DNA from: a virus
Lineage: Duplodnaviria > Caudoviricetes
Virus record (IMG/VR): IMGVR_UViG_3300011258_000154
Location: 1-50,366 of that record
Reading direction: 5' to 3' (one strand)
DNA length: 50,366 nucleotides
Under the pieces are notes generated by a model that saw only the letters and a program-made list of their open reading frames with translations, had not been told where the DNA came from and searched no databases. Made by a program: the position numbers and the translations under genes. Positions 1 to 50,366 of the stretch are shown here, one piece after another. How positions within the stretch are numbered: position 1 is the stretch's first letter; each line of letters opens with the position of its first letter.

Positions 1-423
1 AGCAATTCCATTCGGCCCTTTCTCGCAGTTCCATGAGAAACAATTACTAGCCCTAGCACCTTGCTTCAAACTCGCATCACACTTCTGGACAACAACTTTC
101 ATGTTGCGTGGAAGTTTACTGAAGTTACTCGCCTCCTGTGGATACATACTTAGTGGAGCAAATAAACTCCAGACATGTTCACTGTCAGTCGGTTGACACG
201 AACCTTGCATGTTGCCCATCGTGGTATCGGCAATAGACTCACCAAATAATATTGGACACTTACACGTTACCTCTGGATATACATCTCCAGAATTAGCCAC
301 GATCCTCCGACCTGTGGGTTGACATGTAGATGCCGCGCAGAGTGCGTACTCTCCCTTGCAAATAGTTAAATCTGCGTAAGCAGGTGACACCATTAAAGCT
401 AATAATACTATTAAATATTTCAT
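1..423 (-). CDS. Cys-rich secreted protein (3' end runs off the window; not in ORF track)
   Basis: Manual translation from ATG at 423: MKYLIVLLALMVSPAYA|DLTICKGEYALCAASTCQPTG...; signal peptide with AYA cleavage site, many Cys, open to position 1; AAGGA upstream. Confidence 0.75.
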   Translation of the reverse strand, partial: MKYLIVLLALMVSPAYADLTICKGEYALCAASTCQPTGRRIVANSGDVYPEVTCKCPILFGESIADTTMGNMQGSCQPTDSEHVWSLFAPLSMYPQEASNFSKLPRNMKVVVQKCDASLKQGARASNCFSWNCEKGPNGIA

Positions 424-459
424 TTACTTTCCTTTTTCTGCAAATGCTGATCCTGTTAG

Positions 460-561
460 TTAAATGCAGGGCGGCTCACACATCATTCTATCTACACCGT
501 AAAGAATAACAATGGCAAATATTGTTAATGCTATCCCTATCCAGATCCATTTGTTTTTCAT
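460..561 (-). CDS. 33-aa single-TM small protein (not in ORF track)
   Basis: MKNKWIWIGIALTIFAIVILYGVDRMMCEPPCI*; AAGGT upstream; fills the gap between co-oriented genes. Confidence 0.55.
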   Translation of the reverse strand: MKNKWIWIGIALTIFAIVILYGVDRMMCEPPCI

Positions 562-573
562 TTTTTTACCTTT

Positions 574-1329
574 CTATTTAAATCCACCCAAGGCTTTCTT
601 AATCTGATCTTCCATGTCAGCCATGAGGTCTTTTCTTAATTGATCTTGAGCCTCAGTCAGTTCATCCTTTAACTTCCTGTTCGCCTTAACAAGATCATCG
701 ATTAACGACTGTGTCTCGGCTAGTTTAGTATCAAGGCGATCTACAATCCTATCTCTTCGCTCCTCTGAGCTTGCTATCAGCCCTCGAATAATTGTCACAT
801 TATCTGAGCTAACTTTATTTACATCCTCGACTGACTGCCTATTCCTAGCGTCTTGCTTCTCAAGTCGAACCTCTTGCTTGCTTAGATTGGCGTTCAGCTT
901 ATCTGAGGTCACCTCAATATGATTGTTTAATTCAGCTACATCTTGGTTCAAATCCATGCGTAGGTCGTGGATGTCAGTTTGGAGATTTGCGGAAATGGCC
1001 TTTACACTGTTGATCTGTTCTCGAATAACTGCCGAAGTCGCCTCGTCAACTTCCTTCAAAACCTTGAACTCTTTCTCTACAATTGAGAAGTCTTGCTCAA
1101 CCATTTTAAGCTCGGCATTTGTTTCGCTGATGTGAGACTCTATCCATCCCATATCAGGGCTGACATATTCCTGTACGGCCTTTTTCATGTCTTCGTAATC
1201 TTTGTAAAATTCAAAGACCGCCCAAGATCCACCTGCAAGTGTACCCATCAAAGGTAAAATCCAAATGAGCTTACCGAGGAAACCTTTGCCAGATACCTTT
1301 ACACCGCCATACTCTATTTCACTGCTCAT
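574..1329 (-). CDS. membrane-anchored coiled-coil protein
   Basis: N-terminal TM segment (LIWILPLMGTLAGGSWAVF) followed by a long heptad-rich region; AGGAG RBS. Confidence 0.7.
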   Translation of the reverse strand: MSSEIEYGGVKVSGKGFLGKLIWILPLMGTLAGGSWAVFEFYKDYEDMKKAVQEYVSPDMGWIESHISETNAELKMVEQDFSIVEKEFKVLKEVDEATSAVIREQINSVKAISANLQTDIHDLRMDLNQDVAELNNHIEVTSDKLNANLSKQEVRLEKQDARNRQSVEDVNKVSSDNVTIIRGLIASSEERRDRIVDRLDTKLAETQSLIDDLVKANRKLKDELTEAQDQLRKDLMADMEDQIKKALGGFK

Positions 1330-1338
1330 AACCTTCTC

Positions 1339-3009
1339 CTACTTATATTGTAGCTCTATCATTTCATTCATAGTCTGGCTTCCAGAACCAAAGAATGCAA
1401 ACGCATTTGGACTAGCCCCCAAGTCACCGTCAGGGATTGACGGCAAATTAGAAAAGAAACCTTGTATATCTTGTAACTGATTTTGATTTAAAAAGAAATC
1501 CTTAGCGTTGCCACTGACAACTTGCATAATAATGAGTGTCTTCTGTTGAGATGTATCGTCATAGTAACTTGACTTGGACTTCATCTTCTTAACGATCTTA
1601 CTTGCGGCCTTCTGTTTATCAGTCTTCTTCTCTTCTTTGGTTTTTACTTTCTTCTCAGGCTCTTTCTTTGCCACGACTATTTTTTCTTTTTCTGGCTCTG
1701 GCTTAACTTCTTTCTCTGGCTCTGGCTCTACTTCCTTTTCCTCAACAACTACTTCTTCCTTTTCTGGCTCTGGCTCTACTTCCTTCTCTGCGACAACTAC
1801 TTCTTCTTTCTCTGGCTCAACCTCTACCATCTCGCCCTCTTCAGCTTTTTCAATTACAGGAGTTATCTCTGGCTCTGGCTCTGCTATTGGATCGGGAGGT
1901 TTAGTATCTATATCTATCTGTGACTCTATCTCAGCCTCTATATTTGTTTCGATTGCATCTATATCTATATTGGTATTTGTATCTGGCATTTCAAATGCAG
2001 GGATCTCTACCTCAAATGTAGGTATTTCATCAAAGCCAGCCACAATATCATCTATCTCAGCCTCAACGCTATCCATGTCAGAGTAGTCTTCTGTGTCTTC
2101 AGTAATTGGCGTTATCTCAATAAAGCCACCATCTGTCTCTTCAAAATCATTATTACCTATTAAATCCTCTACTAATTCTAACTCGGTATCTCCACCAATA
2201 TTAAGACTGACCCACTGCTCGACAGTTGTAATAGAGTTCGTAATAACCTGACTAATAACATTCCAGATTGTATTGATACTAACATCATCAAATACAGGCC
2301 CTATGGATAAATTGATATCTCGGCCGCCAATTTCCACGATAAGTGAGGTCAAGCTACCACCAAAATCAAACCCACCCGAATAGGATGCGTATCCTGTGTC
2401 TACACCTGCCGCAGATAAGACATCCGTACCAGCAAACTTAACTGAAGATCCATCTTTGCCTGTGATGTGCATGTATATGGAGTCAGCCGCGTCTTGCTTG
2501 TCTACTTTAATAGTATACGTTGTCTTGCCTCCATTGCTAATATTTAAATCTGATATATCAATAGTCTGTATAAATGTAGTTCCCATACCACTGACACCCA
2601 TCGTGGAGGTGCTATTACCAGAGCCTGTTATCTGAGCGCACTTATCTGCGCCAAGCTGACCACACGTAGATCCTGTTGACATACTAGCAGGCCCTTGGCC
2701 GCCCCAATCATAGTCCATAGCCCCTTTTTTCGTAGATGACACATAGGTAGAGTCAGATGCTAAAATGTCTCCAGAGTCTGTATTAACAACAGTGTCCACC
2801 GTTGTTTCTGTGTCCGTTGTTGTTATCGTTGTAATCCCACCATTTTCAGAATAACTTTCTTCAGTTACTGTTTCAATAATGGTGTAAGCTACATCTGGGG
2901 TGCATAGGCCGACTACATCCGTTGGACAGTTTATGTCTGCCTTAGAGGATGAGCAGTATAGTAACAATGCTAAGAAGCAGGCCACCTTTCTTACTGGTTG
3001 ATTTCTCAT
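1339..3009 (-). CDS. secreted protein: beta-rich N-domain, acidic/EPEPEK linker
   Basis: Signal peptide, Thr/Gly/Ser-rich domain, repeated EPEPEKEEVVV units, Lys-rich segment. Confidence 0.7.
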   Translation of the reverse strand: MRNQPVRKVACFLALLLYCSSSKADINCPTDVVGLCTPDVAYTIIETVTEESYSENGGITTITTTDTETTVDTVVNTDSGDILASDSTYVSSTKKGAMDYDWGGQGPASMSTGSTCGQLGADKCAQITGSGNSTSTMGVSGMGTTFIQTIDISDLNISNGGKTTYTIKVDKQDAADSIYMHITGKDGSSVKFAGTDVLSAAGVDTGYASYSGGFDFGGSLTSLIVEIGGRDINLSIGPVFDDVSINTIWNVISQVITNSITTVEQWVSLNIGGDTELELVEDLIGNNDFEETDGGFIEITPITEDTEDYSDMDSVEAEIDDIVAGFDEIPTFEVEIPAFEMPDTNTNIDIDAIETNIEAEIESQIDIDTKPPDPIAEPEPEITPVIEKAEEGEMVEVEPEKEEVVVAEKEVEPEPEKEEVVVEEKEVEPEPEKEVKPEPEKEKIVVAKKEPEKKVKTKEEKKTDKQKAASKIVKKMKSKSSYYDDTSQQKTLIIMQVVSGNAKDFFLNQNQLQDIQGFFSNLPSIPDGDLGASPNAFAFFGSGSQTMNEMIELQYK

Positions 3010-3640
3010 CCTTATTCTCTTTCTTAGATTTTTGTTTCTTAGCCTTTTCTCTCAGTTCTTTTTTCTTAGCCTTCTCAGCCGCTTTTTCCTTTTCGGCCCT
3101 TACTACATTGGCTGTTTCAATCATTTTTCGAAAGTGACTACCTTCCGGAATCATGGTTGGGTTCTTCGTCCACATGACTTTAGCCTCTTCGCCAATCAAG
3201 CCCTGGTCTAACAGAGAACCAAATGGACAGGTCGTTCCTGCCCTCCACATAGCGTCAAACACACGGCCAGATGGATCGCCACATAGCACAGAAACTGATG
3301 CCACTCGCAAACCGCTTTGCCCTAGAACCCTAGCTAATTTAATACGCTCACAGTTCAAATCAATAATAGCCTTACCTCTAGCAATGCCGAGGATCTGAGA
3401 TTGGATTGCTATAGAGTTAGCCGTGCCACAGGAATCATTTTGATTAATGTTAATACCTGGCGCACTTGCCGTTCCCACAGACTTATCTATGACAGTTGAG
3501 GAAACTGTATTGGAATCTGCGGCATGTGCTATCTCTGCGTAAAGAAAATAAGAAATGGTAACAAAAGCTACAATAAGCCAAAATATTGCAGTTTGTATTT
3601 TAAATTTTTTTCGCAGTATATTTTTTATTATATTTTTCAT
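2942..3640 (-). CDS. secreted/membrane-anchored Cys-containing protein
   Basis: N-terminal hydrophobic segment ending AHA; TASAP..DSC..NCERIKLAR..LC..AGTTCP core; hydrophobic C-terminus. Confidence 0.7.
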   Translation of the reverse strand: MKNIIKNILRKKFKIQTAIFWLIVAFVTISYFLYAEIAHAADSNTVSSTVIDKSVGTASAPGININQNDSCGTANSIAIQSQILGIARGKAIIDLNCERIKLARVLGQSGLRVASVSVLCGDPSGRVFDAMWRAGTTCPFGSLLDQGLIGEEAKVMWTKNPTMIPEGSHFRKMIETANVVRAEKEKAAEKAKKKELREKAKKQKSKKENKDEKSTSKKGGLLLSIVTILLIL

Positions 3641-3643
3641 TGT

Positions 3644-3772
3644 CTAACTCCCCCAAGTGCAAATATTACTTATTGGGAACACTTCACAGTTTAAATTAGC
3701 ACATGATCCAAGAATTAACAAGAAACACAGTAATCCCCACAAAGAGAAGTCGGGCTTCCACTTACCTTGCAT
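3644..3772 (-). CDS. small predicted lipoprotein, 42 aa (not in ORF track)
   Basis: MQGKWKPDFSLWGLLCFLLILGSCANLNCEVFPISNICTWGS*; lipobox-like LGS-C after a hydrophobic stretch; fills the gap. Confidence 0.55.
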   Translation of the reverse strand: MQGKWKPDFSLWGLLCFLLILGSCANLNCEVFPISNICTWGS

Positions 3773-5864
3773 TACTCGCGGCCAGTATTTTCTTTTTCTC
3801 AGCGTTACTAGCACCACTTATAATTTCGTCTAATGATGTAGAGGCATTAGCTGGTGGTGCAACATATCTAGATAAGTTTTCAGAAGCATCAGATTCAACT
3901 ATAGCTCCAGTTGTCGCAAAGCCTAAACCCCTGACGGCTGTTTCTACAAATTTTTCTAAAGCTAAGTCTCTAATCCCTGTTCTTTCTATTCTTTGCAATC
4001 TTTTCACGACATCCGCAGAATTGTTAGATACTAATATATCTGCAACTTCTATCATTTCATCCCTAGTAAGATCTGGAACTTTTCCTTGTATAAAGTTAAC
4101 CATACCTCTAAGTATAGCCGTCTTACCTCCAGTAGCGTAATCCATACCCATTTTGGCCGCAACACTACCACCAGTTTCAGTTCCTACTCTTGATTCTGCC
4201 TGTTGTGCTACAGACGTAACTGATTGCCTTTTAGGATCAACCATATTCAAAGCTCTAATAGCGTCACTAGATCTAGTTATTTTTTTAATTGCGCCTTCTA
4301 AAGAATCTTCTGGATATAATTTTTTAAAGATTGCTTGTGCATTTAAATCTTTGGGAGCCATACTTGTAATAAATGATTCTCTTTGTTTTGTTCCAAGTTT
4401 AAATTTAATAGATTTAGCAAATCCTTGCCTTAACGCTTCTATAGCCTCTCTGCCTCCTCGTTTTAAATAATCTTCTACCATTATTTCAACGTCTTCTGGA
4501 TCTGTTGTAGTTTTTGTAAGTTTTTGGCCATCTAAAAAAGCATTTTTAGCAACTTGTATAGTAGACCATTTTTTTCTTACTTCGGCTAACGATGGAGAAA
4601 TTAAATCAATTGCCTCCCTTAACTCAGTTTCAGAATTTTTAAATATAGCACCTAAACCGCCATTACCCTTTCTAAATGCCTCATCTGCCATGTCTGTTAA
4701 GGCTCTTCTCATTTCTTCCGAAGTTTCAAGATCTACATCTCTTAAAAGTTTGTATGTAGGCTCTTCACCCTTTACTTTAACTATTTCGAAGAGTTTACCC
4801 TTTGCTCTGTGAATAGGTTTTCTTCTAAGGTAGTCACTAATAAATTTAAGGTCTTCACCAGTAGATGCATTTAAAACTCTTTTTATTTCTTCACCTAACA
4901 TTAGGTTATTAAGTTGTAGGTCTATTGGTTTAATGTTTTTATTGCCAGATGAAAATATCTTTCTATATTCCGCAGAAGATAAATTCCTTATTTGAGTTTC
5001 ATTTAATTTTACAGCCTTAGCAATATTTTGGTCAGCTAATCCTGAAAGATCTGTAATTAATCCTGTTTTGACAATTTCTTTTAATTCATCATTTCTAGCT
5101 TTAAGTTGATCTACTATTTCTCCAACTCCTGCTTTATTATAAAGACCTTTTAACTCTATGGCCGCTTGTGGACTTATTTCTGCGATAGATTGATCTTTAC
5201 CAACGGCATCTAATAAATCTTCAAAAGAATATCCTGTTGATCTAGTAATTCTTTTTATTTCATCTTCAGTTCTTCTTGATATTTGACCTAAAAGTTTTCT
5301 TTTAGATGCATCGTATCCTGCCCTAGCCGCTGTGCTTGTTAGCCTGAAAAGACCTTGAAATGCAGGATTTGCCACTGTTCCTATTATGGCATCATCTATT
5401 CCAGAAGCTAATCTTTCTTCAATATCACCTTCTGATGTTCCAACTCCGTATGCATAGCCTTCTAATGCACCAACTGCGGCCATTCTTCCTAAACTTGGAG
5501 TTAAACTAGCCCCACCAGTTAATGGTGCGGTAAGCAATCCAGTTCCTAATGCACCACCTGTTTCGTATGCCATAGCCTCGTAAGGATTGTCTTCTTTAAA
5601 CTCAGCTAATTTTTCTCTTTGCTCTTCTATTCCTGCACTTGCGCCTTTGCCTGTAAGGACTCCTTTAGCACCTCCATATATTTCATCTGAAAAACCTAAA
5701 CTTGCTCCTTGAGCAAAGGCTCTACCTCTATCCGCAATCTTGGTAAAAAGAGATTTTTCTGCCTCTCTATCAATAAGACTTTCGTCTATTTCAATATTTC
5801 CTACGCCAGAGGGAAGGTTTGTTTCGTCATTTAATTTTAGTGCATCTAAGTCAATTCCACTCAT
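3762..5864 (-). CDS. putative ejection (internal virion/DNA transfer) protein
   Basis: 700 aa; AQGASLGFSDEI motif, Gly/Ala-rich hydrophobic segments then helical region; last of three large genes after the nozzle. Confidence 0.65.
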   Translation of the reverse strand: MSGIDLDALKLNDETNLPSGVGNIEIDESLIDREAEKSLFTKIADRGRAFAQGASLGFSDEIYGGAKGVLTGKGASAGIEEQREKLAEFKEDNPYEAMAYETGGALGTGLLTAPLTGGASLTPSLGRMAAVGALEGYAYGVGTSEGDIEERLASGIDDAIIGTVANPAFQGLFRLTSTAARAGYDASKRKLLGQISRRTEDEIKRITRSTGYSFEDLLDAVGKDQSIAEISPQAAIELKGLYNKAGVGEIVDQLKARNDELKEIVKTGLITDLSGLADQNIAKAVKLNETQIRNLSSAEYRKIFSSGNKNIKPIDLQLNNLMLGEEIKRVLNASTGEDLKFISDYLRRKPIHRAKGKLFEIVKVKGEEPTYKLLRDVDLETSEEMRRALTDMADEAFRKGNGGLGAIFKNSETELREAIDLISPSLAEVRKKWSTIQVAKNAFLDGQKLTKTTTDPEDVEIMVEDYLKRGGREAIEALRQGFAKSIKFKLGTKQRESFITSMAPKDLNAQAIFKKLYPEDSLEGAIKKITRSSDAIRALNMVDPKRQSVTSVAQQAESRVGTETGGSVAAKMGMDYATGGKTAILRGMVNFIQGKVPDLTRDEMIEVADILVSNNSADVVKRLQRIERTGIRDLALEKFVETAVRGLGFATTGAIVESDASENLSRYVAPPANASTSLDEIISGASNAEKKKILAASNAR

Positions 5865-5865
5865 T

Positions 5866-7557
5866 TTACCAACCTTTAATTATAAATGTATCTTGATTTG
5901 GGAATGGCTTTACGCCCGTTCTAGAATCTTTTGCATTTAAAACAACTGCACCATTTGGCAAACTATTAAACCAATTATTTCTTTCTTCTGCAAATCGTGC
6001 AGTGTTTGTTGCATTGTCTGAATCTGGGTCTACTTCAAAAGAAGTAAACTTTTCGTATATTCCTTTATCTAATGCATCAAGTTTACCTTGTATGTATTTT
6101 TCACTTTTACCATCATATATAAGTCTTTTTCTAAGCCTAATCTCTTCTTGAGCATTTTTTGTTCTTTGGAACAAACTATACATTGTTAAGTAGTTTGTCT
6201 TTGCAGGTTGATCTAAAGACAAAATAGCTTGCTTGTATGCCCTGAACTCCATATCTGAAGTTGAACCTGAACCCACAGGACGCATTTTTGGGCCTAATTG
6301 ATTAGAAAGTGCTTCTAAATATTTTTGCCCTTCAACTTGTGATGAAGGTATTCCAAAAGCAGATGTTAATAAATTTCTCATTTGCAGTGTTGCGGATTGA
6401 AAACCACCTGTAATACTATGGTCTTCATCATTTAATAACAATTGCATTGCACTATCAAGTACAGGGAACAATTCATTAGCAACAGTTGCTTGATCTAGTT
6501 CAATTTTTACAAGTTTATCTATTTCTTTTCTTCTAAATGAAACTATAGAAGGAGTTTCACTTCCAGAAGGTGTTCTTGCAACAAGCCTCAGCCCTGAATC
6601 TGGATCTCTTGGGAAAAACCAACTTACATAAGATTCTGCTTGTATTACTGGTTTTCCTACTTGATCAGGATCATCTGTAGTTATTAAATTAAAAAACTTA
6701 TTGTAGTCATCGTCATTTTCTTCAACGCCATATTGTGATAAAAGTTTTTTAGCATCTTCATCAGTCTTGTATATAATACGATCTCCTTGCTCATATTTAG
6801 GAGCGTATTTTTTTTCTGCGGTTACTTCGGTTTCTAAATACCGACTAGCATCAACAGATTCGCTGTCTGTTAATAACGCATTTCCTAAAGGATCTATAGA
6901 AATAGTTCTGCCTATAATTTCTTCTACTTTTTCTTTATTATCGGGATTAATAAAAAATGATTTTAATATTTGTTTTGTTGTAGAAACAGTCTTATCATCA
7001 GTAACTTTAAACCCTGCGGCTTTAGCGGCTTTTATTTCGTCAGAGTTCATAAAATCTTTTTCTGGGCCTTGACCCTTATCAACAAGAACAGCTTTATAAG
7101 TTCCTGTAGATGATGGGGTAGTAGCGACTTCATAGCCTTTTTTAATTGCTTCATCCGCACTCATGTAAACGGCTTTACCATCCACCATTACTTTAACAGG
7201 TGCGCGTGCCGTAACTTTGTCAGGCTTCAAGGCTTTAGCCAGTGAGATAGCCAACGGCCCTGTGGCCTCCTTAGCTTTTCGGTTAGCCTCGACTTGCCGT
7301 ATATACTCATCGGCAGTAGGCTTAACGGCACTTGCCGCTGAACTTAATACTGTTGATCCTGGTTGTGACGCATTAGCCGCCATATTAGAGAAGAACTGTA
7401 GGGCAAGCTCTGCGCCTGATATTTCTCTTGGTTGAGGTGTAAGTGCTTGTGCGCCCTCTATTGCTTGACGCGCTAAAAGATCAGAACCAGCTATGCCTTT
7501 AAGAGTACCATAAAGGGGATCGTCTTCTAAATTAGTGTGGCTTACTCCTAAATGCAT
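5866..7557 (-). CDS. putative ejection protein
   Basis: 563 aa; RPVGSGSTSDMEF motif; position in the ejection cluster. Confidence 0.6.
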   Translation of the reverse strand: MHLGVSHTNLEDDPLYGTLKGIAGSDLLARQAIEGAQALTPQPREISGAELALQFFSNMAANASQPGSTVLSSAASAVKPTADEYIRQVEANRKAKEATGPLAISLAKALKPDKVTARAPVKVMVDGKAVYMSADEAIKKGYEVATTPSSTGTYKAVLVDKGQGPEKDFMNSDEIKAAKAAGFKVTDDKTVSTTKQILKSFFINPDNKEKVEEIIGRTISIDPLGNALLTDSESVDASRYLETEVTAEKKYAPKYEQGDRIIYKTDEDAKKLLSQYGVEENDDDYNKFFNLITTDDPDQVGKPVIQAESYVSWFFPRDPDSGLRLVARTPSGSETPSIVSFRRKEIDKLVKIELDQATVANELFPVLDSAMQLLLNDEDHSITGGFQSATLQMRNLLTSAFGIPSSQVEGQKYLEALSNQLGPKMRPVGSGSTSDMEFRAYKQAILSLDQPAKTNYLTMYSLFQRTKNAQEEIRLRKRLIYDGKSEKYIQGKLDALDKGIYEKFTSFEVDPDSDNATNTARFAEERNNWFNSLPNGAVVLNAKDSRTGVKPFPNQDTFIIKGW

Positions 7558-7570
7558 TACTTATTCCCTT

Positions 7571-8770
7571 CTATCTCTTATAAAGTGCGTAGGCTGATGC
7601 CAGTGACCCTAATGCACCAACGCCCTGACCGAACACGCTCGGAGCTTGGGCATACTGTTGCGTCATGTTATATCCGTAATTCTGAGTATTGTAGGGAGTT
7701 CCCTGAAGAACGCCTGATGCAAAGTTAATTTGCTCGTAAGGGTACTGCCTCTGATCTTGGTAATCAGCGTAAGCCATATCCAAGGCCATTTGATCTAAAC
7801 GCCTTCTAGCCTCACCTGTTGTAATAAGACCTGCGGCCGCTTGCTCTCGCAAACCTTGAACCATTGGAGCCATACTTGCGTAAGTCTCTTGCTGTCTTAA
7901 CCGAGAAGCCTCGTCAGTCTCGTAGCCTACTCTAGCCGCATCTTCCGCTCCAAATCTAGCCGCACGGTCAGCTTCAAAGCCACTACGCAGAGTATTCTCT
8001 GCCCCAAATCGAGCAGAACGATCGGCCTCAAAGCCACTACGCATGGCCTGTTCAGCTTGGAACCTAGCCGCACGATCTCTTTCGCTTGCAGATCTGTCTG
8101 CTTCAAATCTATTTGCCGCAAAGCCTAGACCTTCAGCGGCCGCCCTTGACCTTAAATCACCTGCGGATTGCGCTCCCTCAGAACCGAGCATAGCCTCTGT
8201 AATGCCAAGCCTAGAACCACCGAATGCGCCACTCCTAGCCGCACTAGCCCTAGCCATGTTTTGTTGAGCCATAGTTTGATCGCCAATTTCTCTGACTGCC
8301 GCATCTTGCGCTCCTTGGTAAATATCTAAGTAGGGTTGCGCTGTATCTAAACTAAACTCACCGAAAGAATCTCCTAATAATTCTTCACGGGTTGCACCTT
8401 GATAGTTTCCTAAAAGATCATCACGGGTTGCACCTGTATAGCTTCCTAAAAGATCTTCTCTGGACGTTGCCCCATATCCTCGCCCTAAGCCACCTGCCAA
8501 TTCAGTAGCTCTATCGATGTAGGGTTGGTATTCGCCTGCGGAACCTGCAAGCAAGTCTGCCGCCTGTTGCTCTTCAGGAGTTAGCTTAGAGCCATCGTAG
8601 CTTGCTATACGTTGCCCTTTGTAGAGAGGGTAAGGAGATTTTGCTAATTCTGCGGATTGTTCGAATAAACTTCTGCCTGCCGCAGAAACCCAAGCTGGGA
8701 GCGTTGTACCACTTACTGTCTCACCTGAACCTGGTAGGTTGATCGTTGAACTTGCACACATTGCACCCAT
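7571..8770 (-). CDS. putative ejection/DNA pilot protein with internal repeats
   Basis: Ala/Gly/Gln-rich, GAFGGSR motif, repeats ATREDLLG x3 and GFEADRxARFGAE-like x4. Confidence 0.65.
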   Translation of the reverse strand: MGAMCASSTINLPGSGETVSGTTLPAWVSAAGRSLFEQSAELAKSPYPLYKGQRIASYDGSKLTPEEQQAADLLAGSAGEYQPYIDRATELAGGLGRGYGATSREDLLGSYTGATRDDLLGNYQGATREELLGDSFGEFSLDTAQPYLDIYQGAQDAAVREIGDQTMAQQNMARASAARSGAFGGSRLGITEAMLGSEGAQSAGDLRSRAAAEGLGFAANRFEADRSASERDRAARFQAEQAMRSGFEADRSARFGAENTLRSGFEADRAARFGAEDAARVGYETDEASRLRQQETYASMAPMVQGLREQAAAGLITTGEARRRLDQMALDMAYADYQDQRQYPYEQINFASGVLQGTPYNTQNYGYNMTQQYAQAPSVFGQGVGALGSLASAYALYKR

Positions 8771-8771
8771 T

Positions 8772-9212
8772 TTATTTGACCTCCGTATATAGTGATCCTG
8801 CCTTTACAAGACCCAACCTTTTGAAAAAACTGTCTTTCCGTTCGATGTCACCTGAGTAGACATGTCCAAGTTTGACTATGACACTAGCCTCATTTCCAAT
8901 TTTAATAAAGGCTTTTACTAATTTTATTGCAATTTTAGAGTTTCGGCTTTCTGGTCTTACATAAAACCAGTAGTCTCCTAAGTATTCTTCGCTCGACCAC
9001 CAGTCGGAACCTAACATCCCACCAATTGACCCAACGACCTTTCCCTTGATCTCGGCAAGAAGTACAACACCATCATGTATAGCTGAGTTTATTGTGTCTA
9101 AAAGTTTCTTTGTGTTTATCGGAGACACTCTTATTTCTGTCTCAGAATGCATCTGCTTCAACAGATTAAAAACTTTAGATACATCAAATGGTGTTGCCCT
9201 TCTTAATTCCAT
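8772..9212 (-). CDS. GNAT-family acetyltransferase
   Basis: LRRATPFD N-terminus, FYVRPESRNSKIAIKLV acetyl-CoA motif A, FFKRLG motif B. Confidence 0.8.
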   Translation of the reverse strand: MELRRATPFDVSKVFNLLKQMHSETEIRVSPINTKKLLDTINSAIHDGVVLLAEIKGKVVGSIGGMLGSDWWSSEEYLGDYWFYVRPESRNSKIAIKLVKAFIKIGNEASVIVKLGHVYSGDIERKDSFFKRLGLVKAGSLYTEVK

Positions 9213-9584
9213 CTACATGCCACCCAGTGCGCCCATTGGAGGCTCTTCCATTGGCATTGGCTGTTCCATCTCGCCTTGAACTTTATCTATGATTTCACCA
9301 AGTTCGGGTAGAACCTTCATCAAGACTCGCGCCACTTCAGGTGTAATTGCACTGTCGAGTAATGACAGTTCTTCCTGTGACATGTTCGCTATACGAGACA
9401 TTAGAACAATTTCTATTTCCTCGTCAGGCTCCATTAGTGCGCCCCTCGCTTCAGGTGGCATACCTTCTAGTAAGTCCTGATTAGAACCCTCCATAGGCGG
9501 CATATTAGCCCCCTCCATGCTAGGCATAGGTGGGCGTTCACCCATCATGGCCTCTTCCATCATCATTTCATCTTCTACGGCCAT
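9213..9584 (-). CDS. acidic Met/Pro-rich hypothetical virion-associated protein
   Basis: ORF packed in the operon with GGAG RBS; ends PPMGALGGM. Confidence 0.65.
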   Translation of the reverse strand: MAVEDEMMMEEAMMGERPPMPSMEGANMPPMEGSNQDLLEGMPPEARGALMEPDEEIEIVLMSRIANMSQEELSLLDSAITPEVARVLMKVLPELGEIIDKVQGEMEQPMPMEEPPMGALGGM

Positions 9585-9585
9585 T

Positions 9586-10806
9586 TTATATCTCCTTTGA
9601 TTTGTAAAGTATTGACCAGTCTGACTTCTTGCAGAGCAATCCGACAGACCAACAAATCGGCTCTAAGATTTTCCTGTATACTTTACCTAAGTAATCAGGC
9701 TTATCTCTTTCACCATAAATATACGCAATCTCGTTAGCCCTGTGTCCTGCGACATGCTTCCAGAACTTAACGAACTTACCTTTACGCATTTGTTTAACCA
9801 TCCACACTGCCCAGACATGGTAGCCCCTGACATGTGTTGGCGTTAGGTAATCTCTTGTAAATTTGTAATCAAGTAGCACATGCTTTTTGTCCATTATCCC
9901 CTGACGCATAAGCTCATTGCAGATAACTCGACCACCTAATGCACCGCCTAATATTGCGCCTACTGGACCTAAAAGACTACCAACCATACTTTCGGGTTTA
10001 AAGAAACTACTAGCTATTGCAGATCCTAAATATTTTCCTACTCCTGAACCTACGGCTCTTTTTGCGGCTTGCTTAGGTTTCTCACCTGCCAACAAAGATG
10101 CACCGAATACGCCAAGACCTACTCCCAGAGCTTGTCCACCTTCACCGCTGAAAACACTTCCAGACCTTGCTGTAGTGTCAGGTTTTGATTTAAGACTTAC
10201 ACCAATTTCACTATATCTTTCTGGATTAGCCTGAATTGCCTTAAAAGCCGCACTACCGCCCTCAATAACTCCAGACTCATTTGCTCCACCTAATTTAGAA
10301 AGTTCTTGTGTTAAAAGTCTTTGTCTAGCAGTTTCAGGATTTTTAAGTATATCACGAAAACTTGATGAATAAAGATCTCCCTCTAAATAGCCTTTAGGAG
10401 TTTTATTAGAGCTAAACATATCGCCAACAGCACTTGACGTTTTATCAAGGAAATTACCACCAGATTGACTTCCATAAGAATCTAGAAAAGTCTTAGCTAC
10501 TAAAGGTGCGCCCACACTTACGGCTGTACCAGCAAGAACACTACCCCAACTTGGTAAGTTCGCATTAGGGTTTGTCGCGTTAGCCTGTTGAGCCATTCGC
10601 TCGTATTGATCAACTAATGCCTGTTGATTTGGGTCTGTACTGTCAAACGTGACTTCACCTGTCTGCACCATCTTAACAAACTCAAAAGGATCAACACCTG
10701 ACATTCCGTAATTCATAAGATTACCTGTATAGTCTTGCGACTGTAACTGACCAACTGGAACTGTTGTTGTTATGGGTGCTGTTTCAGGGATGTTTTCAAG
10801 TGCCAT
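9586..10806 (-). CDS. putative internal virion protein with C-terminal VICNEL..GYHVWA domain
   Basis: Gly-zipper hydrophobic segments followed by a basic Cys-containing C-terminal domain; AGGAG RBS. Confidence 0.6.
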   Translation of the reverse strand: MALENIPETAPITTTVPVGQLQSQDYTGNLMNYGMSGVDPFEFVKMVQTGEVTFDSTDPNQQALVDQYERMAQQANATNPNANLPSWGSVLAGTAVSVGAPLVAKTFLDSYGSQSGGNFLDKTSSAVGDMFSSNKTPKGYLEGDLYSSSFRDILKNPETARQRLLTQELSKLGGANESGVIEGGSAAFKAIQANPERYSEIGVSLKSKPDTTARSGSVFSGEGGQALGVGLGVFGASLLAGEKPKQAAKRAVGSGVGKYLGSAIASSFFKPESMVGSLLGPVGAILGGALGGRVICNELMRQGIMDKKHVLLDYKFTRDYLTPTHVRGYHVWAVWMVKQMRKGKFVKFWKHVAGHRANEIAYIYGERDKPDYLGKVYRKILEPICWSVGLLCKKSDWSILYKSKEI

Positions 10807-10815
10807 CGTAATCTC

Positions 10816-11139
10816 CTAGCTTATTTCTAATATACTTGCCACAACGTGTAGCCTATTTGCGGTTGCCGCAGTTACTTTTAGTATTTCACCCTCTTCAACA
10901 ACAAGAGGTGCAGTTAATAATTCTACTGTCGTGTTAGCACCAACAGCCTTAACTTTAAATAAACTAAACACTGCGGCACTTGCATTTGTTATTGTCACAG
11001 TGATCGTATCTGCGTTGCCTGTGTCTTCACTTACCAAAATACTCTTCACAATACTAGTGGTAGCATCAGGCGCAGTGTATAAAGTTGTGACACTTGTAGA
11101 TGTAAGGTCTAATTTTGCATTTTTATAATTATTTGCCAT
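10816..11139 (-). CDS. small beta-rich structural protein
   Basis: MANNYKNAKLDLTSTSVTTLYTAP...; start moved to ATG 11139, which overlaps the upstream stop (TAATG). Confidence 0.7.
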   Translation of the reverse strand: MANNYKNAKLDLTSTSVTTLYTAPDATTSIVKSILVSEDTGNADTITVTITNASAAVFSLFKVKAVGANTTVELLTAPLVVEEGEILKVTAATANRLHVVASILEIS

Positions 11140-11318
11140 TACCCTATAAACCACCCTGCCGCTTCAGCTTTTTCAGCCGCGTCTTCAATACCAACACTCT
11201 GAGCAAAGTAAGCCGCCTGACGCTCTAGCTCTATAGTGTTTATTAATCTCCCCATGTAACTCTGATTATATTCATTAGGAGCTTGGGGTAATCTCATTAA
11301 TTGTGTAGGTGCGCTCAT
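11139..11318 (-). CDS. 59-aa protein downstream of nozzle (not in ORF track)
   Basis: MSAPTQLMRLPQAPNEYNQSYMGRLINTIELERQ...AGWFIG*; ATGA and TAATG overlaps on both sides. Confidence 0.75.
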   Translation of the reverse strand: MSAPTQLMRLPQAPNEYNQSYMGRLINTIELERQAAYFAQSVGIEDAAEKAEAAGWFIG

Positions 11319-13423
11319 CTTAAACCATCCACTTTTGCGTTAATTCTAAATGTACCCATCGACCAATCATCAGCCGTTCCAGTGCTGTAAAATTTAATTG
11401 CTATCTGGCGACCCTTTGCCCGTGTCGATACTTTCTGTGTTGAACTTGTTATTGTAAACGGCCCCTTCGTAACCTCGGTAGAATTAGGATATTTACGAGT
11501 ATTAAGATCTACATAAAGATTTGTATCAGAAGTCATTGTAACATCTGGAATTACTTTATCGACTAAATATAGATTTTCACCATCTTGAGTTATTTCACGG
11601 GGGGATGATTCGACATACGCACTCATAGCAGAACCATCTGCCGAAGTTCCAGTTTCGTGATTGTAAAGATAACCGCTAGGATCAAAGGCAAATGGAACTT
11701 TCCTAAACCCAAAGCTATCTAGCCAAGCTGTCCTATCCATTGCTCCAATAGACCAAGCATTCTCAAGGTAGTTAAACGTCACATAAGAATCTGGCTCTGG
11801 GTTTTCAGTTCCTGCGGAATTATCATTACTCACATAAAACCACGTTACTTCTTTAAATTTTTTATTGTGAGCCACAATTGTTTTATCAATAAAGTCTCTC
11901 TGCAATCTATCAAATACAAAATACTGAACTGAACATGGTATTTCTTTTACGACACCATCATAAGTAAAGAAGTTATTTCTACCCATCCAATAAACATTGC
12001 CGTCTATGTTAATCATTGTGTTAATACCTGCCGCACCTGCATTGGTCGCCAGTAGCCTGAAACTAAATATAAATGGAGGGCCAACAAACGTCATACCATA
12101 AATAGCTTCGTCTGTGGATATAATAGTTTCTTCACGGGATGAAACCATAGTAATAACTTTTGTACCAATCTGAAGTCTTTGATCGCCTGCCGTATTTGTT
12201 GCAGTTGGCCCCCACTTAGTAAAATCTTCTTGAGTAGACCACCTGACAAGCATCGGATCAAAAGTTCCTGAACTGTAATCTGAACAGCCACCTGCAATAT
12301 AGTGTCTATCTGGAAAGCTAATTGTACTCACTCTAACTTTAGCAGGAACACTGTCTGCACCACTTTCAGCGGAAACCAATGACGCTCTTGTACTTGGCCC
12401 ACTTGATGTATCCCAGTAATATAAAGCACCACCTCGAACAGTCGCTATGAGGTCTTCACCCCATAAATCTAAATCCCAAGATGAGTTTTCTAGTGATATG
12501 TCTGCCTCAGACTCCGCTCTAGGAGTACCCCAAGTAGATTCACCCCAACCACCTGCGCCCCAACCGAGGGCAGGAGTTGCTGATTGTGCGCCCAATCCTG
12601 CATCAGAACCTATTAAATAAGTAAAGACGGCAACTAGCCCACCTCCTGTAGCCGTACTACTTGCCGCTGAATCCAACGTAATCGTGTATGTATTAGCTGT
12701 TAAAAGTGTTATTTGGTATCCAGCTTTCCTATTTAAAATTTCAGTAGAAACCCCACCGACTGCTGTTGCGCCACTTATAACAACAAAGTCTCCGTCTTTA
12801 GCTCCGTGAGCATTGTCTGTAATTGTAACTGTCGTTGTTCCATTTGTAGCTATTGGATTAATTAACACTCTAACAATAGCGGTTGCATCGCTGTGAGTTG
12901 CGGCTGAGGTAGAATTTGTTCCGCGTGTGCAACCTGTTAAATCAGAACCACTAATTCCTGTGTAGGTTATTATCTCGTCATCCACTTTAAATGCGCCTGC
13001 CGTTGGAAAGCCTGACACAGATACAAGAGTAATAGTTGTTTCGCTGTTGTCTAAAGCCTCACCTAAAACGCCTGTCTGAGCAGATGTATCTCTAGCAGGT
13101 GTTATATCGTAAAGAGAGCTATCTTGAATTATGTAAAGGTGATTATTAGTGCCGACAGCTATTCTGTCTTCCCCATCCGTAATAGATCTCCAGAAAACCA
13201 TTTTACGAGCTATGCCTTGAATAGTAGTTTCTGTATTTGTTGTACTTCCATCGGCTGTTAAGGCTGTTATTGTATCTTTAACCCAACCACCTATTTTAGT
13301 TGGGTATCCATTTTTAAAACGAATTAAATTACTGTCCACCCAGAACGGCCCATTCTTTCCTGCCGAATACTCAGTAATGTCTTTTACAACACCTGGTTTA
13401 AATTGTAATAATTGTAGTGTCAT
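11315..13423 (-). CDS. tail nozzle / DNA stabilisation protein (P22 gp10-like role)
   Basis: 702 aa beta-rich protein with Trp repeats, VRWSTQED and RAKGRQIA motifs; position between tail fibre/lysis and ejection genes. Confidence 0.7.
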   Translation of the reverse strand: MTLQLLQFKPGVVKDITEYSAGKNGPFWVDSNLIRFKNGYPTKIGGWVKDTITALTADGSTTNTETTIQGIARKMVFWRSITDGEDRIAVGTNNHLYIIQDSSLYDITPARDTSAQTGVLGEALDNSETTITLVSVSGFPTAGAFKVDDEIITYTGISGSDLTGCTRGTNSTSAATHSDATAIVRVLINPIATNGTTTVTITDNAHGAKDGDFVVISGATAVGGVSTEILNRKAGYQITLLTANTYTITLDSAASSTATGGGLVAVFTYLIGSDAGLGAQSATPALGWGAGGWGESTWGTPRAESEADISLENSSWDLDLWGEDLIATVRGGALYYWDTSSGPSTRASLVSAESGADSVPAKVRVSTISFPDRHYIAGGCSDYSSGTFDPMLVRWSTQEDFTKWGPTATNTAGDQRLQIGTKVITMVSSREETIISTDEAIYGMTFVGPPFIFSFRLLATNAGAAGINTMINIDGNVYWMGRNNFFTYDGVVKEIPCSVQYFVFDRLQRDFIDKTIVAHNKKFKEVTWFYVSNDNSAGTENPEPDSYVTFNYLENAWSIGAMDRTAWLDSFGFRKVPFAFDPSGYLYNHETGTSADGSAMSAYVESSPREITQDGENLYLVDKVIPDVTMTSDTNLYVDLNTRKYPNSTEVTKGPFTITSSTQKVSTRAKGRQIAIKFYSTGTADDWSMGTFRINAKVDGLR

Positions 13424-13425
13424 AT

Positions 13426-13938
13426 TTAATCCATCATATCCAGTGCGGCTTCTAGTGTCTCTTTATTTCTTCGTGACCAACCTCGGCCAAATGTATCGAA
13501 TGTACTTAACCCTTCGTAGAATGCCTGTCTCTCATGGTAAAGTTTTTCTATTAAATCTTCCGCAGAACAATTACTAACCAAGCCAAGTGTAGCAGGCCCG
13601 ATAGCCCCATCTTGATCTGCGCCAACAATTTTCTGCAAAGCCTTAGCCACTCTGCCTGATCCTGAGTTTACAGCCCAATCAAAAACAGCAAAGTCTAATC
13701 CGGAATCAAGTGAATTACATTTACACCGATCCCAGTAATTACGCTTGTAGATTAGGGCGACATCTTCTTTTGTAAGGTCGCGCATTTCTTGCTCAGACAC
13801 TTCACGCTCAACCCAATCTTCGTATACTTTCTTAGTAACTCCTAGATTAGTAATGCCACCAGGATCATCTGGGTGGTTAACAAAACCGCCCTCATGCTCC
13901 AAAAGCATTTCTAGAGAGTGATCGTAATTCTTATTCAT
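13426..13938 (-). CDS. endolysin, glycoside hydrolase family 108 with PG-binding domain
   Basis: HEGGFVNHPDDPGGITNLGVT catalytic motif, FDWAVNSG, DGAIGPATL, FGRGWSRR. Confidence 0.93.
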   Translation of the reverse strand: MNKNYDHSLEMLLEHEGGFVNHPDDPGGITNLGVTKKVYEDWVEREVSEQEMRDLTKEDVALIYKRNYWDRCKCNSLDSGLDFAVFDWAVNSGSGRVAKALQKIVGADQDGAIGPATLGLVSNCSAEDLIEKLYHERQAFYEGLSTFDTFGRGWSRRNKETLEAALDMMD

Positions 13939-14399
13939 TATACTTTCCTTGCTTTATCGATAGCCCTTGACCCAAACCAGAAAGCTAGAATAGCCGCAAA
14001 TATTCCTTTTGTTTCATCATCCCATAAAACTTGTATGGCCTCGGCAAAATTAGTTCCAGACTTTAGAGCTTCCATAAGTAGTGTTATTTCAATAGTCGCA
14101 AACAAAAGAAAGAATGCGTATGTGATTACAGGACGCACAGATTTTTGCAATCCAGCTATAAAGCCTACACCCTTATTAATAGATATATCATGTTGGATAA
14201 GTCGATCATGTTCTTTGTCGGCTCCCATCGTTTCATACATTTTAAGATCTTGATCGTAGCCAGAAGCTCTTAGCTCTGCCATAGCTTTCATCTTATCTAA
14301 TTCATGCTTATTGTCTTGTTTCCTAGCAAATGAATCTGTAATTGCTGGAACGGCTGAACTTGCAAAACCTAAGACTGTTCCTAGTATTGATAGCATCAT
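13938..14399 (-). CDS. holin-like membrane protein
   Basis: SVRPVITY and AFWFGSR motifs, TM segments, basic C-terminus, adjacent to endolysin. Confidence 0.7.
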   Translation of the reverse strand: MMLSILGTVLGFASSAVPAITDSFARKQDNKHELDKMKAMAELRASGYDQDLKMYETMGADKEHDRLIQHDISINKGVGFIAGLQKSVRPVITYAFFLLFATIEITLLMEALKSGTNFAEAIQVLWDDETKGIFAAILAFWFGSRAIDKARKV

Positions 14400-14408
14400 A
14401 TTCCCTCC

Positions 14409-14732
14409 CTATTTCATTTTGGTTTTAGATATTGCGGAACCTGTTATGTATGCCGCAACAATACCAGTATTAGCAATTAAAAATGTAGACAGTACAGGCG
14501 ATATAGATTCCATTCTGTCTAAAGAAACTATAGGCAGTAACAACAACGCCACTGCTACAATTGAAACAGCCATAGAAATTATTGCCATTAAGCGTTGCGT
14601 ATCAGCTTGATTGTCTTCATTTTCTAAGCGCACAAAAAAAGCATGTTTTGACATTTCACTGTCTGTAATTACTCCATCCCCATCAGCATCCGCTACTGCG
14701 TACTTGCTATCTGTTTGAAGTTTCTTCGTCAT
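14409..14732 (-). CDS. two-TM membrane protein with EF-hand-like loop
   Basis: DADGDGVITDSE 12-residue loop followed by two hydrophobic helices. Confidence 0.65.
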   Translation of the reverse strand: MTKKLQTDSKYAVADADGDGVITDSEMSKHAFFVRLENEDNQADTQRLMAIISMAVSIVAVALLLLPIVSLDRMESISPVLSTFLIANTGIVAAYITGSAISKTKMK

Positions 14733-14894
14733 TTACATTCTCCAGAGCATACCTGCAAGAAGAACAATCATAGTTCCTGCACTTCCTATGAGTATAGCCT
14801 CAATTCTTTTTATTCTCAAAATTGTTTCTTTCCATCTCTCTTCAAGTTGGACTTCTACAACTGTAACTCTTTTATCCAAATCTACCATTTTCAT
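14733..14894 (-). CDS. 53-aa coiled-coil plus C-terminal TM protein (XhlA-like architecture; not in ORF track)
   Basis: MKMVDLDKRVTVVEVQLEERWKETILRIKRIEAILIGSAGTMIVLLAGMLWRM*; GGAG RBS. Confidence 0.7.
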   Translation of the reverse strand: MKMVDLDKRVTVVEVQLEERWKETILRIKRIEAILIGSAGTMIVLLAGMLWRM

Positions 14895-14909
14895 TAATAC
14901 TCTCCATTC

Positions 14910-15257
14910 TTACGACCATGATTGTGATGATTCATCCCATACATAAGATCTATCATTTGAAGGAAGAGCCACGGGAGCTTCCCATATACATGTAGTCTCA
15001 TTTAATACCCAAGAAGGATATGGCTTCGGTTCTATAAACGCATCTCTAACTGTATCATAAGTGAAACCTATACCAGCGTAATTCTTACGAATATTACCAT
15101 TGTAAGATGTTTGCACCCAAGTACCGCCTAAAAGATCCGCACAATATTGCGCTCCTACTGCCTCTGATTCATTTCCATCTTTATCAAGAATATCACTATT
15201 ATTAACAACAATCACTTGCGTTACTAATCCGCTTTCTATTTTTGCAAAATGAGCCAT
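14910..15257 (-). CDS. tail-fibre-associated small protein
   Basis: MAHFAKI..WVQTSYNGNIRKNYAGIGFTYD..DAFI.PKPYPSW.LNE.TC.WEAPV; follows the Gly-rich tail gene. Confidence 0.75.
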   Translation of the reverse strand: MAHFAKIESGLVTQVIVVNNSDILDKDGNESEAVGAQYCADLLGGTWVQTSYNGNIRKNYAGIGFTYDTVRDAFIEPKPYPSWVLNETTCIWEAPVALPSNDRSYVWDESSQSWS

Positions 15258-15268
15258 GTATTCCCCTA

Positions 15269-16222
15269 TTAATTCTGGAATTTATACCTAATAACAACAA
15301 TGCCAGATCCACCGTTAAATGTTCCGTTACTTAAACGTGGGCCGCCACCGCCACCGCCTGTATTAGCCCCACCTGAACTACCTCCATTTGCACCGCCACC
15401 TCTGCCATCTGAGCCATCGCCTCCACCACCGTTACCGCCTTCACCGCCACCGTTTGAAGCTCCTTCACCGCAACCGCCACCGCCACCTGCGTAGTATGTT
15501 CCGTTAAGCCATTGTAAGCCAACTCCACCATCACCACCCTCAGATGAGCTTCCGTTTGTTCCTACTGCGCCAGCCCCACCGCCACCGCCTGCGATACCAT
15601 CACCGTGACCACTACCACCGTTATTACCTTGTCCTGAAGTACCTGACCCTGGACTACCATTATTCGCTGAAGCTCCACCACCCGAACCTCCATTACCACC
15701 ATTTCGATTATTCCATGATGAACCGTGACCACCGCCAGTTGATGTTGTTCCTAAACCAACAGAATTTGAACCTTGCGCTCCTACATTGCTGTTACCAGTA
15801 GCTCCTCCACCAATAGTAATAGTATGGCCAGACGCGGAGGGTGTGGCTCCAGTAATAGCTTGATAACCACCTGCCCCTGCTCCTGAAGAGTTATCATTAC
15901 CCGAACTGCCACCACCAGCGACTACAACATAATCTACATTGCCTGATGCGGCATTACCTTGCGTATTAACTGTAAATGTTCCTGACCCTGTAAAGGTGTG
16001 GTATTTGTAGTCACCTGATGTACTTTCTGTACCACCACTGGCCGCATAGTAAGTAACTGCGGATTTACCATACCCATCAGACATATCAATAGCACCAGAG
16101 GAAACATCAAACAAATCACGCACGGCAGTACTGCCCATATTGATTGTGGCTGTTGCTGTGTTATCAAGTTCTACATTTACTTGTTGTAAAGATATAGGGT
16201 TTCCTGCTGATGGTAATGCCAT
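15269..16222 (-). CDS. glycine-rich tail fibre/tip protein
   Basis: YKYHTFTGSGTF, VVAGGG, YYAGGGGG, NTGGGGGG, GGSGIVVIRY motifs. Confidence 0.8.
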   Translation of the reverse strand: MALPSAGNPISLQQVNVELDNTATATINMGSTAVRDLFDVSSGAIDMSDGYGKSAVTYYAASGGTESTSGDYKYHTFTGSGTFTVNTQGNAASGNVDYVVVAGGGSSGNDNSSGAGAGGYQAITGATPSASGHTITIGGGATGNSNVGAQGSNSVGLGTTSTGGGHGSSWNNRNGGNGGSGGGASANNGSPGSGTSGQGNNGGSGHGDGIAGGGGGAGAVGTNGSSSEGGDGGVGLQWLNGTYYAGGGGGCGEGASNGGGEGGNGGGGDGSDGRGGGANGGSSGGANTGGGGGGPRLSNGTFNGGSGIVVIRYKFQN

Positions 16223-16225
16223 GTT

Positions 16226-17833
16226 TTATCTCGCTTTCAATTCTTCAATCTCAGCTTTTAGTTCTTTAATCGCTTCAATTAAGTAACCAGTGATATTGCC
16301 GTAGTTTACACTTAGTGTACCCATTTCATCATCTGCGGTGAGTACAAGTTCTGGTGCTATCTTCTGTAATTCTTGAGCGATGACACCTGATGAATCTTTG
16401 CCTGTTTCATTACGCACATAATGCACACCTCTCATCTCGCTTACTTTAGATAGGGCATCTGGGATTGTGGTTATGTTAGATTTCAAGCGTTCATCAGAGA
16501 AAGCAGTAACATCGTTGTTGAATGTTGCGGCTCCTGCCGCTGACATATCTAGTGTCAGGGCTGTGATTGTTGAGCCACCATCATTACCTTTAAAAAGCAA
16601 GTCTTTATCAGAAACTGCACTCTGAATAACAAAATTACTAGCACTATTAGCAAGATAAGCTATTCCCGTACCATCATCTAAGATAGTGATATTACCGCCC
16701 CCTGCATCAATGTTTATCTCTCCAGCGACATCAAGGGTAAGATTGCCAGAACTTAGACCAATAGTAGTTCCATCAATATTGAAGTTATCAATGTCAATGC
16801 CAGCGTCTGCGGTTATTTTTCCGTTAAATGTAGCCGCACCAGCTTCTGACATATCTAGTGTCAGGGCAGTAATAGCTGACCCACCATCGTTACCCTTAAA
16901 AAGAATATCTTTATCTGAAGCGGCAGTTTGGATGTGGAAGTTACCAGAAGAATTGCTAAGGTGTGCATATTCAGTACCACCATCTTTAAATGTTACGTCT
17001 CCGCTATCAGCATCAAGGTTAATAGTACCAGCTACATCAAGGGTAAGATTGCCAGAACTTAGACCAATAGTAGTTCCGTCGATGTTGATGTTGTCTATGT
17101 CTATACCTGCGTCTGCTGTAATCTTACCTGCGGATACAATAGTTCCTGAGTTAGTAAAGTTACCAACCACATCAATTAAAGTGGCAGTAAGCTCAATTTC
17201 ATCTGTTGCCGCAATATCAAGCACTGTAGCACTAGCACCTTGTATGAATTGACTTGCATCATTAAAGCATAATTTATTAGTGCTATTAAGAGTTAATCCT
17301 GTTCCATCTGTGTGCGTTAAAGTGGTATCTGTATCTGCACCAAAACCAAGAACTGCTGAGTCTGATTTTAAAGTAAGATCATCATCAACCTGAAGATCCA
17401 CAACAGACAAAGTAGAAAAAGCATCTATAACAGCCGCGCCAGAGCCAGCCCCATCAAGGTAAACAGCTTTTGTTTGCCCTGTGGTAATAGTAACATTAGC
17501 TCCAGAACCTTGCGAAATAATAATGCTTTGAGATCCAGAAGTTGCATTGTGAATAAAGCAAAATTTATTTACTGTATTAGGCCCAATTGTAATTGTACAA
17601 GTGCTGTCAAGAGTTCCTGTATATTTAATAAACAATGCCCTGACAGGGTCAGTTGCACCATCCGCAATTGTTGATGTATGCGTATCGGCATTAGTTGTAA
17701 TAGCTTCTGTGCCGAAACCAAACGCTTCCGCAATTAACTCTAAGTTTGTATTTGTTACTGTACCCCATGACCCAGACTGATCGCCTGTTGCCATCTCATT
17801 GAGCCTGAGGTCATTTACATAGGTACTAGCCAT
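16226..17833 (-). CDS. tail fibre with C-terminal intramolecular chaperone (peptidase S74-type)
   Basis: MASTY..GSWGTVTNTNLELI N-terminal anchor; SDERLKSNI..GVIAQEL..LIEAIKELKAEIEELK chaperone signature. Confidence 0.85.
   Translation of the reverse strand: MASTYVNDLRLNEMATGDQSGSWGTVTNTNLELIAEAFGFGTEAITTNADTHTSTIADGATDPVRALFIKYTGTLDSTCTITIGPNTVNKFCFIHNATSGSQSIIISQGSGANVTITTGQTKAVYLDGAGSGAAVIDAFSTLSVVDLQVDDDLTLKSDSAVLGFGADTDTTLTHTDGTGLTLNSTNKLCFNDASQFIQGASATVLDIAATDEIELTATLIDVVGNFTNSGTIVSAGKITADAGIDIDNINIDGTTIGLSSGNLTLDVAGTINLDADSGDVTFKDGGTEYAHLSNSSGNFHIQTAASDKDILFKGNDGGSAITALTLDMSEAGAATFNGKITADAGIDIDNFNIDGTTIGLSSGNLTLDVAGEINIDAGGGNITILDDGTGIAYLANSASNFVIQSAVSDKDLLFKGNDGGSTITALTLDMSAAGAATFNNDVTAFSDERLKSNITTIPDALSKVSEMRGVHYVRNETGKDSSGVIAQELQKIAPELVLTADDEMGTLSVNYGNITGYLIEAIKELKAEIEELKAR
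16520..17130 (-). repeat. tandem 306-nt (102-aa) duplication inside the tail fibre
   Basis: GKITADAGIDIDN..AGAATFN unit twice; identical 44-mer at 16728-16771 and 17034-17077; outer boundaries approximate. Confidence 0.9.
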
Positions 17834-17834
17834 A

Positions 17835-18254
17835 TTAATCGATCCTTACTATTGCGTTTGCCCCTGCCGCTGGGAAAACAATTTGAAATGTACCGCCTGC
17901 GACTGTGAAGTCACCACCAAAAGCTAATACGGCAATCGCTTTGTTACTATTAGATGAATTATAAATTAAAGCACCATTCGCTGTAAATGTTGCAGAAGTC
18001 CAACTTGGATCAGCCGAGTCAAAGTAAGCTGTAGTGCCACTTGTTGCCACAGCCCTTGATGTTAACTCAACACCCCCAGTTGCATATCCATTACCATTAG
18101 CAACCTCATAAGTAGATGAGTATGCTGTAGTTGCGGCTCCTAAACTAGCAGAACTAGTGTAGAGAGCAATTTTTATTGTATCCGCGACAAGGTCATGCTG
18201 TTCATCTAAAATTTCAGCCTTGAAACTTGTACACATTGCCTGTGAAATAGCCAT
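17835..18254 (-). CDS. virion structural protein
   Basis: MAISQAMCTSFKAEIL..KIALYTSSASLGAATTAY..ANGALIYN; tail module context. Confidence 0.7.
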   Translation of the reverse strand: MAISQAMCTSFKAEILDEQHDLVADTIKIALYTSSASLGAATTAYSSTYEVANGNGYATGGVELTSRAVATSGTTAYFDSADPSWTSATFTANGALIYNSSNSNKAIAVLAFGGDFTVAGGTFQIVFPAAGANAIVRID

Positions 18255-18880
18255 TATATTCCTCCATTGTATTCAGCCGTGTAATCTCTTAGCATTTCTT
18301 GCTGGAATAACTGAGCCGATTCATCGAATTGTTGTTTGTATAAGGTTAACGTATTTGCGTCTTTTAGGAAAGCAGAAGTTTCATACAGGCAAGCCGCCAG
18401 TAAAAGGTTTTCTGCGTGATTGCCTAGCCACGTTGTCGTGTTGCTAGATGTTAAGCCTGCCGCTGGAGCAATAAACTCAGCACTGTAAGCAAGAGTTGCA
18501 TCAGGCGTTGGGGCAAGAGTTATAACAGTTCCTGATGTACCTGCCGAACTCGTACTGTACATTATTGGCGTTCCTTGAGTTGTCGAGTTTGGCCAATAAT
18601 CTCTTAGATAGGAATCTATCCTGTGATCTAAAAAGCTAACAACATTGCTAGACGTTATAGATACATTCCTAATCATTCTTGCACTTGCGATTGTGTATTG
18701 GGAAGTTCCTGCGACAAGATTTGCCGCTGAGGATGTAAACCTAAAACATGGCAAGTTTGGCAACCTTTGAAAAATCATCTCTTCAGCTTGGCTAATGATT
18801 TGATCTATAGATGCCGATAATTCAGAAGAATCATCCTCTGTAAAATTTTGTATATTTGATACTAAAGTTGAATAATTCAT
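18254..18880 (-). CDS. head-tail adaptor/tail tubular-like protein
   Basis: MNYSTLVSNIQNFTE..LAPTPD..TTWLG..LLAACLYE; position in the neck module. Confidence 0.6.
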   Translation of the reverse strand: MNYSTLVSNIQNFTEDDSSELSASIDQIISQAEEMIFQRLPNLPCFRFTSSAANLVAGTSQYTIASARMIRNVSITSSNVVSFLDHRIDSYLRDYWPNSTTQGTPIMYSTSSAGTSGTVITLAPTPDATLAYSAEFIAPAAGLTSSNTTTWLGNHAENLLLAACLYETSAFLKDANTLTLYKQQFDESAQLFQQEMLRDYTAEYNGGI

Positions 18881-19522
18881 TTACTCACCCCATCCTCCTT
18901 CGCCAAATCCTTCTTGGCCCCAACCAAGGACTTGAGGACTTTCAGTTCCTATTGCGCCTGTACCTGCTACTCCAGATTCAGTTATGGAAACGGACATGTT
19001 TCCATCACCACTTTCACCAAATCCTCCTATTGCGCCTGTACCTGCTACTCCTGTTTCAGTTAGTGTTAATACAAAATTTACAGTTCCTATTGCGCCTGTG
19101 CCTGCTATGCCTGTCGCAACAACAGTCGGATTTAGTACAACTGTTCCTATTGCGCCTGTTCCTGCTACCCCACTAACTGTAACTGTAAGATTTATAGTGT
19201 TAATTTCTGCATTTACACCATTTCCAACAGCACCTATACCATTCATTCCAATACCAGGTAGATTTCTAGGATCTACTGTCCAGTCTTGAGTATACCCAAC
19301 AAAGAACGTAAAATTGTCAGGATCATTATCAGGTCTAGGCTGAAATAAAGCTGTCGCATCTATAACATTTTTTGCAGGTGTTAACTGAGGTTGCTTAGGG
19401 TCGTACTCTTCAGGCTCGACACGCAAATTATCCCAAGTCGTTTTAAGGTTTTTGTATTTAACCTTAAAACCACTTATGTCGCTCATCGCATTTGATTTTT
19501 TACCTGATGCGTATCTTGCCAT
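18881..19522 (-). CDS. neck/tail protein with GVAGTGAIG repeats
   Basis: N-terminal SDISGF..EPEEYDPKQPQL..RPD; four G(V/I)AGTGAIG repeats (CCTATTGCGCCTGT recurring on the plus strand). Confidence 0.65.
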   Translation of the reverse strand: MARYASGKKSNAMSDISGFKVKYKNLKTTWDNLRVEPEEYDPKQPQLTPAKNVIDATALFQPRPDNDPDNFTFFVGYTQDWTVDPRNLPGIGMNGIGAVGNGVNAEINTINLTVTVSGVAGTGAIGTVVLNPTVVATGIAGTGAIGTVNFVLTLTETGVAGTGAIGGFGESGDGNMSVSITESGVAGTGAIGTESPQVLGWGQEGFGEGGWGE

Positions 19523-19525
19523 TTC

Positions 19526-20209
19526 CTATCCTAAGTTCATTCCTGTTGGATAAATCCGTAAACTTACTCCATCATTATCAGCCGAAGCCGCTAAATCAAA
19601 CGATTTCTGATAAACATTTTCTAAAAGTTGAAATTTATCAGGTGCATATTTCAAAGCCAATTTACTTGATAGACCTGCACATATACAATCAGACCACCGA
19701 TATGGAACATCAGCATCTTGATATGATGCTGTTACGTCTTCCAATTGGTTTACTGCCCAGTAACTTAAACTGTAAGTTGTAACGTCAGGTATTTGCCAAA
19801 CGTAAATTTGGGGAGTGTACTGCTTGTTTATCATGTATTGACTTGGTTTTCCCGAACTTGTTTTATTTGGAATTTGATTATAATCTGTAATCGATATTCT
19901 ATCTATTACCTGATCTGCCGTGTCAGTGCCTGCGCTATCTTTCACGACAACATCGATAAGATCTACAGTTCCAACAGGTAAAGTATATGGAGTCGTTTGA
20001 TCTTTAACTAAAGTTATACTTGCGTTTGTAACTGTCCAGTAATTTATACCACGATTAGACCATTCAGAAAATAACAGGTTCAAGCTCCTTCTAGCCGAAG
20101 AAGCCTGATCGCCTGTTCTCGTTTGAGGGTCTATACCACAACGCTCATAGGCTTCTGCTATAATCTCTTCGACATCGGGTCTATATGCGAATGTTCCTGA
20201 AGTTGCCAT
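19526..20209 (-). CDS. head-tail connector protein
   Basis: MATSGT..EEIIAEAYERCG..ARRSLNLLFSEWSNRGINYW..Y.QIPNKTSSGKPSQY. Confidence 0.65.
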   Translation of the reverse strand: MATSGTFAYRPDVEEIIAEAYERCGIDPQTRTGDQASSARRSLNLLFSEWSNRGINYWTVTNASITLVKDQTTPYTLPVGTVDLIDVVVKDSAGTDTADQVIDRISITDYNQIPNKTSSGKPSQYMINKQYTPQIYVWQIPDVTTYSLSYWAVNQLEDVTASYQDADVPYRWSDCICAGLSSKLALKYAPDKFQLLENVYQKSFDLAASADNDGVSLRIYPTGMNLG

Positions 20210-20622
20210 TAATAATCTTTAGATGCCCTGATAACAATCTGGTAAGCATCGCCTGCCGCGCCTGCACCAGTTGTTGTGAATTTAATATCGCCTGTTGAAT
20301 TAGTTCCGTAAGTGCTAGTGCTTGGTAGACCTCCGAAAATAGTAAAGTCTTGGTAACCACTTTGACCTTCGTCAAGGTGAAGAACTATAATATCTGTATC
20401 TGCGTCAGCTAAAACCTCAACAGTCATAGCATTTATAATCCACCAACATTCTAAAATACGAAGACCTGTACAGGTATCGCCATTAGCATTTTTAGTTAAA
20501 GCGGAAACATCTATTTTAGAAACAGCACTCTCATTGCCACCATCTACATATTGATACTGAAAAGCAAAAGTAACTTCTCTGGTACTTTCGCTGATCTTTG
20601 TTACAGTTGTAATATCAGCCAT
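20209..20622 (-). CDS. virion structural protein
   Basis: MADITTVT..DFTIFGGL..TGDIKFTT; structural module context; AAGGA RBS. Confidence 0.65.
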   Translation of the reverse strand: MADITTVTKISESTREVTFAFQYQYVDGGNESAVSKIDVSALTKNANGDTCTGLRILECWWIINAMTVEVLADADTDIIVLHLDEGQSGYQDFTIFGGLPSTSTYGTNSTGDIKFTTTGAGAAGDAYQIVIRASKDY

Positions 20623-20642
20623 TATTTAATCCTTTATGAAGT

Positions 20643-20662
20643 AGTAGGGGTTTCCCCCTACT
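20643..20662 (-). terminator. hairpin AGTAGGGG-GAAA-CCCCTACT (weak terminator or processing site)
   Basis: 8-bp perfect stem with GNRA loop in an intergenic gap; poor U-tract. Confidence 0.5.
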
Positions 20663-20679
20663 TTAATTAGAACCTTTTA

Positions 20680-21186
20680 TTACTGGTCGGCAAACGCAGG
20701 TGCAGTTGCACCTGTAACAGTTCCAAAGATTTGATAGTTTGTGGAATCTTTACCAATAATTGTAACATCAAACCCAGCAGGAACATTTAATTGAATACTG
20801 CTATTTGAGTTACCATCAGAAAATACTGCGCTCACTTCATTATCAGTGTCTAAAAATGTTACTCCACCAACATAAAAATTAGTATTGCCTGGTGTGACAA
20901 TTATTGCATCTGTTGCATCAGCCGCACCACCTGCATAAACAAATCTAAAAACAGACCCAGCAATTGGTGCTGGTAATGTATAGGTGTTGTCTTGACCACC
21001 ATCTGGAACAAGCAAAACTCTTCCACTGTGAGTGGCGTTGGTTAAGGTTACGTTACCATCTGAAAGACTTACAGGGCCATCACCGATTGTAGTAACCTCT
21101 GTAATTGTTCCAGTAGTAGCATTTTTACTTATAGTTTTAAGGGTAGTTTCAGACCGGATTGGCCCTGAAAATGTTGTATTAGCCAT
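20680..21186 (-). CDS. capsid-associated (decoration/fibre) protein
   Basis: MANTTFSGPIRS N-terminus, TYTLPAP motif; directly downstream of the capsid gene. Confidence 0.6.
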   Translation of the reverse strand: MANTTFSGPIRSETTLKTISKNATTGTITEVTTIGDGPVSLSDGNVTLTNATHSGRVLLVPDGGQDNTYTLPAPIAGSVFRFVYAGGAADATDAIIVTPGNTNFYVGGVTFLDTDNEVSAVFSDGNSNSSIQLNVPAGFDVTIIGKDSTNYQIFGTVTGATAPAFADQ

Positions 21187-21242
21187 GTTTATCTCCTTAT
21201 CTTGGCAAACGTCAGCCGCACCATGCGACTGTTAAGGAATGA

Positions 21243-21260
21243 AGGAGGGCGAACCCTCCT
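21243..21260 (-). terminator. hairpin after major capsid gene
   Basis: AGGAGGG-TTCG-CCCTCCT then TCATTCCTT, 14 nt after the capsid stop. Confidence 0.6.
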
Positions 21261-21274
21261 CCACATTATTATAT

Positions 21275-22183
21275 TTAAGCCGCTCCCTCAGAGCCGAAAA
21301 CGCCACGCCAGTCGGTGAAGCCAAAGCTGTAACGCTCACGCACCTTATAACGTACATTTCCAGTTTCGAAGTCGCCTTCCATGCCTTTTTTCATAGGCGA
21401 TCTTTGGAACATCTTCAGTCCATCTGGAACATCAGTTGTCACGAACCACGCATCAGAGTCTGTCAATCTACGCATAACGTGTGACCCACCTGGTAGGTAT
21501 CCGTTATTTTTAATTGCGTTGATTGCATTATTAGCTGTGTCGTTCTGAAGGTCTGATTGCAAGATACGATTTGCAGTAAAGGTGTAAGCAGTTGGAATTA
21601 CCAACATCTGACCTTGTGCCGCAATTCGAAGACCACGATCATCTTTCATATCAGCTATGTTAATAAGCACAGCTTCTAGTGAAGTCTCAGATAAATCAGC
21701 CGCTGTTCCCAAAACATTAGACTGGTTTCCAGATCGGGTTGGGTGTGATGCACTTAAAAGTGTAACTCCGTCACCGCCTGTGTAGCCTGCTGTTTGTGAG
21801 AAATTAAGGACGTTAGCCGCTTTTAGCTCCTTAGTGGAAGCCATAGAACGGGCTAGTGCCTTAGTGTAGCGTGAAGCAATCGAACCATACTGGCCATCTT
21901 CTTCAGCTTCTTCGCTGATTGCGAAAGCCAAAGCGATTGTTTCGTGCTGATAACGTGCAGTCCATTGCTGACCTGCATCGTCATATGAGATTGCGCTACC
22001 CTCATTTTTGGTAGGTGCATTTCCGAACCCTTGTAGCAAAACATCTTCTTCGAATGCTTTGTTACTTGTGTTGGAAGAGAACACCGCTGAGTATTCTGGT
22101 GGATAGCTGTCGTACTCAAGCCCAAAGAGGGTATTGAGTCCTGGTTCAAGCATTTTAGCAAAACTTGCTCTATTTAAAGCCAT
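21275..22183 (-). CDS. major capsid protein
   Basis: 302 aa; LEPGLNTLFGLEY, L.SASHP, DLSETSLE, LTDSDAWF, GDFETGNVRYKVRERYSFG..DWRG motifs; GGAGG RBS. Confidence 0.88.
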   Translation of the reverse strand: MALNRASFAKMLEPGLNTLFGLEYDSYPPEYSAVFSSNTSNKAFEEDVLLQGFGNAPTKNEGSAISYDDAGQQWTARYQHETIALAFAISEEAEEDGQYGSIASRYTKALARSMASTKELKAANVLNFSQTAGYTGGDGVTLLSASHPTRSGNQSNVLGTAADLSETSLEAVLINIADMKDDRGLRIAAQGQMLVIPTAYTFTANRILQSDLQNDTANNAINAIKNNGYLPGGSHVMRRLTDSDAWFVTTDVPDGLKMFQRSPMKKGMEGDFETGNVRYKVRERYSFGFTDWRGVFGSEGAA

Positions 22184-22196
22184 TGTTCATACCCTC

Positions 22197-22748
22197 CTAT
22201 ATGCCTGCGCTGTCTTTTAGAAGATGCTCGTTTATTAGCACTTCCATGACGGCATTCGCACCAAAAGCATTTTCTGGTGCATCGTAAAGAGCTATGATCT
22301 TACAGGTAGCTGTACCTGCGGCCATAGTTCCACTAATTTCAAACCCAGATTGACCTGTTGTGGTCGAACCTGCTCCAGCAACAACATCAGCACAATTACC
22401 AATGTTAGTCTGTGCAGGAGATCCTGCGGATTGAACTTTGAATACAGTGTATGGGTCGTCATAGATATAAAGAATTATATCTGTGGCGACTGTGCCTGAA
22501 GGCCAGTATTCACTGTAAACGTATGAGCCATCACTTGCTGTGTAACTACACCCATCAAACACACCGATGTTATTAACCTCGGTTGCTGAATGTGGAGTCA
22601 CAAGTCCTGTAGCAATGATAATACAAAGATCACCTTTGAAGATGTTCTCTGCTAATTCACTTGCACAAGTATACTTGTTAGTCCTTGGTGCATTACCGCT
22701 CATGTGGCGAGTTGGGACAAACCCAAAGGCTGAATCTGCATTAGCCAT
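22197..22748 (-). CDS. capsid cement/minor head protein
   Basis: MANADSAFGFVP..IFKGD..GVFDGCSY..DDPYTVFKVQ; immediately upstream of the capsid gene. Confidence 0.65.
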   Translation of the reverse strand: MANADSAFGFVPTRHMSGNAPRTNKYTCASELAENIFKGDLCIIIATGLVTPHSATEVNNIGVFDGCSYTASDGSYVYSEYWPSGTVATDIILYIYDDPYTVFKVQSAGSPAQTNIGNCADVVAGAGSTTTGQSGFEISGTMAAGTATCKIIALYDAPENAFGANAVMEVLINEHLLKDSAGI

Positions 22749-22774
22749 ATTTTCGCTCCTTTAGCGTTAAAGTT

Positions 22775-23260
22775 TTAATCATCCATAGCAGACAGTGGTC
22801 TGCCACGGCTCGCTGAAGACTTCCTATCTTGAAAGATCGGTTGTCCATTGTTTCGTCCTATCGCATCAAGTTCGCCTACAACTGATTCATTTTGCTCAAT
22901 GTTCCTGTTTTCATAGTAAGCCTTTTGAGCTTCACGTTTTTCAACAGGCATTTCACAGAGCAACATGCCTTCAATTCCAATTGAACCTGCCCACTGGCCG
23001 TGATTGATAGTCGGAAACAACTTATCATCTTTAACGGAGTCAGCAGGGCGTGGTTGCCATCCTTCTCGCATACGCTTGTATACGTTGTCTGGCGTTTCCT
23101 TACCCTGAATCGAGGTAGCTATCCATCGTTGAACATACCCTGGACGAGCTTCTGGAGCGTCCAACAATGCTGGTGGTTGCCATGCGGTATCGGGGCGAGG
23201 AGCCTCCTCACGCACAGAATTACGGGTTTCACTTGCGCGAACATTTCTTGCTTCAGCCAT
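22775..23260 (-). CDS. conserved head-module protein
   Basis: WQPPALLDAP..PGY..RWI..REGWQP..GMLLCEMP. Confidence 0.65.
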   Translation of the reverse strand: MAEARNVRASETRNSVREEAPRPDTAWQPPALLDAPEARPGYVQRWIATSIQGKETPDNVYKRMREGWQPRPADSVKDDKLFPTINHGQWAGSIGIEGMLLCEMPVEKREAQKAYYENRNIEQNESVVGELDAIGRNNGQPIFQDRKSSASRGRPLSAMDD

Positions 23261-24199
23261 TTAACTATTCCTTTCTAGTTTTCTAATTTCCGAGGCGTAG
23301 CGTTTTAAACCAGCCTCATCTGTTATTCCAACTTCTCTAGCCGCTGATAGTTGTTGCTTAGTCAGGCGAACCCTATTGCCCTTGTAGTTTGGAGAACCAC
23401 CGCCTGTAGAGGGCGCGACTGGTGACCTACTTTTGGTTCTCGTCGGTTTACTCGGACTTGATCCTGAAACTAACTCAGGAAATACGTTTTGTAAACGATT
23501 ATTTAATTGATTATAATATTCATCACTGTCCTTGTCGAACCCTTCAATATCTAATTGGACATCAATGGCTCTTGCGGCCGCAGTTTCACGCTCGTAACCT
23601 GCGCCATTAAACCACTTATTTTTATCCCACCACTGCATTGCCTTTACAGGGGCAGGGTCTTGTGCCGCTTGCACCGCCCTACCGACAGTTGGGGATGCGG
23701 TTTCCTGTTGCACTCTTTGGTTTTTCTGCATTTCTGCTACACGCATTGCGGCTCTCATGTCTGCCATCTGTTCCGAGAAATCTACTTGAGCTTCTGTATC
23801 GCCCTCCTCGACAGCTTTTTTTAGAGCTTCCTTAGTTTGTGCGTATCTCTGGTTAAAGGCATTTTCAGAATTTTGCTGAGATCCTTTCTCCAGTCTTTCT
23901 AGCCGAGCGGCAAGTTGTGCATTCTGCTCTTGTATTTGACGAGCCTGAACTTCTGCATCTCTGCGTTGCGCCACTAACTTCTGGATTCTTTTCTGAACTT
24001 TTTCTCCATACTCAGGATCTTGATCAGGTTTTTTCTTGGCTTCCTTTGTCTCCTCCTCGACAATATCATTAACTTCCTCCTGCGGATCGTCAGTGATTTC
24101 GATTTGGAACTCTTCTGGCTCTGCTTTAGCCTTTTTTATTTCGTCATTGATTTCCTCAATAACGCTGTCTGCTTCACTACTCATGGTTGCGTCCTCCAA
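23261..24199 (-). CDS. capsid scaffolding protein
   Basis: Acidic N-terminus, Y..KVQKRI.KL coiled coil, W..KNKWF, C-terminal VRLTKQQ..A..G; upstream of the capsid genes. Confidence 0.7.
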   Translation of the reverse strand: MEDATMSSEADSVIEEINDEIKKAKAEPEEFQIEITDDPQEEVNDIVEEETKEAKKKPDQDPEYGEKVQKRIQKLVAQRRDAEVQARQIQEQNAQLAARLERLEKGSQQNSENAFNQRYAQTKEALKKAVEEGDTEAQVDFSEQMADMRAAMRVAEMQKNQRVQQETASPTVGRAVQAAQDPAPVKAMQWWDKNKWFNGAGYERETAAARAIDVQLDIEGFDKDSDEYYNQLNNRLQNVFPELVSGSSPSKPTRTKSRSPVAPSTGGGSPNYKGNRVRLTKQQLSAAREVGITDEAGLKRYASEIRKLERNS

Positions 24200-24202
24200 G
24201 TT

Positions 24203-24601
24203 TTACGCTAGATATGCGGAGATTTCAGCCTCTTCAGGAATAATCGATGTTAATTCATCGTCATTCAGTAAAAGAAACTTAACTCCATTGATTGTGATCT
24301 TTTGACCTGCATACTTTCCATACGTCACACGATCATTAACTTTTGGACTTAACGTCTTCCAAGCCTCTCCCGTGTCACGATCTCGGTATGCCAAATCTCC
24401 CATAGCCGCAATTCTGCCGTGGGATGTCAGATACTCTTCATTGTCTTTTGAGATAGGGGCGAGATATAGACCGCCCTTTGTTTTCATGTTCACCTGATTT
24501 GGTTGAACTAGAACTTTCCAATTAAGTGGCTTCGGCAATTCGGCCTTAGTTACACTTCCTTCGCTTTCTTCGTCTTTCCAGACTGCATGTTGATGAGACA
24601 T
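24203..24601 (-). CDS. groES: co-chaperonin GroES-like
   Basis: LPKPLNWKVLV, KTKGGLYL mobile loop, GDLAY, YGKYAG, LLNDDEL. Confidence 0.85.
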   Translation of the reverse strand: MSHQHAVWKDEESEGSVTKAELPKPLNWKVLVQPNQVNMKTKGGLYLAPISKDNEEYLTSHGRIAAMGDLAYRDRDTGEAWKTLSPKVNDRVTYGKYAGQKITINGVKFLLLNDDELTSIIPEEAEISAYLA

Positions 24602-24603
24602 GT

Positions 24604-24801
24604 TTAATCATCCTCTTCGTTAAAGTTTTTAAATGTTTCGTCGATTAAGTCGGCAGACCTCTGTAAGCCTTCCGCTACACCAACGTCCTTCTGATATGCT
24701 CCGAAGTCAACTTCTCGACCCAAGAGCATTTTTTCAGCTATCTCTAGCCGTTCCTTCTTCAGATTGTCTTTTATCTTCTGAAGTAGATCTGTTATCGTCA
24801 T
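24604..24801 (-). CDS. small helical protein upstream of groES
   Basis: G..DFGAYQKDVGVAEGL motif. Confidence 0.7.
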   Translation of the reverse strand: MTITDLLQKIKDNLKKERLEIAEKMLLGREVDFGAYQKDVGVAEGLQRSADLIDETFKNFNEEDD

Positions 24802-24859
24802 CTTTTACCTTTCCAGACATATTTACGCCCTTGACGAATATTTTCACATCTTTACTCAT
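24734..24859 (-). CDS. 41-aa hypothetical protein (not in ORF track)
   Basis: MSKDVKIFVKGVNMSGKVKDDDNRSTSEDKRQSEEGTARDS*; starts 1 nt after the upstream stop and overlaps the next gene. Confidence 0.45.
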   Translation of the reverse strand: MSKDVKIFVKGVNMSGKVKDDDNRSTSEDKRQSEEGTARDS

Positions 24860-24860
24860 T

Positions 24861-24977
24861 TCAGTAACCTTTCTTACCGCCTTTTTTCTTTCCACCTTTT
24901 TTCTTCATTTTTTTCTCCTTTTTTTTATTTTTGGTTTTACCGCCTTTCATAAGCGAACCAAACGATGTTCTATTCAT
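24861..24977 (-). CDS. 38-aa Lys/Gly-rich basic peptide (not in ORF track)
   Basis: MNRTSFGSLMKGGKTKNKKKEKKMKKKGGKKKGGKKGY*; AGGAG upstream; second AAGGAG plus ATG at 24908. Confidence 0.6.
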   Translation of the reverse strand: MNRTSFGSLMKGGKTKNKKKEKKMKKKGGKKKGGKKGY

Positions 24978-25113
24978 ACACCTAACTCCTATGAATTACA
25001 ATTGTCACGTCATTTTGAACGTATGATTTACTATAGTCGTAAATCATACGCTTCATACACCTTTTGACCCCCGTATGAAATATGTATGAAAAGCGTATGA
25101 AAACGTATGAAAT
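24973..25113. repeat. iteron/palindrome cluster B (GTATGAA repeats; origin-like)
   Basis: Four direct GTATGAAA at 25073-25112, inverted TTCATAC copies at 24973 and 25052, 12-bp inverted repeat CGTATGATTTAC/GTAAATCATACG at 25020-25050. Confidence 0.8.
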
Positions 25114-25129
25114 ATATTACATTTAGTAC

Positions 25130-25158
25130 TTGTAATTGCTTGTGTCTGCTATTATATG
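25130..25158 (+). promoter_or_regulatory. early promoter-like element P1
   Basis: TTGTAA-17-TATATG; near-identical to 27774-27802. Confidence 0.65.
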
Positions 25159-25200
25159 TTATGTATAGAGAGAAAAAACGAATCACTAGGGAGAAACAAA

Positions 25201-25578
25201 ATGGAAGATTATCAAAGAAAATTTTTAATGAATTACATACCATCTTATATTCTTTTAGATGAACTAACCAAAAAAATTAATCACCTTTGTGAGGGTGATG
25301 ATACGACTTTGGATATGATAAAGCCACTTCAAGCAAAAGAAATGGAATTGTATCGTGCTGTGGGCCAACAACGGAGAGATGCAGAAGAAAATGTAATAAA
25401 ATTTACTGAGATGTTTGATGAAAATGCCGTCGATATTGTTCGTATAAACGCTTACCATACATTTCGTGAACATGTAGGGCCATGCGAAGATTTTGACGAT
25501 CACATGGTAGAAGCATTTATAAATGCAATAATAAACAAAAGCGAAGATCATTGTAGAGATCTTTACAATCACGTTTGA
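25201..25578 (+). CDS. hypothetical early protein
   Basis: Start moved to the ATG following GGGAGAAACAAA; MEDYQRKFL... Confidence 0.75.
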   Translation: MEDYQRKFLMNYIPSYILLDELTKKINHLCEGDDTTLDMIKPLQAKEMELYRAVGQQRRDAEENVIKFTEMFDENAVDIVRINAYHTFREHVGPCEDFDDHMVEAFINAIINKSEDHCRDLYNHV

Positions 25579-25593
25579 AAGAGGAGAAACATA

Positions 25594-25848
25594 ATGGAAC
25601 ATTTTAAATACAACCAAAAAATCCGAGCTTATGACTACAAGCCATCAGAAGGATTTGAGAAGTTTATTGAAGGTGCAGTTATTTATAGTGGCATGATTAA
25701 ACATCCAAAATATAACATCGATATGTATGAGGGTTACATTATTCAGGTTACAAACGCTGATGATGAAAATGATCCGCGCATTGGTGACATTGCCTATGTT
25801 CCTTTTGAATCAAGTTTTGATTGGGAAGATCGTATTACCGCAATTTAA
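25594..25848 (+). CDS. hypothetical early protein
   Basis: GAGGAGAAACATA-ATG leader; IRAYDY..FIEG.V..DRITAI. Confidence 0.75.
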   Translation: MEHFKYNQKIRAYDYKPSEGFEKFIEGAVIYSGMIKHPKYNIDMYEGYIIQVTNADDENDPRIGDIAYVPFESSFDWEDRITAI

Positions 25849-25854
25849 TTAAAA

Positions 25855-25896
25855 GGGGAGCAAAAGCTCCCCACAATCCAAGGGAGAAACAAAATG
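25855..25896 (+). promoter_or_regulatory. hairpin-leader element H1
   Basis: GGGGAGC-AAAA-GCTCCCC-ACAATCCAA-GGGAGAAACAAA-ATG. Confidence 0.85.
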
Positions 25897-26169
25897 AAAA
25901 AAATCGTAAATGAAATTGCAACTCTGAAGGCTCAGATTGCAGAATTGTCAAAAGACTTAAAAGCTAAAGAGTCTGTATTAAAGGCAATCGGTTCTGGAAC
26001 ATACGAGGGTAGTGAACACTACGTTGTCGTTTCAGAGGCAACTCGTAAAACTCTAGATATGAAAGCTGTTAGAGCAAAATTATCTAGGCAGTTCATTCAG
26101 GCAAATACGAATGAGACTGATTACCTTACTCTTAAAATTTTTGGGTATGGTAAAAAGATAGCCGCTTAA
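25894..26169 (+). CDS. hypothetical early protein (coiled-coil N-terminus)
   Basis: Strong leader; IATLKAQIAEL..RKTLDMKAVRAKLSRQFI; ends KKIAA. Confidence 0.8.
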   Translation: MKKIVNEIATLKAQIAELSKDLKAKESVLKAIGSGTYEGSEHYVVVSEATRKTLDMKAVRAKLSRQFIQANTNETDYLTLKIFGYGKKIAA

Positions 26170-26175
26170 CAATGC

Positions 26176-26205
26176 TTGACACTACTAGTTATTGCTAGTA
26201 GTGTC
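26176..26205 (+). promoter_or_regulatory. early promoter-like element P5 within an 11-bp perfect inverted repeat
   Basis: TTGACA-17-TAGTGT; GACACTACTAG-ttattg-CTAGTAGTGTC at 26178-26205. Confidence 0.7.
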
Positions 26206-26237
26206 TTCATATTAACGAATCACTAGGGAGAAACAAA

Positions 26238-27098
26238 ATGGCGAAATTGGCAAATCAAGAAGTGGTTAAAGAATTAACCGAAAAAGCAATTATCAGCATC
26301 GAAGATGCTATTTCAAAGGGTCTAAGTTGGAAGCCTGAATTTAAAGGCACTGGTGGACTTGCGTATAATATGTTTACTGGCAATGTCCTAAGTGGCGGCA
26401 ATCAGTTGATTGCACTACTTTCTGGAGTTGACACTCGGTGGGCAACACCGAAAGCCCTCAAAGCTAAAGGCGTAGCTTGGGCGAAGGGATCGAAGACGAC
26501 TACGTTCTTATTCCCAATCACAATCACCAAAGATAGTAAAACTGGTGAAAAGCTAGAAAATCCGTTTATGTATTTCAAAACGTACCGAATGATTAATGGT
26601 GCGGATATTGTCGATTTACCTCAAGAAAAGTCTGATGAAGTCACTCTAGAAGAGAGACACACCAAGATCGATGAGCTTGTAGCTGTACTTGGGGCAGATG
26701 TCCGTGAGAGCAGTAGAGGTCAGTGTTTTTATAACTATAGAGATGACTACATCCACATGCCGTTTAAGAAGTATTTTGATTCTATCGATAGTTATTACTC
26801 TACTTTATTTCACGAGATCGGTCATTTTACTGGCCATAAGAGCCGCTTAAATAGGCTTGGTAAACAAGATAAATCTGAATACGCTTTCGAAGAGCTAGTG
26901 GCTGAGTTGTTCAGCATCTACGCCTGTAAGTTTTTTGATATATCTTTTGAGCCTACAGAAAATAATGCCACTTACTTATCAAGTTGGCTCAAGGCTCTAA
27001 AGCAAGATGCTTCATTCTTATGGAAGGCATCAAGTCGGGCAACAGACATATTAAACTATGTCTTGCAAGCCCAAGAAGAGCTTAAAAAAGCCGCTTAA
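26238..27098 (+). CDS. ardC: ArdC-like antirestriction protein (ssDNA-binding N-domain plus zincin-like metallopeptidase)
   Basis: N..TG...SG.N, RWAT, KGSK in the N-domain; DYIHMP..F..YYSTLFHEIGHFTGHKSRLNR..YAFEELVAEL..YLSSWLKAL. Confidence 0.92.
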   Translation: MAKLANQEVVKELTEKAIISIEDAISKGLSWKPEFKGTGGLAYNMFTGNVLSGGNQLIALLSGVDTRWATPKALKAKGVAWAKGSKTTTFLFPITITKDSKTGEKLENPFMYFKTYRMINGADIVDLPQEKSDEVTLEERHTKIDELVAVLGADVRESSRGQCFYNYRDDYIHMPFKKYFDSIDSYYSTLFHEIGHFTGHKSRLNRLGKQDKSEYAFEELVAELFSIYACKFFDISFEPTENNATYLSSWLKALKQDASFLWKASSRATDILNYVLQAQEELKKAA

Positions 27099-27106
27099 AT
27101 TTAACA

Positions 27107-27148
27107 GGGGAGCCTTGCGCTCCCCACAATCCAAGGGAGAAATAAATG
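27107..27148 (+). promoter_or_regulatory. hairpin-leader element H2
   Basis: GGGGAGC-CTTGC-GCTCCCC-ACAATCCAA-GGGAGAAATAA-ATG. Confidence 0.85.
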
Positions 27149-27304
27149 TTGGATGATACTAAACCACCTCTGGGTTCTCGCATCAGGTCTATGATACTGG
27201 TCTACGATGCCTTCGGGGAAACCTACACCGATGCAGATAAGAAATTTGCATTAAAAATTATGGCTAACTTACTAAAGGAGGTAGTCGGTGATGACGTTGT
27301 CTGA
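27146..27304 (+). CDS. 52-aa hypothetical protein (not in ORF track)
   Basis: MLDDTKPPLGSRIRSMILVYDAFGE...VVGDDVV*; follows the H2 leader. Confidence 0.7.
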   Translation: MLDDTKPPLGSRIRSMILVYDAFGETYTDADKKFALKIMANLLKEVVGDDVV

Positions 27305-27446
27305 GTTAAGAGATTGGCTAGAGGTTCAAATAGAGCGGCATGAAAGGATGCTCGAAACCTCTAAAGATGCTCATGCAATTAAAGATTCAATGGCCAAGTT
27401 GGTGGCTTATAAACGAACTTTGGTTAGATCTAAGGGAGGTGAATAA
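27291..27446 (+). CDS. 51-aa hypothetical protein (not in ORF track)
   Basis: MTLSELRDWLEVQIERHERML...KGGE*; AAGGAGGT RBS. Confidence 0.7.
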   Translation: MTLSELRDWLEVQIERHERMLETSKDAHAIKDSMAKLVAYKRTLVRSKGGE

Positions 27447-27447
27447 A

Positions 27448-27501
27448 ATGGAGTTTAGTTTATTAGGGTTTTTAATCCTTTTAATTATAACCAATCTTTA
27501 A
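27448..27501 (+). CDS. 17-aa hydrophobic micropeptide (not in ORF track)
   Basis: MEFSLLGFLILLIITNL*; GGAGGT 7 nt upstream; ends just before H3. Confidence 0.5.
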   Translation: MEFSLLGFLILLIITNL

Positions 27502-27508
27502 TTAATCA

Positions 27509-27549
27509 GGGGAGCCTCGCGCTCCCCACAATCGTTTGGAGAAATAATG
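27509..27549 (+). promoter_or_regulatory. hairpin-leader element H3
   Basis: GGGGAGC-CTCGC-GCTCCCC-ACAATCGTTT-GGAGAAATA-ATG. Confidence 0.85.
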
Positions 27550-27768
27550 ACTACTTGGAGATATAAGAATATAGATAAAATGCCCCAATGGGTAAAAGAA
27601 CAGTCGAGCATTCGTGAAGGACTTGAGCATATTATTTTTATGCATACAATGGAGGGCGAAAAACCTGCCGTTGTAGGGGATTATATCTACATGGATTCAA
27701 GAGGCCATGTGCATGTATATAAAGAAAATCCAAAGAAAAGTTTGTTTTTTAAGATATTTAATCGATAA
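27547..27768 (+). CDS. hypothetical early protein
   Basis: MPQWV..HTMEG...AVVGDYI; follows H3. Confidence 0.75.
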   Translation: MTTWRYKNIDKMPQWVKEQSSIREGLEHIIFMHTMEGEKPAVVGDYIYMDSRGHVHVYKENPKKSLFFKIFNR

Positions 27769-27773
27769 AGTAC

Positions 27774-27802
27774 TTGTAATTGCTCGTATTTGCTATTATA
27801 TA
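27774..27802 (+). promoter_or_regulatory. early promoter-like element P2
   Basis: TTGTAA-17-TATATA (also TATAAT at 27801); near-identical to P1. Confidence 0.65.
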
Positions 27803-27830
27803 TAATATATAACCAAAAGGGAGAAAAAAA

Positions 27831-28391
27831 ATGGCATATGATGAAACATTAGGAAGTAAAGAGCGTTACTACGATGCAATCGATTATTATAGAATGGAAA
27901 ATGCACGAAAAGGCAAAATGAACAAATGGTTAAAAGATGTTCCTGATGCTCAAGAAATTCATGATTTTCTTATTGATAAAAATCATGGTTTTTTAGGTGA
28001 TCTTAACACTAGCATTTATAAGTATGGTAGCCTGACTGAAAATCAAACCAATGCTGTTCGTAAAATTATTGCTAACAATGTTAAACGCGCAGAGGCTCTA
28101 GAGGTAAAAAAAGCCGAAGAAGCTGAGGCAAGTGATTGGGTTGGCGTTGTAGGCGAACGTACTGAGTTCGACCTTACTGTTCAGCACGTTGCGACATTTG
28201 ATGGACATTACGGAACTGTTTACTTTAATATTTGTAAAGATGCAGATGACAACGTAGTTGTTTACAAAGGATCAAATGGTTGGGAAAAATCAACTAACGT
28301 AAAGTGTGTAGCAAAAATCAAAGAACACAGTGAGCGCGAAGGTGTAAAACAAACAATCATTCAGAGGCCAACAGTAAAGGAAGTAATATGA
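27831..28391 (+). CDS. early protein with C-terminal OB-fold-like domain
   Basis: YGSLTENQ..VGVVGER..GHYG...KD.DDNVVVY..KIKEHSEREGVKQTIIQRP; GGGAG leader; fold is an inference. Confidence 0.7.
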   Translation: MAYDETLGSKERYYDAIDYYRMENARKGKMNKWLKDVPDAQEIHDFLIDKNHGFLGDLNTSIYKYGSLTENQTNAVRKIIANNVKRAEALEVKKAEEAEASDWVGVVGERTEFDLTVQHVATFDGHYGTVYFNICKDADDNVVVYKGSNGWEKSTNVKCVAKIKEHSEREGVKQTIIQRPTVKEVI

Positions 28392-28567
28392 AATTTGGAA
28401 TGCAATTTACAAAAGGTGAGCTTAATCTAATCTTAAAGGGATTAAGCTCTCTCAGTGAGGCTAAGATGCTTCACGGCAGAATCTCTGCGTTAATTAAAAA
28501 CGCAGAGCATAGAAAAGCAACTGATGATGGGATTTACAAAACGCTCCCAGTGAATAAATTAAAATGA
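28388..28567 (+). CDS. 59-aa hypothetical protein (not in ORF track)
   Basis: MKFGMQFTKGELNLILKGL...; ATGA overlap and AAGGA RBS. Confidence 0.65.
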   Translation: MKFGMQFTKGELNLILKGLSSLSEAKMLHGRISALIKNAEHRKATDDGIYKTLPVNKLK

Positions 28568-28734
28568 GTATTAAACCTCGAAAACATTGTAGTGAATGTC
28601 TAGGCGAAGGCATCATAGAAATCCTTGAGGTTGTCAGGGCAAGTGGTGATTATACCTACGCAGAGCTAGAGCATGTTGATGATAAAACTTGCGATTGGTG
28701 CGAGGGATCAGGAGAGGAGCCTGTTATTCATTAA
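28564..28734 (+). CDS. 56-aa DnaJ-type zinc-finger protein (not in ORF track)
   Basis: CSECLGEG ... CDWCEGSG (two CxxCxGxG); ATGA overlap. Confidence 0.75.
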   Translation: MSIKPRKHCSECLGEGIIEILEVVRASGDYTYAELEHVDDKTCDWCEGSGEEPVIH

Positions 28735-29300
28735 AGTGTACCAGCACCAATGTCTGCTTGATCTATAGCAGTACCTGCCTTTTCTTCAATTTTTTCCATT
28801 TCTTTATTTCTTTTTGGCATCATATTATATAAAGCCTTTAATGCACCAAAACTACCTTTTACAATTGGCGCACCGATTGCCGCTCCAACGCCAAATTCAA
28901 CCAATGCGTCTGGGCTACCAACTTCAGGCATTCTCTTTAAGATTTCCTTTTGGTATTCTGAACTTCCTTTTTCTATTCCCTCAGATTCCAATCTAGCGTC
29001 AAGCTCTTCCCTAATTGCATCTCTGTACTTATTCATTTCTACGCCATACAAATATGCATTTATAGCATTTCCGAGATCTGACGCTATTGGGATTCTGTAG
29101 CCAGTTAAATCTTCTGATATTTGCCCACCTACATCTAATTGATATGGATCAAGACTAACACTAAAATTATCTAGGCGAGGATCTCTACCCCCGACAGATT
29201 GCCCTAAAGAATTAATCTCACCCGTAGCACCTGCGGCCGAACCTGCTGGCTTTCGTGATAACATATTTCTTAAAATTTGTTGTGGTGTAAGTTCTGCCAT
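28731..29300 (-). CDS. hypothetical protein, possibly virion-associated
   Basis: 189-aa ORF with GGAG RBS; last gene of the portal operon, convergent with the plus-strand island. Confidence 0.65.
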   Translation of the reverse strand: MAELTPQQILRNMLSRKPAGSAAGATGEINSLGQSVGGRDPRLDNFSVSLDPYQLDVGGQISEDLTGYRIPIASDLGNAINAYLYGVEMNKYRDAIREELDARLESEGIEKGSSEYQKEILKRMPEVGSPDALVEFGVGAAIGAPIVKGSFGALKALYNMMPKRNKEMEKIEEKAGTAIDQADIGAGTL

Positions 29301-29491
29301 TAGGTATCTCCTGCGGATAGTTCTCTGGCCAGTATTCTTAATGTCTCTTGGAAGCCCTTATCTAGCTCCTTAGCGGCCTTAGCAAACTTTTTAGGGCTTA
29401 TGTCATCACTATCCAGACCTCGCCTCTCTAGGAACTTCTTAGCCGCTCTAATCTCCGCTTGGGCTACCTTTTTAATTGCCGCTCTTGCCAT
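29300..29491 (-). CDS. small basic helical protein
   Basis: MARAAIKKVAQAEIRAAKKFL..; GAGG RBS. Confidence 0.7.
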   Translation of the reverse strand: MARAAIKKVAQAEIRAAKKFLERRGLDSDDISPKKFAKAAKELDKGFQETLRILARELSAGDT

Positions 29492-29497
29492 AATACC

Positions 29498-29755
29498 TCA
29501 CCATGCCTTGCACGACCAATATCGTGCTTTTGTTTTAGGGCCAGGATTATCGCAATTATGTCTCGCCCTGAAATTCTTCCTACGTCCTGCCTGTGTCTTT
29601 TTAATCTTCATGTTAGGATCTCCGAAGGTTACCCTTTTGACCTTATCGCCATCTGAGACATATACAACCGACTTCTTCTTGCCGTAACTTGTCTCACCCT
29701 TAGCAATGCGTCTGGGTTTATTTAATTTTACACTCTTACCTTTGTATGTTGCCAT
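29498..29755 (-). CDS. small basic Cys/Trp phage protein
   Basis: V.LNKP..KK..VYV..VTFGDPNMKIK..RRKNFRARHNC..ARYWSCKAW; family common in aquatic phages. Confidence 0.8.
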   Translation of the reverse strand: MATYKGKSVKLNKPRRIAKGETSYGKKKSVVYVSDGDKVKRVTFGDPNMKIKKTQAGRRKNFRARHNCDNPGPKTKARYWSCKAW

Positions 29756-30507
29756 TACTGCGCTCCTTTTGGTAATGCCCCAAAATTCAATCTAGGTAAA
29801 TCAGATAAACCTACTTCAGAATTTATTTTTTTTACTTCAGCGTCATTTAAAACACGATTTACTTTCATTGAACCACTAATAAGCCAATTCCCTTGCATGT
29901 TTGGATTTGTTTTATACTTATAAAAACCACCCACTGGAAGTTGGTCAGTTATGTGAGCCTCTCGAAGATTTATCTCTCCCTTTCTAGGCCCACTTTTAAC
30001 AGTGCTTGCACGATTAATAGCTTCAGACTGCCAATCAACATCATTTGGAAACTCTACTTCTGCCCAAACTTGATTTTCAGGTCTAAAATCTGGTTTAGTT
30101 AAAGATGCGTTGGATTTTCCTCCAATATGAGTGGCAATAGGATAATCTCCCCCATGCCAACCTGGTCTAAATGCTAATGGCCCAAGTTTTGATTTTACTT
30201 TTCCACTTGTCGTTTGTTCTCCAATTTTAGCGTCTACCCACGAACCTATTTTAATTGGTGATTTAGAATCCACAAATAATGGAAACAATTCATTAGGATT
30301 CTTAGGGTCAATTCTAAATAACTTATACGCTTTAACTGTTTTTTTAGGCTCAGAACCTTTTTCTGGCTTAACCGCAATATCTTCAGTTATAGTATCTATT
30401 TTTCTTGCAACATCATCATTAATTGCTGAACCAAATTTATCACCTAGATAATCAATAAAATCATCAGCTTTATTTACAATACTTTTAAGCGCACCAGCTC
30501 TACTCAT
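29755..30507 (-). CDS. stand-alone enzyme-like domain resembling modules of phage polyvalent proteins
   Basis: KAYKLFR..LFPLFV..LAFRPGWH.G..P.A.HIG..VWAEVE..YKYKTNPN..WLISGSMKVNRVL; family link recalled, not searched. Confidence 0.55.
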   Translation of the reverse strand: MSRAGALKSIVNKADDFIDYLGDKFGSAINDDVARKIDTITEDIAVKPEKGSEPKKTVKAYKLFRIDPKNPNELFPLFVDSKSPIKIGSWVDAKIGEQTTSGKVKSKLGPLAFRPGWHGGDYPIATHIGGKSNASLTKPDFRPENQVWAEVEFPNDVDWQSEAINRASTVKSGPRKGEINLREAHITDQLPVGGFYKYKTNPNMQGNWLISGSMKVNRVLNDAEVKKINSEVGLSDLPRLNFGALPKGAQ

Positions 30508-30662
30508 TAGCCCTTGTGTACCTTCTGTATATCGAACGATGCTTTCTTACTTGCGCCCTTGTGTGGCTTGTAGCCACCAGTAGGGTTCTTCATTAGCTTA
30601 AAACTAGCCCCAGACTTCATCCAGTGGTAACCTTTGGGAGCTTCTACTGCTTTTTTTGCCAT
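30507..30662 (-). CDS. 51-aa basic protein (not in ORF track)
   Basis: MAKKAVEAPKGYHWMKSGASFKLMKNPTGGYKPHKGASKKASFDIQKVHKG*; TAATG overlaps at both ends. Confidence 0.8.
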   Translation of the reverse strand: MAKKAVEAPKGYHWMKSGASFKLMKNPTGGYKPHKGASKKASFDIQKVHKG

Positions 30663-30898
30663 TACTTCTTACCTTTCCAGTTGGTACGTTTTGCACTTGT
30701 CTTTCGTTTTGTAGCCGCCTTGCCTGCCTTAGTCTTACACTGCGCCATAGTCGGACGGCAAGCAGGATAACCTTTTCTCTTGCTAGAAGTGCGTGACTTC
30801 CTACCACAAGGCTTGCCTGTCTTACAGTCTACCCAACCCTTACCGCTGTTCTGGGAGAACCATGTTCTTAAACTATTACTACTTCTTTTTTTTGGCAC
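30662..30898 (-). CDS. small basic Cys-containing protein
   Basis: LRTWF..WVDCKTGKPCGR..YPACRP. Confidence 0.75.
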   Translation of the reverse strand: MPKKRSSNSLRTWFSQNSGKGWVDCKTGKPCGRKSRTSSKRKGYPACRPTMAQCKTKAGKAATKRKTSAKRTNWKGKK

Positions 30899-31052
30899 TT
30901 TTCTTACCCCAGTTCTTAGCTCCTACTTTTCTACACTTAACTAAAGCACCTGATCCATATGCACTTGGCCATGTACCACCATTTCTAGTGTAACGTGCTT
31001 TTACCTTTTTATAACAGGCATCTCTTTTTGGTTTTTTCTTTTTTGCAGGCAT
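30879..31052 (-). CDS. 57-aa basic protein (not in ORF track)
   Basis: MPAKKKKPKRDACYKKVKARYTRNGGTWPSAYGSGALVKCRKVGAKNWGKKSAKKKK*; AAAGGAG RBS. Confidence 0.8.
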   Translation of the reverse strand: MPAKKKKPKRDACYKKVKARYTRNGGTWPSAYGSGALVKCRKVGAKNWGKKSAKKKK

Positions 31053-31054
31053 AA

Positions 31055-32974
31055 TTACTGCACTCCTTTCGGTAATGCACCAAGTCCAAGGTTGTCTAAT
31101 TGAATATCAGTGAGGTTTTTTAATCGTTCTGTATCAGTTCCAATTCTATTGGACTGACTACTTCCGTTATCATCTCGTAGATTCCGACTATCTCGTCCTC
31201 CGTCACCTTCTCCACTGATCCTCTTTTCTCCAGACGACGAAGAAGAGCGTTGTCCATGAGCCTTCGTTGACGGGCCGTTGTTGCCTGAAGCCTTTGATCC
31301 CCCAAAGCCTTCCCAACTTTTATCGAATACTCGTCTTGTTGCATCAATTCTCTCCTTATCTGTTCCTGTCCATTTCATTGCGACGACTTCAGGCATACCC
31401 ATACTTTCATCCCACCCTTCAATCTTCCATTGACGAATAAGATCATCGTAGGCGGCTTGCCCTCTTTCACTTATATAGTATTTGCTATCAAATGCAATGC
31501 TTTTAATTGGTTTAAATCCGTATTCCTCATAAGTTTCTGGTAAAAAACCATCTGGATATTTTTTAGATTTAACTGCAAAAGCGTTTAAGATTGTTGCGCC
31601 TTCCTCAATAGCCTTACCTAATACCGCAGGTGACGCAACACCTTTTGCTCCAAGCTCATTGCTAACAACCCCAACAAGATCAACTTCGTTAGGGCCGAGT
31701 TCTATTCCCATCCAAGAATAATCAGGATCTTTATTTAAAGCAAATTGAATACTACTATCATCGCCAAGTCCGTATGCTTTAAATTTTCCAGATTTAACCA
31801 TTTCATTAATATAGCTAGGACTGTAAGGCTCTAATGAAGGAAAAGACGCACTGTTCTCTAAATTTCTTGAGAATTGTGTGGTACTAAAACCGCCTTCTTT
31901 TACAGAAACTCCAGAAGTTCTCCACCTGTTATTTAAACTATCCCGAAGTAATAAAGCCTTTCTCGGCCCTAATCCTTCGTAGTCAGTTGTTCTTGTAATA
32001 AGATCGGCTTTGTTTTTAGTCATAAGCTCTGTAGGCAAAGCTCTTTCAAAAGTATATTGAAATTGATTTAATGGTCGAGGCGCACCTTTTAAAACTCCAT
32101 ATTTTTCAAAAAATTCTGGATTCATAGTTCGCCAATTTACAGGCTGATTAAATCTTCCTATTATTTCACCACCAATGCCGTGGGAATACGCCCTATTTGT
32201 GGGTAGTCCTTCCTCAGCTAAATTTACAAATTTATTATCAGGCTTTATAAGTAATAAAGAATCCATTGGATTAACACCTGCAAATTCTTTTTGCATTGTT
32301 TCATCTAAAATTCTTCCGATATTCGGAACGCCTAATTTTTGCATACCAGGTTGGGCTAACTTATCTACTAAAATTTTTCTAGCATCAAAACTTAATGCAT
32401 CCATATATTCATCTATATTTTCTGATTGAAAGCCAGGAAAGTCAGCAAGACGTTGAGCGTCTTTATTCTTAGACATTTTTCCGTAGTTTGAAATTTCATC
32501 ATTAATAGATTTTAATGCCTTTGGGTCTATACGACCAGTATCCATATAGGCTTCTATTGTTCCTAATATGTTGTCCATTGTAATAAGGTTAGACCTATGG
32601 GTTCCTTGCCCCATTGCCGATACAGAATATAAATCTGCGCCAGCTCTAGGAGCCTTACCTTCAGAGGCAAAAGCTAGTCCTGCGTCTTTATACTTTGGTA
32701 AAGCTCCGTAAAGAGGGCCACCTGTTAATTCTGAGAATCTAGTAGTTCCTGCCGCATCAATTCCTTTATAAATATCGCCAGTCTTTAAAAGATCCGCAGG
32801 TAATGTTCCTATTTTTGCTCCAACTAAATCTTTAGGATCAACAACAGGAATATTTTTATATTCAACTTTAGGTTGGTCTTTATACTTTTGTAATACCTTT
32901 TGTAAGGTTGTTCCAATGTCTTTGAAACGTCTACCTGATAAAACACCTTTTGCAATATCATCTAAAAGAGCCAT
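31055..32974 (-). CDS. large putative virion-cargo protein with C-terminal GNAT-like domain
   Basis: VDLVGVVSNELGAKGV..AIEEGATILNAF..GFLPETYEEYGF resembles GNAT motifs A/B; ends GALPKGVQ. Confidence 0.55.
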   Translation of the reverse strand: MALLDDIAKGVLSGRRFKDIGTTLQKVLQKYKDQPKVEYKNIPVVDPKDLVGAKIGTLPADLLKTGDIYKGIDAAGTTRFSELTGGPLYGALPKYKDAGLAFASEGKAPRAGADLYSVSAMGQGTHRSNLITMDNILGTIEAYMDTGRIDPKALKSINDEISNYGKMSKNKDAQRLADFPGFQSENIDEYMDALSFDARKILVDKLAQPGMQKLGVPNIGRILDETMQKEFAGVNPMDSLLLIKPDNKFVNLAEEGLPTNRAYSHGIGGEIIGRFNQPVNWRTMNPEFFEKYGVLKGAPRPLNQFQYTFERALPTELMTKNKADLITRTTDYEGLGPRKALLLRDSLNNRWRTSGVSVKEGGFSTTQFSRNLENSASFPSLEPYSPSYINEMVKSGKFKAYGLGDDSSIQFALNKDPDYSWMGIELGPNEVDLVGVVSNELGAKGVASPAVLGKAIEEGATILNAFAVKSKKYPDGFLPETYEEYGFKPIKSIAFDSKYYISERGQAAYDDLIRQWKIEGWDESMGMPEVVAMKWTGTDKERIDATRRVFDKSWEGFGGSKASGNNGPSTKAHGQRSSSSSGEKRISGEGDGGRDSRNLRDDNGSSQSNRIGTDTERLKNLTDIQLDNLGLGALPKGVQ

Positions 32975-33012
32975 TTTAATTACCTGTTAAAAGATTAATT
33001 CTATCTTCTTTT

Positions 33013-33177
33013 TTACTTTTTAGCTTTTTCTGATAGAATCAAACCAAGTACCGAACAACCAAGCCCGATAAACAGCCCTTCACCTCCAAGACCTAAAATT
33101 AATGAAAGAGCTATAATTCCTATTCCAACTGCACCCCAACTTGACGGCTCAGATAGTCTGTTCATAATCCATTTCAT
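33013..33177 (-). CDS. 54-aa two-TM membrane protein (not in ORF track)
   Basis: MKWIMNRLSEPSSWGAVGIGIIALSLILGLGGEGLFIGLGCSVLGLILSEKAKK*; ATGA overlap. Confidence 0.75.
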   Translation of the reverse strand: MKWIMNRLSEPSSWGAVGIGIIALSLILGLGGEGLFIGLGCSVLGLILSEKAKK

Positions 33178-33311
33178 GTTCTTTTCCTTCCTTTTGTTTT
33201 ATAGCCAGAGGCATAAATCGCTCTGCCCTGACGCTCTGCTTGCTTCTTAGTCTTGTAAATCTTTCCAGACTTACCCCATCGGTAACCACCTTTAACTTTC
33301 GTTACAGGCAT
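33174..33311 (-). CDS. 45-aa basic protein (not in ORF track)
   Basis: MPVTKVKGGYRWGKSGKIYKTKKQAERQGRAIYASGYKTKGRKRT*; GGAGGT RBS. Confidence 0.8.
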   Translation of the reverse strand: MPVTKVKGGYRWGKSGKIYKTKKQAERQGRAIYASGYKTKGRKRT

Positions 33312-33590
33312 TTAACCTCCAAGAATCTTATTCATCATTTCGTGAACATCGCCAGAACCGACTTTCATCACTTTGACTTTCATATTCTTGCCGTCATCCA
33401 TCATTTCCATGTCTTCCTCTTCGTACTCTTCATCATCGTACATGCCGTACTCACCATGATGGCAGAGCAATAGGAAGTTCACAAGCTGATCGTCACTCAT
33501 GTCTAAACCATCTGCATTGTGAGGGAAGCCCATTTTCTCTTCGAAGAGTTCTGCATTCTCTTCCATGTTCTCTACATTTACTTCAGCCAT
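33312..33590 (-). CDS. small acidic protein
   Basis: 92 aa, Asp/Glu/Met-rich; AAGGAG RBS. Confidence 0.7.
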   Translation of the reverse strand: MAEVNVENMEENAELFEEKMGFPHNADGLDMSDDQLVNFLLLCHHGEYGMYDDEEYEEEDMEMMDDGKNMKVKVMKVGSGDVHEMMNKILGG

Positions 33591-33601
33591 TTTATTCTCC
33601 T

Positions 33602-34261
33602 TTATCTATTATCCATACTCATTCTTTGTCTTCTAATTGCGTCTAATTCTGCATCAGTCATTGGGCCTGATGGTGGACTTACATTTATACTCATTCTTTG
33701 TCTTCTAATTGCTTTTTCTAGGTCGGTCATTGCGCCTGATGGTGGACTTACATCCATACTCATTCGCTGTCTTCTAAATGCGTCTAATTCTGCATCAGTC
33801 ATTGGGCCTGAGCCTTCAACATTCATCGCATTTCTATATGCATCCAACTCTGCATTAGATGTAGAACCTGAACCAATACGACCTAAAGCACCCATAGGAG
33901 CATCTGGTTCCCCACCAAACATTTGTCCTAAAGTATCCATAACAGATCTCATTGTAGCCCTTGGATCATTCATTAACCTATCCATAAAACTTTCTTGAGC
34001 CTCAGGAGGTAATGCGTTCATAAACTCTTCGGCCATCATAAACTCTTCGTCAGTCAATGCGCCTGCATTCAGTGCTTCTACGCCTACTTCACGCGGATCT
34101 ATTGCGCCCATAGCTCCGTACATATCATCGCCAGTTCCGCCTGGTGGTACTGATAATTGAACTCTTTCATCTTGAATAATTGGATCACGATCTATTTCAG
34201 CCTGAGCAATCATTCTGTCTAGTTCTATTTGCTCTTTTAATTGTTCTTCTGTCATTGCCAT
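33602..34261 (-). CDS. acidic Met-rich protein with C-terminal tandem repeats
   Basis: SG(P/A)MTD(AELD/LEK)A(F/I)RRQRMS unit x3 plus a degenerate copy. Confidence 0.7.
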   Translation of the reverse strand: MAMTEEQLKEQIELDRMIAQAEIDRDPIIQDERVQLSVPPGGTGDDMYGAMGAIDPREVGVEALNAGALTDEEFMMAEEFMNALPPEAQESFMDRLMNDPRATMRSVMDTLGQMFGGEPDAPMGALGRIGSGSTSNAELDAYRNAMNVEGSGPMTDAELDAFRRQRMSMDVSPPSGAMTDLEKAIRRQRMSINVSPPSGPMTDAELDAIRRQRMSMDNR

Positions 34262-34274
34262 TATTTTATTCCTT

Positions 34275-35612
34275 CTATGACGCTATTGGTAAATTATATG
34301 CCTCAGTTGGTCTGCCTCTTCTCCAATCAGAACCCTCCTCAGCGTAATAGCCAGCATTAGGAGCCGTGTAATATTCTCCTGTAACTGGGTTATAAAAGTC
34401 TGTTAGGACTTGCGCTGATGGGCCACTACCGCTGTATATACCTGCTGGTGAAACACTCGCCATGTAGGTCGGCTGACCTGACCCAAACTTACCTCCGTAA
34501 GAGCTTTGACCTATAAGGGTTGGATCGCTTGGAGCATATTTTCTATAATTAAAATACATTGATTGTTCATCGTCATTATTAACCGGTGGCATTAATTGAT
34601 CGAAAGCATTATTATCATTATCGTTTTCGTTATCAAAATTAAAATATCTAAGCGCACCAGCTTCGCTCATTTTACCGTCAGGCAAATCCTTATACGACGA
34701 GCCAACATCTATAGTTTGATCTCTTTTTATTTGCTCGGCCATAACTTCTTTAAGATCCATGTCTTTACCATATAGATCTTTTGCTTCACTTAAAGAATCT
34801 CTTCCAAGAACTTTATTGATAATACCACTAAAAACACCAGGCTTTTTATTTTTATATCTGTCATAAGCTATCATAGCACCAGCTACGGGAGCCGCTGGCC
34901 CCATCATATTTGCAACTAACGCTGGGCCTACTGTTCCTGCAAGTTTACCTGCAATGCTCTGATAGTCTTCTGTGTATCCAATTTCTGGATCGAAATCAAA
35001 TCGACCAGTTGTAGGATTAAAACTTAACCCAGGAGCACCTGGATATTGAGAATTCTTGTTGTAGACAACTCTATTACCCATGCCGACAGTTCCTATAGGT
35101 GTATATGTAACCCCATCAAAAATAGATCTTTCTATCTTTGGATCTAATGTGCCTTCATCAAAAGCCTGTTGATTAGTGCCATACTTGGAATCTCTTGCAC
35201 CCGTTCTGGCTATTTGACTTAATTTATTTGGACTTGGTAAGTTACCAAGGTCTGTTCCAAAGAAGTTTCCTCTTGCATTTATACCACCAGCGGTAGATCT
35301 TCTTCCCTCATCGTCATACTTAACAAAACTTTGACCTTCGAGCTTTAATCCTTTTTCTGCTAATTGCTCTTCTAAAACATCTCCGTAAGTTGTGTCTGTT
35401 CTATATGATGGGTCAACTTTTGCTCTTGGATCAAGAGTTGGAACCCGTGTATCTAAGTAAGCATCTGCCGCAAACTTTCCTGCATCTCTATCTCTAAAAT
35501 AGGCTCTAGCTTCTGCGGCTGTTTTACCTGCCTTAGAAAACGCTTTCCTTGTTTCCGCATCTTCTGGAGTGGAATTTCCACCCTGATGTCCACCACTACC
35601 ACCAAAACACAT
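34275..35612 (-). CDS. hypothetical virion-associated protein
   Basis: 445 aa starting MCFGGSGG; downstream of portal. Confidence 0.6.
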   Translation of the reverse strand: MCFGGSGGHQGGNSTPEDAETRKAFSKAGKTAAEARAYFRDRDAGKFAADAYLDTRVPTLDPRAKVDPSYRTDTTYGDVLEEQLAEKGLKLEGQSFVKYDDEGRRSTAGGINARGNFFGTDLGNLPSPNKLSQIARTGARDSKYGTNQQAFDEGTLDPKIERSIFDGVTYTPIGTVGMGNRVVYNKNSQYPGAPGLSFNPTTGRFDFDPEIGYTEDYQSIAGKLAGTVGPALVANMMGPAAPVAGAMIAYDRYKNKKPGVFSGIINKVLGRDSLSEAKDLYGKDMDLKEVMAEQIKRDQTIDVGSSYKDLPDGKMSEAGALRYFNFDNENDNDNNAFDQLMPPVNNDDEQSMYFNYRKYAPSDPTLIGQSSYGGKFGSGQPTYMASVSPAGIYSGSGPSAQVLTDFYNPVTGEYYTAPNAGYYAEEGSDWRRGRPTEAYNLPIAS

Positions 35613-35616
35613 AAAA

Positions 35617-35844
35617 CTATCCTCTTCTTACTTGTGGTTGAGCCATAGATGCCATAACGCCATCTAATGCGCCCTGACCCCTGTCACCCCTGATTTCAGC
35701 TATCTTATTCATCAAATACTGCGTCATTACATCACCACCCTGAGGCATTTGACCTTGTGGCATAGGAGGCTGACCCTGTTGTATAACTGGGCCAAATGCC
35801 TGTGGATTAATCGGTGCTATAGAGGCCAACATATCATACGCCAT
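35617..35844 (-). CDS. small Gln/Met/Pro-rich protein
   Basis: Overlaps the portal stop; GGAGG upstream. Confidence 0.6.
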   Translation of the reverse strand: MAYDMLASIAPINPQAFGPVIQQGQPPMPQGQMPQGGDVMTQYLMNKIAEIRGDRGQGALDGVMASMAQPQVRRG

Positions 35845-38335
35845 CGTTCTTCATTGCCTCCATCTGTAGTTCAGCCGCATTTTTCTCTCGCTCTAACTGA
35901 ATATCAGCCGCGTTCTTCTCACGTTCTAACTGTAATTCAGCCTCTAGCTTCGCTACCTTAGCCTGTAGGTCAGCCTGAGCCTTCATCTGCTCGATTTGCA
36001 TGTCTTGCTGTGCTTCTGCCTGTTTAATCTGGATATTTGATTGCGCTTTAGCCTGATCCGCTTGTATTTGCGATTGAGTTCTAGCTTTTAATGCCTCAGT
36101 CTCTAATTGTGCAAGCTGTTGCGCGTACTGTAGTGGATTACCCTGTTGCTGACCTTGTTGCATAGCCGCTTGCAGAGCAGGAATTGGTTGCATTTGAGGC
36201 GATGCCTGAACAACTTGAGCCGCCCTCTGGCTAATCAACCTGTCTAAATCAGGGTTTACATCCTCAAATTTAAAGTCTGGGTCTTTAAAGTCAGGCATTG
36301 GCGGCATTTCCATGCCAATACCAGCCTCCATTCGAACTCTGTAAAGTAACGCAATATGCTCCGCTATGTGAGCTACCAGTACAGGTTGGATTTGTGCCGC
36401 ACCTGGATTGCCGCCCAGAGATGGATCTTGCATAAACTGTAAGTGAACAGCAATGTGAGAATCGTGATCTTGCTCAGGAAACGCACGAATTGGCTTGCCG
36501 TACATCACCGACATGTTCTCATCGATCGGATCCATCTGGACAGCCTCCTCAGGCGGCTTCAGGATCTCATCAATGTTGGGAACTCGTATCGCCTCGTACA
36601 TCCGCTTGTATGCGCTGTATAAATCGTGGAATTGAGGTGCTGACTGAGCCATCTGTAAAATAGCCTGAGCCTGAGCAATCCTCTGTGCCGTTGAAAATAT
36701 GTTGGGGTCACTGACTGGGAGGATGTCAATGCGATCGTTGAAGTCTGCCGCGAATATCTGTTCGCTACTACCCGACAACGAAAATGTAAACGATTCGGGC
36801 AAGTTCTCTGCGTTTAGTTCAGCCAGTAGCTTGAACTCTTGCCCTTGAGCGTAATGCAACCTTTTGTGGATGGCCGAGAACGCTTTACTGCCTTGTTCTA
36901 TCAAAGCCACTGTGGAGCCTACAGGTGCATTAGGGTTTACATCCCCAACATTTAAATCCGCTGTACTCGCAAATCTCTGACCTGCCTGAACAATAAATCC
37001 AAGCAAATTAAAGAGCGACTGACTTGGCTCCTTAAATGGCAATGGCATTATCGCCTTGTTAACGTCATCAACTGTTGCGTCTAAATCTACGAACTCGCCA
37101 GGATTAACCTGAACTTCTCCACCCGAAACTCTTCCTCTTAACTTAAAGCCACCTTGCATATTCGCAAATGCCGCTGAATCAAGCAACGCCCTAAGTGAGC
37201 CTGTTGCCGCTTTTCCTAATCCACCGATCATGTGGTATAGGCCAAAACCATAAAAACCTAAACCTGGTAAAAACTTATAAGAGACAAACCAGTCTCTCCT
37301 GATCTTGCTTTCGTCATCCTCTCGCCAGTTTCTCCTGACACTCACAATCGACTGATTGTCGTAATCAATCGTAACAACGTATGGGAAGTGAACTTCGTTG
37401 TCCTCCTCCTCGTCATTGTCGTAATCGCTTACACCACTAAACTTCTCGTAGACATGCATCTCTAGCAACGTCACGATTTGATCTTGTGCGTCATCGCCAT
37501 ACTGGTCAACGCCCTCAATCTCGCCAATGGTATCTCCAGATGGATCTAAGTCACTGCCCTGATATTCAACAGGAAGATAATAGCCAGACTGAACGTATCG
37601 GTTATAATCGTTTTTCGGTAATCGAATTACTTGCGTGTACCGAGGTGATGTCGGTAAATCCTTGCTCTCTGGAGCCACAACAAAATCTTCTGCCTTTACA
37701 AACTGGGCGCACTGCCTGTCCATATTCGCATCCCACCAAACCTTCTTAAAGGTCTGACCGACCAAAGGTAGGTGGAATAGCATTTGATCTAAGTCTGGGA
37801 AATACTCAGGCATCTCCTGAGTAATCTGGTAATTCATAAATTCTCTGACGCGCCTTGACTGCTCTTCTAGCTCCTCATTAGGATCGCCAACAATAACAGT
37901 TTTCACTGGGCCGCCTGATGGGTATAACTCCGCAATCGCTCTGGCGTTAAACTGTGTTGCCGCCTCAGCGATCATCGGGTGGACAACTGTCGATAATCCA
38001 CGGGTCGCTCTCTCATCTTCTGATTCGTCTAAGCCACCGTCAGGGTCTACTGTCTTCAATCCCTCCTTGTATCGCTCCTCCCACTCAGATCTAGAATCTT
38101 TGTCAGTCTCGAAATACGAAATCAAAGTTTGCGCTTTTCGCATTAGATCTCGGTCGTCAATCACTTCTGCCAAGTTCGAATCAAAATCGTTTGGCGAATC
38201 TTCAATGCCAATGTCTAGATCTGGATCGCCAACTAAAACTTCTTCCTGTGAGATTTCTTCGACTTGCAGATCATCGGCTGGTGCGCCTTCTGCAAATGGT
38301 GCTAATTCATTAGTGAGAATTGGTGACCTAGCCAT
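35834..38335 (-). CDS. portal protein (P22-type, long Gln-rich barrel)
   Basis: 833 aa directly after TerL; SR.EWE, VVHPMIAEA, FMNYQIT, FKKVWWD, FLPGLGFYGFGL, AFPEQDHDSHI, coiled-coil C-terminus. Confidence 0.9.
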   Translation of the reverse strand: MARSPILTNELAPFAEGAPADDLQVEEISQEEVLVGDPDLDIGIEDSPNDFDSNLAEVIDDRDLMRKAQTLISYFETDKDSRSEWEERYKEGLKTVDPDGGLDESEDERATRGLSTVVHPMIAEAATQFNARAIAELYPSGGPVKTVIVGDPNEELEEQSRRVREFMNYQITQEMPEYFPDLDQMLFHLPLVGQTFKKVWWDANMDRQCAQFVKAEDFVVAPESKDLPTSPRYTQVIRLPKNDYNRYVQSGYYLPVEYQGSDLDPSGDTIGEIEGVDQYGDDAQDQIVTLLEMHVYEKFSGVSDYDNDEEEDNEVHFPYVVTIDYDNQSIVSVRRNWREDDESKIRRDWFVSYKFLPGLGFYGFGLYHMIGGLGKAATGSLRALLDSAAFANMQGGFKLRGRVSGGEVQVNPGEFVDLDATVDDVNKAIMPLPFKEPSQSLFNLLGFIVQAGQRFASTADLNVGDVNPNAPVGSTVALIEQGSKAFSAIHKRLHYAQGQEFKLLAELNAENLPESFTFSLSGSSEQIFAADFNDRIDILPVSDPNIFSTAQRIAQAQAILQMAQSAPQFHDLYSAYKRMYEAIRVPNIDEILKPPEEAVQMDPIDENMSVMYGKPIRAFPEQDHDSHIAVHLQFMQDPSLGGNPGAAQIQPVLVAHIAEHIALLYRVRMEAGIGMEMPPMPDFKDPDFKFEDVNPDLDRLISQRAAQVVQASPQMQPIPALQAAMQQGQQQGNPLQYAQQLAQLETEALKARTQSQIQADQAKAQSNIQIKQAEAQQDMQIEQMKAQADLQAKVAKLEAELQLEREKNAADIQLEREKNAAELQMEAMKNDGV

Positions 38336-39842
38336 ATAATGTCATCCTTCTTTGCTCAGTGTATTCATCATCTTCGTAATCATCAGTGTGGCCGACAAAC
38401 CAACCTTTTCGCAATCTTAGCCATGCTTGCGTACATGTGTCAACTATGTCGTCATTATCTCCAGCAGGAAATGCTGAACATATGTCAATTAAATCCTTAG
38501 CCCACTTTTTATCAAAAGGATAGTAAATTCTTCCATCTTCTAACAATGCGGAACTTGCGTGCGCCCTCGCTTGCTTATCTCGGTCAGGCAGGTATTCGAT
38601 AACAGGTATGCCAGCCATACGCAAATCTTGCAATAGAGATTGACCAGATGCCTTCTTTTCGATCAACACTGCGTCAGGCTCCCACTCGTAATATGAATCT
38701 TGGGCAATGCGTCTTAGGTCAGGATAGCTGACCCTATCGTACCACATATCTAGAACCATGATGTTCATCATGCCATCTTTCCTGAACACGCCCCAAGTCG
38801 TTCGAGCCGAGTAGTCTGCGGATTCTTTTGTGCTGAATGCCGTATCGTAGCTCTGAATAACGTACTCAATGTTTGTCGGTAGGTCTTGGCTCTCCCAAGG
38901 AACCCACCACTTGGCTTTTAAGATTCCACCACCCTTCGGTGCAGGACGTTGCTGTAGCTGACCCGCACTGGCGTAACTTCCAAGGCTCTTCTCCAGATTG
39001 TCGAGCGTTCTGCCGTCTATTCTTTCTGGCCAGAGCAAATCGCCTTCTTCTGTTCTCGGATCGTCAAAGCCTAATGAAGATACAGTCGGTGTTGGGTGGC
39101 CAACCTCATACCGAGCAGGCAAACACAAGTGATCCCATTCGTGGCCTAGATCGTTTGCCAAAATGTGGCCTGTCAAGTCATTCTCATGGACTCTCTGCAT
39201 GATAATGATAAATGCGCCTGTTCTGGGGTCGTTAAGCCGTGTTTGCATCGCCTGATCCCACCAATCAAGGACACCCTGTCTCACAAGTGAGCTTTCGCTC
39301 TCTCTGACGTTGTGTGGGTCGTCAATAATAATTATATCGCCACCCTCACCGGTTAACGCCCCATCAACCGATGTTGCAATCCTTGCGCCAGTCTTATCGT
39401 TCTCAAATCGTTGCTTTTGGTTTTGGTCAGATGTTAAATCAAACATTTCGCTAAAATGATCCTGATACCAGTTACTGTCGAGCAACCTTCGGCACTTAAC
39501 GCTATCTCTGATCGACAGAGAGCTTGCGTAAGACGCATAAAGGAACTTTTTGTCAGGTTGCTTCGTCCAAGTCCAAGCAGGCAGTGCTACGGCCACAGAA
39601 ATCGATTTCATATGTCTGGGAGGCACGTTTATGATCAGGCGTTTAATATCGCCCTCCACAACGGCCTGTAGGTGATCGGAAATGGCATCGATGTGCCAGT
39701 TGTTCACAAAAGGTTGAGCAGGCTCAATAGACGGCCAACTAGCCTTCGTAAACTCCCTCAATGATCTCCGATACTTCTCGGCCCTCACTTGCTCCAGTGT
39801 CAGATTGCTTAAATGCATTTTCAAGCTGTTCAAGTTGGTCAT
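38328..39842 (-). CDS. terL: terminase large subunit (start may be ATG 39818)
   Basis: RLIINVPPRHMKS Walker A variant, IIIIDDPH Walker B, IIIMQRVHENDL, QSYDTAF and DDIVD nuclease motifs. Confidence 0.95.
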   Translation of the reverse strand: MTNLNSLKMHLSNLTLEQVRAEKYRRSLREFTKASWPSIEPAQPFVNNWHIDAISDHLQAVVEGDIKRLIINVPPRHMKSISVAVALPAWTWTKQPDKKFLYASYASSLSIRDSVKCRRLLDSNWYQDHFSEMFDLTSDQNQKQRFENDKTGARIATSVDGALTGEGGDIIIIDDPHNVRESESSLVRQGVLDWWDQAMQTRLNDPRTGAFIIIMQRVHENDLTGHILANDLGHEWDHLCLPARYEVGHPTPTVSSLGFDDPRTEEGDLLWPERIDGRTLDNLEKSLGSYASAGQLQQRPAPKGGGILKAKWWVPWESQDLPTNIEYVIQSYDTAFSTKESADYSARTTWGVFRKDGMMNIMVLDMWYDRVSYPDLRRIAQDSYYEWEPDAVLIEKKASGQSLLQDLRMAGIPVIEYLPDRDKQARAHASSALLEDGRIYYPFDKKWAKDLIDICSAFPAGDNDDIVDTCTQAWLRLRKGWFVGHTDDYEDDEYTEQRRMTLYG

Positions 39843-40212
39843 TTGGAATCCTTGTTAAATCTATGACATGTCTCTGCTCAACAGTTGACTGAATTTCTTG
39901 TTTATCCACCCAACCTGCTCGGTTCTTCAGGTAGAAGATAATGGCAGTGTTATCTTTTTCCACAGTAGCATTTTCAAAGAGTGCATTGGTAACTTGATCA
40001 ATGCCACTGGCTTGCCCCCTTTTTATAGCTTCCGAAAATTCCGAATTTTCTGCTTGATGAAGCATGAAAGTTGACACTGAAACACCTAACATTCCAGCAC
40101 ACTGTTCCTTCGTTAAACCCTTAGCCATAAGGTTTTCTGTTTTACTTAGGACATCTTCGTTGATTTCGAACTTAGGTCTTCCCACTAATTTTTTAACTTT
40201 ATTCATTTTCAA
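39739..40212 (-). CDS. terS: terminase small subunit
   Basis: GRPK, HTH (GLTKEQCAGMLGVSVSTF), EFSEAIKRG, AIIFYLKNRAGWVD; overlaps terL. Confidence 0.88.
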   Translation of the reverse strand: MKMNKVKKLVGRPKFEINEDVLSKTENLMAKGLTKEQCAGMLGVSVSTFMLHQAENSEFSEAIKRGQASGIDQVTNALFENATVEKDNTAIIFYLKNRAGWVDKQEIQSTVEQRHVIDLTRIPNDQLEQLENAFKQSDTGASEGREVSEIIEGVYEG

Positions 40213-40254
40213 ACCTTTTGTTTAACCTTGTTTTCAATATACACATTATTTTGC

Positions 40255-40282
40255 AAAAAAAAAGCCCCACCGAAGTGAGGCT
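40255..40282 (-). terminator. rho-independent terminator closing the minus-strand early island
   Basis: AGCCTCAC-TTCG-GTGGGGCT followed by a T run. Confidence 0.9.
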
Positions 40283-40290
40283 GATTTTGT

Positions 40291-40434
40291 TTAAATTTTA
40301 TCTATTTCTATTATGTGATAATCTAAACTGAACATTGATTTAATTTTTTGTTTACTGTTAGCAAGAATTTTTAAATATGTGTAACTACCTTGAGTGTTAT
40401 TTTTTTCCAAAAGTATTACTAAAAATTTTTTCAT
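40291..40434 (-). CDS. 47-aa hypothetical early protein (not in ORF track)
   Basis: MKKFLVILLEKNNTQGSYTYLKILANSKQKIKSMFSLDYHIIEIDKI*; own promoter P4, GGGAGAAACAAA leader and terminator. Confidence 0.75.
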   Translation of the reverse strand: MKKFLVILLEKNNTQGSYTYLKILANSKQKIKSMFSLDYHIIEIDKI

Positions 40435-40462
40435 TTTGTTTCTCCCTTGTTTCTATACATTA

Positions 40463-40491
40463 TAGATAATAGCAATTACTAGCACTTTCAA
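40463..40491 (-). promoter_or_regulatory. early promoter-like element P4
   Basis: TTGAAA-GTGCTAGTAATTGCTAT-TATCTA; near-identical to P3. Confidence 0.7.
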
Positions 40492-41081
40492 GTGCTATTA
40501 ACTATTTTTTTAAATTCTTTTAATCTTTTTGTATTCAGTTCAATTACATTAAAATTAAATGACACGATTGTTTTTCTAATATCATTTTTTACCATAGGCG
40601 CACGGTGTGGTGTCATTGCAGGAAACATTACAACATCTCCTTCTGAAACTTCTGGTATTTTTAGCGAGTTATCCCACAACTCTGTAGGTGGAGCATTTAC
40701 AGGGTATTCCAAGTAATAAACACCTGTGTAATTTTCACTATGTACATGCCAACCGTGAATCGAATCTTTTAAATATTGTTGATACCAAATTGCTTTCAAC
40801 GCAATACCATTGTAGCCAATAAAGTGTGACATCTCAGCTAACTTATCAATCAGAGTAGGTAGTAATTGTTTCACCCAAGGTCTATCAAAATCTGAATGGT
40901 TTTCCCAATCTAGTTTAGATATGTTATTTTCTCCACCATCCTTAAAATCAAAAAGGTTTGGATCTTTTTCCTGATTTATTTTTTCTAATATTAATGGTTT
41001 ATAAAAATCATGTTCGGATAATCTATCACGGATATAATGATTTTGTATTGGCAATTTAAACATTACGTTGCTTCCTTCCAA
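40488..41081 (-). CDS. 2OG-Fe(II) oxygenase-like protein
   Basis: WYQQY..HGWHVH..TGVYY..EGDVVMFPA..HRA..KTIVSFN. Confidence 0.8.
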   Translation of the reverse strand: MEGSNVMFKLPIQNHYIRDRLSEHDFYKPLILEKINQEKDPNLFDFKDGGENNISKLDWENHSDFDRPWVKQLLPTLIDKLAEMSHFIGYNGIALKAIWYQQYLKDSIHGWHVHSENYTGVYYLEYPVNAPPTELWDNSLKIPEVSEGDVVMFPAMTPHRAPMVKNDIRKTIVSFNFNVIELNTKRLKEFKKIVNST

Positions 41082-41210
41082 TCATTTTTTAATGTAGAGC
41101 TGACCATTAAGGTAAGCCAGTTCAATCATGGTACGTTCAAGATCGGTTAATTTTTGACCTTTAAGTATTTTACACTCTTCAATAACTTCTTTTAATGTAT
41201 GTTTACTCAT
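41082..41210 (-). CDS. 42-aa hypothetical protein
   Basis: Start moved to MSKHTLKE after AAAGGAGG. Confidence 0.65.
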   Translation of the reverse strand: MSKHTLKEVIEECKILKGQKLTDLERTMIELAYLNGQLYIKK

Positions 41211-41220
41211 AATCCCTCCT

Positions 41221-41412
41221 TTATAATTTAATAAAATTAAGTGTACTTCCAAGTTCGTAATGAAAGTATTCATGCCCGACTTCTAGGCTCGACAAGGTAT
41301 CGATAACGTCGTCGGTAAGATCCCACGCATCAGATTCTTTGATTTCATCTAATGCAACAACCTCTGGCTTTGCATCTTCGTAACCTTCCAACCATTTCAC
41401 TAAGAATTTCAT
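41221..41412 (-). CDS. hypothetical acidic protein
   Basis: 63 aa; ATGA overlap with the upstream ORF. Confidence 0.7.
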   Translation of the reverse strand: MKFLVKWLEGYEDAKPEVVALDEIKESDAWDLTDDVIDTLSSLEVGHEYFHYELGSTLNFIKL

Positions 41413-41570
41413 TTCATATGCCTTTCCATTTGATTAAGGGTAAAAAGTAAATTCCACAATTTAGATTGCAGATAACTATTGTAGTCTGAATCACCCGACA
41501 ATCTTTCTGTTAATTCTACTATAAACTCTTTTTGTTCATTGAGCTTTTCTTTAGTGGTCATATTTTCCAT
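41409..41570 (-). CDS. 53-aa hypothetical early protein (not in ORF track)
   Basis: MENMTTKEKLNEQKEFIVELTERL...ERHMK*; follows the H4 leader. Confidence 0.75.
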   Translation of the reverse strand: MENMTTKEKLNEQKEFIVELTERLSGDSDYNSYLQSKLWNLLFTLNQMERHMK

Positions 41571-41609
41571 TTTGTTTCTCCCTTGATTGTGGGGAGCGCG
41601 AAGCTCCCC
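41568..41609 (-). promoter_or_regulatory. hairpin-leader element H4
   Basis: Minus strand GGGGAGC-TTCGC-GCTCCCC-ACAATCAA-GGGAGAAACAAA-ATG. Confidence 0.85.
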
Positions 41610-41616
41610 TGATTAA

Positions 41617-42006
41617 TTAAAAATAAGATGCGATTGCTTCTGGAACATCTGATTCGTTTAAACGACCTGATGATAAAGTTAATGCGACTGGCGCAATCTC
41701 TTCAGCTTCAAAATCAACCCAAGCATTTGAACCATAACGTGGATCTGTTGATGACCAATGATCTGATGTTAAACCTTCAGAACCTTCTGTCTTAACAAGA
41801 TCAGATACACAATTAATAAAACGATCTGCACTATCTTTATCGTCTGAACCAAAAGTATCTAGCACCCAACGACGACCTGACGTAGCTTCAGCAAGCACTT
41901 GCCACACTGTAACATAATTAGGCCGACCATCTTCGTCACAACCGTTAGCTTCATAAACCCAATCTCTAGCATAAAAAACTAGACCTTTTGCTTTAGTGAT
42001 TTCCAT
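41617..42006 (-). CDS. hypothetical early protein
   Basis: Start moved to MEITKAK after GGGAGAAACAAA; AE..SGRRW..HW...DPRYGS.AW. Confidence 0.75.
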   Translation of the reverse strand: MEITKAKGLVFYARDWVYEANGCDEDGRPNYVTVWQVLAEATSGRRWVLDTFGSDDKDSADRFINCVSDLVKTEGSEGLTSDHWSSTDPRYGSNAWVDFEAEEIAPVALTLSSGRLNESDVPEAIASYF

Positions 42007-42038
42007 TTTGTTTCTCCCTTGTTTGTTTCTATATATTA

Positions 42039-42067
42039 CAGATAATAGCAATTACTAGCATTGTCAA
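42039..42067 (-). promoter_or_regulatory. early promoter-like element P3
   Basis: TTGACA-ATGCTAGTAATTGCTAT-TATCTG. Confidence 0.7.
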
Positions 42068-42076
42068 GTGCTGAAC

Positions 42077-42114
42077 AAAAAAAAAGACCCCCAACTCAAT
42101 TTGAGTCAGGGGTC
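42077..42114 (-). terminator. rho-independent terminator of the replication operon / candidate sRNA
   Basis: GACCCCTGACTCAA-A-TTGAGTTGGGGGTC followed by T9. Confidence 0.88.
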
Positions 42115-42172
42115 AGTCACCCCCTAAGTTTTGGGAGAAACAAGCGTCATAGAGGCGACCAGACGCAGGGGG
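42077..42172 (-). ncRNA. candidate 3'UTR-derived antisense sRNA against the shared early-gene leader
   Basis: CCCCCT-[GCGTC..GACGC]-TTGTTTCTCCCAAAACTT-AGGGGG then terminator; unpaired segment is the reverse complement of GGGAGAAACAA. Confidence 0.55.
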
Positions 42173-42427
42173 TTAACTCACTTGATGGGCAAGGCATAAA
42201 TATGCGGCTCCATCCGTACTTGAATCTTTGCTTGGTTTATACGCTAATCTGCTAATTTTTAAAAGCGTCATCATTACACAGGCATCGTGTGGTGTTATTT
42301 CTACATCAAGGTATGCGCTCCACAGTTTCGCCAGTCTCTTAAAACTTTCTTCGGGTGGGCCGTATGAACTCTGACGATCTTCATCCACCAACTTCTGCGC
42401 TTCCTTTAATAATTCACTTGCCTTCAT
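42173..42427 (-). CDS. DUF6378-like small helical phage protein
   Basis: LLKEA..LV..DRQ..YGPPEESF.R.AKLWSAYL..MTLLKISR..D..DGAAY; start moved to ATG 42427 (GAGG RBS, ATGA overlap). Confidence 0.75.
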   Translation of the reverse strand: MKASELLKEAQKLVDEDRQSSYGPPEESFKRLAKLWSAYLDVEITPHDACVMMTLLKISRLAYKPSKDSSTDGAAYLCLAHQVS

Positions 42428-42630
42428 TTTCTTTTCCTCTTGTAGTAATCGTCTGGTAGGTGAGCGGCACAGAACCACATTCCAAATTGATTATCCATTA
42501 ATGAAACATCCAAACCGAAGGATGCATCAGTGTCGCCACACACTGAACAGGGATGCCAAAAGATCCTCGACCCTTCTGTACCTTTGACCTTCCTAAAGCG
42601 TGGCCTAATATCTGTCGTCTTACTTCCCAT
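42424..42630 (-). CDS. small zinc-binding protein
   Basis: HPCSVCG..ASFG..WFCAAH; GAGGA RBS. Confidence 0.7.
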   Translation of the reverse strand: MGSKTTDIRPRFRKVKGTEGSRIFWHPCSVCGDTDASFGLDVSLMDNQFGMWFCAAHLPDDYYKRKRK

Positions 42631-42652
42631 ATAATCCTCTTTTTTCGGTTCC

Positions 42653-42794
42653 CGTATGAAATAGGAATTATACTATATATAATTCCTATTCCTACGCCTC
42701 GTATGAACTAGCGTAGGAAAAGCGTATGAAACGTATGAAACGCATTCGTAAGTCATTGTTTTTATTACATTCGTGTTTTCATACGTTTTCATAC
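42653..42794. repeat. iteron/palindrome cluster A, probable replication origin
   Basis: CGTATGAA x4, CGTAGGAA variant, two inverted TTTTCATAC, 13-bp inverted repeat at 42660-42690, IHF-like site at 42749-42761; directly downstream of the primase-helicase. Confidence 0.8.
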
Positions 42795-44654
42795 TTTGCC
42801 CTCTTTCGATAACAGCCAGATTTGACCTTGGTTCATACAGATAAAATCACCTGAAATCATAGCCTCCAAAGTCTGCTTCCACGCGCTTCTATGGTTCGAT
42901 CCAGTGAACTTCCCAGTGAAGTGTTCACGCACATCTTCCTCCTGAATGACCCAGTAAGTATGCGGCTCTGGCCACCCAGTTCCTGCTGGGTTTGGTTGCC
43001 CAACTTTATCTGACTTGAGTTGATTAAAGCACTCCAAGAACAGCCTCTGGTTCTTACCTTTGGGTTGCTTCTTCTTCGCATCCTCCAGTTCCTCAGCGTC
43101 AACCTTCTGAATGATCACAGTCGTAATGTCATCGCCATCTGGATCAACACCAAGAACTGAGACGTTCAGCCTGAATGAGTATGCCGCACCACCCTCTAAA
43201 TCTCTTTGCTTCGTGCAGAGTGCTGTTCTGATACCACTCTCATTCTGAACGTCCAGTTCTATCTCAGTGTCGAGTGCCGCCTTCAATGCACTCGAACCAC
43301 GCGCTCCCTTAGCGGCATCTTTGCCTGTATGATGCACTATCATAAGGTGAGCGTTCGAGATGTTCCTGAGTATATCACAGTTCTTTATGAATTGCGACAT
43401 ATCTTCCGATGTATTTTCATTAGCCCCTGCCATTGCTCTGGACAGTGTATCCACAACAATCAGGGCAATCTCGCCCTTCTCATTGCGAATCTCATTGCAT
43501 AAGTTCTCCAAGGTGGGCAGATCAACGTCACTGTTAAACATATCGACAGGACTTGGCCTGACGGCTAACAGTGCGTTCTCATCTCCGTAATGCTCTTTCA
43601 GGGCGTAAACTCTATTCCTGAAGCTATTGCCACCCTCTGTGGCCATGTACAGCACAACACCCTCGACAACTTTGTTTCCGTTCCACTCTCTGCCAGTGGC
43701 AATGTGCCAAGACATATCTAGGGCTAGGAAAGACTTACCAGTGTTGGAGGCTCCGTAAAGACAGCTCAGTTGATTTGCACCGAGCCAGTTCTTTATCAGG
43801 TAATTGTTTGTGAGGATTGGCTCTGCATCGTCAGCCCAGAATACACTATCCTGAAATCTTCTTGGCGTTAGAAACTTCTGCACAACTTCTGCACCTCGCG
43901 CAACCCACAGATCATTGTAATCCATATTCTTCGGTGGGAGCATGTAGGTCGTGCCGTGATCTTCCTTCGCCTTCTCAGCTCCCTTGATCCCTGCCTCATC
44001 ATTATCGGCACACACAATAAACTCTGCGTGTGGCTTGGCGATCTTCAGGGATTTAATAACTTCCGTAATGTTGTTGGCGTTTAACGCAAACACGGCAGGC
44101 TTGCCTGTGGCCTCACTGATAGACGCGGCAGTCGCCCAACCTTCAGCAATATACGCCAAGTCTGTAATCGTTCCACCAAGGACGCTGAAGTTACCAACGA
44201 CTGGCATGGCCTTCGAGAACTTCTTGTTTCCCTCAGAACTAATCGTCTGAGTTCCGACCTTCTTTCCCATGTGATTGTTAATTGGAATGACGAGGTTACC
44301 ACCATCGATCAGTGCGTTATGCTGTGCGATCTTCTTCTTGGCCAAGTAAGGATGTTGAGTTGAGACACTCGGCCACTCTATTTCCTTAGTGGTAAAACCG
44401 TTTTCCCTCTCTGGCCACAATCCCTGTGAACGTAAAATATTCGTAATCTCCTTGAAGTCATTGCACTGTCTGCACTGAACCTTCACATCTCCGTTATACT
44501 CATTAATCCAGAACCTATCCTTGCCACCGCAATTTGGACACGCCCCATGATACTCTCCCTGTGTAACCTGCTTCAAGTTTAAACTCTGAACGATCGTACT
44601 CGACCACTCTGACCAACGCGCTGATTTGTATTTTCCTTTACTATCGTCTATCAT
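42789..44654 (-). CDS. primase-helicase (Zn finger + TOPRIM + RepA/AAA_25 helicase + C-terminal domain)
   Basis: GACPNCGGKDRFWI..CRQC, AEGWATA, ADND..G, YGASNTGKSF Walker A, IVVDTLSR Walker B, VHHTGKD..RGSS; ATG 44654 with GAGG preferred over TTG 44672. Confidence 0.92.
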   Translation of the reverse strand: MIDDSKGKYKSARWSEWSSTIVQSLNLKQVTQGEYHGACPNCGGKDRFWINEYNGDVKVQCRQCNDFKEITNILRSQGLWPERENGFTTKEIEWPSVSTQHPYLAKKKIAQHNALIDGGNLVIPINNHMGKKVGTQTISSEGNKKFSKAMPVVGNFSVLGGTITDLAYIAEGWATAASISEATGKPAVFALNANNITEVIKSLKIAKPHAEFIVCADNDEAGIKGAEKAKEDHGTTYMLPPKNMDYNDLWVARGAEVVQKFLTPRRFQDSVFWADDAEPILTNNYLIKNWLGANQLSCLYGASNTGKSFLALDMSWHIATGREWNGNKVVEGVVLYMATEGGNSFRNRVYALKEHYGDENALLAVRPSPVDMFNSDVDLPTLENLCNEIRNEKGEIALIVVDTLSRAMAGANENTSEDMSQFIKNCDILRNISNAHLMIVHHTGKDAAKGARGSSALKAALDTEIELDVQNESGIRTALCTKQRDLEGGAAYSFRLNVSVLGVDPDGDDITTVIIQKVDAEELEDAKKKQPKGKNQRLFLECFNQLKSDKVGQPNPAGTGWPEPHTYWVIQEEDVREHFTGKFTGSNHRSAWKQTLEAMISGDFICMNQGQIWLLSKEGKV

Positions 44655-44684
44655 AATATTGCCGCCTCGCAAAAAAATGGTGGT

Positions 44685-44727
44685 GTTCAGCCCAGTAGAA
44701 AATCCTTTCCTCAGAACTGGGCTGAAC
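44685..44727. promoter_or_regulatory. 12-bp perfect hairpin between ssb and primase-helicase
   Basis: GTTCAGCCCAGT-19 nt-ACTGGGCTGAAC; T7 run 7 nt downstream on the minus strand. Confidence 0.6.
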
Positions 44728-44738
44728 TTTAAATTTAC

Positions 44739-45350
44739 TTAAAATGGAATCTCATCATCATCTAATAAGTCTTCCACTGGGGCAGGAGCCGATACAAATG
44801 TACTATCCGTTGTGTACCCATCCACAACGCTAAATGGATCAGCCGCCACCTGTTCAGCCGCAAGTTCCGTAACTTGAACAGCGCGTATCCTCAGGGATAC
44901 ACCGCTCTCCGTTCCCGTATTGTAGGGAACGACAGTCACGGCAATGTTTGCCTTTGAACCTGACGTTAACCTGAAATCACTTGGAAAAGGATTTCTCTTG
45001 GCATCAACCTGTTTAGGTTGCTGAGTTTTATCAGAGCCGTACTTGGCCTTGATACGGCACTTGCCGTGATACTCAGTCGTTCCGTCATCTGTCTTGACAG
45101 TCTTGGCAGGTAGACGTTGCGGTTCCGCAGGCCACTTACCCTTTCCCATCGAAGCCGCATTCTTATACGCCTCCTTACAGATTCTTCCTAACGTAACTGC
45201 CTCGTCTTTCTCCATGACGAAACTTGTTTCATAGCAAGCTCCCTCATCATCCCACTGACATGGAACGGACTTATTCTCACCACTGTCAAAGCGGTAAGGT
45301 TGGTTAAGTCTTGGGTAAAGAACAGAGACATTATTTATTATATGTTGCAT
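44739..45350 (-). CDS. ssb: single-stranded DNA-binding protein (T7 gp2.5-like type)
   Basis: YPRL, VDAKR, LTSGS..N, GVSLRIRAVQV.EL, acidic DDDEIPF tail; start moved to ATG 45350 (AAAGGAG RBS). Confidence 0.8.
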   Translation of the reverse strand: MQHIINNVSVLYPRLNQPYRFDSGENKSVPCQWDDEGACYETSFVMEKDEAVTLGRICKEAYKNAASMGKGKWPAEPQRLPAKTVKTDDGTTEYHGKCRIKAKYGSDKTQQPKQVDAKRNPFPSDFRLTSGSKANIAVTVVPYNTGTESGVSLRIRAVQVTELAAEQVAADPFSVVDGYTTDSTFVSAPAPVEDLLDDDEIPF

Positions 45351-45424
45351 GGTGCAACTCCTTTCGGTTTTAATGTGTAGCACCCCTACACTGGGATAAG
45401 GTCAGAAGCTCCGTGACTTCCGCT

Positions 45425-46201
45425 TTAATTTTCCATCCACTTAGGTAAGTCGATGGTATTTACTTCAGGCCAGCCTGTTGAATAATCTTGAGTAACATCA
45501 GCCTCCCGTATTGTCTTTAACGTGTTTATCATTCGCATGTGAGCGTGGTTTAAATATTCGTCCGACAATGTGTGAACTTGCACTATAAACGGATTTGTCT
45601 TCTCAATGCAAATGAAAAAGAAATCTTTTACTGTCACGCCCTCTAAGTGCATAACATGCTTGTAAAATGCCGCCTGAATATCATACCCATAGTCACGCAC
45701 TGCCTTGGCAAAACCTTTGGGCGATGCATCCTGACATGTCTTAATATCAAACATTATGCGCTTGTGTGGCAGTAATCCATCTGGCCGACACTTCAAATCT
45801 AGCTCACATACCTTGTCGTGAACAAAGAAACTGGCCTCAGTAATGAGTAGACTATCCGTCAACATCTCATTTACATTCTCAGTAAACATAGCAGACTGGC
45901 TCATGTTCTCGGCCAAGTGATATTCCTTTTTGGGAAGTAGGATCTTGCCAGCAAGATCAGCGGCATCTTTAAGATCTTTCCAGTCCTTACCTCTGCGAGT
46001 TTCTGGGCCTTCAATAACTAAGTTCTTTTCAGGCTCAAGTAGCATGGCGTGGACTGCACTTCCTAAATCAAATGCGGCACTCTCTTTTCGCACCGCATTC
46101 TTCCAGTGGTAAATTGTCGATGTTGCAACGGCCTTTACATCGCTAGATGAATAAGAAGCATGTTCGTGATACTCCTTGTTGCTCAGATCTTTATCTATCA
46201 T
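45425..46201 (-). CDS. RecE/exonuclease VIII-like PD-(D/E)xK nuclease (DUF3799 type)
   Basis: YH..SSS..K, LGSAVHAMLLEPE, KCRPD, DIKT..DAS..F..YGYDIQAAFY, EKT.P. Confidence 0.9.
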   Translation of the reverse strand: MIDKDLSNKEYHEHASYSSSDVKAVATSTIYHWKNAVRKESAAFDLGSAVHAMLLEPEKNLVIEGPETRRGKDWKDLKDAADLAGKILLPKKEYHLAENMSQSAMFTENVNEMLTDSLLITEASFFVHDKVCELDLKCRPDGLLPHKRIMFDIKTCQDASPKGFAKAVRDYGYDIQAAFYKHVMHLEGVTVKDFFFICIEKTNPFIVQVHTLSDEYLNHAHMRMINTLKTIREADVTQDYSTGWPEVNTIDLPKWMEN

Positions 46202-46488
46202 TTAAAAAAATCCTTAAAGAATTTAACAATCGACTTTACCAAATTGCTTTCTGGGGTTTCTATTTTTACATCACCATTGGAATCCACAGTGTATGTATCC
46301 TCAATGATCACCTTCTCTGGGGAAGTATCCTCATGGTGGTAATCGAAGATCTGACTTGGCCTCTTATGCTTTAAGACATAATCAATTTGTGACCACTTCA
46401 GTTTTCTCTTGGCGGCAATCTCAGGCCGAGACAATCCGTCAACCGAATCATCCCAGATCTCGTCTACGAGTTTCTGTGTGTACCTCAT
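46198..46488 (-). CDS. small HTH-like protein
   Basis: GLSRPEIAAKRKLKWSQIDYVL resembles a helix-turn-helix. Confidence 0.6.
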   Translation of the reverse strand: MRYTQKLVDEIWDDSVDGLSRPEIAAKRKLKWSQIDYVLKHKRPSQIFDYHHEDTSPEKVIIEDTYTVDSNGDVKIETPESNLVKSIVKFFKDFFK

Positions 46489-46508
46489 TTATATCCTACT
46501 TTCTGTTA

Positions 46509-47066
46509 TTATATTAAATTAAATGAGAAAGATATTCTCTCTTCATCTTTGTTCATATTAGGCCTTACTGAGTGCATTAACCAACTAGGAAATAAATATA
46601 ATACACCCTCCACCGCTGGCATCCACCAAAATAAAGATGTGTAATTATTATTCGGTCTACTTAAATCCGATTGCTGTAGTACATGATAAGCTGGGCTGTG
46701 AAACTCAATCTCGCCACAATTCTCAGGAGTTTTAACATAATAAACCCCCGATACTTTTGAATGAGGATGGCAGTGCAATTGATTAAAGTCTTTATATGAA
46801 TTTATATTACACCATATATTAGAAAATCCTACTTCACCGTAAGCAATTTTTTCTGAATATAAATTTGCATGTGAAGAAATTTCCTCCATAAGTTCTTTTA
46901 TATTCTCGTCATTCTTATCTAAATTCTCAGAATGAAATCCACCTCGGTTAGAAATGCTAACGCCATCTTGTTTCTGCTTAATATCAAAACAATATTTTTT
47001 TAACTCTTCATTGTTTAATGGGAGTTGCTCTGCGTAAATACCAATTTTGAATAAGTCATGTATCAT
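46509..47066 (-). CDS. 2OG-Fe(II) oxygenase (TIGR02466-like)
   Basis: SNRGGFHS, WCNIN, HCHPHSKVSGVYYV, FPSWLMHSV.PN, RISFSFN. Confidence 0.9.
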   Translation of the reverse strand: MIHDLFKIGIYAEQLPLNNEELKKYCFDIKQKQDGVSISNRGGFHSENLDKNDENIKELMEEISSHANLYSEKIAYGEVGFSNIWCNINSYKDFNQLHCHPHSKVSGVYYVKTPENCGEIEFHSPAYHVLQQSDLSRPNNNYTSLFWWMPAVEGVLYLFPSWLMHSVRPNMNKDEERISFSFNLI

Positions 47067-47240
47067 CTAAACAAACTCCGTTTTTGGATGATCTAGCAAT
47101 TTTGATATTTTGCGCTGTATCCTGATTCTTTCAGCCCTTTGTGAATTAGCAGGATCAAGAGGGTTCTCTGGCATCCAAAGGCTTTCTAATGCGTCACTGA
47201 TAAAGTTAAGCTCCACATCATTAAATCTTACTTCATCCAT
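47067..47240 (-). CDS. hypothetical protein
   Basis: Start moved to MDEVRFNDVELNFI, 1 nt after the RHH stop. Confidence 0.6.
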   Translation of the reverse strand: MDEVRFNDVELNFISDALESLWMPENPLDPANSQRAERIRIQRKISKLLDHPKTEFV

Positions 47241-47241
47241 A

Positions 47242-47415
47242 CTAATACCCAAGCCCCTCAAGATATTCCTTGACAGCCATCTCAACAATAGCCGTTTTAG
47301 AAATACGAGTCTTGACCCAGTGAGCGTCTAGCTTATCCCAGACATCTGCCCTAAGTCGAACACCCAGTTGCTTATACTCGAAGCCTTCAACTCCTTTACG
47401 TTCATCTTTATCCAT
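47242..47415 (-). CDS. ribbon-helix-helix (Arc/CopG/MetJ-type) transcription regulator, 57 aa (not in ORF track)
   Basis: KQLGVRL (beta ribbon) - ADVWDKLDAHWVKT (helix A) - ISKTAIVEMAVKEYL (helix B); AAAGGAG RBS. Confidence 0.82.
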   Translation of the reverse strand: MDKDERKGVEGFEYKQLGVRLRADVWDKLDAHWVKTRISKTAIVEMAVKEYLEGLGY

Positions 47416-47442
47416 TACTCTCTCCTTTTAATAGTAAATATA

Positions 47443-47471
47443 TAACTAATGATAGCAATTATATTAGTCAA
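47443..47471 (-). promoter_or_regulatory. promoter-like element P6 upstream of the RHH gene
   Basis: TTGACT-AATATAATTGCTATCAT-TAGTTA; carries the same TAATTGCTAT box as P3/P4. Confidence 0.6.
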
Positions 47472-47923
47472 GCTCGTTCTTGAAAGTTTATGATATTATC
47501 TCCACTAACTTTGATAGCGTCTCTTTTCATAAGAATTTGAGCCAGTTCCTCCCAGTTCTCCTTCTTGAAGTTTCCAGAGTGAAACCAAGTTAGTAAGTTC
47601 ATAAACTCTTGTATTGTGGGTTTGCCGTAAAGTGATTCGGCATCGGCAACTAATCCAGTAAACTCTTTGCCTATTCGGATTAGAACCCATGAGTTGCCAC
47701 CTTGCTCTCGGTATTGTTTATTCCACATCATTTGATTTAACATTAAACCTGAAGCAAATCTCTTGCTCGGCCACTTGGCTAAATACTTTAATTCGATCCA
47801 ACCTGACTGGCCATTGCGAATGTAATGAACGTCAGGCATTCCTCGCATCACAGAGTTCTCTACTCGGTGCATGTTCACAGGACAATTATCCCTGACTAAG
47901 TTCCAGAAGTTTTTCTCACTCAT
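47468..47923 (-). CDS. PD-(D/E)xK nuclease (VRR-NUC/resolvase-like)
   Basis: MSEKNFW..RVEN....GMPDV..GWIELK..Q..W....GG. Confidence 0.8.
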   Translation of the reverse strand: MSEKNFWNLVRDNCPVNMHRVENSVMRGMPDVHYIRNGQSGWIELKYLAKWPSKRFASGLMLNQMMWNKQYREQGGNSWVLIRIGKEFTGLVADAESLYGKPTIQEFMNLLTWFHSGNFKKENWEELAQILMKRDAIKVSGDNIINFQERA

Positions 47924-48963
47924 TATCTGTTACCTATTTTCTTTTTTGTATATGGGATCGCACCTATAACTTTAATTTTAGGAACCTTTCCAGTGTAATG
48001 CTCTACATCTTTTTGATACAAAAGTTCATTGGAGGCATAGGCATTCCACGCTTTAATGAGCAACTCATTTCTCATTGATGGATCAAATTTATATTTTGTT
48101 TCAAAGACAAGTTTCATTTCACTCTTAATCTTATTAATAAGTCTCTTAACAGGAAAATTTGGGTTCCAGTTTTGAGGATGTTCATTTGATAGATCATTAA
48201 AAAAACTTTGTATTGCCGCAGAGCTTTGTGAATTTCCTGCCTTTAAAACACTAAATGCTAAACATCTTGCGCCTGCCCACTGCCCTCCATTAACAATTAG
48301 ATTTTTTGATGTATTCTTAGTTATCCTAATAGCTTCTTGAAGAGCGTTCTTTTGAGTTTCAGACAATCCAAACAAGTAAAACAATTTTGCAAAATACTGA
48401 GCATCATGTGTGCTTGCTCTAGTCGTTAAAGCAATATACTTTTCGTCTACCTCTTTCCAATCATTCGGATTGTTTAAACCAAACCACTTTCTGTGTAGTG
48501 CAATCATGGGAGATATTTTCGTAGGGTTTGCAACACCCATAGCATAAAATATATCCTTATCTTTTTTTAGCATACCTGTATCTATTGTTGAAAATGCCTC
48601 TGGGTCTATACCTGCAACAAAGTGCTGATTAGGAATAGATATTCCCGTATTGGCAATAGCATGAAGTCTGTGTTGACCATCTTGCAAACTTCCAAACCAA
48701 TCAAATCTAATTGGATCTCCGTTAACTGCAAAATGATTATTCTTTATTTTTAATTCGTATTCTTTAACGTGAAGAGGATCTAGTGGCCTATTAAGTTTAG
48801 ACTCAGGGTGAGGTTTCCGATTTAAAAGATACCTTGCGCCCTCTGGCGTTAAACTAGGAACAAAATAAACATCATATGTTTCACCACTAGATATTTTTCT
48901 CATCATCTCTGGGTCTAAGCCGCCCGTCCACTCATTAATATTTTTTGTCTTTAAGTTATTCAT
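47923..48963 (-). CDS. DGQHR/ParB-like domain protein
   Basis: LTPE.A..LL..NRPL..NGDPIRFD..LQDGQHRLHAI..F.TIDTG. Confidence 0.8.
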   Translation of the reverse strand: MNNLKTKNINEWTGGLDPEMMRKISSGETYDVYFVPSLTPEGARYLLNRKPHPESKLNRPLDPLHVKEYELKIKNNHFAVNGDPIRFDWFGSLQDGQHRLHAIANTGISIPNQHFVAGIDPEAFSTIDTGMLKKDKDIFYAMGVANPTKISPMIALHRKWFGLNNPNDWKEVDEKYIALTTRASTHDAQYFAKLFYLFGLSETQKNALQEAIRITKNTSKNLIVNGGQWAGARCLAFSVLKAGNSQSSAAIQSFFNDLSNEHPQNWNPNFPVKRLINKIKSEMKLVFETKYKFDPSMRNELLIKAWNAYASNELLYQKDVEHYTGKVPKIKVIGAIPYTKKKIGNR

Positions 48964-50366
48964 TATTCTTCCTCCATAAAAATTGACATTGGATCTTTGG
49001 TTACAATATCTGCGATAGACTTCTTTGTTCGCAGTGCTTGGATTATTTTACTGTCGATTGACTTGCGGCACTCAATATCAATGTAGGTCACATTTTTCTC
49101 TGTGCCTATTCTGTGCGCCCTGTCTTCTGACTGCATACGCTCCTCCAAGTTAAAGCTGTTCGAATAGTAAATCGCATACTCAGCCTTGTTGAGCGTAATA
49201 CCAATTCCACCTGCCTGTGGATTTGATATAAAATACTTTACATCGGGGTCATTCTGAAATTTATGTACGGCAAGCTCTCTGTCGTCATTAGAGACATCTC
49301 CGTGGTAACTTACCGCCTCAGAGCCTAATAGCTTCTCTATGGCTCTTAAATCGGCTTTAAACCGCGCCCAGATGATTGTCTTACCACTGATATTGCCTAG
49401 CACCTCTCTCAATGCCTCAATGCGTGGGTTTACTTTATCAATCGGAATAGATGAATCTTCGGTTGGAAACCAACCACATAATATCTGTTGTAGCCTGAGA
49501 AGCCGTGTAATCGCCTCTGGAACCTCTATCATGTTTCCCTCAAGCTCTGCGACAAAAGATTTCTTTAGCTCTTTGTAGAGCTTGCTCTGAGCCGCAGACA
49601 TCTCAACGTAGTGGCGTTGGTATATCTTCTCAGGCAAATCCAAGCACTCACTCTTCAGAACTCTGAAGCTGTACTTGCCAAGACGCTCGGTCAGTTCATC
49701 CATATTTTGGTAGCCGACAATCTGCTTGTTCTTAAATCCACCCATCACACAGTACCTCTCCTTAAACTTGTAGAGCGATTTCGCCTCAAGAATATCAGGG
49801 TTAAGAAATTTAAATTGGGCGAAGACATCCTCAGCACCTTTGGTCACTGGCGTACCTGTTAAGATTCTCTTGGCTATCACATTCGGATGTTTGCCAAACT
49901 TCGTAATCATCTTGGTGCGCTTCGAACTCGGTGTCTTTATACGACTACTCTCATCGACAACCATTAGCACCTTGCTCTTCTTCAGGGCTGTCATCATATG
50001 TTTCTGAGCCGTTACAGATGTAAATGCCTCCACGTTAAATGCGAAGATCTTTAATCCGTCATACTCCAGAACTTCATTGAACTCATCGATTTGCTTCTTC
50101 TTCATTTGAGATGAATAGAATGTCGCCCTGTACTCACAGGCCATGTGAGTTGGAACCTCATTGTTGACCCAATTCCTGTGGACACCATTCGGGGCAATAA
50201 CAATCACTGTGTCGATTGCCTTGTTCTCGTAAAGATATGCGGCAGTGTCGATTATGACTTTAGTCTTGCCAGTGCCTTGCTCCATGAGAAGTGCAAAGCC
50301 TTTCCTCTTCTTGCTAAGATCAAATGCCTTCATTTGGTGGGCGAATGGTTTTGTTTTAAACTTCAT
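48963..50366 (-). CDS. SNF2-family helicase
   Basis: MEQGTGKT (I), VVDESSRIK (II), ILTGTP (III), IIWARF, GITL, QSEDRAHRIG (VI). Confidence 0.95.
   Translation of the reverse strand: MKFKTKPFAHQMKAFDLSKKRKGFALLMEQGTGKTKVIIDTAAYLYENKAIDTVIVIAPNGVHRNWVNNEVPTHMACEYRATFYSSQMKKKQIDEFNEVLEYDGLKIFAFNVEAFTSVTAQKHMMTALKKSKVLMVVDESSRIKTPSSKRTKMITKFGKHPNVIAKRILTGTPVTKGAEDVFAQFKFLNPDILEAKSLYKFKERYCVMGGFKNKQIVGYQNMDELTERLGKYSFRVLKSECLDLPEKIYQRHYVEMSAAQSKLYKELKKSFVAELEGNMIEVPEAITRLLRLQQILCGWFPTEDSSIPIDKVNPRIEALREVLGNISGKTIIWARFKADLRAIEKLLGSEAVSYHGDVSNDDRELAVHKFQNDPDVKYFISNPQAGGIGITLNKAEYAIYYSNSFNLEERMQSEDRAHRIGTEKNVTYIDIECRKSIDSKIIQALRTKKSIADIVTKDPMSIFMEEE

What the first reader, a model, noticed from the sequence alone, without database searches (positions are those of the whole stretch)
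42077..42172. Candidate one-to-many antisense sRNA targeting a ribosome-binding leader shared by the early genes
Seen in sequence: on the minus strand, right after the last gene of the replication operon, the RNA reads CCCCCU-GCGUC(13 nt)GACGC-UUGUUUCUCCCAAAACUU-AGGGGG-UGACU-[terminator hairpin]-U9. A 6-bp outer stem and a 5-bp inner stem leave UUGUUUCUCCC unpaired. That 11-mer is the exact reverse complement of GGGAGAAACAA, the SD-to-start leader found as GGGAGAAACAAAATG before six early genes (+25189, +25882, +26226 ardC, -40446, -41582, -42018), with variants at four more (starts 25594, 27146, 27547, 27831). The copy at 42133-42143 is the only one I saw with no ATG after it and opposite to local transcription. 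A specific 11-mer is expected about 0.02 times in 100 kb of uniform sequence. Inference: a ~96-nt 3'UTR-derived RNA made with the replication genes blocks translation of both early islands together, giving an early-to-middle switch. This would also explain why the normally variable SD-ATG spacer is conserved. Established analogues are P1 C4 and P22 sar antisense RNAs, which have few targets. I do not know a described case with this architecture.
Basis: partly seen in the sequence, partly recalled or inferred. Interest (0 to 1): 0.9.

Follow-up and report, generated by a model that had tools for sequence, protein, structure and literature searches.

The report
Phage RNA element masking ribosome sites
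A conserved, folded stretch of RNA at the end of a marine phage's replication genes displays a short sequence that can pair with, and probably mask, the ribosome-binding leader shared by about ten of the phage's small genes; it is a plausible RNA switch that no experiment has yet tested.

Summary
The sequence observation holds. GGGAGAAACAA occurs 7 times in the 50,366-bp phage genome: 6 SD leaders and one inverted copy at 42133-42143 (0.07 expected by chance). The 8-mer GGGAGAAA occurs 9 times: 8 leaders plus that copy.

The inverted copy lies in the 3'UTR of the last replication-module gene (DUF6378), before a 13-bp/U9 terminator. It is not a relic. All 22 related IMG/VR loci that reach the site keep UGUUUCUCCC there, although the flanks have diverged. 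A more distant clade (9 of 9 loci) keeps UUUCCUCCCUGU as the invariant loop of a covarying hairpin at the same position.

Folding gives a three-way junction with CUCCC in a small loop, not a fully unpaired 11-mer. In the window's full 96-nt RNA, CUCCC is partly sequestered.

The element resembles alphaproteobacterial anti-SD sRNAs (alphaR8/MmgR: weak hairpin, single-stranded UUUCCUCCCU, terminator). The nearest named phages infect roseobacters. It fails the Rfam threshold (17.5 vs 41 bits).

Pairing with leader SDs is the likely mechanism. No RNA ends are known, and there is no loop-leader compensatory change. Repeated promoter/hairpin cassettes also explain the conserved spacer.

Verdict: a real, conserved element and a new variant of a known kind.

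The parts
42173..42478 (-). Last gene of the replication module (DUF6378 protein). The element is its 3'UTR.
   Evidence: Pfam PF19905 E=2.5e-26. ORF 42173..42478, or from the ATG at 42427.
42077..42172 (-). The whole element: a three-way junction carrying the anti-SD motif, then an intrinsic terminator and U9.
   Evidence: Sequence. Fold z = -5.91 with 0 of 200 shuffles as stable. Conserved in 22 of 22 relatives that reach the site.
42167..42172 (-). P1 5' arm, CCCCCU. It pairs with AGGGGG at 42120-42125.
   Evidence: Pre-terminator fold. Replaced by CCCCUCU/AGGGGGG, CCCCUC/GAGGGG and GCUCAG/CUGAGC in relatives.
42144..42166 (-). P2 hairpin (GCGUC...GACGC).
   Evidence: Present in every fold. 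Group C has GAUAUCA...UGAUAUC at the same place.
42133..42143 (-). UUGUUUCUCCC, the exact reverse complement of the leader GGGAGAAACAA. The conserved core is UGUUUCUCCC (42133-42142).
42128..42141 (-). P3 mini-hairpin: GUUU (42138-42141) pairs with AAAC (42128-42131), with CUCCCA (42132-42137) in the loop.
   Evidence: P(unpaired) of CUCCC at least 0.9. The competing pairing CUCCC:GGGGG appears in the full 96-nt fold.
42120..42125 (-). AGGGGG: the 3' arm of P1, or the alternative partner of CUCCC.
42077..42114 (-). Intrinsic terminator: stem 42086-42114 and U9 at 42077-42085.
   Evidence: 13 pairs, 7 GC.
42047..42068 (-). Promoter cassette CTTGACAATGCTAGTAATTGCT, one of 5 copies. It lies between the anti-SD motif and the leader, so transcripts from this promoter lack the motif.
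   Evidence: 5 matches against 0.24 expected. Not scored by the consensus scan. Promoter function is inferred.
42004..42018 (-). Leader GGGAGAAACAAAATG of the first island gene (41617-42006, 129 aa, no family found).
   Evidence: Pairs with the motif in read-through folds at P = 0.81.
41568..41582 (-). Leader copy behind hairpin cassette GGGGAGC-N5-GCTCCCC (41591-41609).
40432..40446 (-). Leader copy behind promoter cassette 40471-40492.
25189..25203 (+). Leader copy, first gene of the plus-strand island (promoter cassette 25129-25150).
25882..25896 (+). Leader copy behind hairpin cassette 25855-25872.
26226..26240 (+). Leader copy of the ArdC-like gene 26238-27098 (promoter cassette 26175-26196).
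27135..27148 (+). Variant leader GGGAGAAATAAATG behind hairpin cassette 27107-27125.
   Evidence: Duplex -16.5 kcal/mol.
27819..27833 (+). Variant leader GGGAGAAAAAAAATG behind promoter cassette 27773-27794.
   Evidence: Duplex -13.0 kcal/mol.
40263..40282 (-). Terminator closing the small-gene island, before terS, terL and portal.

Best explanation
The element is a conserved, structured RNA module at the 3' end of the long SNF2-helicase-to-DUF6378 (replication) transcription unit. A three-way junction presents an anti-Shine-Dalgarno sequence (UGUUU-CUCCC) just upstream of a strong intrinsic terminator.

It most likely works by base pairing with the GGGAGAAA(C/U)A leader, which occludes the SD and blocks translation initiation. 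My preferred form is that the 3' end of the operon mRNA, or a terminator-protected 3' fragment of it, acts in trans on the roughly ten leader-bearing mRNAs of the two small-gene islands. In close relatives it would also act on the operon's own first gene. The same pairing additionally silences the first island gene in cis on any terminator read-through transcript.

Shown: the sequence, the complementarity, conservation of the motif and of the fold, the strand bias, and the thermodynamic feasibility of both pairings. Inferred: that the RNA accumulates, that pairing happens in the cell, that it represses translation, and the timing.
For: Complementarity:
- The exact 11-nt complement occurs where 0.07 copies are expected per genome.
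- GGGAGAAA occurs 9 times: 8 leaders plus this site.

Conservation:
- UGUUUCUCCC is kept in 22 of 22 relatives that reach the site.
- Between groups A and C the flanks are only 14/30 and 11/19 identical in a gapped alignment, while the 10-mer is 10/10.
- Group D (primase 53-54% identical) keeps UUUCCUCCCUGU as an invariant 12-nt loop in 9 of 9 loci. In its stem, 3 of 11 pairs change on both sides, and 90.9% of cells are paired against 33-47% in slid controls.

Structure:
- Groups A, B and C give the same P1/P2/P3 junction built from different stem sequences, with CUCCC P(unpaired) of at least 0.9.
- The sense strand is more stable than the antisense strand in 8 of 8 segments, and the sense folds contain G.U pairs.

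Targets:
- The leaders are unstructured (0 kcal/mol for the promoter-type 5'UTRs).
- They are the top duplex partners: -18.4 kcal/mol against a median of -5.2 over 1032 candidate starts.

For a trans or module-like role rather than a purely cis one:
- Group D keeps the hairpin although its downstream gene has no complementary leader.
- The layout of weak hairpin, single-stranded UUUC(C)UCCC, terminator and U-tail is that of the alphaR8 sRNAs, which repress many mRNAs through that 10-mer (passages of PMC12559287).
- The nearest named phages infect roseobacters.
- RF00519-like RNAs occur in 31 of 61 genomes (6 over the cut-off) of the family of a Paracoccaceae genome that holds the best full-contig match to the primase-helicase (39% identity).

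Feedback on the operon itself:
- In the 2 of 2 group-A relatives that reach that far, the operon's first gene carries the same promoter cassette and an identical leader.
Against: - No RNA 5' or 3' ends, strand or abundance are known. Only contigs from RNA libraries were available.
- In the window's own full 96-nt RNA, CUCCC is half sequestered by GGGGG.
- No compensatory change links loop and leader. Leader position 9 changes C to U against an unchanged G, position 11 is unpaired in groups B and C, and 4 of 22 genomes (L005, L008, L009, L013) have first leaders with only 6-7 contiguous pairs.
- Group D shows no shared leader.
- Any anti-SD sequence pairs with strong SDs, so part of the complementarity is trivial.
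- The conserved spacer is explained by repeated cassettes.
- The element fails the RF00519 threshold (17.5 vs 41 bits), and a model built from host-family alphaR8 hits does not find it.
- No internal promoter is predicted for an independent sRNA.
Confidence: 0.42

Rival explanations
1. Cis-only insulator. The anti-SD matters only on transcripts that read through the terminator. There it pairs with the SD of the first island gene, so that gene is translated only from its own promoter, which lies between the anti-SD and the SD. This is the logic of T4 lysozyme (e), soc and gene 49, which I recall from memory.
For: - In read-through folds the motif pairs with the first downstream leader at P = 0.72-1.00 in 9 of 9 loci tested, drawn from groups A, B and C.
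- The promoter cassette lies between the two partners in the window and in all group A-C loci listed.
- The order terminator, promoter, leader is kept in all 21 relatives whose contig continues past the terminator.
- One contig from a marine RNA library covers 42004-42176 and so bridges the terminator (run X2 record 11). DNA carry-over cannot be excluded.
Against: - The terminator is very strong (13 pairs plus U9), so little read-through is expected.
- A cis anti-SD needs no P1/P3 display structure, yet that structure is conserved.
- Group D keeps the hairpin without a complementary downstream leader.
- 4 of 22 genomes have weakened first-leader pairing while the motif is unchanged.
- Only one leader per transcript could be covered.
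Confidence: 0.27
2. Host-directed mimic. The element is a captured or convergent copy of the host's alphaR8-type anti-SD sRNA and mainly represses host mRNAs (host takeover or metabolic rewiring). Pairing with phage leaders is secondary.
For: - Group D's loop contains the exact alphaR8 10-mer UUUCCUCCCU (against the passage).
- Rhodobacter-family alphaR8 hits read GGGCG-UUUCCUCCCUAGACUUGGG. The window reads GCUUG-UUUCUCCCAAAACUUAGGG and group C reads UUUCUCCCUAAGAC.
- RF00519 gives a sub-threshold match that spans the whole model.
- The hosts are probably roseobacters.
Against: - Scores are far below the thresholds.
- Groups A-C lack one C of the 10-mer, which makes the motif match the phage leader exactly rather than the host consensus.
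- No host genome was available for target prediction.
Confidence: 0.12
3. A protein- or polymerase-binding RNA site (nut/put-like antitermination element, processing site or 3' stabiliser) whose likeness to an anti-SD is incidental.
For: - It is a conserved hairpin with an invariant loop directly upstream of a terminator that separates the replication genes from downstream genes on the same strand.
Against: - The 10-11-nt complementarity to the genome's own repeated leader has a chance expectation of 0.07 per genome.
- The motif is an anti-SD in all four clades.
- No N- or Q-like protein was identified, though I did not search for one systematically.
Confidence: 0.1
4. A relic of an inverted promoter/hairpin-leader cassette, or a chance match, with no function.
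For: - Cassettes recombine: L001 carries the homologue of the plus-island gene 25201-25578 behind this very promoter.
- On the plus strand the site reads hairpin (GGGGT-CAGTC-ACCCC), 9 nt, GGGAGAAACAA, the same layout as the hairpin cassettes.
- Group C has an ATG and a 4-codon ORF after the motif on the opposite strand.
Against: - The motif is kept in 22 of 22 plus 9 of 9 loci while the flanks diverge.
- There is no start codon on the plus strand in groups A and B.
- Covarying stems and G.U pairs favour the minus strand.
Confidence: 0.04

Closest known systems
alphaR8 sRNA family (Rfam RF00519 suhB/MmgR; SisA-D of Caulobacter)
   Same: - The order of parts: weak hairpin, exposed UUUC(C)UCCC(U/A)A(G/A)AC stretch, Rho-independent terminator, U-tail.
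- The anti-SD signature.
- Known members repress many mRNAs by pairing upstream of start codons (passages of PMC12559287).
- The likely host class is Alphaproteobacteria.
   Different: - It is phage-borne and lies in the 3'UTR of a protein operon, with no promoter of its own predicted.
- One C is missing from the 10-mer in groups A-C.
- The motif sits in a hairpin loop enclosed by an outer stem.
- It scores 17.5 bits against a threshold of 41 and is not found by a host-family model.
- The proposed targets are the phage's own repeated leader.
alpha-r14/NfeR1 and AbcR1/2 sRNAs with CCUCCUCCC anti-SD loops
   Same: - Anti-SD motifs displayed in unpaired regions of hairpins.
- Stems vary while the motif is ultraconserved.
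- One-to-many occlusion of ribosome-binding sites (passages of PMC10746234).
   Different: - Those carry three redundant motifs, are chromosomal genes with their own promoters, and have host targets.
- This element has a single motif of different sequence.
Transcript-specific RBS sequestration in T4 (genes e, soc, 49, I-TevI).
   Same: An upstream anti-SD on the long transcript, and a promoter placed between the anti-SD and the SD so that the short transcript is translatable.
   Different: Here about 115 nt, including a strong terminator, separate the partners, and the anti-SD sits in a conserved independent fold.
P1/P7 c4 antisense RNA
   Same: A phage RNA, co-transcribed upstream of its target, whose loops pair around a ribosome-binding site (review passage; the rest is recalled).
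   Different: c4 has one target operon, is processed from the 5' part of the transcript and serves immunity. Here the proposed targets are about ten dispersed leaders.
PeSL promoter-terminator cassettes of T4-like phages
   Same: Repeated composite regulatory cassettes at the borders of small variable genes, which mark gene replacements between close relatives (abstracts of PMC2839356 and PMC4122927; window data).
   Different: - PeSLs explain the repeated leaders, not the inverted anti-SD copy.
- Here the cassettes include the SD-to-ATG leader, and there are two types (promoter and hairpin).
3'UTR-derived sRNAs (CpxQ, SroC and similar are recalled; CisR was seen only in the listing)
   Same: A regulator that shares the terminator of a protein-coding operon, with a conserved seed upstream of the terminator.
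   Different: Processing, Hfq binding and even the existence of a discrete species are untested here.

Membership tests
alphaR8 / RF00519 (suhB, MmgR) | Score at or above the Rfam gathering threshold (41 bits) | tested here: not met
   The window scores 17.5 bits. Group D region L036:8714-8945 is not listed at E up to 10. Group C L017 is not listed.
alphaR8 / RF00519 (suhB, MmgR) | Internal single-stranded 10-mer 5'-UUUCCUCCCU-3' | tested here: inconclusive
   The window and groups A-C have UUUCUCCC(A/U), with one C missing. Group D has the exact 10-mer, but inside a hairpin loop. The definition is taken from PMC12559287.
alphaR8 / RF00519 (suhB, MmgR) | Weak hairpin upstream of the 10-mer and a Rho-independent terminator downstream | tested here: met
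   P2 hairpin at 42144-42166 and terminator at 42086-42114 plus U9.
alphaR8 / RF00519 (suhB, MmgR) | Detected by a model built from alphaR8 hits of the likely host family | tested here: not met
   Model R1 (its RNAalifold structure is imperfect) gives no hit at the window element at E up to 10. L005 scores 10.4 bits, E = 1.9.
alphaR8 / RF00519 (suhB, MmgR) | Independent sRNA gene with its own promoter, associated with Hfq | not testable with these tools
   No promoter-like site lies on the minus strand within 42173-42300. Hfq binding cannot be tested here.
3'UTR-derived trans-acting sRNA | A discrete stable RNA sharing the mRNA's terminator, with a defined 5' end | not testable with these tools
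   Only Logan contigs of RNA libraries were available. They cannot show ends, strand or level.
3'UTR-derived trans-acting sRNA | Conserved, accessible seed complementary to the translation-initiation regions of targets | tested here: met
   Caveat: accessibility is about 0.4 in the window's full 96-nt fold.
Transcript-specific RBS sequestration (T4 e/soc type) | Anti-SD upstream, SD downstream, and the promoter of the translatable transcript between them | tested here: met
   Motif 42133-42143, cassette 42047-42068, SD 42014-42018. The promoter is inferred from the repeated cassette.
Transcript-specific RBS sequestration (T4 e/soc type) | The long transcript folds so that the SD is paired | tested here: met
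   P = 0.72-1.00 in 9 of 9 loci folded. This is thermodynamic prediction only.
Transcript-specific RBS sequestration (T4 e/soc type) | The long (read-through) transcript exists | tested here: inconclusive
   One RNA-library contig spans 42004-42176. It may derive from DNA.
PeSL-like mobile regulatory cassettes | Repeated composite regulatory motifs at the borders of variable small genes, marking indels or replacements between close relatives | tested here: met
   5 promoter cassettes and 4 hairpin cassettes. L001-L003 (96-98% identical flanks) replace gene 41617-42006 by a homologue of 25201-25578 and lack 40299-41217.

The most novel reading that the evidence does not exclude
A lytic roseophage carries an alphaR8-like anti-SD RNA in the 3'UTR of its ~8-kb early/replication operon. 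The RNA was perhaps captured from the alphaproteobacterial host family and retuned by loss of one C, so that it matches the phage's own GGGAGAAACA leader exactly.

Because the RNA is completed only when RNA polymerase reaches the end of the operon, it would act as a transcription-length timer. It would then shut off, in trans, translation of about ten dispersed early genes, and in close relatives the operon's own first gene. That would be a self-targeting, one-to-many phage sRNA driving an early-to-middle switch.
Probability: 0.28. Interest if true: 0.85.

Novelty: new variant of a known kind. Interest (0 to 1): 0.62.

Why it matters
Known temporal control in phages rests mostly on proteins: sigma factors, antiterminators and repressors such as RegA. 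Known phage antisense RNAs have one or two targets. A review of phage sRNAs (passages found with my terms) and my literature searches returned no case of one phage RNA aimed at a leader shared by many phage genes.

If the element works as proposed, it would show three things:
- Phages of marine Alphaproteobacteria use the host-type anti-SD sRNA design on their own genes.
- Repeated leader cassettes can double as a common regulatory handle.
- A 3'UTR can encode a delay timer.

The hypothesis is directly testable because related roseophages and their hosts are in culture (CRP-901/902 share the structural module). The seed and its targets are short and easy to mutate.

If only the cis reading holds, the element is a further example of a known T4-type device, but in an unusual long-range form.

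Tried and rejected
- Named relatives by DNA. blastn of 41400-43000 against the phage collection gave no match.
- Rfam. At gathering thresholds only Mu-gpT-DE passes in the window. Nothing but tRNAs passes in 11 other contigs. The sub-threshold matches (ctRNA_pGA1 24.6/45, suhB 17.5/41, anti-hemB 22.3/49.5) are not memberships.
- Host-family alphaR8 model R1. It does not detect the element. Its best hits were other terminators, and the UUUCCCU stretch they contain in relatives is absent from the window.
- Search for a clade-D-specific shared leader complementary to the D loop. None found: 8 unique GGGAG leaders with no common extension.
- More distant clades with a DUF6378 gene after the primase (L046-L048, L054, L056) show no anti-SD hairpin.
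- Roseobacter phages CRP-901 and CRP-821 have neither the element nor the repeated leader in the stretches read (L100: 50,000 of the 53,013 bases of CRP-901; L208: 7,889 bases of CRP-821).
- Pattern scan of viral contigs for GTTTCTCCC...GGTCTTTTT. It gave 103 stretches. By my own rough arithmetic, not a tool result, the unrelated ones are about as many as chance predicts, so L116, L128 and the like are leads only.
- RNA libraries. Four marine or seawater metatranscriptome runs were laid as contigs. Most of 42300-43150 and other parts had no cover, which proves nothing. No ends, strand or level could be read.
- Bidirectional terminator. Rejected: on the plus strand no U-tract follows the stem.
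- Plus-strand ORF 42061-42255 (64 aa, TTG). It starts upstream of the motif and has no support.
- tRNA scan of the window found none.
- The genome-contig scan gave only 3 distant primase relatives, which is at most a weak hint about the host.
- Structure prediction, fold search, complex prediction and the large protein searches were not used, because the question is about RNA.
Full report
WHAT THE WINDOW IS. The window is a whole 50,366-bp virus record. It has no tRNA. One Rfam family passes threshold: Mu-gpT-DE at 21184-21237(-).

Read along the minus strand, the region holds the following:
- An SNF2-family helicase (48963-50366).
- Several unknown genes and a 2OG-Fe(II) oxygenase.
- An exonuclease (45425-46201).
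- A gp2.5-like SSB (44739-45383).
- A primase-helicase (42789-44672).
- A 68-aa ORF.
- A DUF6378 protein (42173-42478).
- The finding itself (42172-42077).
- A small-gene island (42006-40291) closed by a second terminator (40282-40263).
- terS, terL and portal.

A second island lies on the plus strand at 25.2-28.7 kb and includes an ArdC-like gene (26238-27098).

The nearest named phages are Roseobacter phages CRP-901 and CRP-902 (terL 79.6% identical). Primase relatives are other CRP roseophages. RNA-library and other runs holding parts of the stretch are labelled marine or seawater. The host is therefore probably a marine alphaproteobacterium (inference).

THE OBSERVATION.
- Exact GGGAGAAACAA occurs 7 times against 0.07 expected from dinucleotide shuffles.
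- The 8-mer GGGAGAAA occurs 9 times on both strands. Eight are SDs placed 6-7 nt before an ATG in the two islands. The ninth is the inverted copy at 42133-42143, which no start codon follows.

Two details need correction.

First, the fold. The 96-nt RNA on its own prefers CUCCC:GGGGG pairing. Only CUCCCA is then looped out, with P(unpaired) of at least 0.9.

Second, the promoter. The scan does not score the 'TTGACA...TAATAT' promoter. What is there is a 22-nt cassette, CTTGWMWWTGCTNGTNWTTGCT, repeated five times against 0.24 expected.

THE LEADERS ARE PARTS OF CASSETTES. The shared SD-to-ATG stretch is the 3' end of two kinds of longer repeat:
- A promoter-type cassette with 5 copies.
- A hairpin-type cassette, GGGGAGC-N4-5-GCTCCCC-ACAATC(C)AA, with 4 copies against 0 expected.

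In both kinds the SD is predicted to be open.

Between the window and its near-identical relatives L001-L003, the genes behind these cassettes differ. The gene after the element's promoter is replaced by a homologue of the plus-island gene 25201-25578, and 40299-41217 is missing. This is the behaviour described for PeSL cassettes of T4-like phages (abstracts). It gives an explanation for the conserved spacer that needs no sRNA.

CONSERVATION OF THE INVERTED COPY. A search with the primase-helicase gave 25 IMG/VR loci. Three of them end before the site. All 22 others carry (T/C/G)TGTTTCTCCC about 650 nt (805 in L016) after the primase gene, after the DUF6378 stop and before a terminator.

I split the relatives into groups by primase identity:
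- Group A: 99%.
- Group B: 88-92%.
- Group C: 72-74%.

Between A and C the flanks are 14/30 and 11/19 identical in a gapped alignment, while the 10-mer is identical. Yet the same three-way junction is predicted from different stems:
- P1 is CCCCCU/AGGGGG in A, CCCCUCU/AGGGGGG or CCCCUC/GAGGGG in B, and GCUCAG/CUGAGC in C.
- P2 is GCGUC/GACGC in A and B, and GAUAUCA/UGAUAUC in C.
- P3 is GUUU/AAAC in A and B, and GUGUUU/AAGACAC in C.

A profile search reached a fourth clade, group D (primase 53-54% identical, 9 loci). There the 3'UTR of the DUF6378 homologue is about 215 nt long. It contains a 10-11-bp hairpin whose 12-nt loop, UUUCCUCCCUGU, is invariant in 9 of 9 loci. In the stem, 3 of 11 pairs change on both sides, and 90.9% of cells are paired against 33-47% in slid controls.

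The sense strand folds more stably than its complement in 8 of 8 segments, and the sense folds contain G.U pairs. More distant clades and CRP-901/CRP-821 lack the element.

WHAT IT PAIRS WITH. Among 1032 candidate start sites in six frames, the island leaders give the best duplexes with the exposed stretch:
- -18.4 kcal/mol for the six exact leaders.
- -16.5 to -13.0 kcal/mol for the four variants.
- The median over all sites is -5.2 kcal/mol.

This ranking is partly circular, because the exact-match leaders must score best.

In relatives the pairing is kept but shows no compensatory change. Counting the window and the 21 relatives whose contig continues to the first downstream leader, 22 genomes in all:
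- 4 have 11 Watson-Crick pairs.
- 3 have 10 Watson-Crick pairs.
- 11 have 10 pairs including one G.U. Their leader is GGGAGAAAUAA.
- 4 have only 6-7 contiguous pairs (L005, L008, L009, L013).

The motif itself never changes except at its first base, which is then unpaired. Group D loci show no shared leader.

CIS OR TRANS. Folding the read-through RNA from the stop codon to beyond the first island start codon pairs the motif with that leader at P = 0.72-1.00 in 9 of 9 loci tested. The promoter cassette lies between the two partners. This is the T4 e/soc arrangement, which I recall from memory. One contig of a marine RNA library spans 42004-42176 and so bridges the terminator. It may stem from DNA, and contigs cannot show ends.

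Four points speak against a purely cis role:
- The terminator is very strong.
- The display structure P1/P3 is conserved, and the cis helix would have to melt it.
- Group D keeps the hairpin without a complementary downstream leader.
- The module looks like a known class of trans-acting sRNAs.

I therefore prefer trans action, with the cis effect as a by-product, but only narrowly.

RESEMBLANCE TO alphaR8. Permissive Rfam searches aligned the element end to end with RF00519 (suhB/MmgR). The aligned parts were hairpin, UU-U.CUCCC-A.ACUU, terminator and U-run, at 17.5 bits against a gathering score of 41.

The literature defines alphaR8 RNAs by a Rho-independent terminator and a single-stranded UUUCCUCCCU downstream of a weak hairpin. 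SisA represses many mRNAs through that 10-mer (passages of PMC12559287). Related anti-SD sRNAs with invariant motifs in variable hairpins are described in passages of PMC10746234.

RF00519 matches occur in 31 of 61 genomes, 6 of them over the cut-off, of the family of a Paracoccaceae genome that holds the best full-contig match to the primase-helicase (39% identity). Those hits read GGGCG-UUUCCUCCCUAGACUUGGG.

Group D's loop contains the exact 10-mer. Groups A-C lack one C, which is precisely what makes the motif complementary to GGGAGAAA rather than GGGAGGAAA.

Membership is nevertheless not met. Scores are below threshold in A, C and D, and a model built from the host-family hits does not find the element. 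I file it as 'works like', not 'is a member of'.

OPERON CONTEXT. From 50366 down to 42173 the scans list no terminator comparable to the one at 42086-42114. The window record starts exactly at the ATG of the SNF2 helicase gene. In the two group-A relatives that extend further (L001, L002), that ATG is preceded by the promoter cassette and an identical GGGAGAAACAAAATG leader. Group B has other sequence there.

From this I infer, without having shown it, that the element is the 3' end of an ~8-kb unit driven by the same promoter class. It could then feed back on that unit, with a built-in delay.

VERDICT. The element is real and conserved. The mechanism by base pairing with leader SDs is well motivated but untested. 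The one-to-many trans reading is possible but not established. The architecture is a variant of known anti-SD sRNAs and of known cis sequestration devices, placed in a phage 3'UTR and matched to a repeated phage leader.

Supplementary files of the papers were not available and might hold alphaR8 alignments that bear on the comparison.

Noticed in passing
window 21184-21237 (-): Rfam Mu-gpT-DE RNA (RF03012) at 62.4 bits against a gathering score of 49. It lies just downstream of the 302-aa ORF 21275-22183, which is probably the major head protein.
   Followed up: no
window 25855-25872, 27107-27125, 27509-27527 (+ genes) and 41591-41609 (- gene): Four copies of a GC-rich hairpin, GGGGAGC-N4-5-GCTCCCC. 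Each sits directly after a stop codon and 8-9 nt before a leader. Its 3' arm contains CUCCCC (anti-SD-like) and its 5' arm GGGGAG (SD-like). On the opposite strand, two of the four (25872-25855 and 27125-27107) score as terminator-like sites in the scan. The function is unknown; it could be a processing site, a stabiliser or a block to antisense transcription.
   Followed up: partly
window 25129-25150, 26175-26196, 27773-27794 (+); 40471-40492, 42047-42068 (-): Five copies of a promoter-like cassette with an internal repeat (TGCTAGT-AATTGCTA). The conserved stretch between the -35 and -10 positions could be an operator for a common repressor.
   Followed up: partly
window 50366 (record end); L001:1000-1062: The record is cut exactly at the ATG of the SNF2 helicase gene. 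Relatives L001 and L002 have about 1 kb more upstream, including a promoter cassette and the identical leader. That stretch has no counterpart at the other end of the window, so the record may be incomplete.
   Followed up: partly
window 40288-40497 and 40299-41217, 41617-42006: The island is hyperplastic. An RNA-library contig (X1 record 1) skips 40289-40496, with 19 other letters in between. L001-L003 lack 40299-41217 (which includes the 2OG-Fe(II) oxygenase 40488-41081) and replace gene 41617-42006.
   Followed up: partly
window 46509-47066 and 40488-41081 (-): Two separate 2OG-Fe(II) oxygenase genes (PF13759), one in the replication unit and one in the island.
   Followed up: no
L016/L017/L018 (group C), opposite strand of the motif: In group C the reverse complement reads GGGAGAAACAC-ATG followed by a 4-codon ORF. 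Groups A and B have no such ORF, so it is probably fortuitous.
   Followed up: partly
L116:582-712; L128:880-1000: Unrelated viral contigs with a similar module. L116 has hairpin GUCGGG/CCCGAC with loop UGUUUCUCCCUU, then a terminator, then a gene whose leader is AAGGGAGA. L128 has an alphaR8-like layout: hairpin, GUUUCUCCCUAGACU, terminator. They were found by a pattern scan whose yield is near chance, and none passes Rfam thresholds.
   Followed up: partly
L208:4496-4670 (Roseobacter phage CRP-821): The intergenic stretch after the primase/helicase gene is full of TTGTATAAA/TTTATACA repeats and may be an origin of replication.
   Followed up: no
L030:2900-2985, L031:2384-2469 (group D): A long perfect hairpin between the primase and DUF6378 genes gives spurious sub-threshold microRNA matches. 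It may be another structured element.
   Followed up: no
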